From contig CAXXFF010000002.1 in assembly GCA_963676835.2 (NCBI GenBank), positions 64,001-128,000 of the forward strand: a stretch of DNA of 64,000 bases. The letters are read 5' to 3'. A model generated the notes under the pieces. The model searched no databases. It worked only from the letters and a program-made list of their open reading frames with translations, and had not been told where the DNA came from. The position numbers were made by a program, and so were the translations under genes. Positions 1 through 64,000 of the stretch are shown here, piece by piece. The stretch comes from Marispirochaeta sp. GTDB taxonomy: Bacteria > Spirochaetota > Spirochaetia > JC444 > Marispirochaetaceae. Position 1 is the stretch's first letter. Each line of letters begins with the position of its first letter.

Positions 1-16
1 AGTATGAATGAGTTTT

Positions 17-2311
17 TCATTTTGACTTCCCCGTTGAGAGCACGGCACTTCTGTAGCGGCCGGGAGAAAGTCCTTCATATTTCTTGAAGACCCGAATGAA
101 GGTCTGCAGATTTGCAAAGCCCGCCATGGAAGCAACCTGATGCACCGGGAGGTCCATCTGCTTTAACAGCTCCCTGGCGGAATCCACCCGTCGGCGGTTC
201 AGATAGTCTACATAGTTGGTGCCGTAGTGCTCTTTGAAAACCCGGCTGACATAGCTGGCACTGAGGCCTACGGCATCACCTATATCAACGAGGGACAGTC
301 CGGGATTGTCCAGGTTTTCATCAATATATGCAGCAATATTCCGGGCACTTCCCCCGGTTTTCTCAAGGCTGCCATGCTTTATTTCCCGGGCAGCCCGGGT
401 ACAGACAGGAATTAGCCAGGCATATATCTCATCCAGGGTTTCCAGATCTGCTAATTCAGCGTAAAGGTCACCGCTGCACTCTGATTCTCCACTGAGATCA
501 AGACCGCAGCTTATTTCCTTGATACGGGCGGCAATACGGTTAAACACCTCCCGCACGGCAAAGGTATCCCGGGAGCTGAAACCGCGGATACGTTCCATGA
601 GGGAGTCAACCACAAAAGGAACATCCTTCTCATTGCCGTTCTCGACACAGTTGATAAGGGTTTTCTCCATCTCCGGCCCGGGAAAGGGAGCCTCCCTGCC
701 GGACTCTTCAAACCGGGAAGACTCAATAACCGTCCCGCCGCCGTCATAAAGCCTGAATCCCAGGGCAGTCCGGGCCTGGTCATATGAAAGGTGTACTTCC
801 TTGAGAGAAGAACAGGGCTGACCGATTCCGCAGGTAACAGAAAAGGTAAAACCCCGTTTTACCATGGCAATTACTTTCCTGGAGAGAGTGAGGACCAGCC
901 GCTCTGTCTCGAAAGAATTATCACTTATATTCAGCAGAAGCCCGATATTCCCACCCTCTCTTTCGGCACAGATGTTTGGAACCCCGGAGGGTACCGCATC
1001 ACCTATCCGTTGGCGCAGAGTGCTTTTCAGCAAGCGCAGAGAAACCTGATCCCGGGAAACAACAATACGCCTGTAGTGATCGATACCGAAAACAAGGACC
1101 ACAAAGCGGGACTGAATAAACTTGATGCCGATAAGATCCAGGGCAGAACTGAAATCAGCCTCACCGTTCAGCTTGTTGGTAAGTAGATGATGCAGAACAT
1201 TTGCCTGCATTATAGGCAGCGCGTTTTCCAACTGCCGGGTGGAACTGTCCAGCATCTGTACCGGAAGATACATCCGCATCGAAATGCGGATAACCACAAT
1301 AAAGATGGAAGCCACCGCCAGCAGGATAATAAAAGAGTTAATAAGCAGCATCCGCCGTTCCAGGGAAAGCAGCTCACCCAATCCCACCTGATAAACAAAA
1401 ACCCAGCGGGTGTGAGCAGCGGAAGCAAAGGCCATAACCCGGCTGCTTCCCCCCTCTTTTCTTACGAAATAACCGGAATCCCGGTTCAGAGCCAGCTGCA
1501 GGACCGGATCATCACCGCTGAAATTTCCTATCCGCCCCGAATCGGGATGATCAAGGATGTATCCGGTATCATTGAGAACATAGGCCTGATGCCCGCCCTC
1601 ATACAGCTGATGGTAGCCTGAAAAGAGCTTTTCCCGGTTGATATTCACCACCAGGCCGGCACTTTTATCCCAGCTTCCCGAAGGGAGATTCCCGATAAGG
1701 CTGATTACCGAAAGTGTCTTGCTGTTACGGTCTTTTACCACCCGGGTCGGCAGGCGCTGTATCCCCAGAAAATGGCTGTTAAAAGCATCAACCCAGCCGG
1801 TATCCGTAAAGGTGGTTATTGAATCCAGACCTCCATTCGACGACAGCACCAGCCCCTCAACAGAACTGTAAAGGTAAATGGAACTGATAAAGTCATAGGA
1901 TGAGACCAGGGAATTCATGGCATCGATAATACGGGTATTACGGTGGTAATTGTCGGGATCCGGATCAATGACAAAGGATATAACATCTTCGTCACTGCCC
2001 ACTACAGCCATCATCTTTTCAACTCCCCGGATACTTTCATCCAGAGAAGCTGAGTAAGAAGCCAGACTCTGGCTCATGCTCAGAAGATAGTTCTGCCGGG
2101 TATAGGAAAAAACCAGATGATTAAGGAGAAAACTGATAATTAGTACCGGAAGAATGGATACAGAAAGAATCCTGATCAGAATCCTGACAAAGCCTGATGA
2201 GGAATTCTGCAGCCCCCCGGTGGGGTTTATGGTGTCACTCACGCAGGAATCAATTATACAAATTTGCGCTTCTTTGTCATCATACTCGCATTTTTTGTCA
2301 TTCCTGTTCAA
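17..2311 (-). CDS. Membrane-anchored AraC-family regulator (TM-Cache-TM, C-terminal AraC HTH); true start probably somewhat inside the ORF
   Basis: Two TM segments flank a Cache-like region; C-terminal LSLVDIGDAVGLSASYVSRVFK...GFANLQTFIRVFKKYEGLSPGRYR AraC motif. Confidence 0.88.
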   Translation of the reverse strand: MNRNDKKCEYDDKEAQICIIDSCVSDTINPTGGLQNSSSGFVRILIRILSVSILPVLIISFLLNHLVFSYTRQNYLLSMSQSLASYSASLDESIRGVEKMMAVVGSDEDVISFVIDPDPDNYHRNTRIIDAMNSLVSSYDFISSIYLYSSVEGLVLSSNGGLDSITTFTDTGWVDAFNSHFLGIQRLPTRVVKDRNSKTLSVISLIGNLPSGSWDKSAGLVVNINREKLFSGYHQLYEGGHQAYVLNDTGYILDHPDSGRIGNFSGDDPVLQLALNRDSGYFVRKEGGSSRVMAFASAAHTRWVFVYQVGLGELLSLERRMLLINSFIILLAVASIFIVVIRISMRMYLPVQMLDSSTRQLENALPIMQANVLHHLLTNKLNGEADFSSALDLIGIKFIQSRFVVLVFGIDHYRRIVVSRDQVSLRLLKSTLRQRIGDAVPSGVPNICAEREGGNIGLLLNISDNSFETERLVLTLSRKVIAMVKRGFTFSVTCGIGQPCSSLKEVHLSYDQARTALGFRLYDGGGTVIESSRFEESGREAPFPGPEMEKTLINCVENGNEKDVPFVVDSLMERIRGFSSRDTFAVREVFNRIAARIKEISCGLDLSGESECSGDLYAELADLETLDEIYAWLIPVCTRAAREIKHGSLEKTGGSARNIAAYIDENLDNPGLSLVDIGDAVGLSASYVSRVFKEHYGTNYVDYLNRRRVDSARELLKQMDLPVHQVASMAGFANLQTFIRVFKKYEGLSPGRYRSAVLSTGKSK

Positions 2312-2453
2312 AAACTATTAATTTTTTAACATTTGAGAGTAATATTTTATCGTTACAAAAGTGTCGATTTACAGATCTTCAAAGCGCCTCCAATAATCAT
2401 GGTACGACTGCTGATTACTCAGCGGCCAAATTCCTACAGGAGGTTTCACTCTA

Positions 2454-3440
2454 ATGAAACGAGCTCTGATTGTACTCTCTATCATCAGCCTGCTGTTCTC
2501 CGGCCTTTTCGCCGAAGGAAAGCAGGAAGCAGCCGACAGCTATACTCTTCGGCTTTCTCACGTACTCCCCACAGACCACCAGAACCACAAAACTGCACTT
2601 AAGTTTGCAGAACTGGTCAGCGAAAAAACCGGCGGCAAAGTAACCATCGAGGTTTTCCCTGCAGCACAGCTTGGTAACGAAAAAGAGATCATCGACGCGG
2701 TAGCCATGGGTACCCTCGATTTCGCACTCTGCGGTTTCGGCGAAGTAACCAAGCGTTACCCCGTTTCCGGAATCTTCGATGCACCCTTCGTATTCCGCAA
2801 CCGCGAGCACCTTGCTCAGGTGTACAAGACCGATGTTTTCTGGAACATCATGGAAGACATGAAGAAGGTAAACATTGAAATGATTGCTCCCGGCTACTAC
2901 GGTACCCGTCACGTAACCACCACCGACACCCCTGCAAAAACTCCTGCTGACCTGAACGGCCTCAAGCTGCGCTGCCCCGATCAGCCCATGTTCGTTGCAA
3001 CTACCAAGGCAATGGGTGCAACTCCCACTCCCATGGCTTTCTCTGAAGTTTACCTTGCCCTTCAGCAGGGTGTAGCAGACGGACAGGAAAACCCTGCAGC
3101 TGCTATTACTTCAATGAAGTTCTACGAAGTTCAGAAGTACCTGGTTAAGACCGGTCACATCATCTACGGAAACCACATTTTCGGAAGCACCAGAACTCTG
3201 GATAAACTTCCCGCGGACCTCCGCGCTGCAGTTGAAGAAGCAGGAAAGGAAGTATCCGAGTACTGGATCAACGCATCCTTCTCTGATGAAGACGCTCTTC
3301 TCAACGGACTTGTTGAAAAAGGCATGACTATCATCGAGCCGGACCTTGATGCTTTCGTTAAGAACGCACAGTTCATCTACGATGATAACGAAGCTACCTG
3401 GGGCGAGGGTCTCCTCGAAACCCTCCGGGCAGTAAAATAA
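2454..3440 (+). CDS. dctP: TRAP transporter substrate-binding protein
   Basis: Signal peptide; FPAAQLGNE, GLKLRCP and EVYLALQQGVADGQEN motifs; AGGAGG RBS. Confidence 0.95.
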   Translation: MKRALIVLSIISLLFSGLFAEGKQEAADSYTLRLSHVLPTDHQNHKTALKFAELVSEKTGGKVTIEVFPAAQLGNEKEIIDAVAMGTLDFALCGFGEVTKRYPVSGIFDAPFVFRNREHLAQVYKTDVFWNIMEDMKKVNIEMIAPGYYGTRHVTTTDTPAKTPADLNGLKLRCPDQPMFVATTKAMGATPTPMAFSEVYLALQQGVADGQENPAAAITSMKFYEVQKYLVKTGHIIYGNHIFGSTRTLDKLPADLRAAVEEAGKEVSEYWINASFSDEDALLNGLVEKGMTIIEPDLDAFVKNAQFIYDDNEATWGEGLLETLRAVK

Positions 3441-3473
3441 TCTACCCGGGATATTAATTCTCGAGCAGAAGAG

Positions 3474-3497
3474 AGGCTGTCCTTTACGGGACAGCCT
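3474..3497 (+). terminator. Stem-loop after dctP (partial terminator or mRNA stabiliser)
   Basis: AGGCTGTCC-tttacg-GGACAGCCT; no strong U-tract. Confidence 0.55.
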
Positions 3498-3527
3498 TAT
3501 CTGCTGCCAAACTTTTGGGAGTTTTTC

Positions 3528-4073
3528 ATGAAAAGCAAGACCCTAAACATCCTTGCGCGGATTGACACCATTTTCCTCATAACCTGTCTTGCGGTTATGG
3601 GAACTGTACTGTTTGCCCAGGTTGTTACCCGTTATCTCTTTCAGTCACCGTTAATCTGGAGTGAAGAAGCTGCACGCTATCTGCATGTCTGGATTGCTCT
3701 TTTCGGTATCCATTACGGATTCAGGAACAGTGCCCACATCCGTGTTACGTTTTTCTACGACCGCATGCCTGCCAGGGTAAAGTCGGTAGTTGCACTGCTT
3801 TCCAATCTGATTATCCTTATAACCCTGATTGTATATCTGCCGGGTTCAATTATTTTTATCCAGGACCAGGCCCTAATCGTCTCATCTGCAATGGGCGTGA
3901 ATATGGGACTCGTATACTTCCCCTCATTCTTTGGTCCCCTCGTTGCTATGCTTTACTTTCTTTTTCAGACTGTCAAATCCGCAATCTACCTGATAAAGGG
4001 TATTCCCGCAGATTCGTCAGCAACCGAAACAACGACAGCAGCCATCTCTTCAAAAGGTGATAATACGTTATGA
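3528..4073 (+). CDS. dctQ: TRAP transporter small permease
   Basis: 4 TM; WSEEAARY and HIRVTFF motifs; follows dctP. Confidence 0.93.
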   Translation: MKSKTLNILARIDTIFLITCLAVMGTVLFAQVVTRYLFQSPLIWSEEAARYLHVWIALFGIHYGFRNSAHIRVTFFYDRMPARVKSVVALLSNLIILITLIVYLPGSIIFIQDQALIVSSAMGVNMGLVYFPSFFGPLVAMLYFLFQTVKSAIYLIKGIPADSSATETTTAAISSKGDNTL

Positions 4074-5338
4074 TAATCCTGTTCAGCATTTTCTTCCTGC
4101 TGCTCATTGCAGGAGTGCCAGTCGCTTTCTGTCTGTTTTCAAGCTCAGTTATCTACATGCTTATGCATGATCTGCCCATTCAGATGGCGGCAGCCAAGCT
4201 TGTTGCAGGACCCGACTCCTTTCCCCTTCTGGCCATAGCTTTCTTTGTTCTGGCCGGAGCGATTATGAACTCTGCGGGTATAACCAAAAGAATCTTTGCC
4301 TTTGCGGAACACCTGGTCGGACACCTTACCGGTGGACTGGGACACGCTAACGTACTGGCATCGATCATTTTCTCAGGGATGTCCGGTTCTGCCGCAGCAG
4401 ACGTTGGAGGCCTCGGAGCAATCGAGCTTCAGGCAATGAAAGAGGCCGGCTACGATGAAGATTTCAGTCTGGCCGTAACCGGGGGGTCATCCATCATCGG
4501 TCCGATTATTCCCCCCAGTATTCCGGCGGTAGTATTCGGTGTTGCTTCCGGTGTTTCCATCGGCCGTCTTTTTGTAGGCGGCATTGTGCCGGGATTTCTC
4601 ATGGCCATTGCCATGTCCATTCTTATCTACTTTCAGTGCCGCAAGCGGGGATATGAAAAGAAAAAGATGGCCGGAATCAAGGTCATTGCCTCCTCTTTCG
4701 TGGAATCTTTCTTTCCCCTTATGACACCGGTAATCATCATGGGCGGAATCATGGGTGGAGTGTTTACCCCCACAGAAGCGGCAATTATCGCAGTTTTCTA
4801 TGCCCTGATCCTCGGATTTGCCTACAAATCAATAACCGTAAAGGATCTGCCCCGCTTCCTTATTGAAACCCTGAATACCACCATCGGAATTCTCTTCATT
4901 ATTGCTTCGGCAACTCTTTTTGCCTGGGTACTGACCATTTCCCAGTTTCCCCAGCACTTTGCTGAGACCTTCATGGGCCTGGTGAGCAACAAGTACATTG
5001 CCCTCTTTCTGCTGAACCTTTTTCTGCTGGTTGTCGGCTGTTTTATGGAAACAACTCCGGCTCAGATGATCCTTGTACCAATCCTTCTGCCGATCTTTGT
5101 TTCTTTCGGTGTAGACCCGGTACACTTCGGTATTATCATGATCCTGAACCTTATGATCGGACTGATGACCCCTCCTCTGGGACTGGTCCTCTATGTTCTT
5201 TCTTCGGTTTCAAAGGTGTCCATCGAACAGCTTTCAAAGACCGTTCTGCCCTATGTTGTGGTAATTGGGATTGTTCTTCTGTTCGTAACCTATATCCCGG
5301 CCCTTGTACTGACCCTGCCAAATCTGATATACGGTTAA
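4070..5338 (+). CDS. dctM: TRAP transporter large permease
   Basis: SGMSGSAAAD, IGPIIPPSIP, FTPTEAA and DPVHFGII motifs. Confidence 0.96.
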   Translation: MIILFSIFFLLLIAGVPVAFCLFSSSVIYMLMHDLPIQMAAAKLVAGPDSFPLLAIAFFVLAGAIMNSAGITKRIFAFAEHLVGHLTGGLGHANVLASIIFSGMSGSAAADVGGLGAIELQAMKEAGYDEDFSLAVTGGSSIIGPIIPPSIPAVVFGVASGVSIGRLFVGGIVPGFLMAIAMSILIYFQCRKRGYEKKKMAGIKVIASSFVESFFPLMTPVIIMGGIMGGVFTPTEAAIIAVFYALILGFAYKSITVKDLPRFLIETLNTTIGILFIIASATLFAWVLTISQFPQHFAETFMGLVSNKYIALFLLNLFLLVVGCFMETTPAQMILVPILLPIFVSFGVDPVHFGIIMILNLMIGLMTPPLGLVLYVLSSVSKVSIEQLSKTVLPYVVVIGIVLLFVTYIPALVLTLPNLIYG

Positions 5339-5375
5339 TATATTACGTACTACATACTGTTCAAGGAGTAGATGG

Positions 5376-6398
5376 ATGTTACAGACTGTTCTTCCAGAAG
5401 CCTATACTATTGAATACCGGGATGTTCCGGTTCCAGAAGTCGGTCCCGATGAGGTTCTGATTAAAATCAAACGATTCGGAATCTGCGGTTCGGATATTCA
5501 GATTTATCACGGTCTCCATAAATACATGACTTTTCCTGTTGTCCAGGGCCATGAAGCCTCAGGCACAATTGAAAAGGTCGGCGACAAGGTGACCGAATTC
5601 AAACCCGGCCAGAATGTTACCGTTCAGCCCCAGATCTTCTGCGGAACCTGTCAGCCCTGCAAAATGGGTCATGAGAATGTGTGCCAGAACCTGAAGGTTT
5701 ATGGCGTACATGTGGACGGAATGGCTCAGGACTATTTCGCCGTATCTGCAGAAAAGGTCATTCCCCTTCCAGACGGGTTCTCCTTCGACGACGGCGCCCT
5801 TATTGAGCCGATTGCGGTAGCAGTAGGTGCAATTAGACGCTGTGGCGATGTGTCCGGAAAGAATGTCTGCGTTCTCGGAGCAGGACCCATAGGTAACTTT
5901 GTTGCCCAGGTAGCCCAGGCCAAAGGCGCCAATGTAATGCTGACCGACATTAACGATAAAAAACTGAATCTGGCCAAATCAATGGGCGTAGAAAAGAGCA
6001 TCAATACTTCAGAGAAAACCCTGAAGGAAGCTATCGCTGATGTATTCGGAGTCAAGGGTGCGGACTTTATTATCGACTGTGCCGGTGCCCCTTTCAGCCT
6101 TACTTCTGCAATTCAGAGTGCCCGTCCTGCTTCTACAGTGGTAATCGTTGCCAACTTCAAGGTTCCTGTAGAAATTGAGATTCCCCTTATTCAGCGCCAG
6201 CAGATCAATGTGCTGGGTGTAATGATGTATGTGAAGGAAGATTTCTTTACCTCCGTCGACCTTGTACAGAAGGGACTGGTTAAAACCGAAGGCATCCTGA
6301 CAAAATACTACGATATTCATGAGCTTAAAGAAGCCTATGAGTTTATCGATGAAAACCGTCTTGATGTCATGAAGGTTATGATGACCTTTCCGGAATAG
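5376..6398 (+). CDS. Zinc-binding (MDR) sugar/sugar-acid dehydrogenase
   Basis: GICGSD, GHE, CxxCxxCx7C and GAGPIG motifs. Confidence 0.92.
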   Translation: MLQTVLPEAYTIEYRDVPVPEVGPDEVLIKIKRFGICGSDIQIYHGLHKYMTFPVVQGHEASGTIEKVGDKVTEFKPGQNVTVQPQIFCGTCQPCKMGHENVCQNLKVYGVHVDGMAQDYFAVSAEKVIPLPDGFSFDDGALIEPIAVAVGAIRRCGDVSGKNVCVLGAGPIGNFVAQVAQAKGANVMLTDINDKKLNLAKSMGVEKSINTSEKTLKEAIADVFGVKGADFIIDCAGAPFSLTSAIQSARPASTVVIVANFKVPVEIEIPLIQRQQINVLGVMMYVKEDFFTSVDLVQKGLVKTEGILTKYYDIHELKEAYEFIDENRLDVMKVMMTFPE

Positions 6399-6421
6399 TC
6401 AGTAACTGATTATTCACTTAC

Positions 6422-6453
6422 AACTCCGGCTTTTCTGGCCGGAGTTTTTTTTT
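6422..6453 (+). terminator. Rho-independent terminator of the TRAP operon
   Basis: AACTCCGGC-ttttctg-GCCGGAGTT followed by a T run. Confidence 0.88.
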
Positions 6454-6504
6454 GCTTATATATTAGCTTGCTTCCCTGTTCATTGCAGGCGTATATTTTC
6501 ACCC

Positions 6505-7377
6505 ATGGCATCAATCGTAAAAGTTGACAATCTGCGTAAACAATACGGAAGTCTTACTGCCGTTAACGGATTGTCATTTGAAATACCTGAAGGTGTTTGC
6601 TTCGGGCTGCTCGGCCCCAATGGAGCCGGAAAGACAACCACCATCGAGATGATGGAAGGCATCCTCAAGCCTACGGCGGGAACTATACTGTTCAGGGATG
6701 AACCCATCGGGGCTAACTTCCACGAAAAAGTGGGCATTCAGTTTCAGCATACCGCCCTGCAGGAGTTCATCACCGTTGAAGAGACAATAAAGCTCTTCTC
6801 AGCTCTCTACACCCGCCAGCGGGATCTGGATGAGATTATCGAAATCTGCAATCTGAAGGATATCCTCAAGCAGGATAACCGTAAGCTCTCAGGGGGACAG
6901 AGGCAGCGCCTCCTGCTTGCTCTGGCAATCGTCAACGATCCCGAACTTGTCTTTCTGGATGAACCGACTACAGGGCTGGACCCCCAGGCACGCCGCAATT
7001 TCTGGGCCCTTATCGAAAAAATAAAGGGCGAAGGAAAAACGGTCATTCTTACAACCCATTACATGGATGAAGCGGAAGAACTCTGCGATGACATCGCCAT
7101 AATGGATCAGGGTAAAATTATTGCCCGCAATTCTCCGTCTAAACTGCTGGCGGCGAACTTCACCGGGGTGATCGTAAAACTCCCCTGGAGAGAAGGACTG
7201 AACCTGCCCGAAGATGCCCGCCGGGTTAACGATCATGTGGAGATACACTCCGACGACGTGGATGCTACCCTGCACCACCTTATCCACGGTGGAGTTCACC
7301 TGGAAGGGCTCTCCATTCATGCCCCGGACCTGGAAGATCTATTCCTGAAGCTTACCGGCAGTTCCCTGAGAACCTGA
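6505..7377 (+). CDS. ABC exporter ATP-binding subunit
   Basis: GPNGAGKTT, LSGGQRQR and FLDEPTTGLD motifs. Confidence 0.95.
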   Translation: MASIVKVDNLRKQYGSLTAVNGLSFEIPEGVCFGLLGPNGAGKTTTIEMMEGILKPTAGTILFRDEPIGANFHEKVGIQFQHTALQEFITVEETIKLFSALYTRQRDLDEIIEICNLKDILKQDNRKLSGGQRQRLLLALAIVNDPELVFLDEPTTGLDPQARRNFWALIEKIKGEGKTVILTTHYMDEAEELCDDIAIMDQGKIIARNSPSKLLAANFTGVIVKLPWREGLNLPEDARRVNDHVEIHSDDVDATLHHLIHGGVHLEGLSIHAPDLEDLFLKLTGSSLRT

Positions 7378-7415
7378 AGCGAAAAGGCAATGAGACACAA
7401 AAGGAGAAACCTGTA

Positions 7416-8408
7416 ATGAGAAAATTTCTTGCCCTGCTCCACGCCAGAAACATGGAGTTTCTTCGGGACCGGGGTACCCTGTTCTGGAACCTGATTTTTC
7501 CCCTGTTTCTGGTTTTCGGCTTTGCCTTTGCCTTTTCCGGCGGGGACGAAGAACTCTTCAAGGCGGGCATTATCGGTAAAGACAGCAGCAGCACGGCCTT
7601 TCTGAAGGATCCCGTGGTCACACCCGTCACCTATGACTCCGTTGACGAAGCAGTTTCCAGGCTCAGGCATCACCAGCTTGATTTTGTCGTTGATTTTACA
7701 AGCGGCAGCTATTACATAAACGAGGAATCCGCCAAAGGACGTATAGCAGAGAAACTGCTTACAACGGACGGCACCACCGGCTTAAGCAGGGAAACCGTCA
7801 GCGGCCGGCCTATTCGCTATGTTGACTGGCTGGTCCCCGGGGTTATCGGCATGAACATGATGTTTTCCTGTATCTTCGGGGTAGGCTGGATCATTGTCCG
7901 CTACCGCAAAAACGGTGTACTCAAGCGGCTTAAAGCCACACCGGTAAAAGCCATTCAGTTTATCTCCGCCCAGATGGTATCCCGGCTGTACATTGTTCTC
8001 GGCACCGCCGCCTTCGTCTATATCGGCAGTAATGCAGCCCTCCACTTTATGATGCTCGGTTCCTACATCAACCTGATTCTGGTCACCATTGCGGCCACCC
8101 TCTGCATGATCAGCTTCGGACTTATTTTTGCCTCCCGGCTTAAAAGCGAGGAGCTTGCCAACGGCCTGATGAACCTTACAACCTGGCCGATGATGATCTT
8201 TTCCGGGGTATTCTTTTCCCTGGAGGGAACACCGGAAATTCTGCAGAAATTCTCCCTGGCACTGCCCCTGACTCACTATATAAAAGCCTCCCGGGCAATA
8301 ATGCTGGATGGAGCAGGCCTGCTGCAGGTTCTGCCCAACATTACGGTACTGCTGGCGCTTACCGCGGTTTTTCTGCTTATAAGCTCCATCAGCTTTAAAT
8401 GGGAATAG
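7416..8408 (+). CDS. ABC-2 type permease
   Basis: YVDWLVPG, GVLKRLKATP and SGVFFS..LPLTH motifs; next to the ATPase. Confidence 0.92.
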   Translation: MRKFLALLHARNMEFLRDRGTLFWNLIFPLFLVFGFAFAFSGGDEELFKAGIIGKDSSSTAFLKDPVVTPVTYDSVDEAVSRLRHHQLDFVVDFTSGSYYINEESAKGRIAEKLLTTDGTTGLSRETVSGRPIRYVDWLVPGVIGMNMMFSCIFGVGWIIVRYRKNGVLKRLKATPVKAIQFISAQMVSRLYIVLGTAAFVYIGSNAALHFMMLGSYINLILVTIAATLCMISFGLIFASRLKSEELANGLMNLTTWPMMIFSGVFFSLEGTPEILQKFSLALPLTHYIKASRAIMLDGAGLLQVLPNITVLLALTAVFLLISSISFKWE

Positions 8409-8463
8409 CCCCGGGTTGAGATAAGTATCCCCGGGGTACGTTCTTCCTGTTATACTTAAAGTT

Positions 8464-9600
8464 ATGGAAACAATACTCATTAAAAACGGCCGGATCTTTG
8501 ATGCGGCAGCGGGAACGTTTACCGCAGGCTCAGTTGCCGTGGCTGGCGGTAAAATTGCTGATCCCGAAAAAGTCTCCTCCCCGGATATCACCATTGACGG
8601 AACGGGTTGCATTGTCACCCCCGGGCTCATTGATGCCCATCTTCATATAAGCAGTCACGGAGGCGTACCCGTCGACCTTGCCTGTATTCCCAATGGTGTA
8701 ACCACTGCGCTTGACGGCGGCAGCTGTGGAGAAAGCAACTACCAGATTTTTCATTCACAGATAGCAGCCCCTTCATTAACAAGGGTTTATAGTGCCCTGA
8801 ATATGTCTTCCACCGGCCTCGGCACCTCTCAAGCACCGGAGAACCTTAATCCTGCCGGTTTTGCACCGGATCGGATAAAAGAGTGCTTTGTAACCTACCC
8901 CGACGAACTGATCTCCCTGAAAATACGGCTCTCAAAAGGTATTATTCCGGACAACGACACTTCCGCCCTGGAGGCGGCCCTGAACCTGGCAGACGAAATA
9001 GGCTGCAGCCTGACTGCTCACATAACCAATCCGGCTATCCCCCTGGAAACAGTAGCCTCCATGCTGCGGAAGGGCGATATCTTTTGTCACTGTTTTCAGG
9101 GAACCGGAGAAACCATATTGTCCGATAGAGGTGAGGTAAAACCTGCAATTATTGAAGCACGGGAACGGGGAGTTCTTTTTGATGCCTGCCACGGAATGGT
9201 GAACTTTGACAATAATGTAGCGGCAACGGCAATCCGCCAGGGCTTCTATCCGGACATTATCAGTACTGACTACAGCCCGAAAACCTTCTACCGCCCGCCG
9301 GTGGTTTCACTCCCAAGGCTTGTCTCCAAGTTTACCGCTCTTGGAATGAGCCTGGAAGAAACCCTGAAACGGGTAACCCTCAACCCGGCAAGAATGTTGG
9401 GAGCTGCTTCAGAACTGGGAGACCTGAGTCCTGAAAGCACTGCGGATATTGCGATTTTCAAGATTGAAGAAACAGCGCAGAAGTTTCCGGATTTCCAGGG
9501 GAATCCCCTTGAGGGGAATATTCAGCTTTCTCCAAAATGCACTATCAGAGAGGGCAAAATTCTCTATACCTCAGCAGATTTGGATATGACAACAGTATAG
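8464..9600 (+). CDS. Amidohydrolase-superfamily metallohydrolase (dihydroorotase/deacetylase-like)
   Basis: PGLIDAHLH, GDIFCHCF, DIISTD and NPARMLG motifs. Confidence 0.88.
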   Translation: METILIKNGRIFDAAAGTFTAGSVAVAGGKIADPEKVSSPDITIDGTGCIVTPGLIDAHLHISSHGGVPVDLACIPNGVTTALDGGSCGESNYQIFHSQIAAPSLTRVYSALNMSSTGLGTSQAPENLNPAGFAPDRIKECFVTYPDELISLKIRLSKGIIPDNDTSALEAALNLADEIGCSLTAHITNPAIPLETVASMLRKGDIFCHCFQGTGETILSDRGEVKPAIIEARERGVLFDACHGMVNFDNNVAATAIRQGFYPDIISTDYSPKTFYRPPVVSLPRLVSKFTALGMSLEETLKRVTLNPARMLGAASELGDLSPESTADIAIFKIEETAQKFPDFQGNPLEGNIQLSPKCTIREGKILYTSADLDMTTV

Positions 9601-9713
9601 CCCCGGAAATAATATTCATGCCTCTTATCTCCACATGTATCCATCTCTTGTAAAATCTGAATACGGTCATCATTGACAGGTGTAAAAGACCGCAATATAG
9701 TACAAGAATAGTT

Positions 9714-10100
9714 ATGAAAAAAGTTTCCATTCTCTACATTGATGATGAACGAATCAATCTCCTTGCATTTGAAGCCCTCTTCCGGCGCAACTACACGGTC
9801 CACTGTGCCGCCAGTGCTGAAGAAGGATTTACCTGCCTTACTCATAACACCATAGACTATATTTTCTGCGATCAGCAAATGCCCGAAATGTGCGGAACCG
9901 AATTCTTCCGCAAGGTAAAAAGTAAATTCCCGGAGATCCATTGCTGTATTCTTTCCGGCTACATTCAGGACCAAAGTATTAAAGCAGTGGAACAGGAAGG
10001 GATTATCGATAAAGCCTTCGAAAAACCCTTTAATCCGGGCATATTGGAAAAATACATAAACAAAACCTGTAAAAATGAAGCGGAATATCTGCGGAAATAA
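9714..10100 (+). CDS. Single-domain response regulator
   Basis: ILYIDDE, CDQQMPEMCG and EKPF receiver motifs. Confidence 0.88.
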   Translation: MKKVSILYIDDERINLLAFEALFRRNYTVHCAASAEEGFTCLTHNTIDYIFCDQQMPEMCGTEFFRKVKSKFPEIHCCILSGYIQDQSIKAVEQEGIIDKAFEKPFNPGILEKYINKTCKNEAEYLRK

Positions 10101-12381
10101 CATATTTTTTATTGGTCTCTTTTTTTGCTTTTTCTTTACCGGGATACCTCTGTCTGCAGATACTCCCCGGACAGTACGTATCGGCATTTATGAAAATCCC
10201 CCGAAGATATACACCGACCAGAAAGGAAAACCGGGGGGATTTCTTCCGGAGCTGCTTAAAAGAATAGCCGCAGAACAGGGATGGCAGCTTGAATGGGTTC
10301 ACGGAGACTGGGCAGAACTGCTGGATATGCTGGAAAAGGGCAGTATTGATATGATGCCGGATGTGGCCTTTTCCCCGGAAAGAATGTCCCGCTACCTGTT
10401 TAACCTTGAAGACATTTTTATCAACTGGGGCGTTGTATATTCACGGAACCGCTACCACCCCCAATCCTTTTTCGACCTTAACGGCAAGCGTGTTGCAGGG
10501 ATGAAAGGAGACATCCACATTGAAGGCAAAACCGGGATTATTGCACTTGCCCATTCCTTCGGAATAAATATCACCCTCATAGAAACAGGCAGCTACCGGG
10601 AAGCCTTTGAACTTATTAACAGCGGCGATGCTGATGCAGCGGTGGTGAACCGGATATTCGGCTCCACCTATGAAAATGAGTACGATATAAACCGGTCATC
10701 CATTGTATTCAACCCGGTCTCGATCCGCTGCGCCTTTCCTTTCACATGGCCGGAGGCCCCTCAGGTGATTAAAGAACTCGATGAGTCGCTGGCACTGTAT
10801 AAAGCGGACAAGGGCAGCATTTACTATAAACTCCTCGATACCTATCTTATCCGCTACATTGCTCATAAGGCGGTAATCCCCTTATGGCTGATTGTTCTTC
10901 TGTCCGGAGCCCTTGTTTTCGCTCTGGTGCTGGGAATTCTGCTTTTCAGACTCCGCAGGGAAATACACCGGAGAATAAACACAGAGAAAAAGCTTCGACT
11001 TGCCAGAGATGAAGCAGAAAAAGCAAACCGGGCAAAAACAATTTTCCTTGCCGGAATGACCCACGAACTGAGAACTCCAATGAACTCCATCCTGGGCTAC
11101 TCCGAACTTCTGCAGCGAAGCCCGGAACTCAGACCAGAGCAGAAAAAACAACTTGAGGCCATCAATTCCAGCGGGCAGCACCTGCTTAATCTGATAAATG
11201 AAGTGCTTGATATGTCCAGAATAGAGTCGGGAAAAATTTCTCTGGACCAGAAAAATTTCAATCTGTCGGGAGTAATTACGTCCTGCATCGAACAGATGCG
11301 TCCGGGAGCAGAACGGAACAATCAGAACCTGACACTTCTGGCCGGCCCGGGACTGCCGGAAAATATATTCAGCGATGAACTGAAGATCCGGCAGATTCTT
11401 CTCAACTTGCTGAGCAATGCGGTTAAATATGCCGACAGCGGTGTTATTGAGGTTATCTGCAGCCCGATACCCGGTTCAGAAAACATGATCCGTCTGGAAG
11501 TACTCGACTACGGACCGGGTATCCCCGAGACCGACGGGCAGCACCTTTTTGTCCCCTTTGAGCGGGGAATTCACAATAACAGCGGAACTTCCGGAGCCGG
11601 CCTCGGCCTTTCCTTAAGCCGCCGTTACGCCCGCGCTCTTGGCGGCGACCTTATCTATCAGGAGAACCCCCAGGGGGGAAGCATATTCTCTTTCAGCTTC
11701 AGCTTTCAGCCGGGAACCAACTCGGCGGACAGTTCTGTACCCCTGACAGGGGAGATTTCCGGGATCGCCCATGGAGAAACGCCTTTAAAGATCCTCCTTG
11801 TTGATGACCGTGAATCGAACCGGGATATCTTTTCGGAAATGCTGGTAAGTGCAGGCTTTTCGGTATTTACCGCCGGGAGCAGTTCAGAGTGCCTTTCGAT
11901 GATAAAGGAAACTCTCCCGGCCTGCATTCTTCTGGACATCCTCATGCCCGGGACCAGCGGAATTGAAACCACCCGTATTTTAAATACCCTGCCGGAAAGA
12001 AGGCAGTTCAAAATCATAGGCCTCAGCGCCAGTGCACTTCCGGAAGACCGGGACAGCATAATGAATGCAGGAGCCGACGATTTTCTCCTCAAACCCTGCA
12101 GCCGCCGGGATCTGCTGGAAACAATAAGCCGGACATGCGGTGTGAAGTATGCATACGAAAACGACGCAATAGAACCGGCCGAGATCAATATCCCGAATAT
12201 TGCCTTGCCCGATACCGGTAAGCTGCAGGAACTGATTGAAGCTGCCCGTATGGGCAACCGTAAAATGATCCTGGAAGCCCTGGAGTCAGAGGTTCCCCAT
12301 GAACTTTCTTCGGCTGTCCGGCTTTTAGCAGGAGAATACCGGTTTAAGGAAATTATCAGAGTTATTGAAGAGCTCAATTAA
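10075..12381 (+). CDS. Hybrid sensor histidine kinase (periplasmic SBP_bac_3-like sensor, HisKA, HATPase, REC)
   Basis: MTHELRTPMN H-box, NLLSNAVKY, GAGLGL; receiver LDILMPG. Confidence 0.93.
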   Translation: MKRNICGNNIFFIGLFFCFFFTGIPLSADTPRTVRIGIYENPPKIYTDQKGKPGGFLPELLKRIAAEQGWQLEWVHGDWAELLDMLEKGSIDMMPDVAFSPERMSRYLFNLEDIFINWGVVYSRNRYHPQSFFDLNGKRVAGMKGDIHIEGKTGIIALAHSFGINITLIETGSYREAFELINSGDADAAVVNRIFGSTYENEYDINRSSIVFNPVSIRCAFPFTWPEAPQVIKELDESLALYKADKGSIYYKLLDTYLIRYIAHKAVIPLWLIVLLSGALVFALVLGILLFRLRREIHRRINTEKKLRLARDEAEKANRAKTIFLAGMTHELRTPMNSILGYSELLQRSPELRPEQKKQLEAINSSGQHLLNLINEVLDMSRIESGKISLDQKNFNLSGVITSCIEQMRPGAERNNQNLTLLAGPGLPENIFSDELKIRQILLNLLSNAVKYADSGVIEVICSPIPGSENMIRLEVLDYGPGIPETDGQHLFVPFERGIHNNSGTSGAGLGLSLSRRYARALGGDLIYQENPQGGSIFSFSFSFQPGTNSADSSVPLTGEISGIAHGETPLKILLVDDRESNRDIFSEMLVSAGFSVFTAGSSSECLSMIKETLPACILLDILMPGTSGIETTRILNTLPERRQFKIIGLSASALPEDRDSIMNAGADDFLLKPCSRRDLLETISRTCGVKYAYENDAIEPAEINIPNIALPDTGKLQELIEAARMGNRKMILEALESEVPHELSSAVRLLAGEYRFKEIIRVIEELN

Positions 12382-12392
12382 GGAAGGAAGCT

Positions 12393-13634
12393 ATGTATAA
12401 CCCAGCGTCAACAGTATTTATCGCCGATGACAACCCGCGGAACCTGAGTCTTCTCTCATCTATTCTCGAGGAGGCAGGATACACCGTCCGCGCAGCCATT
12501 AGCGGAGGAGAACTGCTGGAAGGAATAGAGCTCTCCATTCCCGACCTGGTCATTCTGGATATTCATATGCCGAAGATGGACGGGTATGAGGTCTGCGAGG
12601 CCATGAAAGCAGATGAAAGATATAACGAAATCCCGGTGATTTTCTGCAGTGCGTTGAATGAAAGCTATAATATCGTTAAAGGCTTTGATGCGGGTGCGGT
12701 GGATTTTATCAGTAAGCCCTTCCGCAGCGAAGAGATCCTGGCCCGGGTAAAAACCCATCTGACCCTGCAGCAGCGGCACACTCAGCTGAAGAACGCACTG
12801 GAAACCCTCAAGGCGGCACAGCAGCAGCTGATTCAGACAGAAAAAATGACCAGCGTGGGTATTCTTACCGCCGGTATCGCCCATCAGATCAATAATCCGT
12901 TGAACTATATTGTAAACTCACTTGAAGGGTTCAAAAAGGATTTTGAAGATATTATCAGTCTGGTGGAATTTTACGGTGCCAACGAGGAACAGCAGAGCCC
13001 GGATTTTCAGGAAAAAGCAGAAGCTCTCCGAACAGAAATAGGCTACCCAAAACTGGTTGAAGAAATGAAGGCCCTCTTTGATGGAATATACACCGGCAGC
13101 ATGAAGGTTCATGAGACAATCAAGGCCCTCCAGGCATTTACCACCGATACCTCCGGAGAGGCTGTTGAAATCAGCGTGGAAGATGAAATACAACGGGCGG
13201 TTCTGATGATGGAGAACCAGTTTAACGGAACAGTAAGGCTCAACAGCAGTATCAGCAAACTCCCGGAAATAGAGGGAAGGCCGGGGACCATAAGTCAGGT
13301 GGTTATGCAGCTGCTGCAGAACGGCCTGGATGCAATCAAAGAGAAGGATCAACCGTCGGATAATGACGCAGTAAGCCTCAAGGCGGAAATAACCGGAGGC
13401 AGAGGCAACTCTCAGGTGGAAATACGGGTTCATGATACCGGAGCCGGCATGCAGGGGACTGCCGTTGAGCATGCCTTTGACCCATTCTTTACCACCAGTA
13501 AAACAAACCTGCGAAACGGACTGGGACTGACAAAATGCTACCGTATAGTCACCTCCCTGGGAGGAAGCCTTGAGTTTGACAGCACAGAAGATGACGGAAC
13601 AACTGTAACCATACGACTGCCTCTGCTGCGGTAA
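12393..13634 (+). CDS. REC-histidine kinase hybrid (cytoplasmic)
   Basis: N-terminal REC (LDIHMPKMDG); AGIAHQINNPLN; DTGAGM, FDPFFTT and GLGL motifs. Confidence 0.92.
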   Translation: MYNPASTVFIADDNPRNLSLLSSILEEAGYTVRAAISGGELLEGIELSIPDLVILDIHMPKMDGYEVCEAMKADERYNEIPVIFCSALNESYNIVKGFDAGAVDFISKPFRSEEILARVKTHLTLQQRHTQLKNALETLKAAQQQLIQTEKMTSVGILTAGIAHQINNPLNYIVNSLEGFKKDFEDIISLVEFYGANEEQQSPDFQEKAEALRTEIGYPKLVEEMKALFDGIYTGSMKVHETIKALQAFTTDTSGEAVEISVEDEIQRAVLMMENQFNGTVRLNSSISKLPEIEGRPGTISQVVMQLLQNGLDAIKEKDQPSDNDAVSLKAEITGGRGNSQVEIRVHDTGAGMQGTAVEHAFDPFFTTSKTNLRNGLGLTKCYRIVTSLGGSLEFDSTEDDGTTVTIRLPLLR

Positions 13635-13738
13635 CCCGGCACTTTCTCACTATTTATGACATTTATTATTAGAATTTCCTCGACAGACACAGCTCATATC
13701 AGTATTTTATTAGCGATTAATACTGCAAGGATACTGTC

Positions 13739-14968
13739 ATGAACATTACCACCGTAACAGACGGCATATACCGCTTATCCGCAAACGTTGAAAACATTCT
13801 CTTTGAAGGTCTCTGGCCCATACCCAACGGGGTTTCCATGAACTCCTTTGTTGTAAAGGGTGAAAAAACCGCGATTATCGACGGGGTCTGCGGCTGGGAT
13901 GGTGTACCGGAGACCCTTATCGATCAGTTTAGCCAGGCAGGAATTAATCCGGATACCATTGATTACGTGATCATCAACCATATGGAGCCGGACCACTCCG
14001 GTTGGCTGGAAGCTTTCCGGAAGATCCGGCCGGACTTTACCGTGGTAACCAGCAAAAAGGCGGTGCCTCTGCTGGAAGCCTTTTTCGGCATAGAAAACGA
14101 GGTAATCGAAGTCGGCGACGGCGACAGTCTGGATCTTGGTGCCGGCCGGGTTCTGCAGTTTGCGGAAATTCCCAATGTACACTGGCCGGAGACCATCGCC
14201 ACCTTTGATTCTCTTTCCGGCACCCTCTTCCCCTGCGATGCCTTCGGGAGCTTCGGTTCAATTAATGACGCCCCTTATGATGATCAGCTGAGCGAAGATG
14301 ATCTGGCCTTTTTCGAGAATGAATCGGTCCGGTACTACTCAAACATTGTAGCGGCCTTCTCCATGCCGGTAAAAAAAGCAATTGCGAAATGTGCGGACCT
14401 GCCCATTAAAATAGTGGCTCCCGGCCATGGTATAGTCTGGAGGAAAAATCCACAGAAAATTATCGACGACTATATACGCTATGCAGACTATCAGAAGGGT
14501 CCGGCAAAAAACGAAGTAACCGTAATTTGGGGCTCCATGTACGGTATGACCGAAAAAGGAGTTGCCCCGGCGGTGGAAACCCTCCGCGCTGAAGGGCTTA
14601 CCGTTCACGTTCACCAGGTTCCGGAAAGCTCATGGGGGGATATACTCACCAGTGTATGGACCTCATCGGCAGTTGTTCTTGCCATGCCCACCTACGAGTA
14701 CAAGATGTTCCCTCCCATGGCGTCAGTTCTGGAAGAACTGGGCAAGAAGAAGGTACATAACCGCATAGCCTTCCGCTTCGGCTCATACGGCTGGTCCGGA
14801 GGAGCCCAAAAGGAGCTGGATGCAATCATGGAACGCTACAAAACAGGCTGGGAGTTTCTGGAGCCGGTGGAATTCAAGGGCAGTCCCGCAGAAGCAGACA
14901 TAGACAGGATACAGACTCAATGCCGCAGGGTAGCTGCTGCGGTAAACGAAGCAGTACTTACCGGCTAA
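13739..14968 (+). CDS. fprA: Flavodiiron protein (A-type flavoprotein)
   Basis: NHMEPDHSG, HWPET, DAFGSF and PGHG motifs; flavodoxin SMYGMTE...GSYGWSGGA. Confidence 0.93.
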   Translation: MNITTVTDGIYRLSANVENILFEGLWPIPNGVSMNSFVVKGEKTAIIDGVCGWDGVPETLIDQFSQAGINPDTIDYVIINHMEPDHSGWLEAFRKIRPDFTVVTSKKAVPLLEAFFGIENEVIEVGDGDSLDLGAGRVLQFAEIPNVHWPETIATFDSLSGTLFPCDAFGSFGSINDAPYDDQLSEDDLAFFENESVRYYSNIVAAFSMPVKKAIAKCADLPIKIVAPGHGIVWRKNPQKIIDDYIRYADYQKGPAKNEVTVIWGSMYGMTEKGVAPAVETLRAEGLTVHVHQVPESSWGDILTSVWTSSAVVLAMPTYEYKMFPPMASVLEELGKKKVHNRIAFRFGSYGWSGGAQKELDAIMERYKTGWEFLEPVEFKGSPAEADIDRIQTQCRRVAAAVNEAVLTG

Positions 14969-15000
14969 AACCTCGAAGTAATAAGTTTCATACTGAAGAT

Positions 15001-15025
15001 CGCCCCTTTTTCGGGGCGTTTTTTT
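15001..15025 (+). terminator. Rho-independent terminator after fprA
   Basis: CGCCCC-tttttc-GGGGCG-TTTTTTT. Confidence 0.85.
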
Positions 15026-15035
15026 ATACTTTCGC

Positions 15036-15078
15036 ACAAAGTTAATTGACATTAACGCTTAATGCGCATAAACTTTGT
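15036..15078 (+). promoter_or_regulatory. Sigma70 promoter of the feo operon with an overlapping palindromic operator
   Basis: TTGACA (15046-15051), 17-bp spacer, TAAACT (15069-15074); dyad GTTAAT-tgac-ATTAAC over the -35; outer inverted repeat ACAAAGTT...AACTTTGT. Confidence 0.75.
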
Positions 15079-15109
15079 TCATCCTAATTTACTTTGGAGG
15101 ACCAACCAT

Positions 15110-15358
15110 ATGGTTCCAACATCTGCCACCATGGCACAGGTAAAAGCAGGCCGTTGCTGTAGAATCCACGGTCTTGGTAAAGGCCGCAGCTTCCGGGCAC
15201 GCATGGTAGCTCTGGGAGTTCGCCCGGGTGCACATTTAAAGGTTGTCAGCGGCTGTGGAGACGGCCCGCGTATTGTTGAACTGGGCAGACAGCGAATCAT
15301 GATCGGCGCGGAGATGCTCCACCACATATATATCAATGAGGAAGGAATGGAGAGATGA
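15110..15358 (+). CDS. feoA: Ferrous iron transport protein A
   Basis: RMVALGVRPGA...GPRIVE SH3-like FeoA pattern; GGAGG RBS before ATG 15110. Confidence 0.85.
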   Translation: MVPTSATMAQVKAGRCCRIHGLGKGRSFRARMVALGVRPGAHLKVVSGCGDGPRIVELGRQRIMIGAEMLHHIYINEEGMER

Positions 15359-15603
15359 GTAAAGCAGAAACAGTAAGCCTGGCCGGAATGAAACCCGGAG
15401 AAGGCGCAGTAATTACAGGCTACCGGGCAGGCGGCAAAGAGTACCGCAGGAAGCTGCTGTCCTTCGGTCTGACCGCCGGGACCAGAATAACCCTGGTAAA
15501 AAAGGCACCCATGGGGGACCCCGTAGAAATCAGTGTTCGGGGCTACTCTCTGTCACTTCGTAAATCAGAGGCTGAAGTACTTGAGCTGAGGAGCAAAATA
15601 TGA
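15355..15603 (+). CDS. feoA: Ferrous iron transport protein A (second copy)
   Basis: RRKLLSFGLTAG..APMGDPVEISVRGYSLSLRKSEA. Confidence 0.93.
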   Translation: MSKAETVSLAGMKPGEGAVITGYRAGGKEYRRKLLSFGLTAGTRITLVKKAPMGDPVEISVRGYSLSLRKSEAEVLELRSKI

Positions 15604-17927
15604 GTATCGCAGCACCGGCACGAACAATGACCATTGCCCTGGCGGGAAATCCCAACTGCGGAAAAACCACGATCTTCAACGCCCTTACCGGTTCTTCGGC
15701 AAAAACAGGCAACTGGCCCGGAGTAACCGTTGAGCGCCGGGAAGGAATAATGCATTCAGCTAATGGAGAGACTGCAGTAATCGACCTGCCGGGAATCTAC
15801 AGCCTCTCCGCTGAATCCGAAGACGAAAGAGTTGCCAGGGACTTCCTGATCAGCGGAAGTGTAGATGCGGTGGTCTGCATTGCAGATGCGGCCAATCTTG
15901 AGCGCAATCTCTATCTAACCTCTACCATCATGGAAAGCGGAGTTCCTGTAATACTGGCTCTGAACATGATGGACGCCGCAGAAAAAGCCGGACTCCGGAT
16001 CGATATCAAGAAGCTTTCTACAGAACTGGGATGTCCGGTGCTGCCCCTGAGTGCGGTCAAACCCGACAGCCTGAGAAGCTTCAGAAAAGAGCTTGAAAAA
16101 GAGCTTAGCGGGAACCTTAAACCTGCTTCCGTCAAAATTACCTATGCAGCTGAAATTGAAAAGGCTGCCGGCGAGTGGGAATCGGCACTTGCCGCTGATG
16201 CACTTAGCCTGGGGCTGAATAGCCGCTTTCTTGCCCTGAGCATTCTTGAGGAAGATCCTTTTATTATAGAGAAGTTCGGCGATAACATCGGTAAGGGAAC
16301 CATAGAAAGCATAATAACGAAGATCAGTGATATTTCCGGAACTACCGTTGATATGCTCATTGCCGATAACCGTTACAGCTGGATCACCGATGTCTGTACC
16401 AGAAGTATCAGAGAAACCCGGGAGAGCAGTGAAGCAAAGACCTCAACCGGAGGGCTGGACAGCATACTGCTGCACCGCTTCTTTGGTATACCGATTTTCC
16501 TCATGGTTATGTACCTTGTTTTCTGGGTAACCATGGCAATAGGCGGATCGTTCATCGACTTTTTTGATATTCTTTTCGGCGGCATTTTTGTTGATGGCCT
16601 GGGAAGTCTCATGGCAAATGTGGGCAGCCCGGAATGGCTTATTGCCATAATCGCCGGTGGTATCGGCGGCGGTATCCAGACGGTTTCCACCTTTATACCC
16701 ATTATATTCTTCATGTTTGCCATGCTTGCAATCCTCGAAGATTCAGGCTACATGGCCAGGGCAGCCTTTGTCATGGACAGGGCGATGCGGGCCATCGGGC
16801 TGCCGGGGAAAGCCTTTGTTCCCATGCTGGTGGGCTTCGGCTGTACTGTACCCGCAATTATGGCAACCCGCACCCTGGAATCAAAGCGGGACCGCTTTAT
16901 GACCATATTTATGTCACCCTTTATGTCCTGTGGTGCCCGGCTTCCGGTTTATGCACTTTTTACCGCTGCATTTTTCGGCTCCAGTGCAGGACTGGTGGTC
17001 TTTTCCATCTACCTGGCAGGTGTAGTTCTAGCCATTCTTACCGGGCTGCTGCTGAAACACACCCTCTTTAAGGGCAGCCACAGCCCCTTCGTAATGGAAC
17101 TTCCCTCCTACCACGCACCCCGGTTCGGCCATATTGTGACCAGTGCATGGCGTAGACTCAAGGTGTATATGTTCAGAGCCGGAAAGGTAATAGTCCTGGT
17201 AGTGCTGGTGCTTTCTGTTCTCAACTCATGGGGAACCGACGGCAGTTTCGGCAACGAGGATTCTGAAGAGTCCGTACTTTCGGTAGTAGGTAAAACCATC
17301 ACGCCTCTGTTTGGCCCCATGGGAATCGAAAAAGAAAACTGGCCCGCAACAGTGAGTCTCTTTACCGGACTATTTGCCAAGGAAGCGGTGGTTGGGACCC
17401 TGAACGCCCTCTATTCCCAGGAAGCTGTTGCTTCTTCGGCTGAAGATGAAGAAGCAGAGCCTGAAGCATCATGGAGCCTTGTTCCGGTTATCAGTGAATC
17501 CCTTGCAAGCATTGGAGAAAACCTTGCCGGAGTACTCGGCAGCCTGCTGGATCCCCTGGGAATCGGCCTTATATCGGGAGATGAAGCGGCCACCGCAGAA
17601 GAACTTGAAACAGAAGACAGTGTCTTCACAGGACTGAGAAACAATTTCAGCCCTGTAAGCTCATATGCTTATCTGCTGTTTATCCTCATCTACTTCCCCT
17701 GTGTCGCGGCACTGGGTGCGGCTGTGCAGGAAACAGGAAGAGGTTATGGAACCATACTGGTCACCTACCTCACCCTGCTTGCCTGGATAACATCCACCCT
17801 GGTGTTTCAGATTTTCCAGGGACACAACCTGCTCTGGATAATTGTTCCCCTTCTCCTTCTGGGCGGAATCTTTGCCAGTTTCGCATTCATGGGACGGGGA
17901 CGAGAAAAAATTCAATATCCCGGTTAA
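15600..17927 (+). CDS. feoB: Ferrous iron transporter B
   Basis: GNPNCGKTT, GNWPGVTVE, DLPGIYSL, EDSGYMARAAF and PFMSCGARLP motifs. Confidence 0.97.
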   Translation: MSIAAPARTMTIALAGNPNCGKTTIFNALTGSSAKTGNWPGVTVERREGIMHSANGETAVIDLPGIYSLSAESEDERVARDFLISGSVDAVVCIADAANLERNLYLTSTIMESGVPVILALNMMDAAEKAGLRIDIKKLSTELGCPVLPLSAVKPDSLRSFRKELEKELSGNLKPASVKITYAAEIEKAAGEWESALAADALSLGLNSRFLALSILEEDPFIIEKFGDNIGKGTIESIITKISDISGTTVDMLIADNRYSWITDVCTRSIRETRESSEAKTSTGGLDSILLHRFFGIPIFLMVMYLVFWVTMAIGGSFIDFFDILFGGIFVDGLGSLMANVGSPEWLIAIIAGGIGGGIQTVSTFIPIIFFMFAMLAILEDSGYMARAAFVMDRAMRAIGLPGKAFVPMLVGFGCTVPAIMATRTLESKRDRFMTIFMSPFMSCGARLPVYALFTAAFFGSSAGLVVFSIYLAGVVLAILTGLLLKHTLFKGSHSPFVMELPSYHAPRFGHIVTSAWRRLKVYMFRAGKVIVLVVLVLSVLNSWGTDGSFGNEDSEESVLSVVGKTITPLFGPMGIEKENWPATVSLFTGLFAKEAVVGTLNALYSQEAVASSAEDEEAEPEASWSLVPVISESLASIGENLAGVLGSLLDPLGIGLISGDEAATAEELETEDSVFTGLRNNFSPVSSYAYLLFILIYFPCVAALGAAVQETGRGYGTILVTYLTLLAWITSTLVFQIFQGHNLLWIIVPLLLLGGIFASFAFMGRGREKIQYPG

Positions 17928-17949
17928 TGCCGGATTTGTAACTTCCCTG

Positions 17950-17987
17950 CTCCGCTCCCGGTTCCCTTGTCCGGGAGCGGAGTTTTT
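17950..17987 (+). terminator. Terminator between feoB and the DtxR-family gene
   Basis: CTCCGCTCCCGG-9 nt-CCGGGAGCGGAG-TTTTT. Confidence 0.8.
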
Positions 17988-18029
17988 ATTGGATTAAAGA
18001 TGCAGAATGCTGTACAATCAGCTCCGGCT

Positions 18030-18728
18030 ATGAGTAAAACCGTTGAAACCGAGATGCAGGAGCTGCAGAAACGCTTTCCCGCAGCCCTCGATTATCTTAC
18101 CGAAATATTTCTTCTCCACCGCGAATTCGGTCAGGTGACCAACAGCAAGCTGGCTCAGGCCCTGAGAGTCTCCAAACCTGCAGTAACCCAGGCGGTAAGC
18201 AGACTGAAAAAGCATAAACTGGCAGAACAGGATCTGTACGGCACCATCCGCCTGACCCCAACGGGAAGAATTTATGCTTCCACTGTTTTAAAGCGCCATT
18301 ACCTTATTGAACACCTGCTTATACAGAAACTGGACTACCCCTGGCATAAATCCGACGAGGAAGCACAGCGCCTGCAGGGGGCAATCTCAGAAGAGTTTAC
18401 CCAACACCTTTATGAAGCATTCGATCATCCCCAAACCTGCCCCCACGGGAATCCCTTCCCCGGATCAGACAGAGAGAAAGAACTGGTTACCGCACCCCGC
18501 CTGGCTGATGCACCGGAAAACAGTCCCCTGAAGCTGATACGTATAACAGAAATAGGCGAAGCAGTAGACGGGCTGCTGGAGTTCTGCCACCGGCATAATC
18601 TTCATCCAGGGCGGATTATTCTTGTTATAAAAAAGGAGGAGAATACCATCTATACCGGTTGCTGCGACAATCAGGAAATCCCCATTCCCATGGAGATTGC
18701 CCGGCATCTGTGCTACGCTCTGGAATAA
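18030..18728 (+). CDS. DtxR/MntR-family metal-dependent regulator with C-terminal FeoA-like domain (start uncertain: 18000/18030/18054)
   Basis: LAQALRVSKPAVTQAVSRL HTH; HYLIEHLL; HPQTCPHGNPFP. Confidence 0.88.
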   Translation: MSKTVETEMQELQKRFPAALDYLTEIFLLHREFGQVTNSKLAQALRVSKPAVTQAVSRLKKHKLAEQDLYGTIRLTPTGRIYASTVLKRHYLIEHLLIQKLDYPWHKSDEEAQRLQGAISEEFTQHLYEAFDHPQTCPHGNPFPGSDREKELVTAPRLADAPENSPLKLIRITEIGEAVDGLLEFCHRHNLHPGRIILVIKKEENTIYTGCCDNQEIPIPMEIARHLCYALE

Positions 18729-19345
18729 TGAGAAGAATAACCTGTAGATTTTTTTTTCTGCTTTTCTGTTTTCATATGCCCCTGATGGCTCACCCGCATA
18801 TGTTTATCGATACTCAGCTTGATATTACCCTCGAAGCTGGAAATTTGAAGAGTATTGATATAACCTGGCGGTTCGACCCTCTGTTCACTGCCTCCATTAA
18901 AGGTGATTTTGATGAAAACAGGGATGGCAGATTTGACGCCCGGGAGATCGCACTTATAAGGGAGTACGCGTTTACCAATCTGAAGAACTACGATTACTTC
19001 ACTTTCGTAAACATCGAAGGAAAAACCCATGTGCCTGAAGAAATAGACGCGTTCACCGCCAGAATGGAACAGGAAACCCTGGTCTATGAGTTCACCACCT
19101 CATTCAATCTTCCCCTGGAAAAAGAGGATTTTGCAGTGGCGATCTATGATGACACCTTCTGGTGCGATATAACCTATACAGATACTAATCCAGTCCATAT
19201 TACCGGGAATCCTGGAGCGGATTGGAAACTGGTGGAAAACCGGGACATGGCCATCCAGTATGATAATGCAACAACTATAGACCGGAACGGTAAAACCTAC
19301 TCAGGTACCGCATATCCACAGCAGATTGTGGTAACCATTCCCTGA
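18728..19345 (+). CDS. DUF1007-family periplasmic protein (ZevA-like)
   Basis: Signal peptide followed by AHPHMFID; YDDTFW motif; start overlaps upstream stop (TAATG). Confidence 0.85.
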   Translation: MRRITCRFFFLLFCFHMPLMAHPHMFIDTQLDITLEAGNLKSIDITWRFDPLFTASIKGDFDENRDGRFDAREIALIREYAFTNLKNYDYFTFVNIEGKTHVPEEIDAFTARMEQETLVYEFTTSFNLPLEKEDFAVAIYDDTFWCDITYTDTNPVHITGNPGADWKLVENRDMAIQYDNATTIDRNGKTYSGTAYPQQIVVTIP

Positions 19346-19346
19346 G

Positions 19347-20234
19347 ATGAAAAGAATAATCCTCTTTACACTGCTCATGCTGCTGACACAGACAGTAATC
19401 TTTTCCCAGGGCAATCCTTTTCTGGGGTCTCCCGGGGATTCCGACAGAACGGAAAAAGAGGATCCCCCCGGGGAAGTGAAACAATCCGCCTGGCTGCAGA
19501 AATCCGCATCCATACAGAAAGATCTGCAGAAACAAATAGCCGCTGCCCTGAAGGGAGAAAACGGATTATCAGGAATGCTAATATTCCTGGGTCTCTCTTT
19601 TCTCTACGGATTACTCCATGCCCTGGGGCCGGGACATAGAAAAACCGTCCTTTTCAGCTACTTTATCGGAGAAAACGCCCGGCCGATCACAGGAATCATG
19701 ACGGGACTACTCCTGGCTGTGCTGCATGCAGGCAGTGCCGTCCTGCTTGTAGGCGGCACTGCCTGGTTTACCACCCGTTCGCTGCTGCTCTCGGTAAATC
19801 AGGCGGAAGCATGGCTCTATCCGGTAACCTACGGAATCATACTGATCCTGGGCCTCTGGATGATTATCCATGGAATTATTGATTTCCGACACCATAGTCA
19901 CTCTCACGGCTCCTCTTCAAAGGGCCTGACAGGAATGCTCCTCTCCGGGCTGGTTCCCTGTCCGGGAGCCTCGGCAATAATCATCTTTTCCCTTGCTTCA
20001 GGCACGGTTCTGCCGGGGATTCTGGCGGTACTGGCCATGTCTCTGGGAATGGGAACTCTTCTTGCGGGAATAGGCCTGGCAGCTGTGCTGTTCCGGGAAA
20101 AAATAGGCAGGCTCGTAAAAACCCGGAGAGACGGCAGCCAGGGCACAGCTCTGCTGGAATTGAGCCTGCATACAGCGGGCGGGCTTTTTCTTGCAGCTTT
20201 CGGCGCCGTTTTTCTATTGCCAGGCCTTATCTAA
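19347..20234 (+). CDS. RcnA/NicO-type nickel/cobalt transporter (ZevB-like)
   Basis: YGLLHALGPGHRK, His-rich loop and GLVPCPGA motifs. Confidence 0.88.
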   Translation: MKRIILFTLLMLLTQTVIFSQGNPFLGSPGDSDRTEKEDPPGEVKQSAWLQKSASIQKDLQKQIAAALKGENGLSGMLIFLGLSFLYGLLHALGPGHRKTVLFSYFIGENARPITGIMTGLLLAVLHAGSAVLLVGGTAWFTTRSLLLSVNQAEAWLYPVTYGIILILGLWMIIHGIIDFRHHSHSHGSSSKGLTGMLLSGLVPCPGASAIIIFSLASGTVLPGILAVLAMSLGMGTLLAGIGLAAVLFREKIGRLVKTRRDGSQGTALLELSLHTAGGLFLAAFGAVFLLPGLI

Positions 20235-20301
20235 ACAGCGGCGGTCATCAGATCAAAATTCTTCATAGCGAGAAGGTACCAAAAAACCAATTGGCAGACA
20301 A

Positions 20302-22200
20302 ATGGCTGGAAGGTATTGGCACACCCCGGGTCAAAGCGGTAAGCTACACGCCGCAGACACAGGAGTTACATCGATGCGATTCATTCCCGAACAGTGCAGA
20401 ATTATCTATACAAAAAGGGGCGAGAAAAGCCCCTCCGTTCTGGCCGGCCGCTGGCCCCTGGAAAATGATGAAATAAGCCTTAAACTGGAGGAGGAACGCA
20501 ACGAAGACAATCCTGCCTACCGTTTTTCCTTCTCTGTGAAAGCTGAGCTTTTCGTCGAGGAAATTGTTCTGAACGGAAGACTCGATGGAACCCTGCGGCC
20601 GGTTTCGGCGCTTACCGAAGGATTTCAGTCCCGCAGCACTACGGGCATCGCCACCCCTGATATCCGGCAGAAGTCCCTGCAGAAACAGAGTATCCCCGGA
20701 CACAGTTCTCCCTGGGGCGACAGCGCCGGAAAAGGCGGGGAGGCCGTATCCGAAAGCCTGCTGCTGCTGGATGACGGCCTGAATGAAAGCCTGCTGATAT
20801 CTCAGGAGGCACCTTTTTCGGAATTTGTCTTCTTCGAAGCAGGGATTCAGCAGCAGCCGGTAAAACTCAATGCCCACTGGCATCTTTCCATAGCTCTGGA
20901 GCTGGGAAGCACCTATACAACAGGCTGGGTATCAACCTCATCAGGAACCGGAGAAAAACTGCTTATAGAATGGAGCCGCCGGTCCTCAAAGGCATCTGGA
21001 ATAAACTGTGAAGGATTCACTACCCCTCCGAGAATCTGGACCAGCTGCATGGATAATTCCCGGGAAGCAGGTCCGGACTACATAGAGAAAAATATCAGCA
21101 CTGCCGCCGGCAGTAAGCTGCCTCTCGATGTTTTTCTTATAGACGCAGGATGGGAGGAATTTCCCGGCGACTGGCACCGACCCTCCCCTGCCTTCGAAGG
21201 CAGGCTGCCGCAGCTGGCCCGGTCTGCAGCAGCGGCAGGATTCCGCCCGGGAATCAGCATTGCACCCTTTATTGCAGCCAGGAACTCTGAAGCATTTAAA
21301 CAGCCGGGCTGGATACTCTGTAACGTGAAAGGCAAACCGGTGCCTATAGCCGCAGGGCTTTTAGGACGAAAACTTTTTACCCTGGATCTCAGCAACCCGG
21401 AAGTGATCAACTACATAAGCTCAAGCATCCGTACCATTACCCGGGACTGGGGCTTTCAGACGATAAAACTGGATATGCTCTTTGCGGGAACCCTCCCCGG
21501 TATGCACAGCGATCAGACAAAAGGGATTTACCGCCTGTTTACCGAAGCCATGCAAATTATCCGGGAAGCTGCCGGAAAAGAAACTCTGCTTATCGGGAGC
21601 GGCATGCCCCTAACCGGCGGAGCAGGCACCATTGATATCGCGGGAATCTCCTGCGGCGATGCCTCTTTGTGGGATAAAAATGTCTGCCTTATTCCAAGAA
21701 AAACCAACGGACTTCCGGCACTTCAGTCGTCTGTCCGCAGCACTATTATCCGAAGCTTTTACAACAGACAGTTCTGGCTCAACGATCCGGGACTGCTGCT
21801 TACAGAAGAGCCGGAACGGGATGTTCTGCTTACAGCTGCACTGGTCACAGGAGGAGCACTGAGTTTCGGCGATAACCTGGCAGAAATGAGTGAAGAATCC
21901 CTTGAAAAGATGAAGAGTATCCTTGAGAAGGCTCAAATTTATGCTCAGGGAAGGACTGCTCCCTTAAGGATTTTCGGAGACAGTGAGGTCTTTGCATTGT
22001 ATAACGATACCGGGCTTATACTGCTGTTCAATCTGAACAGTGAAGAAGTAACCATCGAGTTAAGACTGGCCGGGTACAGGGATATTCTATCCCCCTACAC
22101 CGCCTATAAGCCCTTTACAGGAGCCGAAGATCACCCGCTGGAGGCTCCGCGGAACATGACTATTCCCGCTGTGGGCTACAAGGAAATCAGGCTCTCCTGA
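20302..22200 (+). CDS. Glycoside hydrolase family 36-like (alpha-galactosidase-like); start uncertain
   Basis: FLIDAGWE..GDW, LDLSNPEV, WGFQTIKLD and FWLNDPG motifs. Confidence 0.75.
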   Translation: MAGRYWHTPGQSGKLHAADTGVTSMRFIPEQCRIIYTKRGEKSPSVLAGRWPLENDEISLKLEEERNEDNPAYRFSFSVKAELFVEEIVLNGRLDGTLRPVSALTEGFQSRSTTGIATPDIRQKSLQKQSIPGHSSPWGDSAGKGGEAVSESLLLLDDGLNESLLISQEAPFSEFVFFEAGIQQQPVKLNAHWHLSIALELGSTYTTGWVSTSSGTGEKLLIEWSRRSSKASGINCEGFTTPPRIWTSCMDNSREAGPDYIEKNISTAAGSKLPLDVFLIDAGWEEFPGDWHRPSPAFEGRLPQLARSAAAAGFRPGISIAPFIAARNSEAFKQPGWILCNVKGKPVPIAAGLLGRKLFTLDLSNPEVINYISSSIRTITRDWGFQTIKLDMLFAGTLPGMHSDQTKGIYRLFTEAMQIIREAAGKETLLIGSGMPLTGGAGTIDIAGISCGDASLWDKNVCLIPRKTNGLPALQSSVRSTIIRSFYNRQFWLNDPGLLLTEEPERDVLLTAALVTGGALSFGDNLAEMSEESLEKMKSILEKAQIYAQGRTAPLRIFGDSEVFALYNDTGLILLFNLNSEEVTIELRLAGYRDILSPYTAYKPFTGAEDHPLEAPRNMTIPAVGYKEIRLS

Positions 22201-24053
22201 TTCCGGCGGATAAGGACATCTTCATAGGGAGCAAAACGCCAGCCCTGGGTATAGGAGTCGGGCTTTCTGTCGGGACTGATTATGGTCCCGATGCCGGCAG
22301 TTTCCAGATGCCGCCGCAGAACCTGTATGCGCTTGTAGATGGACTGATAGCGCCGGCACATGCTGGGCTTGCAGCCGCCGTCCCCGCAGGAATCCTTCCC
22401 GTCCCCGATTAAAGCGCTTATATCGCCGCAGAGCAGTACTCCTTCCGGAGCAGAAAGAAACCCGCTAAGGATTCTCATATTTGCCTCGGAAAGACCGGAC
22501 TCAAGACGGCGGCCTTCAAAGTAGACCTCATCATCCTTTACCAGAAGATTCTTCGGCCGCAGGGAATGGAATATCAGGGCTCCCGCAAACAACAGAACCA
22601 ACAGCAGCCTGTCCAGAACAGCAAACACCATGGAACCCGACAAAACCGGCCCGGGAAATGCAACAAGCATTACCATGTAGAACCAGATAAGCCAGAAAAT
22701 GCTTCCGCTTAAAAGCCGGCGCAGCCTTTCCGGATTGCGGTCGCCTTCAAGCGCAGGAAAACGCAGAAGCTGGAGAATAGTAAAGACGGCCATATTCTTC
22801 AGAGCAAATGAAAAGGCAGCCAGCTCAGTAATTCCGGGGATGAGCAGAAAGGGCAGGAATACTATTCCCGCCAGGGAGAGGGCAAATACAATCTTAAGAG
22901 AAGTTCCCCGGGATACAGTAAGTGACCCGAGCATGAAAAGTGCTTCAAAAACCGCCCAGGGAAGGAGGATTCCGGAAGCAGCTGCATTCATCCGGCTGAG
23001 TTCTGAAATTATCAGAAAACTTCCTGCAAAGGCGGCAAAAAAGGGCATTCCCCTTTGAAAAACGGTAAACCAGGAGTTCCCCCGGATACGGGTCTGTTCC
23101 GCCGCCTGAGTACTATCCAGTTTAGCCGGAATTAATCCTGCAAAAAAGAGACTCTTTTTTTCCGTTGCAGTAACAATCCCCTCTTCGAGCTCAAGCAACC
23201 AGCCCTCCGATGTGATGTCCCGCTTGTTAGCCGGAGGCACCAGCCTGCCTATTCCCAGGTTCTCAAGTTTCCCCGAAAGGGCACTTATATTTCTATAGAT
23301 AACCGCATAGGCAGGGCATTGGGACGCCTTGCACTCTCCACCGGGGACACAATGCTCCGCTCCCGGAGTAAGATAAGCAAAATCCCTGCAGAAAACCTTT
23401 CTGTCCCGGCTCTGAATACAACCTTTCAGTATTGCCTGCTGCAGATCAGAAAAGAGATCACTGACATCCTCATCCCGGAAGAGTATCCTCTCCCCGGCAC
23501 TGAGCACATCGTTTTCGGAACCTCCCCGGAGAATCACCAGCAGCAGAAGTGCGGGAATATAACTGAGACTCTCATACACCCCGATAAACACTGCATCCAA
23601 CTCCTGTACCGCCATTCCTACCGTAATAAATTGATGCAGCTGCAGGATTACCAGCAGGGCGGAATAGGAACCGAGAACCAGGATAATAAGGTTCAGGCCC
23701 CGGGCCAGTCGGTTGAAATCCCTTCGTCTGGCAAAACGGTACACAAGGCTGTAGCTTACCGCCAGGAGCGGCCCGGGATAGAGTTTCATCAGAAAACCGA
23801 GAAAGGCAGCATCGATATAGATACCGCCTGCAATGGCAATAGCGGAAACCGCCAGCCCCAGTACTGAAAGCAGTGTAAAGGCATAGCGGCTGCTGCTGCG
23901 CCGGAAAACAAGAAGAACTCCCCCTCCCTGCAGCAGGGCCATCAGCCCCCCGGCATAAACAGAATACTCTCCCGCTGCCGCAAAGCCTGTAACCAGGGCC
24001 GGCAGGGAGGAATAGACGGCCAGAGCAAAAACAAACAGACGGAAGGGAATCAT
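22176..24053 (-). CDS. Hypothetical polytopic membrane protein, 2x [TM bundle + OmpR/PhoB-like winged helix with 4-Cys insert]
   Basis: Internal duplication, aa ~180-292 and ~500-612, each with C-x12/13-C-x4/5-CKxSxC-x2-Y-x2-IY...LE..GIG...GW. Confidence 0.7.
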   Translation of the reverse strand: MIPFRLFVFALAVYSSLPALVTGFAAAGEYSVYAGGLMALLQGGGVLLVFRRSSSRYAFTLLSVLGLAVSAIAIAGGIYIDAAFLGFLMKLYPGPLLAVSYSLVYRFARRRDFNRLARGLNLIILVLGSYSALLVILQLHQFITVGMAVQELDAVFIGVYESLSYIPALLLLVILRGGSENDVLSAGERILFRDEDVSDLFSDLQQAILKGCIQSRDRKVFCRDFAYLTPGAEHCVPGGECKASQCPAYAVIYRNISALSGKLENLGIGRLVPPANKRDITSEGWLLELEEGIVTATEKKSLFFAGLIPAKLDSTQAAEQTRIRGNSWFTVFQRGMPFFAAFAGSFLIISELSRMNAAASGILLPWAVFEALFMLGSLTVSRGTSLKIVFALSLAGIVFLPFLLIPGITELAAFSFALKNMAVFTILQLLRFPALEGDRNPERLRRLLSGSIFWLIWFYMVMLVAFPGPVLSGSMVFAVLDRLLLVLLFAGALIFHSLRPKNLLVKDDEVYFEGRRLESGLSEANMRILSGFLSAPEGVLLCGDISALIGDGKDSCGDGGCKPSMCRRYQSIYKRIQVLRRHLETAGIGTIISPDRKPDSYTQGWRFAPYEDVLIRRNQESLISL

Positions 24054-24740
24054 CTAGGCAGCCTTTTCCTTAAATGTCAGTCGAGCCATAAGAATAGGGG
24101 TAATAAAGAAAACGGCAGAGAAAATACCGAAGCGGGGATAGGTGAGAGCGATGATGACCGCCGCAAAGGCAGCGGTGAGGGCATCGGCATAAAAGGGTTT
24201 AAAGACCTGGGAAAGATAGTGGAGAAAGTCCCTCCCCTCCTCCAGCCGGTAAAAGAGGGCATTGAGAACACAGGAAATAAGAAACAGAAAGGGAGCGGCG
24301 CCGATGGCCGGCAGAATATACATCCCCCCGGTCAGATTTATCAAAAGACCATAGACTTTATCAACAGCATAGAGACCAACAATAAAATGGCTGACATTAA
24401 AAAGGGTAAGCCGGAAATGGGTATTAAACAGGTGACGAAAGCCCCCCTCTTCAATGCGGAAGCTCAATAACAGACTTGCAGCAATACAGACCAGAGCGGT
24501 GACAGGCCCGCCGGAAAGATAGGCGGCAAAAAAGACCGCTTCCAGGGTGGAAATATAGATATTTCCGCGCCGGTGGTGTACCGAGAAAGACTCATTCAGA
24601 ATGCCCAGAAGCGACCAGACCAGCACAGCCGCAGGGTCGATTGTGAATGAAGAACCGGAGAGCAGCAGAAAAGTTGAGGCTAAAGCTCCAAGGGAGAGAA
24701 CTATCAGAAAAACTGCAGCACTTACCGGATAATCGGACAT
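24054..24740 (-). CDS. Stand-alone MASE-like integral membrane protein
   Basis: About 7 TM; LNESFSV..ISTLEAVFFAA..GGP..TLFNVSH..PILMARLTF resembles the N-terminal membrane domain of HD-GYP/GGDEF proteins, with no output domain. Confidence 0.6.
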   Translation of the reverse strand: MSDYPVSAAVFLIVLSLGALASTFLLLSGSSFTIDPAAVLVWSLLGILNESFSVHHRRGNIYISTLEAVFFAAYLSGGPVTALVCIAASLLLSFRIEEGGFRHLFNTHFRLTLFNVSHFIVGLYAVDKVYGLLINLTGGMYILPAIGAAPFLFLISCVLNALFYRLEEGRDFLHYLSQVFKPFYADALTAAFAAVIIALTYPRFGIFSAVFFITPILMARLTFKEKAA

Positions 24741-24888
24741 TTTAAAACCTCAGAAACATGTTTCTCCACAAAATCGTACGGAAGCATGTTCTTACTGCCT
24801 GACGGCAGCTGTTTTTTTCTGCTGGTATGATACGTTTCCTGAATAGAGAAGTCAATTGATCTGAAAACCAGTTAAAAGAGGTATAAAA

Positions 24889-26121
24889 ATGAAAAACAGA
24901 CTATTCGGCCTTGCTGTTCTAACAGCAGTTCTGCTTGCACTTCTGTCCTGCGAGAGCGCAGGCAGCGGCGGAAACTCTTCACCGGAACCAGGGCCCTTGA
25001 AATTCAGCGACGCAGGAGCTGGATTCAACGGCAACCGACAGGGCCCTTCATGCTCCACTGCGGATATAGATAATGACGGTGACATTGATATCTTTTTCTC
25101 AGGTTACCCCGCAACCGCCCTTTACCGGAATAAAGGAAACAACACATTCGAATCCGGAGGATTCCTGGAGTTCACCAATACAGACTATTCAGCATCGGTT
25201 TTTGCAGATGTTGACTGCGACGGGGATTTTGACCTCATCCGAATGGGAAGAACAGGATCCAGTTCTACCGCCTATACTGTGGTTGAACTAAACAACGGCA
25301 GTGGTAGTTTTACCTCTGAGACTGCAGGTCTTACCGCTCTCCGCCAGGGGGATATTGCTGCCGGGGATGTTAATAATGACGGGTATCCGGATATATTAAT
25401 TCAGGGTATGGACAGTTCTGGAAACTTTATGACGTGTCTTTATCTTAATAATGGGGATCCCGACGACGATGGATGGGACTTCTTCAGCGAATCGACATTC
25501 ACCTTTATAGAACTTGCCAGAGGTTCGGTTGAATTCGGACATCTCAATGACGATGACTACCTTGATCTGTTAATCACCGGCCTTGACAGCAGCAGCACGA
25601 AACAAACCATGATCTACCTCAACGACGGTGACAGCGGAGATGACGGGTGGGACGACACCTTTTCAGAACTCCCGGGACATCCGCTCCCCGGCATGTACAA
25701 TTGCGAAAGCGCAATTGTGGATATAGACAACGACCAGGACAACGACATTATCCTGGCGGGAGATACAGGTCAGGGAGAGTGCCTGATCTTTACCAATGAC
25801 GGAAACGCCGGATTTACTGATGGTCAGACTCTAACTGGGGTATCAGCCGCCTTCCTTGTAACCGGCGATCCGGATGATGACGGCGATCCCGACCTTATTG
25901 TGGGAGGTTGGTACGGTCAGGATGGATATACAGCCCGAACCTTCTTCTATCGCAACAACGAAGGAACCTTCGAAGAAGAGGAGAATATAGAACTTACCGA
26001 TATGCAGGACGGTGCGGGCAGTTTTTTTGATTCCGACAACGACGGAGATCTGGATCTGGCCATCTGCGGCGGCAGTGGTGCAACTGCCTATGGCTTTCTT
26101 TACCTGAACGGCCGGTTCTAA
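24889..26121 (+). CDS. FG-GAP/VCBS-repeat (beta-propeller) lipoprotein 1
   Basis: Lipobox LLSC; about 7 DxDxDGDxD repeats with LYLNNG strands. Confidence 0.88.
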   Translation: MKNRLFGLAVLTAVLLALLSCESAGSGGNSSPEPGPLKFSDAGAGFNGNRQGPSCSTADIDNDGDIDIFFSGYPATALYRNKGNNTFESGGFLEFTNTDYSASVFADVDCDGDFDLIRMGRTGSSSTAYTVVELNNGSGSFTSETAGLTALRQGDIAAGDVNNDGYPDILIQGMDSSGNFMTCLYLNNGDPDDDGWDFFSESTFTFIELARGSVEFGHLNDDDYLDLLITGLDSSSTKQTMIYLNDGDSGDDGWDDTFSELPGHPLPGMYNCESAIVDIDNDQDNDIILAGDTGQGECLIFTNDGNAGFTDGQTLTGVSAAFLVTGDPDDDGDPDLIVGGWYGQDGYTARTFFYRNNEGTFEEEENIELTDMQDGAGSFFDSDNDGDLDLAICGGSGATAYGFLYLNGRF

Positions 26122-26194
26122 GCTCACAACCTTCCTCCATCGGGAAGTTAAGACCTTGCAGACCCTTCCGGGGACACCCCCGGAGGGGTTGTTT
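26098..26194 (+). repeat. ~97-bp direct repeat, copy 1 (gene 3' end plus terminator)
   Basis: CTTTACCTGAACGGCCGGTTCTAAGCTCACAACCTTCCTCCATCGGGAAGTTAAGAC...CAGACCCTTCCGGG...CCCGGAGGGGTTGTTT. Confidence 0.92.
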
Positions 26195-26242
26195 ATATCC
26201 AAATCTGAACAGAAGCCAAGTTTTTAAGAGAGAGGTATAAAA

Positions 26243-27481
26243 ATGAAAAACAGACTAATTAACCTTGCAGTAATTACAGTAGTGCTGCTGGCACTCCTTT
26301 CCTGCGAGAGCGCAGGCAGCGGCGGAAGCTCTTCACCGGAACCAGGGCCCTTGACATTCAGCGATGCGGGAGCAAACCTGACAGGGGTGCGCTATAACCC
26401 CACCTGCAGCATCGCCGATGTTAACAACGACGGGCATACAGATCTACTTATTTCTGGACACTCAAGCAGCGGTGATGTGACAAAACTCTACCTCAATGAC
26501 GGCACTGGCACATTTTCCCATGCCAATGCCGGAATGGCGAATCTGCGCTACACAATGAGCGGCTTTGCCGACATGGACAATGATGGTGATATGGATTTAT
26601 GCCTGGCAGGCAACAATAGCAGCGGGAACCCCAGGGCCTACCTCTACATAAACGCCGGGGACGGTACCTTCAGCGAATCAGCTCAGACTGTTTACGGGGC
26701 TTCGGATGGATCACTTGCCTTCGCAGATGTAGACAATGATGGAAATATTGACCTGCTGGTATGCGGTAAGCATGATATTGATGGGGATGACAATATTGAA
26801 ATCAGTTCCATTCTCTATATAAACCAGGGAGATAATAATTCAGATGGCCAATGGGATGGGTACCAGCCATCCACAGAGAGCCTTACCGGGGTAAGAAACG
26901 GAACCTGCAGCTTTGCTGATATTAATAATGATGGCTACCCTGAAATTCTCATCAGTGGAAAAGCCGATGCATCACCGGACACCTTTACCGGGCTCTATAT
27001 AAACAATGGAGACCGTACTTATGCAGAATCCGGGACAGTTTTTCCCCAGCTGGGATACGGTCAAGGAACAGCTTTTGCCGATGTCAACGGCGATGGAGAC
27101 CTGGAAATACTCCTGGCCTATGAGGATAGTGAACTGAAAACCGAGGTATGGGGACTGAACCTGTCGGGGACATACGAAAAGGAATCAGATTTTGCGGAAC
27201 CCGCTTCAGGGAGAATTATTTCCGGCGACCCCGATTCTGACGGAGATATAGATATTATTATCTACGATTATAGTTCCGACGAAACAGCAGGGACCAATTT
27301 CTATATCAACGACGGATCGGGCCTTTTCAGCCGCAAGAACATGGGCCTGTCCAGCATAGAGTCATGCGGGGAGGGACACTTCTTCGATGCAGATGGAGAC
27401 AGTGATCTGGACCTCATTATCTGCGGCAAGGACAGCACCGGCAGTGGAAATACAACTCTTTACCTGAACGGCCGGTTCTAA
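26243..27481 (+). CDS. FG-GAP/VCBS-repeat (beta-propeller) lipoprotein 2, tandem paralogue
   Basis: Lipobox LLSC; about 7 FADxDNDGDxD repeats; same N- and C-termini as the upstream gene. Confidence 0.88.
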   Translation: MKNRLINLAVITVVLLALLSCESAGSGGSSSPEPGPLTFSDAGANLTGVRYNPTCSIADVNNDGHTDLLISGHSSSGDVTKLYLNDGTGTFSHANAGMANLRYTMSGFADMDNDGDMDLCLAGNNSSGNPRAYLYINAGDGTFSESAQTVYGASDGSLAFADVDNDGNIDLLVCGKHDIDGDDNIEISSILYINQGDNNSDGQWDGYQPSTESLTGVRNGTCSFADINNDGYPEILISGKADASPDTFTGLYINNGDRTYAESGTVFPQLGYGQGTAFADVNGDGDLEILLAYEDSELKTEVWGLNLSGTYEKESDFAEPASGRIISGDPDSDGDIDIIIYDYSSDETAGTNFYINDGSGLFSRKNMGLSSIESCGEGHFFDADGDSDLDLIICGKDSTGSGNTTLYLNGRF

Positions 27482-27553
27482 GCTCACAACCTTCCTCCAT
27501 CGGGAAGTTAAGACTATTCAGACCCTTCCGGGACACCCCCGGAGGGGTTGTTT
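27458..27553 (+). repeat. ~97-bp direct repeat, copy 2 (gene 3' end plus terminator)
   Basis: Same sequence 1360 bp downstream, with a few substitutions and one indel. Confidence 0.92.
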
Positions 27554-27610
27554 TTCTCTTCTCGTTCCCTTCTTTCTCCTCTTTTTATCCTTTTTATTCT
27601 TTAGTTCCCT

Positions 27611-30535
27611 TTATTCTCCCTGTTCCCCATCCTTTCCAGCTTCAGCTTTCCCCCCGATACGTCCGTACATCCAGTTCATACCCAAAAGCACTGCACCTGC
27701 CAGAATAAATACCACCGCCCGTTCCAGGGTATCCGATCTGGCCATATCGAGAATAATCAGACGCCCCAGGCTGAAAAGGATAAGCAGAAAGGAGCTCAGG
27801 CGGAAGCTGTTCTCCCGCAGAATCATACTCATGGTAAAGAGGGCAAAGCTCTCGAGGATAAGCAGAGAGGTAAGCACAGGACCGGAAAAACTGAGAAAGA
27901 GGAAGAATCCTATACCGATAAAATAGGGATAGAGCAGCGCCGCAGAACGCCTCTCTGTAAGAAGAAGAGCAAGCTTGCCGGAATACTCATCCCCGGCAAC
28001 CTTCAACCCGTAGACCCCGCCCAGGTAGGCCAGTCCCAGAAAGACTGACCCCAGGGCGGTCCACCAGGATAGATCAAAAACCTCAACCCGGAATGATCCG
28101 GACTCCAGCCCGGAAAAGGGGAGAAAGAAAAGCCCGATCCAGAAAAAGATGAGGGAGAATGAGTAGTAGCTCCGCATATACCGGGGACCGAAACGGCCGG
28201 AGAGAAGCAGAATTATAGCTGCCGCAACACAGATAAGCCCGGTCCAGACCAGACCTGCCTCAAGCCCGACAAAGCCTGCCCCCGCAAGGGCTGCCAGAAA
28301 AAGCACCCAGTTTCTGCTGCCCGAAGCCTCCGTTCCCCGCTTTCGCCCCCAGACGAGCATGGAGGCAAGCACCAGCACATCCTGAACAATACGCTGCCAG
28401 CCGTGAATCTTCTGATTCAGAAGCGGCTCGGAGCCCATTAAGGCAAACAGAGCTGCCACCAGGGAGACCCCGGTGCCGCAGATAACAAAACTCCGGGCAA
28501 TGTCCGACCGTAAACGGGGAATATAGGTTGCGACATAGAGCAGTATGGAAACAACAGCCCACAGGCTTACTGCAAGCCAGACCTCATGCTTGCCGGCAAA
28601 ACTCAGAATGAGAGTACAGGTATTCAATACCCCGAAAAAAACAACAGGAAGAGCCCGTACCTGCCTGCGGATAAGGGGCAGGCTGAGAACAAGCACCTGA
28701 ACAAGCAGCATGAGAGTCAGCAGGTTGAGACTGAAGTCCCCGGGGAAAATGGCCTGAAGAGGAAGAGTAACCAGATAGGTGATTCCGTGAAGCAGAATAA
28801 CCAGCCCCAGGAGGAGCCTGGAAAGGAGCTTTTCGCGGTTGAGAAAAGAAACTAAAGCCGCTCCCGCGGTAAGGGGAAGGACCATACCGCCGCCCAGGGA
28901 AAACCACTCGGGAAAATCAAAGAAAGCACCGGTAAGGATATAAAGGGAAACCATTCCCAGTGCGGCTGCCGCCATGAGACTTCTGGATGCAATATCCGCC
29001 TTTTTATAGAAAAACTGCAGCAGCACCAGGGTTCCGCCGCCCATGGCATACAGAAAAATAAGCCGGTGAACAGCCTGGATAGTACCGGCATCATCCCCAT
29101 AGGAGATAGACCCCGCCTCTATAATGGTTAGAACCAGAACTGCAAGAGAGGCCGCTGCGGCAGCTATGGAGAAAACAATCCGCAGCACCTTCTCCCGGCG
29201 GACATCAAAGGCAGCTAAAAGCGCTACCAACCCGGCAATTTCCACCGCCGCATAGAGATCGAGATTGAATTTGCTGAATCCGAACACCGCAGCCACCGCC
29301 AGGGCAAGCCCGGCTATTGAATCAAGCCTGCGTATAGCCTCCGGGAGACGCCGGGTAAAACGGCCGGAAAGGTAGGCCCCAGCTCCCAGCAGAAGAAACA
29401 GAAAGGAGATCCATTTGTATTCCGCTCCCAGGGCGGTTGTTCCCGCACCAAGATAGAGCCAGGCGGCAATACGGGCGGCATTGGCAAAACGGTCGTGCTT
29501 ATAACCCCGTACATAGGGAGCTGCCATTCCGGGAAGCAGCCCTCCCGCAAGTGCCCCGAACAGGGGCAGGTCGATGCCGGTAAAGGAGAAAAGAGCATTT
29601 GGATCGCCATGAGAGACCCAGAGGACGGTGAAGACAAAAAATCCACCCTGGGCCAGAAACTGATGAAGCCCCCAGGGACGCCGCAGAAGAGGGACGGAGC
29701 TGAAAGCAGTAACCACCGCAGCGGCGGTGAGGGATGCAGCAGAAGGAGGAGCGGATGCCAGAGCTGCAAGGCTGATCAGCACATGAAAGGAAGAAAAGAG
29801 CTGGGCATGTACCCGCAGGGCAAAAAAGAGGTTGGCCCCGATACCCAGAAAAAGCAGGGCGTATCCCTGGGGTGCGGACTGTACCCACTTCAGCCAGGGA
29901 ATGGATGATGCTCCCAGAGAGGCAAAGAGAAACAGGGCCCCCGCAGCAGACTGAAACCAGCCGGAGGCGTCAAGCAGCCCTTTTTTTCTGTTCAGGTAGA
30001 TACTAACAAACCAGAAGAGCAGGGAAATTACCATGAGCATGAGAAAGCGGGCAACCTGCCCCATCTTCAAGGCGGTTAATACTGCCAGAAAACTGAAGCC
30101 GATAACCAGGGCAAACACGCCGAGAATACCCGTCCAGCGGTCGGAAAAACGGTCTTCCAGATTCTTTAGCAGCCGTGGGATCTTCCCCGGACCGGTGCTT
30201 TCAGCAGGTTTCCTGCTTTCTTTACCCTGAGAACCGGCTTCGTCTGCCCGGGAAGCTGCAGATGTTGATGAAGGTTGTACCGAAGAAAGGGCAGCAGAAT
30301 TATCCGGGATATCCTCCTGCTTCTCTACAGATTCTGCAGATTCTGCAGCAGAAAAATCACTGTTTTTCCATTTTTTTTCTACCGTCTCAAGGTCTTCAAT
30401 CCGGCCATGGAGCCGGTGAACCAGAGTCTGGAGATCCTTGACCTTTCTGCTTAAGCCTATGGTGCGGAAGCCCAGTATACTTCCTGTAAGAAAGATGAGT
30501 ATTATACCGCCGAAAAAAACTATCTCAAAATCCAT
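27611..30535 (-). CDS. DUF2339-family polytopic membrane protein
   Basis: N-terminal TM, coiled-coil and low-complexity linker, LEDRFSDRWTGILG, many TMs, C-terminal RLIILDMA..ERAVVFILAGAVLL; start reassigned to MDFEIV. Confidence 0.8.
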   Translation of the reverse strand: MDFEIVFFGGIILIFLTGSILGFRTIGLSRKVKDLQTLVHRLHGRIEDLETVEKKWKNSDFSAAESAESVEKQEDIPDNSAALSSVQPSSTSAASRADEAGSQGKESRKPAESTGPGKIPRLLKNLEDRFSDRWTGILGVFALVIGFSFLAVLTALKMGQVARFLMLMVISLLFWFVSIYLNRKKGLLDASGWFQSAAGALFLFASLGASSIPWLKWVQSAPQGYALLFLGIGANLFFALRVHAQLFSSFHVLISLAALASAPPSAASLTAAAVVTAFSSVPLLRRPWGLHQFLAQGGFFVFTVLWVSHGDPNALFSFTGIDLPLFGALAGGLLPGMAAPYVRGYKHDRFANAARIAAWLYLGAGTTALGAEYKWISFLFLLLGAGAYLSGRFTRRLPEAIRRLDSIAGLALAVAAVFGFSKFNLDLYAAVEIAGLVALLAAFDVRREKVLRIVFSIAAAAASLAVLVLTIIEAGSISYGDDAGTIQAVHRLIFLYAMGGGTLVLLQFFYKKADIASRSLMAAAALGMVSLYILTGAFFDFPEWFSLGGGMVLPLTAGAALVSFLNREKLLSRLLLGLVILLHGITYLVTLPLQAIFPGDFSLNLLTLMLLVQVLVLSLPLIRRQVRALPVVFFGVLNTCTLILSFAGKHEVWLAVSLWAVVSILLYVATYIPRLRSDIARSFVICGTGVSLVAALFALMGSEPLLNQKIHGWQRIVQDVLVLASMLVWGRKRGTEASGSRNWVLFLAALAGAGFVGLEAGLVWTGLICVAAAIILLLSGRFGPRYMRSYYSFSLIFFWIGLFFLPFSGLESGSFRVEVFDLSWWTALGSVFLGLAYLGGVYGLKVAGDEYSGKLALLLTERRSAALLYPYFIGIGFFLFLSFSGPVLTSLLILESFALFTMSMILRENSFRLSSFLLILFSLGRLIILDMARSDTLERAVVFILAGAVLLGMNWMYGRIGGKAEAGKDGEQGE

Positions 30536-30655
30536 ATTTTCTCTTCCTGTTCCGCTAGTGTATAGCCCGGGAGAAAATCTGTCGAGGGCGGAAAAAGCGT
30601 GGTATGTGATATAATGGTTGGGGTAATGAAAGATGTAATGAAAACAGGTGAGAGG

Positions 30656-31171
30656 ATGAAGATTCGAATCAGCTACATGCAAACCCCTGCGGGGGAACTC
30701 ATACTCGGCTCCACCGATTCCGCTCTCTGCCTCTGCGACTGGCGCTACCGTAAAATGCGCACTGCCATAGACCAGCGCATACAGAAACATCTCAAGGGAG
30801 TCTTTGAGGAGGGATCTTCAGATATTATTACGGAAGCTGAAAGGCAGCTGGGGGAATATTTCTCCGGAGACAGGAAAATCTTCGATCTGCCCCTGATATT
30901 TGCCGGTACGGATTTTCAGAAACGGGTATGGCAGTATCTGCAGACCATACCCTACGGCGAAACACGGAGCTACCTGGACCTGGCCGAAGCCCTGGGCGAC
31001 CGCAACAGCGTGCGGGCAGCAGCCTCAGCCAACGGCGCAAACGCCCTTTCCATAATAGTACCCTGTCACCGGGTTATCGGCTCCGACGGCACCATGGTGG
31101 GCTACGCCGGTGGACTGTCTGCCAAGCGCAAACTGCTTGAGCTGGAGCAACCCCAGCTCAAGCTGCTCTGA
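30656..31171 (+). CDS. ogt: Methylated-DNA-protein-cysteine methyltransferase
   Basis: GTDFQKRVW, IPYGETRSY and IVPCHRVIG active-site motifs. Confidence 0.95.
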   Translation: MKIRISYMQTPAGELILGSTDSALCLCDWRYRKMRTAIDQRIQKHLKGVFEEGSSDIITEAERQLGEYFSGDRKIFDLPLIFAGTDFQKRVWQYLQTIPYGETRSYLDLAEALGDRNSVRAAASANGANALSIIVPCHRVIGSDGTMVGYAGGLSAKRKLLELEQPQLKLL

Positions 31172-31195
31172 ATTATAAGAAAAAAGAAAAATACA

Positions 31196-32896
31196 TCAGG
31201 ATTCCACCGCATGGCGGCGGATCTTTTTAGTCGTGGTCATCTCCATGGGTTCATCAAGGACTGTTACCCGTTCTATCTTCTGATATCCCGCCAGCCCCTG
31301 ATTCACCTCACTGACTATCTCGTCCATTCTGCTATGGACAGCTTCGGCATCGGCATTGCCCAGGGCGTCACTGCCGGGATAAATAAGCGCTTCGATACGT
31401 TCTCCCGGAACATCCGCATGCAGGGTAAACCCCCGGATTAGAATCTGTTCAACCTCGTCATAGAGCTGAAAGGCATCTTCAAGCTCTTCGGGGTACACAT
31501 TCTTTCCCCCTTCGGTAACTATCAGATTCTTGGCCCGGCCGGTTAAATAGAGGTAATTATCTGTATCCAGGTAACCCACGTCGCCGGTGCGGAAAAAGCC
31601 GTCGCTGTCCATAACCTCTGCGGTGGCCTCGGGATTGTTATAGTAGCCCTGCATGACCATTGGGCCCTTGATGGCAATCTCGCCGTTTCCGGCAGAATCG
31701 GGGTCAAGGATTTTTACTTCTGTCTGAGGAATGATTTTTCCAACACTGGTCTCTTTGTACAGCTCGGTAGGATTCAACGCCACGATGGGTGAAGTTTCGG
31801 TAAGCCCATAGCCCTGCACAAAATCAATTCCCAGCTGGTTGTACTGTTTAAATACAGAAGGAGCCAGGGGCCCTCCGCCGGATATACAGATACGGATGGA
31901 ATCCAGAGAGGCTTTTTTCAGAATTCCTCCGAAAATAAGCTTCCCGGGATTCACATGCAGGATCTTTTTTATCAGACCACTGAAAAGCATCAATCCCCGG
32001 ATAATTCCAAAAACCACCGGCCCTTTCTCGCGGATTCCCCGCATGATACCCTGAAGAAGCTTGTTGAACAGCATGGGAACTCCAAGGAACATGGTAACCC
32101 GGGCAGCTTTGAGATCGTGGAGAATCTGTTTGACCACCAGCCGCTTGCCGAATACCGTCTCGGCTCCAACCGAAAAACTCTCGATAAATACCGCCAGCAT
32201 ACTGTAGGAGTGGTGAATCGGCAGAAGGGCGTAGAAAACATCGTCCGGACGGATATTGAGGTTAGCCTGGGCGAGAAAACAGTCGGCAACCAGGTTCCGG
32301 TGAGTCAGCATTACCCCTTTGGGGTTCCCGGTGGTTCCGGAGGTAAACAGAATGGCCGCGAGAGCTTCATCATCCCGGGCTTCCGGAACAGAAAGCTCCT
32401 CCTCTCCGGGCAGGTCCAGATCATAAATATAGCGGTCAGAGCCTGCTGCAGTCAGGCTGATTACTGCTGTCAGTTCCGAATCTATGCTGCTTATCCTGTC
32501 GCCGTCGATAAAAAGGAAGCGTGCATCGGCAGCCTGGATTAAATTCTTCACTTCCCGGTCGTGGAGCGCTGCGTCGATGGGAACAACCACACCGCCGGCC
32601 CAGAGAATTCCCAGATAGGCTACCGCCCACTCGGGACTGTTAAGTCCGCAGACAGCTGCCCGGTCGCCGGGCTTAAGGCCCTGTTTCTGAAGAAAAAGGG
32701 CTGCAGCACGTATACGCTCAAGTGCCTGGGAATAATTAAGACTGACACGCTGGGGACTGTATACGGTAAAGCAGCTGCTTTGAGAGAAGCGGCTGCAGCT
32801 TATGGAAAACAGCTCCGGCAGCGACGGCCACTGCCCGGAGAAAAGGGTTCCACGGAACTCTTCGAGAAACTGCCAGGGAACACCGTTACGCTTCAT
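31196..32896 (-). CDS. Long-chain fatty acid-CoA ligase (AMP-binding family)
   Basis: LFTSGTTGNPKGVML, QGYGLTETSP, FRTGDVG and GKNVYPEELE motifs. Confidence 0.92.
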   Translation of the reverse strand: MKRNGVPWQFLEEFRGTLFSGQWPSLPELFSISCSRFSQSSCFTVYSPQRVSLNYSQALERIRAAALFLQKQGLKPGDRAAVCGLNSPEWAVAYLGILWAGGVVVPIDAALHDREVKNLIQAADARFLFIDGDRISSIDSELTAVISLTAAGSDRYIYDLDLPGEEELSVPEARDDEALAAILFTSGTTGNPKGVMLTHRNLVADCFLAQANLNIRPDDVFYALLPIHHSYSMLAVFIESFSVGAETVFGKRLVVKQILHDLKAARVTMFLGVPMLFNKLLQGIMRGIREKGPVVFGIIRGLMLFSGLIKKILHVNPGKLIFGGILKKASLDSIRICISGGGPLAPSVFKQYNQLGIDFVQGYGLTETSPIVALNPTELYKETSVGKIIPQTEVKILDPDSAGNGEIAIKGPMVMQGYYNNPEATAEVMDSDGFFRTGDVGYLDTDNYLYLTGRAKNLIVTEGGKNVYPEELEDAFQLYDEVEQILIRGFTLHADVPGERIEALIYPGSDALGNADAEAVHSRMDEIVSEVNQGLAGYQKIERVTVLDEPMEMTTTKKIRRHAVES

Positions 32897-32977
32897 ATGT
32901 ACCTCACCTTGTTACATTTAAGTCGGTCGAACGACCGATTTAATTCTAAACCCGGAGGTGCGGACTGACAAGTGGCG

Positions 32978-34177
32978 TCAGCCCTGGAATCCCATACTGA
33001 AAGAGTACTGGCTTATACCGGTCTCGGCATTGAGACCATAACGAATGGAGAGGGCCGGGATGGTTACCTTCTTCAGATAGAGCATGAGACCGCCCCAGGG
33101 ACCGTGATACAACTCCATATCAGCACCGGCGCCGTCGAGAATTCCCGCCTGATAGCCCAGGGGCAGAGCAACAAAGCCCCAGCTAAAGTCGGCGATAACC
33201 GGAGACAGTTTAAATGAAGCCTGAGACTGCTGCAGGGCATGAACTGAATCTGAAAGCAGGGGCGAACGAACTGAAGGGCTTAAAAGCTCATCGCCTGAAA
33301 AGAGCAGAGAATCCGCGGCGGCAGAAAGAAGAATCCGCCGGTGGGGAAGAAAATCATACTGCAGGCCGATGCGCAATTCTCCGCTGGGATTAAACTCCCG
33401 GGAGTAAAAGGTTTGCTCATACTTTACTTCCCCCTTGAGTCCATCCCGGTAAAACTCATTCAGGTGCTGCCCGTCGTACCCGGCACTGATTTCCGGCGCA
33501 ATGTACAATGTCTCGCTGACAACTCCCTCAATTGTCCGGTAACCGCTTTTCAGGTTGAGACCGAATGCAAATGGATCAAAATCAATCCGGGATGTAAGCA
33601 TGCCTCCAAGAGACCATCCCTCATCTGAAAAAACAAGGTTGCCCTCGGTATCTTCCGCTTCCTGCTCCATCTCTGTAAAAACCAATCCCCCTCCCAGCCC
33701 CACAGGAGAATTGAAAACATTCCTATGCATGTAGCTGACACTTAAAAAAGTCATACCGCTGCCGTACATACCGCCAAGAAACATACTGTTTCCGGTTCCC
33801 AGAAGGTTCCCCTCCATAAGAAAGCCACCGGCAGCCAGCTTCCCGTCTGAGTAAGAAAAGAAAGGCAAAGGAATAAGACTGAACCGGTCCTCAAGATTAA
33901 TGAGCAGTATCATTCCTCCGTCCTCAGGAATCAGGGAGACATTTACCGTATCATCAACAAAGAGGCCGGACCGCAGAAGCCGCTGCCGGATTTCTTCGAT
34001 ATCATCGTGAACAATAAGATCTCCCGCCTGGACTTCGATAATCTTCAAAATAGTGGACTCTCTTGTTTTTGTCAGGTCACCCTCTATTCTTATCCCGGAA
34101 ATCTCCTGACTATACAGAGCCATAGTGGAAATAATTAACAACAGCAGGATTGATGCACATCTGATTATAATTCTCAT
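32978..34177 (-). CDS. POTRA-domain outer-membrane beta-barrel protein (Omp85-like)
   Basis: Signal peptide; one POTRA (IRIEG..KTRESTI...LLRSGLF); EGNLLGTG; amphipathic strands; aromatic C-terminal strand. Confidence 0.7.
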
Positions 34178-34357
34178 ACCTCGAACCTTTCACGAATATA
34201 CTGCCTGAGGCAGTAAAATATCGAACACCTGAATACACTTTTTCTGTTACCCGGGCTACTCTCTTTTACGGCCCTGACCCAGCTATATAGACCCTGACGC
34301 CGGATGTAGAGTATAGTCCCTTCAAACGTCCCGCCCTTTAAGGAAGGATACACATAC

Positions 34358-36190
34358 ATGCCCCATAGAGACGCACGAAACGAAGGCTTACGCAATATAG
34401 CCATAATTGCCCACGTAGACCACGGGAAAACAACCCTTGTAGACGCAATGTTCCGCCAGAGCGGAACCTTCCGGGAAGGAAAGGAAACCGTAGACCGGCT
34501 TATGGACTCCATGGAGCTGGAACGGGAGCGGGGAATTACCATTGCCGCAAAAAATTGTTCTGTCGCATGGCGGGACGTTAAAATCAATATTCTCGACACT
34601 CCGGGACACGCCGATTTCGGCGGTGAAGTAGAACGGGCGCTCTCCATGGTGGACGGCGCAATTCTGCTGGTTGACGCCTCCGAAGGCCCCCTGCCCCAGA
34701 CCCGCTTTGTACTCTCCAAGGCTCTGCAGGCAGGCCTGAAGATTATTGTAGTGGTCAACAAGATCGACCGGAACGATGCCCGTCCCCTTCAGATTGTAGA
34801 TGAAATCTCCGACCTGCTCATCGATCTTGATGCATCGGAAGAGCAGCTTGATTTTCCTCTTTTCTACGCCAACGGCAAAGACGGTATCGCCAAGAAAACC
34901 CTGGAAGAAGATTCAGACAACCTGCAGGTTCTTTTCGACGCTATTGTAGATGAGATTCCTCCTCCCGCCTATGAATCCAAGGCGCCCTTCCAGATGCTGG
35001 TATCCGACCTCTCCTATTCAGACTTCCTCGGCCGCCTTGCCATCGGCAAGGTGATCAACGGCCGGGCAAAGGCGCGGGAGAGCCTTGTCTGCCTGGGAGA
35101 AGGTGGAAAAACACAGCCGGTAAATATCTCCAAGCTGCAGGTTTATTCCGGCCCTGCCCTAAGCGATGCCACCGAGGCCATCGCCGGCGACATAGTAGTT
35201 CTTTCCGGAGTAGACGATGTGCATATCGGAGATACCATCTGCACAAAAAGCGACCCCAAGGCCCTCCCCCGGATATCCGTGGATGAGCCGACAGTCTCCA
35301 TGCGCTTTACCGCCAATACATCACCTTTTTCGGGACAGGAAGGCAAGCTTGTTCAGGGAAGCAAAATAAAAGACCGGCTGGAAAAAGAGACCCTCAAGAA
35401 TGTTTCCCTGCAGATTGAGAACGCCGTTGACGGCGACGGATTTACCGTAAAAGGCCGGGGAGAATTTCAGCTGGCCATCCTTATCGAGACAATGCGCAGG
35501 GAAGGCTTCGAACTCTGTGTCGGCCGCCCGGAGGTAATATACCGTACCGAAAACGGTAAACGCACCGAGCCTATCGAACACCTTGCGGTCGACTGCGAAG
35601 AGACCTTTGCCGGGGTGGTCACAGAAAAACTCTCCAAACGCAAAGGCCGCATGACAAGCTATATCAATCATGAAAGCGGCCGGGTACGCCTCGAATTCAG
35701 CGTTCCATCCCGCGCCCTTATCGGCTACCGGGATGAGTTCCTCACCGACACAAAGGGAACAGGCATTATGAACTCATACCTCACCGGCTACGAAGAGTAC
35801 CGGGGCGACTTTCCCCAGCGTTTTACCGGCTCCCTTGTCTGCGACAGAAAAGGCGATGCCGTTCCCTATGCGATCTTCAACCTGGAACCCCGGGGAACCA
35901 TGTTTGTTGTTCCCGGCGACAAGGTTTATGAGGGTATGATTGTTGGAGAACACAACCGTGACAATGACCTCAATGTAAACCCCTGTAAAGAGAAGAAACT
36001 CTCCAACATGCGGGCATCCGGAAAGGATGACAATGTGATTCTTTCCCCGGTACTGCCCATGACTCTGGAAAGGGCTATCCAGTTTATCCGGGAGGATGAA
36101 ATGGTAGAGGTGACTCCTGTAAGCATCAGGCTCAGAAAAAGGACCCTCTCTGCTCAGGACAGAAAGATTGAGGAGAAAAGGAAGGGGTAA
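34358..36190 (+). CDS. typA: Translational GTPase TypA/BipA
   Basis: [29 protein letters not shown] and [11 protein letters not shown] motifs. Confidence 0.97.
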
Positions 36191-36242
36191 AACCCCAGGT
36201 GGAGAAGATTCCCCGGTAAATCCCCATAATTGGTCACAGGTG

Positions 36243-36314
36243 CCCCAGAAGAAGAGACGTTGCAGTGCAACGTCTCTTCTTCTGGGGGCATGACTGCAAC
36301 GTCTCTTCTGGGGG
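36243..36314. repeat. REP-like palindrome plus an extra half-copy downstream of the RAYT gene
   Basis: CCCCAGAAGAAGAGACGTTGCA-G-TGCAACGTCTCTTCTTCTGGGG (22-bp arms); TGCAACGTCTCTTCTGGGGG at 36295-36314. Confidence 0.88.
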
Positions 36315-36321
36315 TATTACA

Positions 36322-36873
36322 TCAGGATTTCCCCCATTTCCCTGGATTATCCAAAATATACTGCCTCACATTGTTCACATGATCTTTATTTCTGATAATG
36401 CGGTCATAAAACCGGGTTTGCCATACCTGGAGGCTGCTGTCAAATTCCTTATGAATCATTTTTGTGCATATTGATTTATATGACCGGATTACCGCGGATA
36501 TTGTTCCCGGTTTTGGTGATATTCGGGAATAAAAGGCCTTATCGCATTCCCCCTCTTTCTCCGTTGAGACGTTGCAATGCAACGTCTCAACGGAGAAAGA
36601 GGGGGACACAACCAACAATAACCCATGGATATGATCCGGCATGACAACAAATTGATCCAACCGGATATTTGGAAAATGATCGGGAATCTCCATCCAATAT
36701 CGGTGGGCAATTTTGCCCATTCCGGATAAACACATTTTGCCGTCTTCAATAGCTCCAAACAGGTGTTCCCTGTTTTTTGTACATATGGTGATGAAATAAT
36801 ATCCGGGAGACGAATAATCCCATCCTTGCAAACGGAGGCTCTCTATGAGGTATCTGTTTTTAAACAGGGCCAT
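36322..36873 (-). mobile_element. REP-associated tyrosine transposase (RAYT, Y1 HUH family)
   Basis: SLRLQGWDYSSPGYYFITICT, HUH MPDHIHG, WQTRFYDRIIR and catalytic Y in QYILDNP; flanked by palindromes. Confidence 0.9.
36548..36606. repeat. REP-like perfect palindrome inside the RAYT coding sequence
   Basis: 29-bp arms: TCCCCCTCTTTCTCCGTTGAGACGTTGCA-A-reverse complement. Confidence 0.92.
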
Positions 36874-36911
36874 TGGTATGAAAGGAAACAACCAGCAAAG
36901 TTTCCCTTCCT

Positions 36912-36950
36912 CCTCTGTGAAGATGTTGCAATGCAACATCTCCACAGAGG
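36912..36950. repeat. REP-like palindrome upstream of the RAYT gene
   Basis: CCTCTGTGAAGATGTTGCA-A-TGCAACATCTCCACAGAGG (one mismatch). Confidence 0.85.
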
Positions 36951-37211
36951 GGAATTTGATTATTACAAGGGAGATCAGGACAAAAAGAAGGTTGTTTCAC
37001 AGGAACTCCTTACATGAATAACAGTTCTATAGAGTAAGAACCACGAAATAAGAAGTATGCTTCACGGAATCAGCAGGAAATGGGACTGTAGGTACATACC
37101 TCATTGTGCGCCAATCCGGCACCACGTTAAGGCAGATAATAATCGACTTTTATTGATTATATTTCTCATTATCACTACATTCAATACAATAATTTATTAC
37201 TGGAGAGAACT

Positions 37212-37442
37212 ATGGGAACACGCTGCCGCTGGTACGATGCAACATCGGGAATGAAACGGGCATTTGATAAAGGGCTTATCGACCGGTCATGGATAGACGA
37301 CTACTGCATGAATGGAGGGCAGAACTGTATCCGTAAACTCCATTTTGAGAAAGACGGATATGTTTCACCGGACTATGTGCTTCCCGACGGAAGAGAAGAT
37401 AAAAAGCTGAAACAGATTATTATGGAGAAAGGGAATTTCTGA
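37212..37442 (+). CDS. Small Cys-containing hypothetical protein
   Basis: GGAG RBS; C-x-WY...WIDDYC...C...PDYVLPDG pattern. Confidence 0.6.
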   Translation: MGTRCRWYDATSGMKRAFDKGLIDRSWIDDYCMNGGQNCIRKLHFEKDGYVSPDYVLPDGREDKKLKQIIMEKGNF

Positions 37443-37451
37443 GGACCTAAA

Positions 37452-38534
37452 TCAGTTGATCCGCTTCGCCAGTGCCCGGGCAATAACCGGTCCGAAGATA
37501 ACCAGAGAAACCATCCTGCATACCTGTAGCGACATGATAAACGGAGCGTTCACGGGGCTGGTCATGGCGATTACGGCTACCGTATTGGCACCCCCGGGAC
37601 TGGTCGCAAGATAAGCCGAAAGGGGATCGATGGAGAAACGGCTGCTGACTAAATAGGCCAGGCCGCCGCAGAGGATAATAAGCAGCAGGTTGCTGATGAC
37701 AATACGGGGAAAAACCTTCAGGGAGGACTGCAAAGCCTCCCGGTCAAAACCAAGCCCCACTTCCCAGCCGATGATCAGGTAGCAGAACACTGCAAAAGGT
37801 TCTGGCACCATAATACTGATTACTCCGCTAACGTTAAGCAAAACTCCCAGAAACATGGGCATAAGCAGTGCTGCCGCAGGCAGACGGGTCAAAGCAAAAA
37901 GAACCCCACCCAGGGTTAGAGCTAAAGTTTGAGTCAGCGTTAAGGTATCGGGAAACTGCAGCCAGCCGGAAAAAATATCGGCTCCTGAGCTGATTCCGGG
38001 ATTGCCAATCCAGATAAAGGTGACAAGGGAAGCGGCAAGAATAACCAGAAGAAGCCGGGTGTACTGCATAAGAGCAACCAGCCGGGCGTCAGCATCAAAA
38101 GACTGAGCCATAATAACCATGGCACCGGCGGCTCCCGGAGAAGAGCCCCATATGGCCTCCCGGGGAGGTACCACTTTCAGGAGGGCCAGAATCAATCCCA
38201 GCCCCCAGCTCAGGATCATAACACTGAGAATAACCACCAGAAAAACCGGCCATTCCAGCAGAAGCTCCTGAAGAACATCCATGGTCAGAGCCTGGGCAAT
38301 CAGAACCCCCATCAGAGACTGGGAAAGCCAGGAACTCATTTTGGGCACTTTCAGGCTTATCCCCAGGGCGGAAAAAATTATTCCAACAACAATGGGACCG
38401 AGAAGCCAGCCTGCGGGAAGATGCAGAAGCGTGAGACCAATTGCAGCGAGTCCGGAAAAAAACAAAAGCAGGACCCATAAAAGAGGCCGGGGAAAACTGT
38501 TGCCAATGACGGATATACTCAGATGTTTAGCCAT
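37452..38534 (-). CDS. AbrB-family (putative ammonia monooxygenase-like) membrane protein
   Basis: Duplicated LPAGWLLGP/LPAAALLMP and SPGAAGAM/SPGGANTV; VALMQYTRL. Confidence 0.88.
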   Translation of the reverse strand: MAKHLSISVIGNSFPRPLLWVLLLFFSGLAAIGLTLLHLPAGWLLGPIVVGIIFSALGISLKVPKMSSWLSQSLMGVLIAQALTMDVLQELLLEWPVFLVVILSVMILSWGLGLILALLKVVPPREAIWGSSPGAAGAMVIMAQSFDADARLVALMQYTRLLLVILAASLVTFIWIGNPGISSGADIFSGWLQFPDTLTLTQTLALTLGGVLFALTRLPAAALLMPMFLGVLLNVSGVISIMVPEPFAVFCYLIIGWEVGLGFDREALQSSLKVFPRIVISNLLLIILCGGLAYLVSSRFSIDPLSAYLATSPGGANTVAVIAMTSPVNAPFIMSLQVCRMVSLVIFGPVIARALAKRIN

Positions 38535-38624
38535 TTGCTGAAATCATAGACTAAATTCACCGCCGTTCATACTCCATTCACACTTTGTTAGTATTAAGTT
38601 AGGAGTACAAGGAGAAAACAGAAG

Positions 38625-39737
38625 ATGAAACAGAAGAGTACAAAACCGGCCCTTATTTCTCTATTTCTGACCATTGCTGCAGCCAGCTGTATGGCTGAAG
38701 CTGTTCCCCTTTTAAGCAGCGCTGACATGTTTTCCGACCGGGACCTGAGACAAACAGTAGATTCTGCATCCTGGACAGAAAAAGTAATACAGGATAATTC
38801 AGATATACAGATAAACCGTGCAGGAATCTATCATATATCCGGAAATGCCGTAAATTCCACAATAATTATCGACACTGCCGACGACGAGAAGGTTCAGCTT
38901 GTTCTGGAAAATCTTTCCATCCGCAACCGGAACAAGCCCGGTGTATACCTAAAAGAGGCAGACAAGGTTTTTATCACCACCATAGGAACGAACAGCCTGG
39001 CGGTAAGTGGAGACTATGTACCCGACGGCGAGACCAATCTTGATGCGGTTATATTCTCCCGGTCCGACCTGGTTCTCAACGGAACAGGAACCCTCACGGT
39101 TATATCCGCTGAAGGAAACGGGATCACATCAAAAGATGACTTGAAGATAACCGGCGGCAGCCTGGATGTTACCGCAGAAAAAGACGGTCTGGAGGCGAAT
39201 GACTCTATCCGAATTTATGACGGGAATATTTCTGTTGCCAGCCAGAAAGATGCCCTTCACAGCGAGCACGATAATAACCCCCAGAAGGGCTACATCTACA
39301 TCCAGGGAGGAAACCTTGAAATAACCGCCGCAGATGATGCCATCCAGGGAAACAGCGCGGTTCAGATTGACGGCGGGACAATTCAGATTGCAAGCAGCCA
39401 GGAAGGGATTGAATCAACAAGAGTTCAGATAAACGGAGGGACTATAGACATCTACGCCACCGATGACGGAATTAACGCTGCAGAAAAGTCGGATAATCCG
39501 CTTTTTATTGAAGTAAACGGCGGTAATATCAGCATAGAGATGGCAGCCGGCGACACCGACGCCTTTGACTCTAACGGCGACCTCTATATTAACGGGGGCA
39601 TAATTACTATTCAGGCACGTTCTCCTTTTGATGCTGACGGAAAAGCAGAACTTAACGGCGGAACCGTCAAAGTAAACGGCGCGCTTGTTACTGAAATAAC
39701 GACCCAGCACTTCGGCGGACGTCGCCCCAGGTGGTAA
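38625..39737 (+). CDS. Cthe_2159/DUF4353 beta-helix carbohydrate-binding domain protein
   Basis: Signal peptide; AVIFSRSDLVLNGTGTL, GITSKDDLKITGG and repeated DGI/DAI-x-I-x-GG turns. Confidence 0.82.
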   Translation: MKQKSTKPALISLFLTIAAASCMAEAVPLLSSADMFSDRDLRQTVDSASWTEKVIQDNSDIQINRAGIYHISGNAVNSTIIIDTADDEKVQLVLENLSIRNRNKPGVYLKEADKVFITTIGTNSLAVSGDYVPDGETNLDAVIFSRSDLVLNGTGTLTVISAEGNGITSKDDLKITGGSLDVTAEKDGLEANDSIRIYDGNISVASQKDALHSEHDNNPQKGYIYIQGGNLEITAADDAIQGNSAVQIDGGTIQIASSQEGIESTRVQINGGTIDIYATDDGINAAEKSDNPLFIEVNGGNISIEMAAGDTDAFDSNGDLYINGGIITIQARSPFDADGKAELNGGTVKVNGALVTEITTQHFGGRRPRW

Positions 39738-39826
39738 GTGGAAAACTAAATACCTGTGTACCGAAACTCCCGGATCTGGAGATCCCTTCCTCAGAAGTGA
39801 CAGCTTTTAACGGGGAGCTGTAATAC

Positions 39827-41434
39827 CTACAGCCCCCATATAGCCTGATCCCTGGGATACTCCACAGCAAAACTGAAGGGAATCTCCCGGACGCCTCCAG
39901 GCTCCAGGGTAAATACCCATTCAACCCGGGATTCATCGTTTATACTCAGCTCACTGCTGTTCTGCTTTATCACAGGTGAGAGGGGTTTAACAGAAACTTC
40001 TTTCTCCTGAGAGATGGGAAACTGATCATACACTTTAAGGGATACCTGCTGCTTTTTCTTGTTGCTTATTTTAATCTGGTAATCAAACTGCTCGCTGGTC
40101 CGCTTATCCAGCATTCCTTCATTGCGGCGGAACCGCTTGAGAAAACGGTATTCCACCTGTACCCCCTCATCCACACCCAAGGAGATAGCCGTCTCTTCTC
40201 CGGGCATAACCAGAGGCATTTGAGAGGATGAGACAAAAGAACCGTCGAAAAAGATATTCATTCTACCCGGCAGAAGGGGGAAATCAGAATCGTTTGTCAT
40301 ATCCGCAGTCAGATAGGCGTATTCAGCAAGCTTGGGAACCGTGGTATAGCGGAATGTGGCAGGAAGCTTCCGCCGCATAATCACAACACGGTTGTCGTCC
40401 CCGTCACCGCCGATACTGCTGCCGCCGGGTACGGAAAAAACCACGGAAGCGCCGCCGCTCTCTACTGCTGCTTCTTCTGTACGGATCTCTTCAAAGGATG
40501 CATCCATCATCATGGGAGCCGCTGGTTCAGCTGCGTTATACATCTCGTCATCGTCCATGCTGCGGCTCTTTTTTACCCTGTAGTGACTTATCCGGGGACT
40601 GCTGGTGCTTATTCTCCACGGGGAAAGTTCAGGAACCAGGCCGGAAACATTCACCTTTGCTGTAGAAAGCTTAAGCTCAACTCCCTGCCAGTCCTCACCG
40701 CTTGACTGGGAAACCAGGGCATCATACTCCAGAAGAATTTCCTCGTCCCCGCTGCCGCCGCGAAGATTATAGACAGGCACCCAGTTGGGTCCATAGAGCA
40801 GGTAGGAGAGATCAACTTCTACCTCCCCCTCAGCTTCGGCAAGAAGGTTAACCTTGATTACATTACGGGTACGGGAGCCACTTCCGCCAAGGGCAGCCAG
40901 TCGGGATTCCACCGTTTCCAGTTCCCGGGTCAACTCTCGAATTTTACGCTCCGCTGTAAGCTTGCGTTCTGCGGCATCGGCATGTTTCTGCTGATAAAAC
41001 TGCAGCATACTCTCCCAGGAGCCGGGGTCGGACACCGGCTGCACCGGAGAAGAGGTTCCGGCTTTGACAGGTGTTGTCACAAAAGTCGATACTTTTTCGA
41101 GAAAAACAGAGTCCCGGTTGCAGGCTTCGATTATAAGCTGTTCTTCAGCCATGGAATCACTCAAAGACTCCTGCTGCTTGAGAAGAGATGTACGTCTTTC
41201 ACTGGAATCCTCTGAAAAGTATTCAGTTTCAAAACTGCAATCCCCGAGAACTGCATTACCCTTGCCACTGACCTGAATACTCTCCGCTTCTATGTCCGCG
41301 GACAAATCTGGAAAGACCAGCAGCTGATTGCCCTTCCCAAGGCTTACCCTGGCAGTACGGGTTACCATTGCCCGGCCCGGATAGACCGTAACAGCACTTA
41401 CACTGGATTCAACTTCGGTTTTCTCTATTTCCAT
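39827..41434 (-). CDS. DUF4140/DUF4139 protein (MuiA-like)
   Basis: VTVYPGRAMVTR, WVPVYNLR, QSSGEDWQGVELKLSTA and VPKL..PLLPG motifs. Confidence 0.88.
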   Translation of the reverse strand: MEIEKTEVESSVSAVTVYPGRAMVTRTARVSLGKGNQLLVFPDLSADIEAESIQVSGKGNAVLGDCSFETEYFSEDSSERRTSLLKQQESLSDSMAEEQLIIEACNRDSVFLEKVSTFVTTPVKAGTSSPVQPVSDPGSWESMLQFYQQKHADAAERKLTAERKIRELTRELETVESRLAALGGSGSRTRNVIKVNLLAEAEGEVEVDLSYLLYGPNWVPVYNLRGGSGDEEILLEYDALVSQSSGEDWQGVELKLSTAKVNVSGLVPELSPWRISTSSPRISHYRVKKSRSMDDDEMYNAAEPAAPMMMDASFEEIRTEEAAVESGGASVVFSVPGGSSIGGDGDDNRVVIMRRKLPATFRYTTVPKLAEYAYLTADMTNDSDFPLLPGRMNIFFDGSFVSSSQMPLVMPGEETAISLGVDEGVQVEYRFLKRFRRNEGMLDKRTSEQFDYQIKISNKKKQQVSLKVYDQFPISQEKEVSVKPLSPVIKQNSSELSINDESRVEWVFTLEPGGVREIPFSFAVEYPRDQAIWGL

Positions 41435-41492
41435 AATAAGACCAGTATATCACGGGCTCACCAATATCCTGAAGGAAATCATGATCTGCCTA

Positions 41493-41524
41493 TTGACCCT
41501 CCACTTAAGGGGAGGGTTTAGATT
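41493..41524 (+). promoter_or_regulatory. MerR-type promoter with long spacer and dyad operator
   Basis: TTGACC, 20-bp spacer, TAGATT; dyad ACCCTCC-a-CTTAAG-g-GGAGGGT; MerR gene in the same operon. Confidence 0.82.
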
Positions 41525-41541
41525 ATAGACAGGAGGCAGCA

Positions 41542-42165
41542 GTGGAAAAAATTACAAAGGGTAAACTGGACTTGAAGAAAGTATATGTATCCTGCTATAG
41601 AGCGAAACCCTCGGTGGAATTTGTTCAGGTTCCTCCAATCCAGTATCTGACATTTCAGGGAAAAGGGAATCCCAACACATCACCTGAATTTGACGAAGCC
41701 ATGGGCGTTCTCTATGGACTGGTGTATACCGCAAAGTTCATTTCCAAAGACCGGGGACAGGACTTTACTGTTATGCCCCTGGAAGGACAGTGGTGGTCCG
41801 ATCCCCCGGAAGCCTTCTGTTCCATTTCAAAGGATATGTGGATATGGAAGGTTATGATTGCCCTTCCGGATTTTATTACCACGTCATTTATTAAGAATGC
41901 TGAAGAGATTCTCAGGAAGAAAAAAAATCTTCCGGGGCTTGAAAAGGCGAAAATAGAAACCATGGAGGACGGTCTGTCCGCCCAGTTTCTTCATATGGGC
42001 CCCTATGCTGACGAGGCCCCTTTTATTGCTGCCATGCATGCACAGGTTAAAGAACAGGGCTACAAACTGAGGGGGCATCACCGGGAAATCTACCTTAGCG
42101 ATCCCCGTCGCACGGTTACGGAAAAGCTGAAGACCATTATCCGGCACCCGGTGGAAAGAGCCTGA
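41542..42165 (+). CDS. GyrI-like small-molecule-binding protein
   Basis: GKGNPN, VMPLEGQWW, HMGPYADE and HREIYLSDPRR motifs; GTG start after AGGAGG. Confidence 0.88.
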   Translation: MEKITKGKLDLKKVYVSCYRAKPSVEFVQVPPIQYLTFQGKGNPNTSPEFDEAMGVLYGLVYTAKFISKDRGQDFTVMPLEGQWWSDPPEAFCSISKDMWIWKVMIALPDFITTSFIKNAEEILRKKKNLPGLEKAKIETMEDGLSAQFLHMGPYADEAPFIAAMHAQVKEQGYKLRGHHREIYLSDPRRTVTEKLKTIIRHPVERA

Positions 42166-42221
42166 TCCCCTGTACAGCAGTATCCGATGGAAGATACACT
42201 CCAACAGTACCGGGAGGTTGG

Positions 42222-43052
42222 ATGTTTTCCATCGGAGAGTTTTCACGCGCCACGCAGCTGACAGTAAAAACCCTGCGGTTTTATCATGATCAGGGAATCC
42301 TGATCCCTGCCCGGATCGATCCAGTTTCAGGTTACCGCTACTATGATTCAAACTCATACCACCGGGCACAGCAGATAGAACAGCTGAAAAACCTTGGTTT
42401 TACCATCACAGAAATTTACCGCATTCTTACCGATTTTGACGATGAGCAGGAACTGACCAATCTGATTAAAGAGAAGCTGATTCAGACGCAGACAGAAATA
42501 AACAAGCTGAAAGCACTGGAACGGAATCTTAAACAGGCTGTCAGCTTAACAGCGCAGACAGAGCCCGTTTCCGCAGACGGGGAGATACTGGAAACTGACC
42601 TGGAACTTCCCCTTCTTGCGATAAAGGAAATAACTGGCCGGTATGAGAACCTTGGAGAAGCATACAGAAATCTCTACACAAGCCTTGGAGCAGTCATCAA
42701 AGGAAAACCCTTCGCCTTATATTATGATCTTGATCACAGGGAGAAGGATCTTACCATGGAGGCGGCGATTCCAATAAAAAAGGAGATCCCCGTAAAAGGG
42801 GTAAAAGGTATCACCTACAGACAACCGGAAACCATACACTGCATTAAAACTGAATATTCAGGCCCATACGGGAGGCAGGGGAATACCTACCTGCGTCTCT
42901 TCGCCTTCTGCAGGGAGAGAGGATTACAAATTGAAACGCCGGTTATTGAGCATTACATAAAAGGGCCGGGAATGATTCTCCGGGGGAATCCGGAGAAATA
43001 CCGGACAGAGTGTATTCTTAAAGTCACGGCTCCCGGGCAATCTGAACACTGA
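42222..43052 (+). CDS. MerR-family regulator with GyrI-like effector domain
   Basis: FSIGEFSR..KTLRFYHDQGILIPARIDPVSGYRYY. Confidence 0.92.
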   Translation: MFSIGEFSRATQLTVKTLRFYHDQGILIPARIDPVSGYRYYDSNSYHRAQQIEQLKNLGFTITEIYRILTDFDDEQELTNLIKEKLIQTQTEINKLKALERNLKQAVSLTAQTEPVSADGEILETDLELPLLAIKEITGRYENLGEAYRNLYTSLGAVIKGKPFALYYDLDHREKDLTMEAAIPIKKEIPVKGVKGITYRQPETIHCIKTEYSGPYGRQGNTYLRLFAFCRERGLQIETPVIEHYIKGPGMILRGNPEKYRTECILKVTAPGQSEH

Positions 43053-43812
43053 TTCCCAGCTTCTCAACCTCTTTTAAAATAGCAGCATCCGCAGCTTCAT
43101 CGGTAATAAGTGTATCCACAATATCCAGATCGCAGATATGACTCAAAGCGGTCTGCCCAAGCTTTCCTCCGTCGGCAATAAGCACCACCCGTTTTGCACA
43201 GCCGATCATGCGCTGCTTTACCGAGGCTTCAACCATGGTGTGATCTGTAAGGCCTTTTTCAAGGGAAACTGCTTTAGCTGACAGGAAAAAGATGTCTGCA
43301 TTTACTGAATCAAAGAAACTTTCCGCCGGAGGCCCCACCATGGAGCGGGACGGTCCGTGGACAATTCCACCAGGCAGAATAAGTGTCAGTTCCGGCAGGC
43401 CGGTAAGAACCTGTGCAGCCTCCAGAGAAGGTGTAATAACAGTTATGTGTTCTTTGTCACAGAGCTTGAGGGCAAGCTCATAGGCGGTTGTTCCCGACCC
43501 GATTATAACCGTATCGCCGCTGGTCACCATATCAGCAGCCGATACTGCCAGCAGGCTCTTTGCGTCCCGGTTGCGGTTAAGACGCCGGGAAAAGGTGGCA
43601 CCGGATATACTGGACTGCAGAAGCCCTGCTCCACCCTTTGTGCGGAAACAGATTCCCGCTTCTTCAAGAGAGACCAGGTCCCGGCGGATAGTGTTTTCAG
43701 AGACTCCCAGCTGCTCGCTAAGGTCGGAAACTTTTACCGTATGCCGGCTCGAGAGGAGTTCCTGTATTTTTAAAAACCGCTCAGGTTGAAGAAGCCTGGA
43801 ATCGTCATTCAT
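43024..43812 (-). CDS. DeoR/GlpR-family transcriptional regulator
   Basis: LGVSENTIRRDLVSLE; GSGTT; DTLITD. Confidence 0.92.
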   Translation of the reverse strand: MNDDSRLLQPERFLKIQELLSSRHTVKVSDLSEQLGVSENTIRRDLVSLEEAGICFRTKGGAGLLQSSISGATFSRRLNRNRDAKSLLAVSAADMVTSGDTVIIGSGTTAYELALKLCDKEHITVITPSLEAAQVLTGLPELTLILPGGIVHGPSRSMVGPPAESFFDSVNADIFFLSAKAVSLEKGLTDHTMVEASVKQRMIGCAKRVVLIADGGKLGQTALSHICDLDIVDTLITDEAADAAILKEVEKLGISVQIAREP

Positions 43813-44067
43813 GAGGTACCAGTATAAAGGGTGTTTTACGCTCTGAGAAGCATATTCACGGCTTCTTTTATCCAGCTCAAATACCGGCTGCTCTGAGAAA
43901 TGGAGTATTTTTTACAGTACCATTTATATCAGAAACTATCTGAAAACCCACCAGCAATACTGCAGTAAGTTACAGGTAAAAACCTAGCATTGCTTACAGT
44001 GTCACATAGAACAGGTTCATGGATAATAACTCAGATTATTTCAATTATTTTTGGAGAAATTATTTTT

Positions 44068-44811
44068 ATGAATAGAAAACCTGTTCTTCTTTTGTTTCTT
44101 GGAATTGCAGCTATGGCTTTTCTGTCTTCCTGCGAAGACAGCGGGGCAGGTTCATCACCAGCACCGACGGTAACCCCGGTCATAGACTATGACTATACCG
44201 CCTGGACCTTTGACAACACTCTGGAAGAGATGAACGGCAACAGCATGTACCCCCTGACTGCTGAACAAGTGCTGTCGTCATACTCATTTTCCTATGGCAG
44301 TTCCACTAATCCAACTTATGCCAATGCCATGTTTATACGCCTGAAGACAGCAGAGGGGGTGGATTCACCCTTCGGTGACGACAGCACCTGGGCAATATCC
44401 CTCTGGTCAACCACAGGCTATTCGAATGATTCCATCTTTCCCATGTTCACCTGGTATGACGCTTCCGGCACAAGTCTCTTCTCCTTCGAGGAAGGCTGGT
44501 TCTCCCAGCTTTTGTATAATGGCGGCACAGGAACCACGGTTTTTCTTAACGACAATACGTCCGATAACAGAACGATCATGATGAACTGGCACAATACGGT
44601 AATTACCAGCGACGGGACCAATCTCTACTGTTACCTGAACGGAGAACTTAAGAATACCATCAGCACCACTTTTGACCTTTCCGGTTCCGGAAGATTTGTC
44701 TTTGGAGAACTCAGCGGTTCCTCCTTTATGGGCAAAATTGATAATGCAGTTATTTACGAGGACTACAAGGACGCCACCGAAGTAGCGGCAATTTACGCAG
44801 CGGGACGCTGA
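44068..44811 (+). CDS. Lipoprotein with LamG/ConA-like domain
   Basis: Lipobox LSSC; WAISLW, NWHNTVIT, YLNGEL and FMGKIDNAVIY motifs. Confidence 0.72.
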   Translation: MNRKPVLLLFLGIAAMAFLSSCEDSGAGSSPAPTVTPVIDYDYTAWTFDNTLEEMNGNSMYPLTAEQVLSSYSFSYGSSTNPTYANAMFIRLKTAEGVDSPFGDDSTWAISLWSTTGYSNDSIFPMFTWYDASGTSLFSFEEGWFSQLLYNGGTGTTVFLNDNTSDNRTIMMNWHNTVITSDGTNLYCYLNGELKNTISTTFDLSGSGRFVFGELSGSSFMGKIDNAVIYEDYKDATEVAAIYAAGR

Positions 44812-44844
44812 CAGCAGCAGTATTCTACGTTTCTGCAGGAGAAA

Positions 44845-45663
44845 TTACACAGTGCTCCTGCAGAGCTGTTTATTATTTGTGCTATTGATCGGGCCAACCT
44901 GTTTTGCCGGATAGGGAACAATTAATGGAATTCCGGCATGATCAATGATATCAACCTGTATCCCATACACCTCTTCAAGGTTTTCAGGGGTAATTGTTTC
45001 CTCTCCCCCATAAGCAAAAACTCTGGCATCCTTAAGCAGTACAAAGCGGTCGCAGTAGCGTATGGCAAGGTTCAGATCGTGAATAATAATTGCCACGCAG
45101 GTGTTATGCTCAGCTGCTATGGCTTTTACAATCTGGAGCACCTCATGCTGATTACGGGGATCCAGGTTGCTGGTAGGCTCATCCAGGAGCAGCAGTTTCG
45201 GCTCCTGTGCCAGGGCACGGGCAAGCATGACTTTCTGCACCTCACCGCCGGAAAGCTCGGATATATTGCGGAGCGACATCTCTGCCAGATTCATTTTTTG
45301 CATGATCTCCCAGACAATCGCCCTGTCATCTGATGTTGCATTCCACTTGATATATGGCTTTCTTCCCAAAAGAACAGCATCAAAGACCGTCATATCAACC
45401 GATCCTGTATGTTGCGGAACGTAAGCGATTGTCCGGGCACGCTCATTTCTGGTCATGGAAAACACATTTTCCTGCTCAACACATACCGAACCTTCCTGGA
45501 CAGGACATATGCGGTTGATGCTCTTTAACAAAGTGCTTTTTCCTGCTCCGTTATTACCCAGAATCGCTATACAGCGGTTCTTCTGAATATCAAAACTGAC
45601 CTCGTCCAGAATATTCCGCGAGGTGCGGCTGTATGCAAAACTGATACTGTCTATTTCAACCAT
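44845..45663 (-). CDS. Fec/Btu-type ABC transporter ATP-binding protein
   Basis: GNNGAGKST, LSGGEVQK and HDLNLAIRYCD motifs. Confidence 0.92.
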   Translation of the reverse strand: MVEIDSISFAYSRTSRNILDEVSFDIQKNRCIAILGNNGAGKSTLLKSINRICPVQEGSVCVEQENVFSMTRNERARTIAYVPQHTGSVDMTVFDAVLLGRKPYIKWNATSDDRAIVWEIMQKMNLAEMSLRNISELSGGEVQKVMLARALAQEPKLLLLDEPTSNLDPRNQHEVLQIVKAIAAEHNTCVAIIIHDLNLAIRYCDRFVLLKDARVFAYGGEETITPENLEEVYGIQVDIIDHAGIPLIVPYPAKQVGPINSTNNKQLCRSTV

Positions 45664-46735
45664 TGGTTTTACCCCCTTTAAACAGAATAAACAGAAACAA
45701 TGGCGCTCCAAGGAAGGAGGTAATAGCTCCAATGGGCAGGATTACCGGCGCAATAATCAATCTGCCGAAGGTATCCGCCAGAATCAGAAGCAGTCCCCCG
45801 GCTACAGCAGAAGAGGGAATAAGATAGCGGTAATCATTGCCGACAAATCTGCGCATCATATGTGGAGCAACAAGCCCCACAAAACTGATAATCCCCACAA
45901 AAGAAACCGCAACTGCCGAGGTCAGCGAACATATGCTCATACTTACCAGCATGACTGCCCGGGTATTCACACCAAGGCTCTTTGCTGTATCCGCTCCACC
46001 TGCCATTGCGTTGTAGTTCCAGCGGTTCAACGAGAAAAAAAGCATGGCTAAAAACAAAACGATCCCGAGGATTGAAAGTTCCGGCCAGCTTGTTGCCCCA
46101 AGATTCCCGAAGGTCCAGAAAACCACGGTGCTGATCTTTGTTTCATCCGCGAAATACTGAAGCAGCGTACTTCCACCGGCAAAAAGAGAACTCAAGGCAA
46201 CTCCGGCAAGGATAAACCCGCCGGGCCCCAGATCTTTCTTGAGCCCCGACAGGGCGATAACCACAAAAGTGGACAGTGAACCGCAGAGAAATGCGCAGAT
46301 GGTAACAATGTAGGGGTTATTTATTGAAACCGCTGTAGCTGCTGAATCGGAGTTCACCACTCCGCCGCCGAATACAATAATGCCCAGAGCGGCGCCGAAG
46401 GCCGCCCCATGAGAGACACCAAGGGTCGACGCTGAAGCAAGCGGGTTTCGTAAAACACATTGCATAACAGCACCTGAAGCCGCCAGGGCGGCTCCGACTA
46501 TGACAGCAGTAACAACCCGGGGCAGCCGGATATTCATGACAACCGTCTGTGTCCGGGCATTCCCTCCGCCGAAAATGGTGGAAAGTACATCGGTCACAGG
46601 GATCTTCAACGATCCGGCACTGACGGCAAACAGACTGATCAGAACTGTCACAAGTACGGACAATGCAAATACAATGCTTTTCTTCTGCAAAAATGCATCA
46701 TACTGCTTCTGCTGTGCAATGGATTCAACTGCCAT
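45656..46735 (-). CDS. FecCD-family ABC permease
   Basis: IRLPRV, RNPLAS, AKSLGVN and GIISFVGLVAPH motifs. Confidence 0.93.
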   Translation of the reverse strand: MAVESIAQQKQYDAFLQKKSIVFALSVLVTVLISLFAVSAGSLKIPVTDVLSTIFGGGNARTQTVVMNIRLPRVVTAVIVGAALAASGAVMQCVLRNPLASASTLGVSHGAAFGAALGIIVFGGGVVNSDSAATAVSINNPYIVTICAFLCGSLSTFVVIALSGLKKDLGPGGFILAGVALSSLFAGGSTLLQYFADETKISTVVFWTFGNLGATSWPELSILGIVLFLAMLFFSLNRWNYNAMAGGADTAKSLGVNTRAVMLVSMSICSLTSAVAVSFVGIISFVGLVAPHMMRRFVGNDYRYLIPSSAVAGGLLLILADTFGRLIIAPVILPIGAITSFLGAPLFLFILFKGGKTNG

Positions 46736-46738
46736 TGC

Positions 46739-47842
46739 TTATGCGCCTAAATCGATTTTACAATAACCGTATCCGGCCTCTTCCAGTTTACTCAGATAAT
46801 TATCTGCTCCCAGAAAAAACTTGAAGATTTCATTTGCCTTTTGGGTGAAATCGATATCCTTGAACTGTTCCGGATACAGAATGCTCCCGGCATAGTAACT
46901 GTTCACAATGGGAATCTCGACATTCGAGTAATATGAGGTTGAACTGGGATACTGATACACCGTCCCGCCTTCAACCGCTTGCAGCTGCTTATAAAAATCA
47001 GGGTTCTTTTCATAATCAAGCTCAACAAGATTTACTCCTCCGCTGTCGAGAAAAATAACCTGAGGATTCCATCCGAGAATCTTCTCCTTATCCACAAGCA
47101 CCCCGCCGGATTTCTCCGCAATTCCTGCAGCAACATCATTAGCGGCTATTGCCTGAAATACTGCATATTTTGAATAAACCCCCTCAATTCCGTGCGCCCC
47201 TTTGAAGGTAGCCGCTGCTCCCAGAACCGAAGGTTTATGAGAAGCAGGAACGCCTGCCGTTCTTTCTCCAAGATCCTTAAGAGAATCATGAATAAAGGTT
47301 ATCACCTCATCCGCCCGCTCCGGGACATTGCAGACATCAGCTAAAATACGCAGAGCCTCCTGGTAATCTTTTCCGAAGAGTGTTCCCATCGGCACAGCTA
47401 CTACAGGGATCCCGGTCTTGCTCGTAATCTCGTCCGCCAGTTCCGCATTATAGGAACAGAAAATGACATCAGGATTTACACTGATAATCTGTTCAGGATA
47501 GTAGTTGGTTGCCCCCCTGGCATCGGTACCCACCATAGGCACATTCGACCAGAGTTCTTTTGTCGCATAGGCATAGGCGGTAACAGGACTGATGGTCTCA
47601 GGATCCATCCCACCAACACCGACAACCTTCCCGGCCAATCCGAGGTAAGTAATCATGCGGGGCGTATTCCCAAGGGGAACAAAGCTCTCCACCACCTTCG
47701 GCACCTCAACCTCACGTCCAAGACTGTCAGTGATAATACGTGTTTCCTCCTGCACAGTCTCTGTTGTCGTATTTTTACTACAACCGGTGAAACCCCCGGC
47801 AGCAAGGGCGAAAATCAGCATCGATACGGCAATGTTCTTCAT
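46739..47842 (-). CDS. Fec/Btu-type ABC substrate-binding lipoprotein
   Basis: Lipobox FTGC; ITDSLGREVEVP, EQIISVNPDVI and EKILGWNPQVIF motifs. Confidence 0.9.
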   Translation of the reverse strand: MKNIAVSMLIFALAAGGFTGCSKNTTTETVQEETRIITDSLGREVEVPKVVESFVPLGNTPRMITYLGLAGKVVGVGGMDPETISPVTAYAYATKELWSNVPMVGTDARGATNYYPEQIISVNPDVIFCSYNAELADEITSKTGIPVVAVPMGTLFGKDYQEALRILADVCNVPERADEVITFIHDSLKDLGERTAGVPASHKPSVLGAAATFKGAHGIEGVYSKYAVFQAIAANDVAAGIAEKSGGVLVDKEKILGWNPQVIFLDSGGVNLVELDYEKNPDFYKQLQAVEGGTVYQYPSSTSYYSNVEIPIVNSYYAGSILYPEQFKDIDFTQKANEIFKFFLGADNYLSKLEEAGYGYCKIDLGA

Positions 47843-47908
47843 TTGACGACTCCTTTCTCTTGTAATGTTCATTTCTTAATAAGCAGAATTGCTCATGCAG
47901 CCTGTAAC

Positions 47909-48438
47909 TCACCAGCCTCTGGTATAACTGGTGAAACAGTCGGCACAGACAGTTTTTCCTTCCTGCAGGTGCATTTTATGTTCAGGAGCCCCTTCGCCGC
48001 AATTTTCACAAATCAGGGTAGTAAAAAGCCGGGCTCTTTCGGGAAGCTCAAAATCCGGTGTGGAAAAGGTAAAAATTTCATCCACCGGAGATGCGAGAAG
48101 CTGCTGCTGCCACGCTGCCCGGTCCATATCTTTCTCTTTCTTCCCGGGAATAAGACAGACCCGTATTTTTTTCCGCTGGTTCGGTCGAAGAACGAGAAGG
48201 CCTGCTTCCCTGTGCCCCGGTACATCAGGTTCCCCTTTCCAAAGGTACAGCTTAAGAGAGCCTGCACCGCATCAACACCGCAGGCATCATTCTCGGTTAC
48301 ACAGACAATCTGTTCATCATCAGATACCCCGATCCCCATCTTTTCCCTGGCCGCCTCACAGGCCTTGAAACCGATGGCAAGTCCGGGACATTCATGGCCG
48401 TGAAAATTCACGGCTTTCTGCCATAATTCGCTTTTCAT
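47909..48438 (-). pseudogene. FmdE-family protein with C-terminal Zn finger, split by a frameshift at an A7 run
   Basis: FHGHECPGLAIG..CGVDAVQ..CTFGKGNL in one frame; CENCGE..CADCF in another; junction at 48166-48172. Confidence 0.82.
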
Positions 48439-48645
48439 ATGTTTTCCTTTTTCTGCTGGTACTGCAGGATTTCTCGAGTATTGATGTTGTTTTATGCACT
48501 ATCTCACCACATATCACATTAATCAACTATTTTTAATCACATTTTTGATTGACAATGGTTTTATATGATGTTTTCATACAGGTGTCACCATGCTATAGAT
48601 CAAGGCCTGTTTTTATCACACATGAAATTACCTGGAGCAGAAGCA

Positions 48646-49881
48646 ATGAAAACCTTAATATACGATCCTTTTTCCGGAATCAGCGGCGATATGCATATGG
48701 GAGCTATGATAGATCTCGGCGTTCCGGAAGAGTACATAATAGAAAGTCTTAAGTGCCTGAATCTGCCGGGATGGAAGGTTCAGTTCACCCGGGACAGCCG
48801 CTGCGGCATTGCAGGAGTACGCGCCGTGGTTCACGCTGAGGGGGAGCACGATCACTCCCACGATCATGGCCACTCCCACGAGCACGATCACTCCCACGAG
48901 CACGATCACTCCCACGAGCATGGCCACTCCCATGTGCATGAACACAGAGGCCTGAAGGAAATTCGCGCCATGATCGAGAACAGCACTCTGTCTGCGGGAG
49001 TAAAAAAAAGGAGCCTGGAAATGTTTCAGGTTATCGCAGAAGCGGAAGCAAAAGTACACGGATCCACGATTAAAGAGGTTCACTTTCATGAGGTGGGGGC
49101 TGTGGACTCAATTGTAGATATCGTCACTGCAGCCGCCGCAATAGAATACCTGAAGCCCGACAGGATACTATCTTTTCCGCCGGAACTGGGAGGTGGTTTT
49201 GTAAACTGCGCTCACGGACGGATTCCGGTGCCCGCACCGGCAACGGTGGAAATTCTCACCAATATCGAATGCCGCAGGGGAGCTGTCGATAAGGAGACAA
49301 CCACTCCGACAGGAGCGGCGATTCTTGCAGCAAATGTGGATGCGTTTATCAGTACCGGCAATTTCTCCATAACAAGCACCGGATATGGACTGGGCAAACG
49401 TGAGCTGCCAATTCCCAATGCCCTCCGGGTATTTCTGGCAGAGACGGATGAAAAAACCACAACCGAGGCCCTGCTTCTGGAATGTAATGTTGATGACATG
49501 AATCCGGAACTCTATGACAATGTTATTACAAGGCTGCTCACCGCTGGAGCGAAGGATGCCTATCTTACACCGGTGCAAATGAAAAAAAACCGTCCAGGCA
49601 CACTGCTTAGCGTAATGACAACCTGTGATAAGCGCGAAGAGATAGCGGATATCATCTTCCGCGAGACCACCACCGGCGGCCTGCGGGAATTTCCGGTTAC
49701 CCAGACCATGCTTGAGCGAAAATTTGAAACCTCCAGAACTCCCTATGGAGATCTGAAACTCAAGAAATTCTTCCATAAGGGAGAATGTGTTTCCTGTAAG
49801 GCTGAATACGAGGAAGTGAAGGATCTGGCTGATAAAAACGGAGTTCCCATGAAAGAGATCTACCGGGAGATTCACTGGTGA
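48646..49881 (+). CDS. larC: Nickel-pincer cofactor nickel insertase
   Basis: GISGDMHMGAMIDLG, His-rich tract, VHFHEVGAVDSIVDI, CAHGRIPVPAPA, ECNVDDM and MKKNRPG motifs. Confidence 0.96.
   Translation: MKTLIYDPFSGISGDMHMGAMIDLGVPEEYIIESLKCLNLPGWKVQFTRDSRCGIAGVRAVVHAEGEHDHSHDHGHSHEHDHSHEHDHSHEHGHSHVHEHRGLKEIRAMIENSTLSAGVKKRSLEMFQVIAEAEAKVHGSTIKEVHFHEVGAVDSIVDIVTAAAAIEYLKPDRILSFPPELGGGFVNCAHGRIPVPAPATVEILTNIECRRGAVDKETTTPTGAAILAANVDAFISTGNFSITSTGYGLGKRELPIPNALRVFLAETDEKTTTEALLLECNVDDMNPELYDNVITRLLTAGAKDAYLTPVQMKKNRPGTLLSVMTTCDKREEIADIIFRETTTGGLREFPVTQTMLERKFETSRTPYGDLKLKKFFHKGECVSCKAEYEEVKDLADKNGVPMKEIYREIHW
48844..48933 (+). repeat. 5 x 18-bp tandem repeat encoding the His-rich tract of LarC
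   Basis: GAGCACGATCACTCCCAC units (EHDHSH/DHGHSH/EHGHSH). Confidence 0.9.
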
Positions 49882-50678
49882 ACTTCAGGCAGAAGTCAGA
49901 AGATCTGCAACAGCTGCTGCAGGAACTTCCCGAGTTTGCCATTGCTTTTTCAGGAGGCGTTGATTCAGGGCTCCTCGCGGCAGCGGCGGTGAGATCAGGA
50001 AAAACACCACTGCTGATCACTGTGCGTCCCCCATGGGTTCCAGAGCGTGAATACCGTGATGCGTCAGCAACAGCAGACTTCCTGGGGATGGTATGGCACT
50101 GTATTCCAATGAAAATGCCGGATGAGCTGAAGGATAATCCCGATGATCGCTGTTACCTGTGCAAGAAATATATTCTTGAAAACATACGGAATAAAGCCGA
50201 AGAGAACGGCATTCACACCATTCTGGACGGCTCCAATGCTGACGACAGCAAGGACTACAGGCCGGGAAAAAAGGCACTTCATGAGTTTGCTGTACGGAGT
50301 CCGCTGGAAGAGTGCGGATTCACCAAATCCGAAGTCCGCGCCCTGGCCGCACAGTACAGCCTTGCTATCTGGAACAAACCTGCATACTCCTGCCTGCTCA
50401 CCAGATTCCCTCACAATACTACTATCGAAGGCACGGTACTTTCCGCAGTGGAAAAGGGAGAAGATATTCTGATTAACGAAGGATTCCCGGAAGTTCGTCT
50501 CCGCAGCCACGGAAACCTGGCGCGCATAGAGATTTCTCCGGAGGATAGAACCAGGTTCTGTACTCCGGAACGAATGGACCGTATAAACAGCAGCCTAAAA
50601 AACATTGGATTCCGCTATGTTTCCCTTGATCTGGAAGGCTACCGCTGCGGAAAAATGGACAGGACGGACAAAACATGA
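49878..50678 (+). CDS. larE: ATP-dependent sulfur transferase LarE
   Basis: PP-loop AFSGGVDS; RCYLCKK, DYRPG and SCLLTRFP motifs. Confidence 0.94.
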   Translation: MNFRQKSEDLQQLLQELPEFAIAFSGGVDSGLLAAAAVRSGKTPLLITVRPPWVPEREYRDASATADFLGMVWHCIPMKMPDELKDNPDDRCYLCKKYILENIRNKAEENGIHTILDGSNADDSKDYRPGKKALHEFAVRSPLEECGFTKSEVRALAAQYSLAIWNKPAYSCLLTRFPHNTTIEGTVLSAVEKGEDILINEGFPEVRLRSHGNLARIEISPEDRTRFCTPERMDRINSSLKNIGFRYVSLDLEGYRCGKMDRTDKT

Positions 50679-51430
50679 GTACCGAACAGAAACTGGAAGA
50701 ACTGCTCAATAGCTTCAAGCAGGGAGAAACTGACCTGTACAGCACCCGGCAGGCGGTGAAGGATCTCTTTTTTACCGACCTGGGGCATACCAGGCTGGAC
50801 ACCAACCGCGCCGAGCGTACCGGCTATCCCGAAGTAATCTACTGTGCCGGAAAAACAGCAGACCAGATCCGACAAATCATGCACCACATGAAAAACCGCG
50901 GAATCAATATCCTGGCCACCAGAATGAGCGAATCGGTATACACGGAACTACAAGCTGAGTTTGGGGAAGGCCGCTACACCGCCGGCCCTGGAATATTTAC
51001 GCTTACACAGAAACCGGTGGAGAAAAACAGCAAAGGAGAAATTGCTGTGGTCAGTGCCGGGACCTCGGACTTTCGTGTAGCCGAGGAAGCAGCCCTTACC
51101 GCCGAGTTTTACGGCCATACCGTTTCCCGCTACAGCGACGTAGGAGTAGCGGGCATTCACCGGCTGCTGGCGTCCATCGAAGATATTCGCAGGGCCAGGG
51201 TTATAGTAGTGGTTGCCGGAATGGAAGGAGCCCTGGCCAGCGTCGTGGCCGGACTGGTTCAGTCCCCGATAATCGCCGTGCCCACAAGTGTGGGTTACGG
51301 GGCAAACTTTCAGGGACTGACCGCACTGCTTTCAATGATCAACAGCTGTTCCGCCGGTATCTCGGTAGTCAACATCGACAATGGATTCGGCGCCGGATTT
51401 CTCGCGGGAATGATTAACTCTCTGGAATAG
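50675..51430 (+). CDS. larB: Nickel-pincer cofactor carboxylase/hydrolase LarB
   Basis: SAGTSD, DVGVAGIHRL, AGMEGALASV, PTSVGYG and VVNIDNGFGAG motifs. Confidence 0.96.
   Translation: MSTEQKLEELLNSFKQGETDLYSTRQAVKDLFFTDLGHTRLDTNRAERTGYPEVIYCAGKTADQIRQIMHHMKNRGINILATRMSESVYTELQAEFGEGRYTAGPGIFTLTQKPVEKNSKGEIAVVSAGTSDFRVAEEAALTAEFYGHTVSRYSDVGVAGIHRLLASIEDIRRARVIVVVAGMEGALASVVAGLVQSPIIAVPTSVGYGANFQGLTALLSMINSCSAGISVVNIDNGFGAGFLAGMINSLE
51364..51425 (+). repeat. 62-bp direct repeat copy A (3' end of larB)
   Basis: Matches 53059-53120 at 54/62 positions; last 28 bp identical. Confidence 0.9.
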
Positions 51431-51526
51431 GATAAGGGTCCCCTGAAAATTCTCTGATCAGATACTGATTTTTCCATGGATACCGGAGATACACGTTACA
51501 GATTGCTTATCCACCGGTTCAATCTG

Positions 51527-52933
51527 TCAGTTTTCCGGTTCAAGTGAAATTGAATCCCGGCTATCCAGATAATTGTTTAATTTCTCAACTTCAAATAACG
51601 GCAGCCCAATTAGCTTGCTTGTCAACTCTCTACCCGAACCCGGTTCAGGCAATTTATGATTAATACTGGAAACACGCCGTCTTCGTTCCATAAGATCAAA
51701 CTTAACAACATACTTTGGACCTTTATCCTCAATATATTTCCACAATGATTTTATTTTTCCGGTTTTGCCCGCCTTCACTTCTACAGGAAAGATTTCTCCG
51801 CCCCGGGAGTAGATGAAATCAATCTCGGCAGCCCCTTTTCTTTTGTTGTTAAGCCAGTAATAAAGTTCCGGTACCGGGTTTCCCGGATTGGTAAATTTCA
51901 GATGCTGGGCAATAAACTGTTCCGCCATAACACCTTTAGTCAAAAGCTTATCCGAAGAAAGATTAAATAGATCATTCCATCCCGTATCATTCAGCGCATT
52001 GTACAGGCCCACATCCAGGAAGAACAGTTTCACTGTAGACGGATTCGTACCTGCAGATAAGGGTAAACCATTGCAATAGGTAAATGTCGTTCTTATTATG
52101 ACCCCTGCTTTAGCAAGCAGCTCTATAGCTTTTTGAACACTACTGGAATGGGTGTTGGAGACATCGGAAAATACAACCTTTTCTCCAAGATGGCCAACCG
52201 TATATTCAAAAACATCCAGCGCCCGGGAATACTCTTTATTTACTGTGTATTTGGGAATATCATCGCGATACGTTTGTATAATGGAATGATGAATATCCCG
52301 GACTTCCTGATAATCACCTCCTTCGGTCCAACACCTGACTGCTTCGGGCATACCCCCGGTATAGTAATACTCTTTTAACAAAGCAGAGCCATATTCCAGC
52401 CAGGTCTGATCAGTTTCATCTTCCAGAGTCATATCATGGATTCGTTCAAGAAAGATATTCTCTTCTTTTGCCATGAGGAATTCGGTGAATGTCATCGGTC
52501 CCAGCTGATAATACTGCACCCTGCCAACGGGCATGGAAAAACGGGATGAATTCAGAGTAACTTCAAGCAGAGAGCCTGCGGCAATTACTCTCAGCTCAGC
52601 TCTTTTTTCATAAAAATAACGAAGTCGATTAATAACTCTCGGCTGCAGTTGAACCTCATCAAAAAAAATGAGGGATTTTTCAGGAACCACTTTCTTCCCG
52701 GAGATAAGCTCAATTTCCTGTAGTACTTTTTCTATGGAGAAGGATGTGTCATTCTCTATCTGTCTGAGTTTTACTGTTTCAAAATCCAACTCAATCAGGT
52801 CTATATTGTTTTGACTGCAGAAGAGATGAACAAGTGTGGATTTTCCCACCTGACGGGCACCCCTTAAAATAAGGGGCTTCGACGTTCTGTTTTTATACCA
52901 ATTTATTAAGAAATCAAGGGCGGACCGCTTCAT
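51527..52933 (-). CDS. AAA_14 ATPase with DUF4143 and C-terminal PD-(D/E)xK-like motif
   Basis: GARQVGKS, FFDEVQ, GGMPEAV, KLFFLDVGL and EIDF..PVEVKAG motifs; visibly AT-richer than the flanks. Confidence 0.9.
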   Translation of the reverse strand: MKRSALDFLINWYKNRTSKPLILRGARQVGKSTLVHLFCSQNNIDLIELDFETVKLRQIENDTSFSIEKVLQEIELISGKKVVPEKSLIFFDEVQLQPRVINRLRYFYEKRAELRVIAAGSLLEVTLNSSRFSMPVGRVQYYQLGPMTFTEFLMAKEENIFLERIHDMTLEDETDQTWLEYGSALLKEYYYTGGMPEAVRCWTEGGDYQEVRDIHHSIIQTYRDDIPKYTVNKEYSRALDVFEYTVGHLGEKVVFSDVSNTHSSSVQKAIELLAKAGVIIRTTFTYCNGLPLSAGTNPSTVKLFFLDVGLYNALNDTGWNDLFNLSSDKLLTKGVMAEQFIAQHLKFTNPGNPVPELYYWLNNKRKGAAEIDFIYSRGGEIFPVEVKAGKTGKIKSLWKYIEDKGPKYVVKFDLMERRRRVSSINHKLPEPGSGRELTSKLIGLPLFEVEKLNNYLDSRDSISLEPEN

Positions 52934-53058
52934 ACCATTAATAATAGTACAATATCACCAAATTAGCAACCTGTTTAAGAATACAGATACTATATCTGAG
53001 GCCTGTTTTAGTAAAATCCATCAATCATGTATTGCATCAGATGCTTTTCGAGAGTTTA

Positions 53059-53120
53059 GGTAGTCAACATCAATAACGGCTTCGAAGCAGGTTTTCTCGC
53101 GGGAATGATTAACTCTCTGG
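53059..53120 (+). repeat. 62-bp direct repeat copy B (orphan larB 3' end)
   Basis: Translates as VVNINNGFEAGFLAGMINSL versus larB VVNIDNGFGAGFLAGMINSL. Confidence 0.9.
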
Positions 53121-53121
53121 C

Positions 53122-53706
53122 TCAGTCCTTTATCTCAATCCCAAACCCGCTTAAAAGAGACAGCACATCCGGAACTGAGAATACCGCCTGCTTTAATTTG
53201 TTCGAATACGGGTCTATTGCATATCCCTCTGCCTGATAAAACGAGGCTTTCCGCAAATCCGAGGAATCAAACAGGGTGTCCGAAAATTTCGCACCGGTAA
53301 AATCTGCTTCCACCAGATAGCTGTTCTGAAAAGCGCAGCCGGAAATCTCACAATTGCTGAAGTCAGAACCCTTCATGGAAAGATCACTGAAATTGCAGCT
53401 GCGTATAAGACACCCGGGAAAAGACGGGCTGAATGCCATGGGGCTGCATTTATAAAAGCGAAGGCCTAACAGCTTACACTCATTAAACTTTGTATCGATA
53501 AAACTGGTATCATCAATCAGGGTGTTGCTGATATTGCAGCCGGAAAAAGTACAGGATTCAAAACTGCTGCCCGCAAAAGAAGTTTCTATAAAAGTGCAGT
53601 TGTAAAAGCGGCAGCTGTAGAACTCCATACCACTCATGTTATTGGATGAAAAGTCGCGTCCGCGGAACTCTTTATTCTGGTAGTCATCTTCAGTCAGCTC
53701 AAACAT
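53122..53706 (-). CDS. Pentapeptide-repeat protein
   Basis: Tandem [ACS]xFxx pentads; DLRKASF..AEGYAIDP..NKLKQAVFS C-terminus. Confidence 0.88.
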   Translation of the reverse strand: MFELTEDDYQNKEFRGRDFSSNNMSGMEFYSCRFYNCTFIETSFAGSSFESCTFSGCNISNTLIDDTSFIDTKFNECKLLGLRFYKCSPMAFSPSFPGCLIRSCNFSDLSMKGSDFSNCEISGCAFQNSYLVEADFTGAKFSDTLFDSSDLRKASFYQAEGYAIDPYSNKLKQAVFSVPDVLSLLSGFGIEIKD

Positions 53707-53929
53707 GGGGAGAATAATACACCTCCATAACATGGTTTCCAATCCCGCAGCGTGAACATCCGGGAAGCACTACATATCCAGGCCCAGTCAGTATTCTGGA
53801 AAGCTCCCTTAAAAATCACTGTTTATAATTTCCCTTCCGGCCTCACAAAGATTACATTATCTGTAATATATAATCCTGCTTTTTCCATGAGAGAATGGAA
53901 ACTGGCAGTACTTTTCCTGGAGATTGAAT

Positions 53930-54925
53930 ATGACAGACGCACTGGCTTTGCATAAAGAAGCAATTCTCATAGACGGCCTGAATATCTGTAACTGGGACCG
54001 GGAAATTTTTGAAGAGTATCGGGAAGGCGGCGTAACAGCCGTCTCATGTACAGCAGCAGTATGGGAAAACTTCCAGGACGGTATGCTGGAAGTATCAAAG
54101 TGGCTCCAATGGTTTGAGGAGTTCTCCGACCTGATCATGCCGGTTCACAGCATAGCCGATATTCTGGAAGCAAAGAAACAGAATAAAACCGGCATTATCC
54201 TTAACTGGCAGAATACATCTCCCCTGGAGGACCGCCTGCAGTTTCTCCCGCTCTTTAAAAAACTTGGTGTCGGCATTATGCAGCTGACCTATAACACCCA
54301 GAATTATGCAGGGTCCGGATATCTGGAATCCACCGATTCCGGCCTCAGTGACTGGGGAAAAGAGCTTGTGGATGCCATGAACGAATGGGGTGTTGTGTGC
54401 GACTTGTCCCACGTTGGAGACAAAACTTCGGCAGATGTTATTGAATATTCAAAAAAACCGGTGGCCTATACCCATGTCCTGCCCCGGGGACTGCTGGACC
54501 GCCCGCGGAATAAACCTGACGAGCTTATGAAAGCAGTTGCGGAGAAAGGCGGCATAGTAGGCTTCTCCCTCTTTGCGCCGGGAATGAAAAACGGCAATGA
54601 TTCCACCATTGTCGATGTAGTGGAGGCAATATGCTACATGGTCGATCTCCTTGGTGAGGATCATGTAACCGTAGGAACCGACTTCAGCCTCAAACATCCC
54701 AGGCCCGGTGAATTCCTTGAATGGTGCAACAAGGACAAGGGGGATGCCCGTTTCCTCACCCAGTTCGGCTCCAAGCCGGTGAAAAAGCCCAAGGGCATTG
54801 AGCGAATCCGGGAATTCCCGAATCTGACCGAAGCTCTTCTGAAACAGGGCTTCACCGCTGAACGTATAAAGAAGATTTATGGTGAAAACTGGATGCGGCT
54901 GCTGCAGGCAGTCTGGGAAGAATAA
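53930..54925 (+). CDS. Membrane dipeptidase family (peptidase M19)
   Basis: MQLTYN, DLSHVG, PRNKPD and VGTDF motifs. Confidence 0.9.
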   Translation: MTDALALHKEAILIDGLNICNWDREIFEEYREGGVTAVSCTAAVWENFQDGMLEVSKWLQWFEEFSDLIMPVHSIADILEAKKQNKTGIILNWQNTSPLEDRLQFLPLFKKLGVGIMQLTYNTQNYAGSGYLESTDSGLSDWGKELVDAMNEWGVVCDLSHVGDKTSADVIEYSKKPVAYTHVLPRGLLDRPRNKPDELMKAVAEKGGIVGFSLFAPGMKNGNDSTIVDVVEAICYMVDLLGEDHVTVGTDFSLKHPRPGEFLEWCNKDKGDARFLTQFGSKPVKKPKGIERIREFPNLTEALLKQGFTAERIKKIYGENWMRLLQAVWEE

Positions 54926-55013
54926 AAACGGGTAAAATCTAAAACATTCTCAATCCGGAGAATCATATAAGCTATACAGGTAATATCCCGGCCTTTTATT
55001 GTTGCGGATACAG

Positions 55014-56483
55014 TCAGGTTCCGCAGAAGGTGCGGTATGGTGTATTTGAAGGTTCAGGCGGCTTAAAGTATTCCTCCTGCTCAGCAGAGTGCTTATAGGG
55101 CCGGGAGAGAGCATCCAGAAACCGGTTCATTACATTGTAATCTCCCTTCTCAGCTGCTTTCAGGGCCTCTTCGACCCGGTGATTCCGGGGAATCAGGGCC
55201 GGATTGCTCCTCTTCATCAAATCAAAGGAGGAGCTTTCAGACTCTTCCTGCCCGCTCAATCTGGCCCGCCAGTTTTCATACCAGGCATCGAATTCTGAAA
55301 TCCCGGACATTGCAATCTCATCAGGTCTGTTAAACGTCAGGGCCAGAAAGGTATTGGTATAGTCAGCCTTATTTGTTTCCATCAGGCTTAACAGATCCTG
55401 AATAAGCTCTGCATCGCCATGCTCTTCGTTAAATAATCCCAGCTTTGCCCGCATTCCCGCCAGCCACTGCTCCCGGTATATCAGATAAAAACCTTCCAGC
55501 ACATTTTGTGCAGCTTCTACAGCCTTTTCCTCATTGTCACTTATCAGAGGCAGCAGGGTCTCGGCAAATCTTGCCAGATTCCAGACAGCCATGTGCGGCT
55601 GGTTACCAAAGGCGTATCGGCCGGAATTATCAATGGAACTGAAAACTGTTGCCTCGTCATAGGTATCCAGAAAGGCACAGGGACCATAGTCTATGGTTTC
55701 TCCGCAGATAGACATATTATCCGTGTTCATAACACCGTGGATAAATCCCGCGAGCTGCCATTTGGCAATCAGTTCAGCCTGGCGCCTTACTACCTCTTTC
55801 AACAGAAACAAATAACGGTTGCCAACAGAATCATTTACCGGGAAATGCCGCTGCAGGACATAGTCGGCTAAAATTCTGACATCCTCACCACTTCCCCACT
55901 GGGCAGCATACTGAAATGTTCCGACCCTCAAATGACTTGAAGCGGTCCGGGTCAGAATTGCTCCGGTTTCATAACCCTGGCGAAATACTTTTTCACCTGT
56001 TGTTACAACAGCCAGACTCCGGGTGGTGGGAATACCCAATGCATGCATGGCCTCGCTGATGATATATTCCCTGAGCATGGGACCAAGAACCGCCTTTCCG
56101 TCTCCCCCCCGGGAATAGGGAGTCCTGCCGGAACCCTTAAGCTGTATATCAAAGCGTTTTCCCTTCGGGGTGATCTGCTCTCCAAGCAGCAGCGCCCTTC
56201 CGTCTCCCAGCATGGTAAAATGACCAAACTGATGGCCTGCGTAGGCCTGGGCAAGGGGGTCTGCTCCTTCAGGAAAAACAGCTGCAGACAGCATTCCTGC
56301 CCACTCGTCAGCATGCAGAGCCTCTAAATTCAGACCCAGAGACCCAGCCAGAGAATGATTTACCACAACCAGCTCCGGTGATGGTACCGCCGAATGTCCG
56401 ATCCTTGAATAAAACATTTCAGGGAGGTCCGTATAGCTGTTGTCGAACTTCCATCCTGTTATTGTTGTTTGTGCTGCTGTCAT
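55014..56483 (-). CDS. selO: Protein adenylyltransferase SelO (YdiU)
   Basis: [30 protein letters not shown] and HGVMNTDN motifs; C-terminal TFCGT. Confidence 0.96.
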
Positions 56484-56543
56484 GAAAATCTTAATCTCTG
56501 CCCTCTGATCATATATCGCTTACCTGCGGATAATGCACTTCTA

Positions 56544-57548
56544 TCAATGGACAATCGCCAGGGGATCTGGTTTCATCAGCAGCTTCGCATACTGGGCCCG
56601 TTTGTATGCCCAGTGATCAGATCCATTCTTCCGGCTCATACTGCCCCGGAAGTTTTCCAGAGAGGAATACCCTTTACCATCCATCCAGGAGCTGAGATCA
56701 TTAAGGATCTTCCCTACCTGGGAGATTTTATTTCTGTACAGGGTGCTCACCACCTGAACAGCATCAGCACCGGCAAGAATCATCCTGGCGACATCCTGAC
56801 CATCCATAATTCCGCTGGAAGTACTGATACTTGCAGTAGTCTCTCCGTACAGCAGACCTGCATACCGGAGGGGCAGAAGACTGTCCCCTGGCTGGCTTAA
56901 GGTGAGAGGCAAGGTGGTTTGCTCTTTTACGGGATCGATGTCGGGAAGAAAGAATTTGTTAAAGAGTACCAGCCCTTTAGCCCCCGCTTCCGCGAAAGAT
57001 TTTGCAGCTGACAAAGGTGCGGTATAGAACATACTCATTTTGATGGAGACAGGAATCTTCACGCTCTTTACCACTTCCTTCACGACCGCAATCTGGTCCT
57101 TTTCAATGGAAGCGCCTGCGTCAGCCTGGAGTTCGGGATTGGCAAAAAAGTTCAATTCCAGACCATCTACACCAGTCTCTGCAAGCTTTCCAGCCCATTC
57201 GACCCAGGTATCTCGATTCACCGCATTCAGGCTGGCAATGACCGGAATATCACAGGCCTCCTTTGCTTTACGGACCCACATAAGGTGTTCATCCGGTCCG
57301 GCATGCTCAATATCGGGGAAGACAGTTGTCATTTCTGCATGTATATCGTCGTACTGATGTTTCGCCTCGTCAAACCTGGCTATTTCCAGCTGAATCTGCT
57401 CTTCGAACAGACTCTTGATTACCAGAGCCCCGGCACCGGAGTCTTCAATTTTCCGGATAGAATCCATATTGGATGTAAGTTCAGACGCGCCTGCAATTAC
57501 AGGATTTTTCAGCTCAATACCCATATATTGTGTTTTCAAATCGGCCAT
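56544..57548 (-). CDS. Dihydroorotate dehydrogenase-like flavoprotein
   Basis: LKNPVIAGAS, KSLFEEQI, GLVLFNKF and AGADAVQVVS motifs. Confidence 0.88.
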   Translation of the reverse strand: MADLKTQYMGIELKNPVIAGASELTSNMDSIRKIEDSGAGALVIKSLFEEQIQLEIARFDEAKHQYDDIHAEMTTVFPDIEHAGPDEHLMWVRKAKEACDIPVIASLNAVNRDTWVEWAGKLAETGVDGLELNFFANPELQADAGASIEKDQIAVVKEVVKSVKIPVSIKMSMFYTAPLSAAKSFAEAGAKGLVLFNKFFLPDIDPVKEQTTLPLTLSQPGDSLLPLRYAGLLYGETTASISTSSGIMDGQDVARMILAGADAVQVVSTLYRNKISQVGKILNDLSSWMDGKGYSSLENFRGSMSRKNGSDHWAYKRAQYAKLLMKPDPLAIVH

Positions 57549-57677
57549 TCAAGTACCTCCTGTTTACATACATTACTGTAAAGGTAATAAATAGAAGGCT
57601 GCAGGACAAACTAGTTTTATCCGGAGCCGGGAAAACAAGGCATCGCAGTTCATACTGAAAAATGTTCCAAACAAACA

Positions 57678-57716
57678 GGGGTGCAAGTTAGAGTTGACAT
57701 CTCTAACTTGCACCCC
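57678..57716. repeat. Perfect 16-bp-arm hairpin (REP/MITE-like)
   Basis: GGGGTGCAAGTTAGAG-ttgacat-CTCTAACTTGCACCCC. Confidence 0.8.
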
Positions 57717-57721
57717 ATATA

Positions 57722-58294
57722 TGCGCGGGAAGGACAGGGCAGCTCCTTAACCTCTCCAATCTGGCCGATGATGTTGGCATCAGTTACAAGACAGCAGGTC
57801 ATTGGATCTCACTGCTGGAAACAAGTTTTATTGTATTCAGGGTTCCCCCCTATCATGCAAATATAAACAAGAGATTGATCAAATCAGCGAAACTCTATTT
57901 TTATGACACCGGCCTGGCCGCTCATCTGCTGGGTATTGAGGAGTCTAGACAGATTCCAACACACCCTTTAAGGGGAGCACTTTTTGAAAATATGGTTATT
58001 GCAGAAGCGATGAAATATCGCTACAACCGGGGAAAACGGGAAAACCTCTTGTTCTTCCGCGATGCCAAAGGGCATGAGGTTGATCTCCTGTTAACATCCG
58101 CCAATGATCTGTCGGCAGTGGAAATTAAGGCAGCCCAGACTTTTAAAAACGAGTTCTTCAAAGGATTGGAATATTTCAATACCTACATCAAAAAATGCAC
58201 CCACTCACTGGTAGTCTATAACGGTGAACGTAACGAAAAACGTACAAAAGGAACCGTAACCGATATTCATCACATGTTTGATTGGCTGGAATAA
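57722..58294 (+). pseudogene. 5'-truncated AAA_14/DUF4143 ATPase gene
   Basis: Frame open from 57722 (CAGRTGQLLNLSNLADDVGIS...KLYFYDTGL..EVDLL..VEIKA); ATPase half missing; in-frame TAA at 57704 within the hairpin. Confidence 0.82.
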
Positions 58295-58328
58295 TTCACC
58301 ACCCCTGATAATGAGGCAAGTCCTTCGC

Positions 58329-58805
58329 TTACTCCCGCCAGACAAATTTCTGCACCTCCGGACTACTTCCCGGGTTCTCAAAAGCCTTCTCCGGGATAAA
58401 CGATGGATACACCGTCAGCTCCGAAATCTCATCCCGGGAAAACCAGCGAAAAGAGAGTTCCAGTTCTCCATCCCGGCCGGACCACTGCTCTTTCCTTAAC
58501 AGGGAGGAATCCTCCGGCAGGCTGCAGCGGTAGTAGAAGCAGATTTCGTGACAGGGTTTATCCGCCCAGGGATAAAAGTTCTCAACCAGCCAGAGAAGGC
58601 CCCCGGGGATCACCTCCTCACCTGTCTCCTCCCGCATCTCCCGTACCAGGGTATCTTCACTGGCTTCACCGAACTCTATACGGCCTCCGGGAAGAGACCA
58701 GAAACTGTCCCGGTTTGAGGTATGCAGTAAGAGCTTATTCCCGTTAAACAGAACAGCTGCCACCCTGCAGTTGAAGAGGCCTTCTGTATGCGGAAATGTC
58801 AGCAC
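58329..58805 (-). CDS. NUDIX hydrolase
   Basis: GGRIEFGEASEDTLVREMREETG Nudix box. Confidence 0.92.
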   Translation of the reverse strand: MLTFPHTEGLFNCRVAAVLFNGNKLLLHTSNRDSFWSLPGGRIEFGEASEDTLVREMREETGEEVIPGGLLWLVENFYPWADKPCHEICFYYRCSLPEDSSLLRKEQWSGRDGELELSFRWFSRDEISELTVYPSFIPEKAFENPGSSPEVQKFVWRE

Positions 58806-58817
58806 CCTGTTCTTTCC

Positions 58818-59183
58818 TCACCCTTCCCGGTTTACCCGGTCCGGGGAAAAGGCGGGCACACAGACAGAGACATACTCCGTCTCCTCATCGAAGGGATTGG
58901 AGTACTGAACGGTGGTTCCTGCATGAACCTTTATGGACTGCCCCCCGGTGAGAACAATGGATTCGCCGTTGATCATTATCTCTTTGCGTCCCCGTATTAC
59001 CAGGGTATATTCATCGAATTCCGGGGTCTGAGGCGGTTCGCTCCATCCGGGAGGTGCCACCATGCGGGCAATGCTCACAGAATCCTCACTGGTGGAAGCC
59101 ATACCGAAATGCTCCTCAATGAGCTTTCCGTCAGTGGTAGGTACGATAAACGGATCAACCTGCTTTACATATGCCTTTTTCAT
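58818..59183 (-). CDS. Cupin-domain protein
   Basis: IEEHFG, APPGWSEPPQTPEFDEYT and CVPAFSP motifs. Confidence 0.85.
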   Translation of the reverse strand: MKKAYVKQVDPFIVPTTDGKLIEEHFGMASTSEDSVSIARMVAPPGWSEPPQTPEFDEYTLVIRGRKEIMINGESIVLTGGQSIKVHAGTTVQYSNPFDEETEYVSVCVPAFSPDRVNREG

Positions 59184-59278
59184 ACTTCCTCCTCTCTGAA
59201 GTGGGGGAAAGCCCTTTGACTTAACCCGGAAAACACTGGTACTCTTGGCGCAGAATCATCTTTTTAAGGACCCTGTTC

Positions 59279-60502
59279 ATGGCCACCATTCGAAGCTTTA
59301 AGGCCCTTCGGCCGCAACCGGACCTGGCAAAAAAAATTGCCAGTGTTCCCTATGATGTAGTCAACACAGAAGAGGCCAGAGAACTGGCGAAGGGAAACGA
59401 ATTGAGTTTCCTCCACGTTGTACGCCCCGACATAGACCTTCCTGACACTATAGACCCCTACGATTCAGCTGTCTACGAGAAAGCAGCGGAGAACTTCAAC
59501 CGCCTCAAAGAGTCAGGGAGCCTGGTAGAGGAAGATTCTCCCTCGCTGTATATCTATCGCCTGACCATGGACGGACGCAGTCAGATCGGAATTGCCGGCT
59601 GCTGCATGGTTGATGAATATAATGACGATACAATAAAGAAACATGAGTTTACCCGTAAGGCCAAAGAGGACGACCGGGTCCGCCATATGCTGACCCTTAA
59701 TGCCCATGCAGGACCGGTGCTGCTCACCTATCGGAGAACCGAAGCTCTGGCGCAGCTGCTGGAAAAAGAGATCAAAGAGACTCCCCTCTTTGATTTCACC
59801 GCCGTTGACGGTGTTCAGCATACCATCTGGCGCTGCACCGACGCGGCAGCCATGGAAACAGCCTTCAAGGAAGTTCCGTCCCTCTACATTGCCGATGGAC
59901 ACCACCGTGCAGCAGGTGCGAGCCGGGTAAAGGCTCACATGGTGGAAAAGAACGGCTCTGCCTCAGGCGATGAGGAGTTCACCAGCTTTCTTACGGTAGT
60001 ATTCCCCTCGGACCAGCTCTCTATTTTTGCCTATAATAAATATATCGCCGACACCAACGGCCTGAGCACTGAAGATCTTCTCAAATCCCTGGAACCGGAA
60101 TTTGAGATTGCAGAAACCACACAGAAAGATCCGGCGTCCAAGGGGAGCTTCAACATGTACCTTGCAGGCCAGTGGTACTCCCTGAAGATAAAAAACCCTG
60201 CCATAGATCCAAATGATCCGGTTACAACTCTTGACCTGGTGCAGTTCCAGATCAAGCTTCTTGAGCCGGTGCTCAATATTATGGATCAGCGCAAATCAGA
60301 CAGGATTGATTTTGAAGGCGGCATTGGTTCCAGTAAAAAACTGCAGGCCCGGGTCGACAGTAAAGGCGGGATTGCCTTCACTTTTTATCCCGTAAGCGTG
60401 GAAGAGCTTATGCAGGTTTCGGACGCGGGAATGGTTATGCCTCCCAAGTCAACCTGGTTTGCCCCTAAGCTCCGGTCCGGACTGCTTGTCCACCAGTTTT
60501 AG
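59279..60502 (+). CDS. DUF1015-family protein
   Basis: ASVPYDVV, IKKHEFTR, YIADGHHR and MPPKSTWFAPKLRSGL motifs. Confidence 0.93.
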   Translation: MATIRSFKALRPQPDLAKKIASVPYDVVNTEEARELAKGNELSFLHVVRPDIDLPDTIDPYDSAVYEKAAENFNRLKESGSLVEEDSPSLYIYRLTMDGRSQIGIAGCCMVDEYNDDTIKKHEFTRKAKEDDRVRHMLTLNAHAGPVLLTYRRTEALAQLLEKEIKETPLFDFTAVDGVQHTIWRCTDAAAMETAFKEVPSLYIADGHHRAAGASRVKAHMVEKNGSASGDEEFTSFLTVVFPSDQLSIFAYNKYIADTNGLSTEDLLKSLEPEFEIAETTQKDPASKGSFNMYLAGQWYSLKIKNPAIDPNDPVTTLDLVQFQIKLLEPVLNIMDQRKSDRIDFEGGIGSSKKLQARVDSKGGIAFTFYPVSVEELMQVSDAGMVMPPKSTWFAPKLRSGLLVHQF

Positions 60503-60528
60503 ATTTACCCGATTACAGGAGGAAGATA

Positions 60529-61611
60529 ATGAGAAAATTCAACTTTTATGCAGGTCCGTCAACTCTTCCCCTTGAGGTTCTGGAAGAACTGAAAGAGGAA
60601 ATCGCCGATTATCACGGAGAAGGGCTCTCCATGATAGAAACCAGCCACCGCAGCCCCATGTACGATTCGGTACACTCGGAAACTGTGGAGATGTTCCACA
60701 AGCTTTTGGGCATTCCATCAAACTATAAGGTTCTTTTTATCGGCGGCGGCGCTTCCATGCAGTTCGGCATGATTCCCATGAACCTGATGAAACCGGGAAA
60801 AACCGCGGAATATGTAAACTCCGGCGCCTGGGCTGGTAAAGCTGTTAAGGATGCACAAAAGGTAGGCGATGTACGGGTAGTCTGGGACGGAAAAGATTCC
60901 AGCTACATGACACTGCCTGAAGCTTCTTCCATAAAACCCGGCAGTGATGCTGCCTATCTGCACATTACCAGCAACGAGACCATCGGCGGCGTTCAGTGGA
61001 AAGCTTTCCCCAAAACCGGCGATGTCCCCCTGGTTGCGGATATGTCCTCAGATATTTTAAGCAGACCGGTTCCCGTAGAGGATTTCGGCCTGATCTATGC
61101 CGGTGCCCAGAAAAACATCGGCCCCGCCGGAGTTACGGTGGTTATCATCCGTGAGGATATTGCAGCGGCATCTCCGGAGAAGCTTCCGGCATATCTCCGC
61201 TACAAAACCCATGCGGACAAAAACTCTCTCTACAATACACCCCCGGTATTCTCCATCTATGCGGTACACAAGGTACTGAAGTGGCTGGAATCCAAAGGCG
61301 GTGTTGAAGGCATCGAAAAAATCAACAAGGACAAAGCTGCTGCCATCTACAACAGCATCAATGCCTTTCCCGAGTTCTTCTCCTGCCCGGTAGATGAAAA
61401 CTATCGCTCCCACATGAATGTGGTATTCCGGCTGCCTTCGGAAGATCTTGAGAAACAGTTTGTTTCCGAAGCAAAAGGCGAAGGTATGCTGGGACTGAAG
61501 GGACACCGGGATGTTGGTGGCTGTCGTGCCTCTATTTACAACGCCCTGCCTCTTGAGGGAGCGAAGGCCCTTGCGTCGTTTATGAAGAACTTTGCTAAAA
61601 AGAACGGATAA
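60529..61611 (+). CDS. serC: Phosphoserine aminotransferase
   Basis: NFYAGPS, ADMSSD, YAGAQKNIGPAG, YNTPP and GHRDVGGCRASIYNA motifs. Confidence 0.97.
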   Translation: MRKFNFYAGPSTLPLEVLEELKEEIADYHGEGLSMIETSHRSPMYDSVHSETVEMFHKLLGIPSNYKVLFIGGGASMQFGMIPMNLMKPGKTAEYVNSGAWAGKAVKDAQKVGDVRVVWDGKDSSYMTLPEASSIKPGSDAAYLHITSNETIGGVQWKAFPKTGDVPLVADMSSDILSRPVPVEDFGLIYAGAQKNIGPAGVTVVIIREDIAAASPEKLPAYLRYKTHADKNSLYNTPPVFSIYAVHKVLKWLESKGGVEGIEKINKDKAAAIYNSINAFPEFFSCPVDENYRSHMNVVFRLPSEDLEKQFVSEAKGEGMLGLKGHRDVGGCRASIYNALPLEGAKALASFMKNFAKKNG

Positions 61612-61643
61612 ACAAGGGACGTATTCAGTTACATTTTAAACAC

Positions 61644-61673
61644 AAGCCTCCCGGTTCAGCGGGAGGTTTTTTT
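61644..61673 (+). terminator. Rho-independent terminator after serC
   Basis: CCTCCCG-gttcag-CGGGAGG-TTTTTTT. Confidence 0.85.
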
Positions 61674-62196
61674 ATGGCAAACTGTACCGCAAACCTGCAA
61701 CAGGCATTATCCGCGGCCCTTTCCAGCCTGAATCCCGCTGCCATTCCCACCAGGGTCCGGCACCGGTGATCAGGCTGTACTGGCCTGTTTTCCCACGATA
61801 ACCCCAAACCAGGACAGCACCGGGGATTATTCCATGGAAGGGATCATCAATAATCGGATCCCAATCCACATATTCTCCCTCAAAGTAGTTGAAGTAGCCC
61901 AGCAGAATACCGACTTCACCATCCAGCTGGAACCTCCGTTCAGCAGCCCTGAAGTGGTAGTATCCTGTCCCACTGTAGGTCATTGTAGCGATACCAAATG
62001 GGCTTGCTCCGAAACTGATCCGTCCTCCCAGAGTCTCATTAAAAGGCAGCGAGAGCCCTGCACGGATGCTGAGGATCTGATCAAAATCCAGCGAAAACCG
62101 TAAGGAGGTGTTGGTATTATCCCCAAAGGTATAGACAGAAACAGCGAAAAACAGAATGAGAACAAAAAACCGTAATAATGGTTTTACCGGTCCCAT
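61672..62196 (-). CDS. Hypothetical exported protein, possible small beta-barrel
   Basis: Signal peptide; alternating aromatic/Gly strands; ends AGLRYSLP. Confidence 0.55.
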   Translation of the reverse strand: MGPVKPLLRFFVLILFFAVSVYTFGDNTNTSLRFSLDFDQILSIRAGLSLPFNETLGGRISFGASPFGIATMTYSGTGYYHFRAAERRFQLDGEVGILLGYFNYFEGEYVDWDPIIDDPFHGIIPGAVLVWGYRGKTGQYSLITGAGPWWEWQRDSGWKGPRIMPVAGLRYSLP

Positions 62197-62247
62197 ACTG
62201 TTAAATATACCCCGGTTTAGGGCAAAAAATGATTTGCAGCGAATTAT

Positions 62248-63681
62248 TCAGAAGGAAATTTTTTCAGTATCCCTGCGCAGAACACGGGCAAGGAAAAACG
62301 GAAGCAGGGTCAGAATAAACAGGACAATAAATGCCAGTCTGAAACCTCCTGCTATCTCCAGCATATCCTGCCTATCCACCTGAGCCAATGCACCGTCATA
62401 TACTGCCGCCTTCAGCCGGGGAGAAAGAGTTATAGTAACCGCCATCAGTGAGAGTGCAGTACTTAATACAATACCGATATTAAGCAGCATGGAGCGGATC
62501 CCGTTGGCCATGCCCCGGGTCTCCTTCGGAACGGTGAGCATGATTGACTTTGTGTTCGGGGTCATCAGAAAACCGGTACCGAAGCCGACAAGAAACTGAC
62601 CTGCCACTATCATCAGATAGGATGGCTCAAGATTCATATTTAAAGTGAGTATTAGCATTCCCAAGGAGGTCAGTACAAGTCCGAAGTTTACCAGATGCAG
62701 CGTCCGGTAAAACCGACATAAAAATCCTGCCAGAGGTGAGGCCAGAAGCATACCCAGGGTAATAGGCAGAACCCGAAGGCTTACGGTAAAGGTATTTTCC
62801 TTTGCAATAACCTGATAGAAAAACGCCACCAGAAGCACAACCGAAGACCGGGCAAGGGAATTGAGAAAAACCGTGGATGTGGCGAAAAGAAACTGCGGGT
62901 CCCGAAACAGGCCCAGATCAACAGTCGGAGCTGAAACCCGCTTCTCCCAGACAAGAAAAAGAGCAAAAAAGACGGCAAATAGAATAAAACCAATCAGAAC
63001 CGACGGATCTGTCCAGCCTGCCGTTCCTGCCCTGGTCAAAGCAAAAAGAAGCCCCCCCAGACTGAGAAAAATGGCGATATTTCCAACATAATCTATTCTG
63101 TCTTCTGCAGCATGCCCGCGGGAAGGCTTGAGAACTATAAATCCGAGAAGAAAACTTATAATACACAGGGGCACATTAAACCAGAAAACCCAGCGCCACC
63201 CGAAATGATAGACAAAAAAACCGCCAACTACTGGCCCGAGAAGCAGCGATCCCGAACCGACAAGAACATTTATTCCCAGGGCTGTACCCAGATGTTTTTC
63301 CGGGAAAACATCCGTAATATACGGTGTGGTATTGGTAAGAATAAGGGCACCACCGACGGCCTGCACCACCCGGAGAGCAATAAGCAGCCAGACATGCTCT
63401 ACACATCCCAGGACAAGACTGGCCGCAGTAAAAACAATAATCCCCGCCAGGTACAGCTTGCGTCTGCCGCAGATATCCGCCATTTTCCCGAAGATAAGAA
63501 TGCAGATGGAATTTACCAGCATGTATGAAAGCAGGATCCACCCCGAAGCAAAGGGACTCGCATTAAAATGGTTTGTCAGTACCGGAAGAATGACATTCAG
63601 GCTGCCGATATTCAGATATACTGCAATAACAGTTATACTGGTTACCAGAAGCAGCAGCCAGGGATAGCGGGAATCTTGCAT
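62248..63681 (-). CDS. MFS transporter (DHA2, 14-TM); start uncertain
   Basis: GKMADICGRRK, RVVQAVGGA, GPVVGG and WRWVFWFNVP motifs. Confidence 0.92.
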   Translation of the reverse strand: MQDSRYPWLLLLVTSITVIAVYLNIGSLNVILPVLTNHFNASPFASGWILLSYMLVNSICILIFGKMADICGRRKLYLAGIIVFTAASLVLGCVEHVWLLIALRVVQAVGGALILTNTTPYITDVFPEKHLGTALGINVLVGSGSLLLGPVVGGFFVYHFGWRWVFWFNVPLCIISFLLGFIVLKPSRGHAAEDRIDYVGNIAIFLSLGGLLFALTRAGTAGWTDPSVLIGFILFAVFFALFLVWEKRVSAPTVDLGLFRDPQFLFATSTVFLNSLARSSVVLLVAFFYQVIAKENTFTVSLRVLPITLGMLLASPLAGFLCRFYRTLHLVNFGLVLTSLGMLILTLNMNLEPSYLMIVAGQFLVGFGTGFLMTPNTKSIMLTVPKETRGMANGIRSMLLNIGIVLSTALSLMAVTITLSPRLKAAVYDGALAQVDRQDMLEIAGGFRLAFIVLFILTLLPFFLARVLRRDTEKISF

Positions 63682-63848
63682 ATAACTCCGATGTACAAAC
63701 CTGAGATCAGGCGGGATATACAATCCTATACTTCATGGAGACATTAGTAAACATGTGCTCGTTTTTTATGTGTCTGCTTTGTTGAGTACTCAACATTATC
63801 TCCACATTACAGCTTGACGCGGACAACCCCCCGCCGTATGGTTAGGAT

Positions 63849-64000
63849 ATGAATATGCGCCACAGCACCCCTGAAAAACCGGGTACCGTCTATATAGATA
63901 CTCAAATAAAGTCTGATTATAAACTCAAGCCTTCCATCGCCTCGCTGCGCATACACTGGATCAATATCCGGGAAAACGACCTTTCGGGGTGCTCAGCCGG
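63849..64000 (+). CDS. Possible 5' end of a gene running off the window
   Basis: Open frame MNMRHSTPEKPG... to the window end; no motif recognised. Confidence 0.3.
   Translation, partial: MNMRHSTPEKPGTVYIDTQIKSDYKLKPSIASLRIHWINIRENDLSGCSA

Follow-up and report, generated by a model that had tools for sequence, protein, structure and literature searches.

A predicted membrane-anchored regulator with paired four-cysteine winged-helix domains beside lipoprotein genes in Marispirochaeta sp.

The locus and its tandem regulator

The window analysed here is a stretch of 64,000 nucleotides from Marispirochaeta sp. The locus within it (Table 1) holds a regulator gene, a MASE9-like gene directly upstream whose stop abuts the regulator ATG, and two lipoprotein genes that run divergently from this operon, with a palindrome before them. 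The two lipoproteins have near-identical signal peptides, and a hairpin (26161-26190) lies between their genes. No Rfam family was found within 20000-31000. The region 21500-26126 is identical to a contig from one sequencing run, possibly the window's own source. Read-through of the in-frame TAG from the MASE9-like gene into the regulator was rejected, because the two genes overlap out of frame in relatives. The window also contains feoAB genes, 4-7 kb off, which do not recur near other loci of the family.

Table 1. Features of the locus (window coordinates)
Feature	Position	Strand	Basis
Regulator gene, 625 aa, [6TM + Cys4-wHTH] x2	22176..24053	-	ORF and sequence analysis
First membrane domain (aa 4-180), modelled with six helices	23514..24044	-	structure model and profile comparison
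wHTH domain 1, aa ~180-297, Cys 222/235/241/246	23163..23516	-	model and alignment
Second membrane domain (aa ~335-497), about six helices by prediction, FWLIWFY conserved	22563..23051	-	hydropathy and charge only
wHTH domain 2, aa ~500-617, Cys 542/556/561/566	22203..22556	-	model, structure searches, profile match
228-aa MASE9-like membrane protein gene, candidate co-sensor	24054..24740	-	Atlas features and locus comparison
Imperfect palindrome of 36 bp, candidate operator: AACATGTTTCTCCACAAAATCGTACGGAAGCATGTT; consensus of the half-site ACWYGTTTCCGTACG	24755..24790	.	comparative motif search
TATGAT, candidate extended -10 of lipoprotein promoter	24826..24831	+	locus comparison; function inferred
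TTGACT-17-TATCAT, sigma70-like promoter of MASE9-like/regulator operon	24827..24855	-	consensus match only
Lipoprotein 1 with FG-GAP repeats (410 aa), a predicted target	24889..26121	+	ORF and domain search
FG-GAP repeat lipoprotein 2, 412 aa, paralogue of 1	26243..27481	+	ORF and domain search

The initial annotation had described the protein as a tandem duplication of a unit made of transmembrane (TM) helices and a soluble domain. The two-unit layout holds: the halves align with 29% identity over 141 aa (E 9e-16), the cysteine and wing motif quoted for them is present in both, and the TM count comes to six per half. The TM halves are indeed very divergent, since profile-profile comparison gives them a probability of only 3% (E 0.014), against 99.8% for the soluble domains. 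The duplication itself appears to be old. Domains 1 and 2 fall into clades of their own, each with its own recognition helix, the subfamily type Y..IYRNI with the wing PENKRDI..EGW in domain 1 and YQ.IYKRI in domain 2. The first TM half has six helices in the structure model, periplasmic loops are short (by this model and the charge pattern), and K/R-rich loops alternate across the helices as the positive-inside rule expects, which would place both winged-helix (wHTH) domains in the cytoplasm. Structure matches of the first TM half were generic helical ones, and their best Z of 9.2 is uninformative for helical bundles.

To what family does the protein belong? It is a member of an undescribed one, as judged by sequence comparison. 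The family is unannotated and found mostly in Spirochaetia, and it has 162 clusters, mostly single-unit. The large genome scans scored the best 7-14 candidates per genome, so that weak members can be missed. Pfam, NCBIfam, PHROGs and PADLOC gave no meaningful match for the protein, its partner or its relatives, a PDB sequence search gave no relative, and no description of the family was found in freely accessible main texts; members may be among the entries in the supplements to PMC10269533. Thus the earlier statement that the architecture fits no described family stands, and the single-unit homologues which it proposed to look for make up most of the clusters. TM domain 1 is homologous to the single-unit TM domain and lacks its conserved HRD, W, R.EPR.E and YN.YN.

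The winged-helix fold and the four-cysteine site

Few DNA-binding domains have been studied as thoroughly as the winged helices of OmpR and PhoB. From structure models we assign the soluble domains to this type with high confidence, as had been proposed. The domain-2 model (pLDDT 84, with 54-78 in the loop) has the element order E-E-H-H-H-E/E. Its top four matches by VIA were AdeR (Z 8.8, rmsd 2.4, 87 aa), GlnR (8.8), PrrA (8.6) and BaeR (8.5), spanning 87-93 aa with the N-terminal sheet included, and the domain-1 model also matches AdeR (Z 8.4). These scores should be read with care: 8.8 barely exceeds the level reached by common folds, and the non-OmpR winged helices PurR (8.4) and ScpB (8.3) tie with the best matches. 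Foldseek ranked BaeR, SaeR, AdeR and CosR at the top for domain 2, none of its matches reaching E 0.001. The family profile gives a weak match, colinear except for a 19-aa loop insert, to 7 OmpR-like domains encoded in this genome (E 0.0015, probability 17%), and its GW aligns to the GY of the OmpR/PhoB family. PF00486 (Trans_reg_C) matched neither the full protein, nor its single domains, nor 14 family domains; an Atlas search with domain 2 reached a best score of 0.85, with one cluster 43% Trans_reg_C, which is a lead only. The domain follows the OmpR/PhoB effector domain in its order of beta-sheet, helix 1, helix 2, loop, recognition helix and wing, and differs from it by the loop insert, a longer recognition helix and a helix in the wing. 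OmpR/PhoB regulators have an N-terminal receiver, whereas here TM domains take its place, with no Response_reg match.

The cysteine insert sits where the initial annotation had put the cysteine site, in the transactivation loop: model and profile place the insert of about 19 aa between helices 2 and 3. The insert carries three Cys and the fourth caps helix 2, while C212 is extra and unconserved. Among 173 family domains, 6 incomplete ones were dropped, and 165 of the remaining 167 keep at least four Cys. This is not a chance pattern, and it bears out the conservation expected earlier. Three Cys columns are 98% invariant and the fourth Cys occupies one of two nearly exclusive positions, depending on subfamily. 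The site very likely binds metal. Zn is more likely than Fe-S, and the four Cys would most likely coordinate a single structural Zn ion, which would shape the side of the domain that meets RNA polymerase.

A rather unlikely alternative keeps the same regulator and targets and has the four Cys hold an iron-sulfur cluster. The redox, O2 or NO state of this cluster would control either the contact with RNA polymerase or the binding to DNA, so that the protein integrates a membrane signal with a cytoplasmic one. The WhiB pattern is C-x(14-22)-C-x2-C-x5-C, and the single-unit pattern C-x(5-55)-C-x2-C-x9-C resembles it; two domains (P0017 domain 1 and P0030) have only three Cys left, which also fits a cluster. 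What is more, the site lies in the loop by which PhoB binds RNA polymerase, as described in PMC5430869. Against a cluster, the length of the first spacer differs widely, between 5 and 55 aa, and the position of one ligand changes between subfamilies, which would suit a tolerant mononuclear site. Genes for iron or redox functions, feoAB included, were not found repeatedly beside family loci. WhiB-like proteins and Fur/PerR/BosR share with the regulator four Cys and a CxxC core in a DNA-binding protein, and a BosR study reportedly deals with a CXXC motif. They differ in being soluble and in having other folds or another position of the Cys site, and none is among the fold matches listed. An OmpR/PhoB winged helix with a four-Cys site in its transactivation loop was not found in freely accessible main texts.

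A candidate operator and its predicted target genes

Which genes might the regulator control? The intergenic region 24741-24888, which the initial annotation had named for binding assays, contains the conserved palindrome, and of the 11 tandem units that could be assessed 10 have an operator-like site. A matrix built on 10 sites in other genomes ranks the window site first genome-wide, giving it 39.7 bits and the second-best palindrome of the 4.4 Mb only 17.2. The matrix was trained on sites of other tandem loci, so those sites are not independent, and the genomes compared are related to each other. The top five half-sites genome-wide all precede genes for lipoproteins or exported proteins (3/5 by a strict same-strand rule), and with 40 shuffled matrices the count was 0 in the top five of each. 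The site goes with the lipoprotein gene even where that gene lies 3' of the regulator (L048, L049, L054, L055). Pattern matches in non-carrier genomes fall inside ORFs in 25 of 26 cases, and one genome of the same genus lacks regulator, partner, site and both lipoproteins jointly. A subfamily with a different recognition helix (YRNLKNRI type) has a different palindrome, TTGGCGCACGTGCGCCAA, absent at 4 of the 9 loci of that helix type and preceding a hybrid kinase at L070. Neither the consensus layout of an ECF or sigma54 promoter nor that of a tyrosine-recombinase site agrees with the motif, given its element order and 2-bp spacer. A possible third palindrome, GAGTCCC..GGGACTC-like, occurs at L058, L076 and L077 and may be a terminator.

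It is likely, as judged from these comparisons, that a protein of the family binds the motif at 24755-24790, and the sharing of the motif by the DNA before nearby surface-protein genes suggests that the membrane-anchored protein controls them. Lipoprotein-like genes, called by our own lipobox rule, make up 19 of 69 flanking genes versus 184 of 3268 genome-wide, and occur beside 9 of 11 tandem units and only 9 of 27 single-unit loci.

Could the motif have nothing to do with the tandem protein? It might have been inherited with duplicated lipoprotein 5' ends, or be read by another factor or by the single-unit paralogue only, the tandem protein being a cassette passenger that uses its winged helices for protein contacts. 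Several site-bearing lipoprotein genes do have similar N-termini and flanks, the site occurs without the family in G184 (two decayed copies before FG-GAP lipoprotein genes), and the tandem locus of G207 has neither site nor lipoprotein neighbour. Remote sites may belong to the paralogue, since they turned up in no genomes but the three that have, besides the tandem form, a single-unit paralogue of YKRIYNQI type, and none was found in the complete tandem-only genome G159; the paralogue's own locus in this genome, at G000:C2:444030-444929, contains no good site (best 9.8 bits). We nevertheless consider this scenario quite improbable, as the site has stayed next to the gene in genomes that yielded the tandem form alone (G159, G301, G204, G076), helix type and palindrome type covary, unrelated targets stand behind the site (FG-GAP, Fn3, Ig-like, FGE-like), and the pattern is found in none of five same-genus non-carriers.

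For the tandem protein as the reader of the site, the position of the site bears on the sign of control. Activators bind upstream of the -35 region. Relative to the lipoprotein promoter, one half-site spans roughly -64 to -48, immediately before a -35 element of poor quality. The candidate -10 keeps the same offset from the operator, within about 1 base, in 5 divergent loci. This geometry favours, with moderate confidence, an activator, which would most likely act on the lipoprotein promoter. The site also lies within the predicted leader of the MASE9-like/regulator operon, so the regulator may damp its own operon as well. That position would also suit a membrane-tethered repressor which blocks the lipoprotein promoter and its own until a signal from the MASE9-like partner, or proteolysis, releases it; the sites kept in G184 without a regulator fit this too, because loss of a repressor would leave the genes usable. 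Such a repressor seems improbable, given that the half-sites lie upstream of -35 and keep to one face of the helix at both of their offsets, which differ by 20 bp (the -10 boxes being our own picks), and that in G002 the targets were lost along with the regulator.

The MASE9-like candidate partner, a proposed mechanism and known systems

The MASE9-like gene always precedes the tandem form in the tandem loci compared, and strong matches to it occur only in 8 tandem-carrying genomes of 401 searched. Its likeness to MASE9 is one of language-model features: clusters with 21-32% MASE9 reach an Atlas score of 0.95 with 216 of 256 features in common, and the PF20972 HMM gave no match. MASE9 is described as fused to HD-GYP or GGDEF-EAL domains, and intramembrane ligand binding is proposed for it (bioRxiv 10.1101/2021.11.05.467447). 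In contrast, the 228-aa partner stands alone beside a DNA-binding protein; the search for longer, fused forms found none, which is weak evidence. We regard the partner as a reasonably probable co-sensor of the tandem regulator. The label of one-component regulator given earlier could plausibly fit the single-unit members. In the tandem form, a MASE9-like gene comes first in every case and the polar motif of the single-unit proteins is missing, so that this form is probably not strictly one-component.

The whole is best read, with fair confidence, as a transmembrane protein that activates genes for surface lipoproteins and binds metal at its Cys4 site. It would be an inner-membrane transcription regulator controlling adhesin-like surface lipoproteins. 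Single-unit relatives may sense at the periplasmic face through their conserved polar residues, and in the tandem form the MASE9-like protein probably supplies the signal, like LysP for CadC. The two different domains of one chain would read one 16-bp half-site, and two chains the whole 36-bp palindrome. A joint reading remains tentative and on balance unlikely: an Fe-S or redox-labile Zn cluster in the loop contacting RNA polymerase would combine a membrane cue with cytoplasmic redox state, the fused pseudo-dimer would have given sensing to the stand-alone MASE9, and helix variants would run separate adhesin-like lipoprotein regulons. With a predicted operator, target genes and partner protein at hand, three questions become directly testable: surface-lipoprotein control in free-living spirochaetes, the MASE9 signal, and the tuning of transcription activation by a metal site.

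How does this compare with known systems? ToxR, CadC, TcpP and PsaE are likewise membrane-anchored OmpR-type wHTH proteins without a phosphorylation module, and the structure search also picked out the domains of CadC and ToxR (Z 7.2 and 6.8); by sequence the regulator matched none of these families. CadC uses the membrane co-sensor LysP (PMC5430869), to which the candidate MASE9-like partner is a parallel. ToxR-like proteins have a single TM and a periplasmic sensor domain, whereas here six TM are followed by a C-terminal wHTH with a Cys4 loop insert, twice per chain. Spirochaetota are reported to be enriched in transmembrane transcription regulators, 27% of them with more than two TM (PMC10269533, whose main text does not contain the word "cysteine"). 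A census by domain models would likely miss the present family, which has no Pfam DNA-binding match and no Pfam or NCBIfam model of its own. The regulators described there combine TM segments with DNA-binding domains, as the regulator of this locus does.

Architecture and family of the tandem regulator

Does the 625-aa protein represent a regulator of a new kind? The protein, its eight cysteines and the motif described in the initial annotation are borne out by the ORF, and the two-copy make-up is recovered when the halves are aligned with each other (E 9e-16). When profiles are compared, the probability of homology is 99.8% for the soluble domains and only 3% (E 0.014) for the TM halves, which are as divergent as had been described. 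Of the five to six TM helices proposed per unit, six precede the soluble domain in the half-1 model (residues 1-303, built from 101 sequences, pLDDT 89.9). Basic residues are concentrated in every other loop, a charge pattern that fits 12 TM helices with both soluble domains inside. No family in Pfam, NCBIfam, PHROGs or PADLOC matched, in agreement with the claim that none had been described, and a literature search, supplements and closed papers aside, gave no account of the family, nor of any OmpR-type domain with a Cys4 site. The Cys4 tandem regulator as observed is real. Its working mode would be that of ToxR/CadC, but it lacks the single TM that defines them in the accessible text of PMC5430869; it falls within the broad class of membrane regulators covered by the accessible part of the survey PMC10269533.

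A profile of 14 domains matched 162 cluster representatives at E <= 0.001 (151 at 1e-10 or better; 150 listed). Of the 157 family proteins examined, 16 have the tandem form; the rest are mostly the single-unit homologues that had been sought, 300-350 aa long, of which one is also encoded in the window's genome. In P0015 (427 aa) the domain lies behind a different input, two TM around a large extracytoplasmic loop, which indicates a modular output. The domain is present in 31/401 genomes of the class and 3/301 of a phylum-wide sample, the window's genome counted in both, and the named records holding tandem relatives are Spirochaetia or Spirochaetales.

A quick tree built on 162 domains places domain 2 sequences in one clade (SH-aLRT 99) and 15/16 domain 1 sequences in another (SH-aLRT 98), with no support either way for a sister relation. 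Helix and wing consensus also differ between the two domains. This indicates an old fusion with specialised halves. Two tandem loci show decay: in G044 the second copy is broken by a frameshift and a stop, unlike the intact orthologue in G071, and the G076 locus is fragmented with the operator kept.

Is the protein a one-component sensor, as proposed? This is plausible for single-unit members and doubtful for the tandem form. The TM domains of single-unit members conserve four features, largely facing the periplasm: HRD, an invariant W, R.EPR.E and YN.YN. Tandem half 1, homologous to that domain (97.5%, profile comparison), has lost all four, and a homologue of the 228-aa protein encoded upstream in the window, the putative partner, precedes each tandem gene for which the fetched loci include upstream sequence. 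With a profile built from eight homologues next to tandem genes, strong matches among 401 genomes occur only in the 8 tandem carriers; one further match is weak and riddled with stops. Atlas groups the partner with MASE9-containing clusters (score 0.95), and for MASE9 ligand binding inside the membrane is proposed in the part of bioRxiv 2021.11.05.467447 available. The partner may thus act as co-sensor.

Fold and cysteine site of the soluble domain

The domain-2 model (pLDDT 84) runs beta-sheet, helix 1, short strand, helix 2, Cys loop, helix 3 (20 residues) and wing. The OmpR/PhoB fold read from the sequence is recovered: the best VIA match is AdeR (Z 8.8, rmsd 2.4, 87 aa), followed by GlnR (8.8), PrrA (8.6) and BaeR (8.5), with CadC at 7.2 and ToxR at 6.8; PurR and ScpB (8.3-8.4) are level with the top matches. 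Foldseek places OmpR-family chains first, none reaching E 0.001. The domain 1 model likewise matches AdeR. The family profile is colinear, at E 0.0015 and low probability, with seven domains of the same genome which we take to be OmpR-like from characteristic motifs. In this alignment a 19-aa insert lies in the transactivation loop, where the Cys site had been placed; the first Cys stands at the helix 2 start and the family GW falls on GY. In PhoB that same loop contacts RNA polymerase (accessible text of PMC5430869).

Cysteine conservation, also claimed, is nearly complete: 165 of 167 domains (173 less 6 incomplete) have at least four, and three columns are 98% invariant. The pattern is C..CxxC-x7-10-C in 119/136 single domains and C..C-x3-6-C-x4-C in 30/31 tandem domains. 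The first spacer varies from 5 to 55 aa; P0096, P0110 and P0132 tolerate low-complexity inserts of 46-55 aa between Cys 1 and Cys 2. The displacement of one ligand with the count still at four is, on comparative grounds, strong evidence of metal binding here. Zn would be the favoured metal, with Fe-S possible.

Candidate operator and lipoprotein neighbours

Of 11 assessable tandem units, 10 have the half-site ACWYGTTTCCGTACG: divergent promoters carry it as a palindrome, and where the lipoprotein gene follows the regulator the site too lies 3' of the regulator. With a matrix of ten sites from other genomes, the window's palindrome ranks first in 4.4 Mb (39.7 bits versus 17.2 for the next), and it does lie in the region proposed for a binding assay. 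The five best half-sites of this genome all precede lipoprotein or exported-protein genes; in a strict same-strand test 3 of them pass, against 0 among the top five of each of 40 shuffled matrices, although shuffled matrices still yield about one match of equal score. The pattern occurs in 6/8 tandem carriers, 28/393 other genomes and 0/5 same-genus non-carriers, and 25 of the 26 non-carrier loci listed fall within ORFs. Where the helix of a single-unit gene reads YRN(L/Y)KNR, the palindrome is another one, TTnGCrCACGTGCkmmAA (4/9 loci and one variant; none in 5 control genomes).

Some observations count against a simple pairing. At the G207 tandem pair there is no site and no neighbouring lipoprotein gene, and G184 has two decayed sites before lipoprotein genes but no regulator, possibly an orphaned cassette. 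At L070 the palindrome of the YRN(L/Y)KNR type stands before a hybrid kinase. Remote sites were seen only in genomes also carrying a YKRIYNQI single-unit paralogue, flanked by the same site in G044 and G071. This paralogue may therefore control the wider regulon, together with the tandem protein or alone.

By our own lipobox rule, and among related genomes, lipoprotein-like genes make up 19/69 flanking genes across 38 units versus 184/3268 in the window's genome; they flank 9/11 tandem and 9/27 single units. They carry FG-GAP, Fn3, Ig-like, cadherin-like, LRR or FGE-like domains. A same-genus genome lacks, between conserved flanks, both lipoproteins as well as the site, the partner and the greater part of the regulator; a relative's contig likewise breaks off at 27659. 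The short L047 remnant behind an intact operator is a target gene that has lost its interior.

Features and their positions (window positions unless a locus is named)
Position	Strand	Feature
22176-24053	-	tandem regulator
24054-24740	-	MASE9-like partner
24741-24888		region proposed for binding assay
24755-24790		candidate operator
24889-26121	+	FG-GAP lipoprotein
26243-27481	+	FG-GAP lipoprotein
26161-26190, 27521-27549		hairpins
22626-27658		segment absent in same-genus genome
13739-20234		iron/metal genes (presumed, see text)
27611-30790		polytopic membrane protein, 1059 aa, conserved in G002
24889-24990, 26243-26340, L150:4057, L151:4484, L001:7745		C-x-x-A-G-S-(G/S)-G examples
L130:7835-10981		G184, two tandem lipoprotein genes, decayed operator before each; one scanned, FG-GAP
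L052:5886-8269		same-genus G002, cassette reduced to domain-2 fragment
L047:12018-12440	-	from partner gene; remnant ORF, start and C-terminal end of FG-GAP lipoprotein
L152:6194-8254		exported TPR protein, window's genome
L062:8656-10749		exported TPR protein, G209
L010:1919-2839		G042, multi-TM LuxR-type regulator directly 3' of single-unit gene
L046:11953-13772		broken tandem regulator
L071:7239-9000		broken tandem regulator

Promoter geometry and proposed scheme

At five divergent loci the distance from the site start to a TATGAT box is 71 bp or close to it; at several loci with a single half-site, -10-like boxes stand some 51 bp away (boxes picked by us). Both offsets would put a half-site roughly between -64 and -48, where an activator would bind. 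On the minus strand, with the promoter candidate TTGACT-17-TATCAT, the palindrome would sit in the leader of the regulator operon. Most likely, the MASE9-like partner would relay a membrane signal to the tandem protein, whose two winged helices would bind one half-site while the metal-braced loop touches RNA polymerase, and surface lipoproteins would be induced. The analysis establishes the sequence, the family, the fold, the gene linkage and how the motif is distributed; the metal, DNA binding, the sign of control, the part played by the partner and the signal are predictions.

Several minor observations concern the surroundings. Judged by eye from known motifs, the segment at 13739-20234 presumably encodes a flavodiiron protein, a feoA-feoA-feoB set, a DtxR/MntR-like regulator and a pair resembling nickel/cobalt transporters; none of these types was seen adjoining other family loci. 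The 1059-aa membrane protein has no Pfam match at E <= 1. In G002 a 651-aa gene, methyl-accepting chemoreceptor-like by eye, adjoins the domain-2 fragment. The post-cysteine motif C-x-x-A-G-S-(G/S)-G is common to many lipoproteins of the window's genome, some with and some without the operator; it may serve in sorting or tethering, or may reflect a 5' cassette that these genes share. The near-identical GC-rich hairpins 3' of both FG-GAP genes are candidates for a terminator or REP-like element, and are also a trace of lipoprotein gene duplication. Exported TPR proteins may be a second recurrent type of target: they head operons behind a candidate operator in the window's genome and, in G209, behind a single-unit gene.
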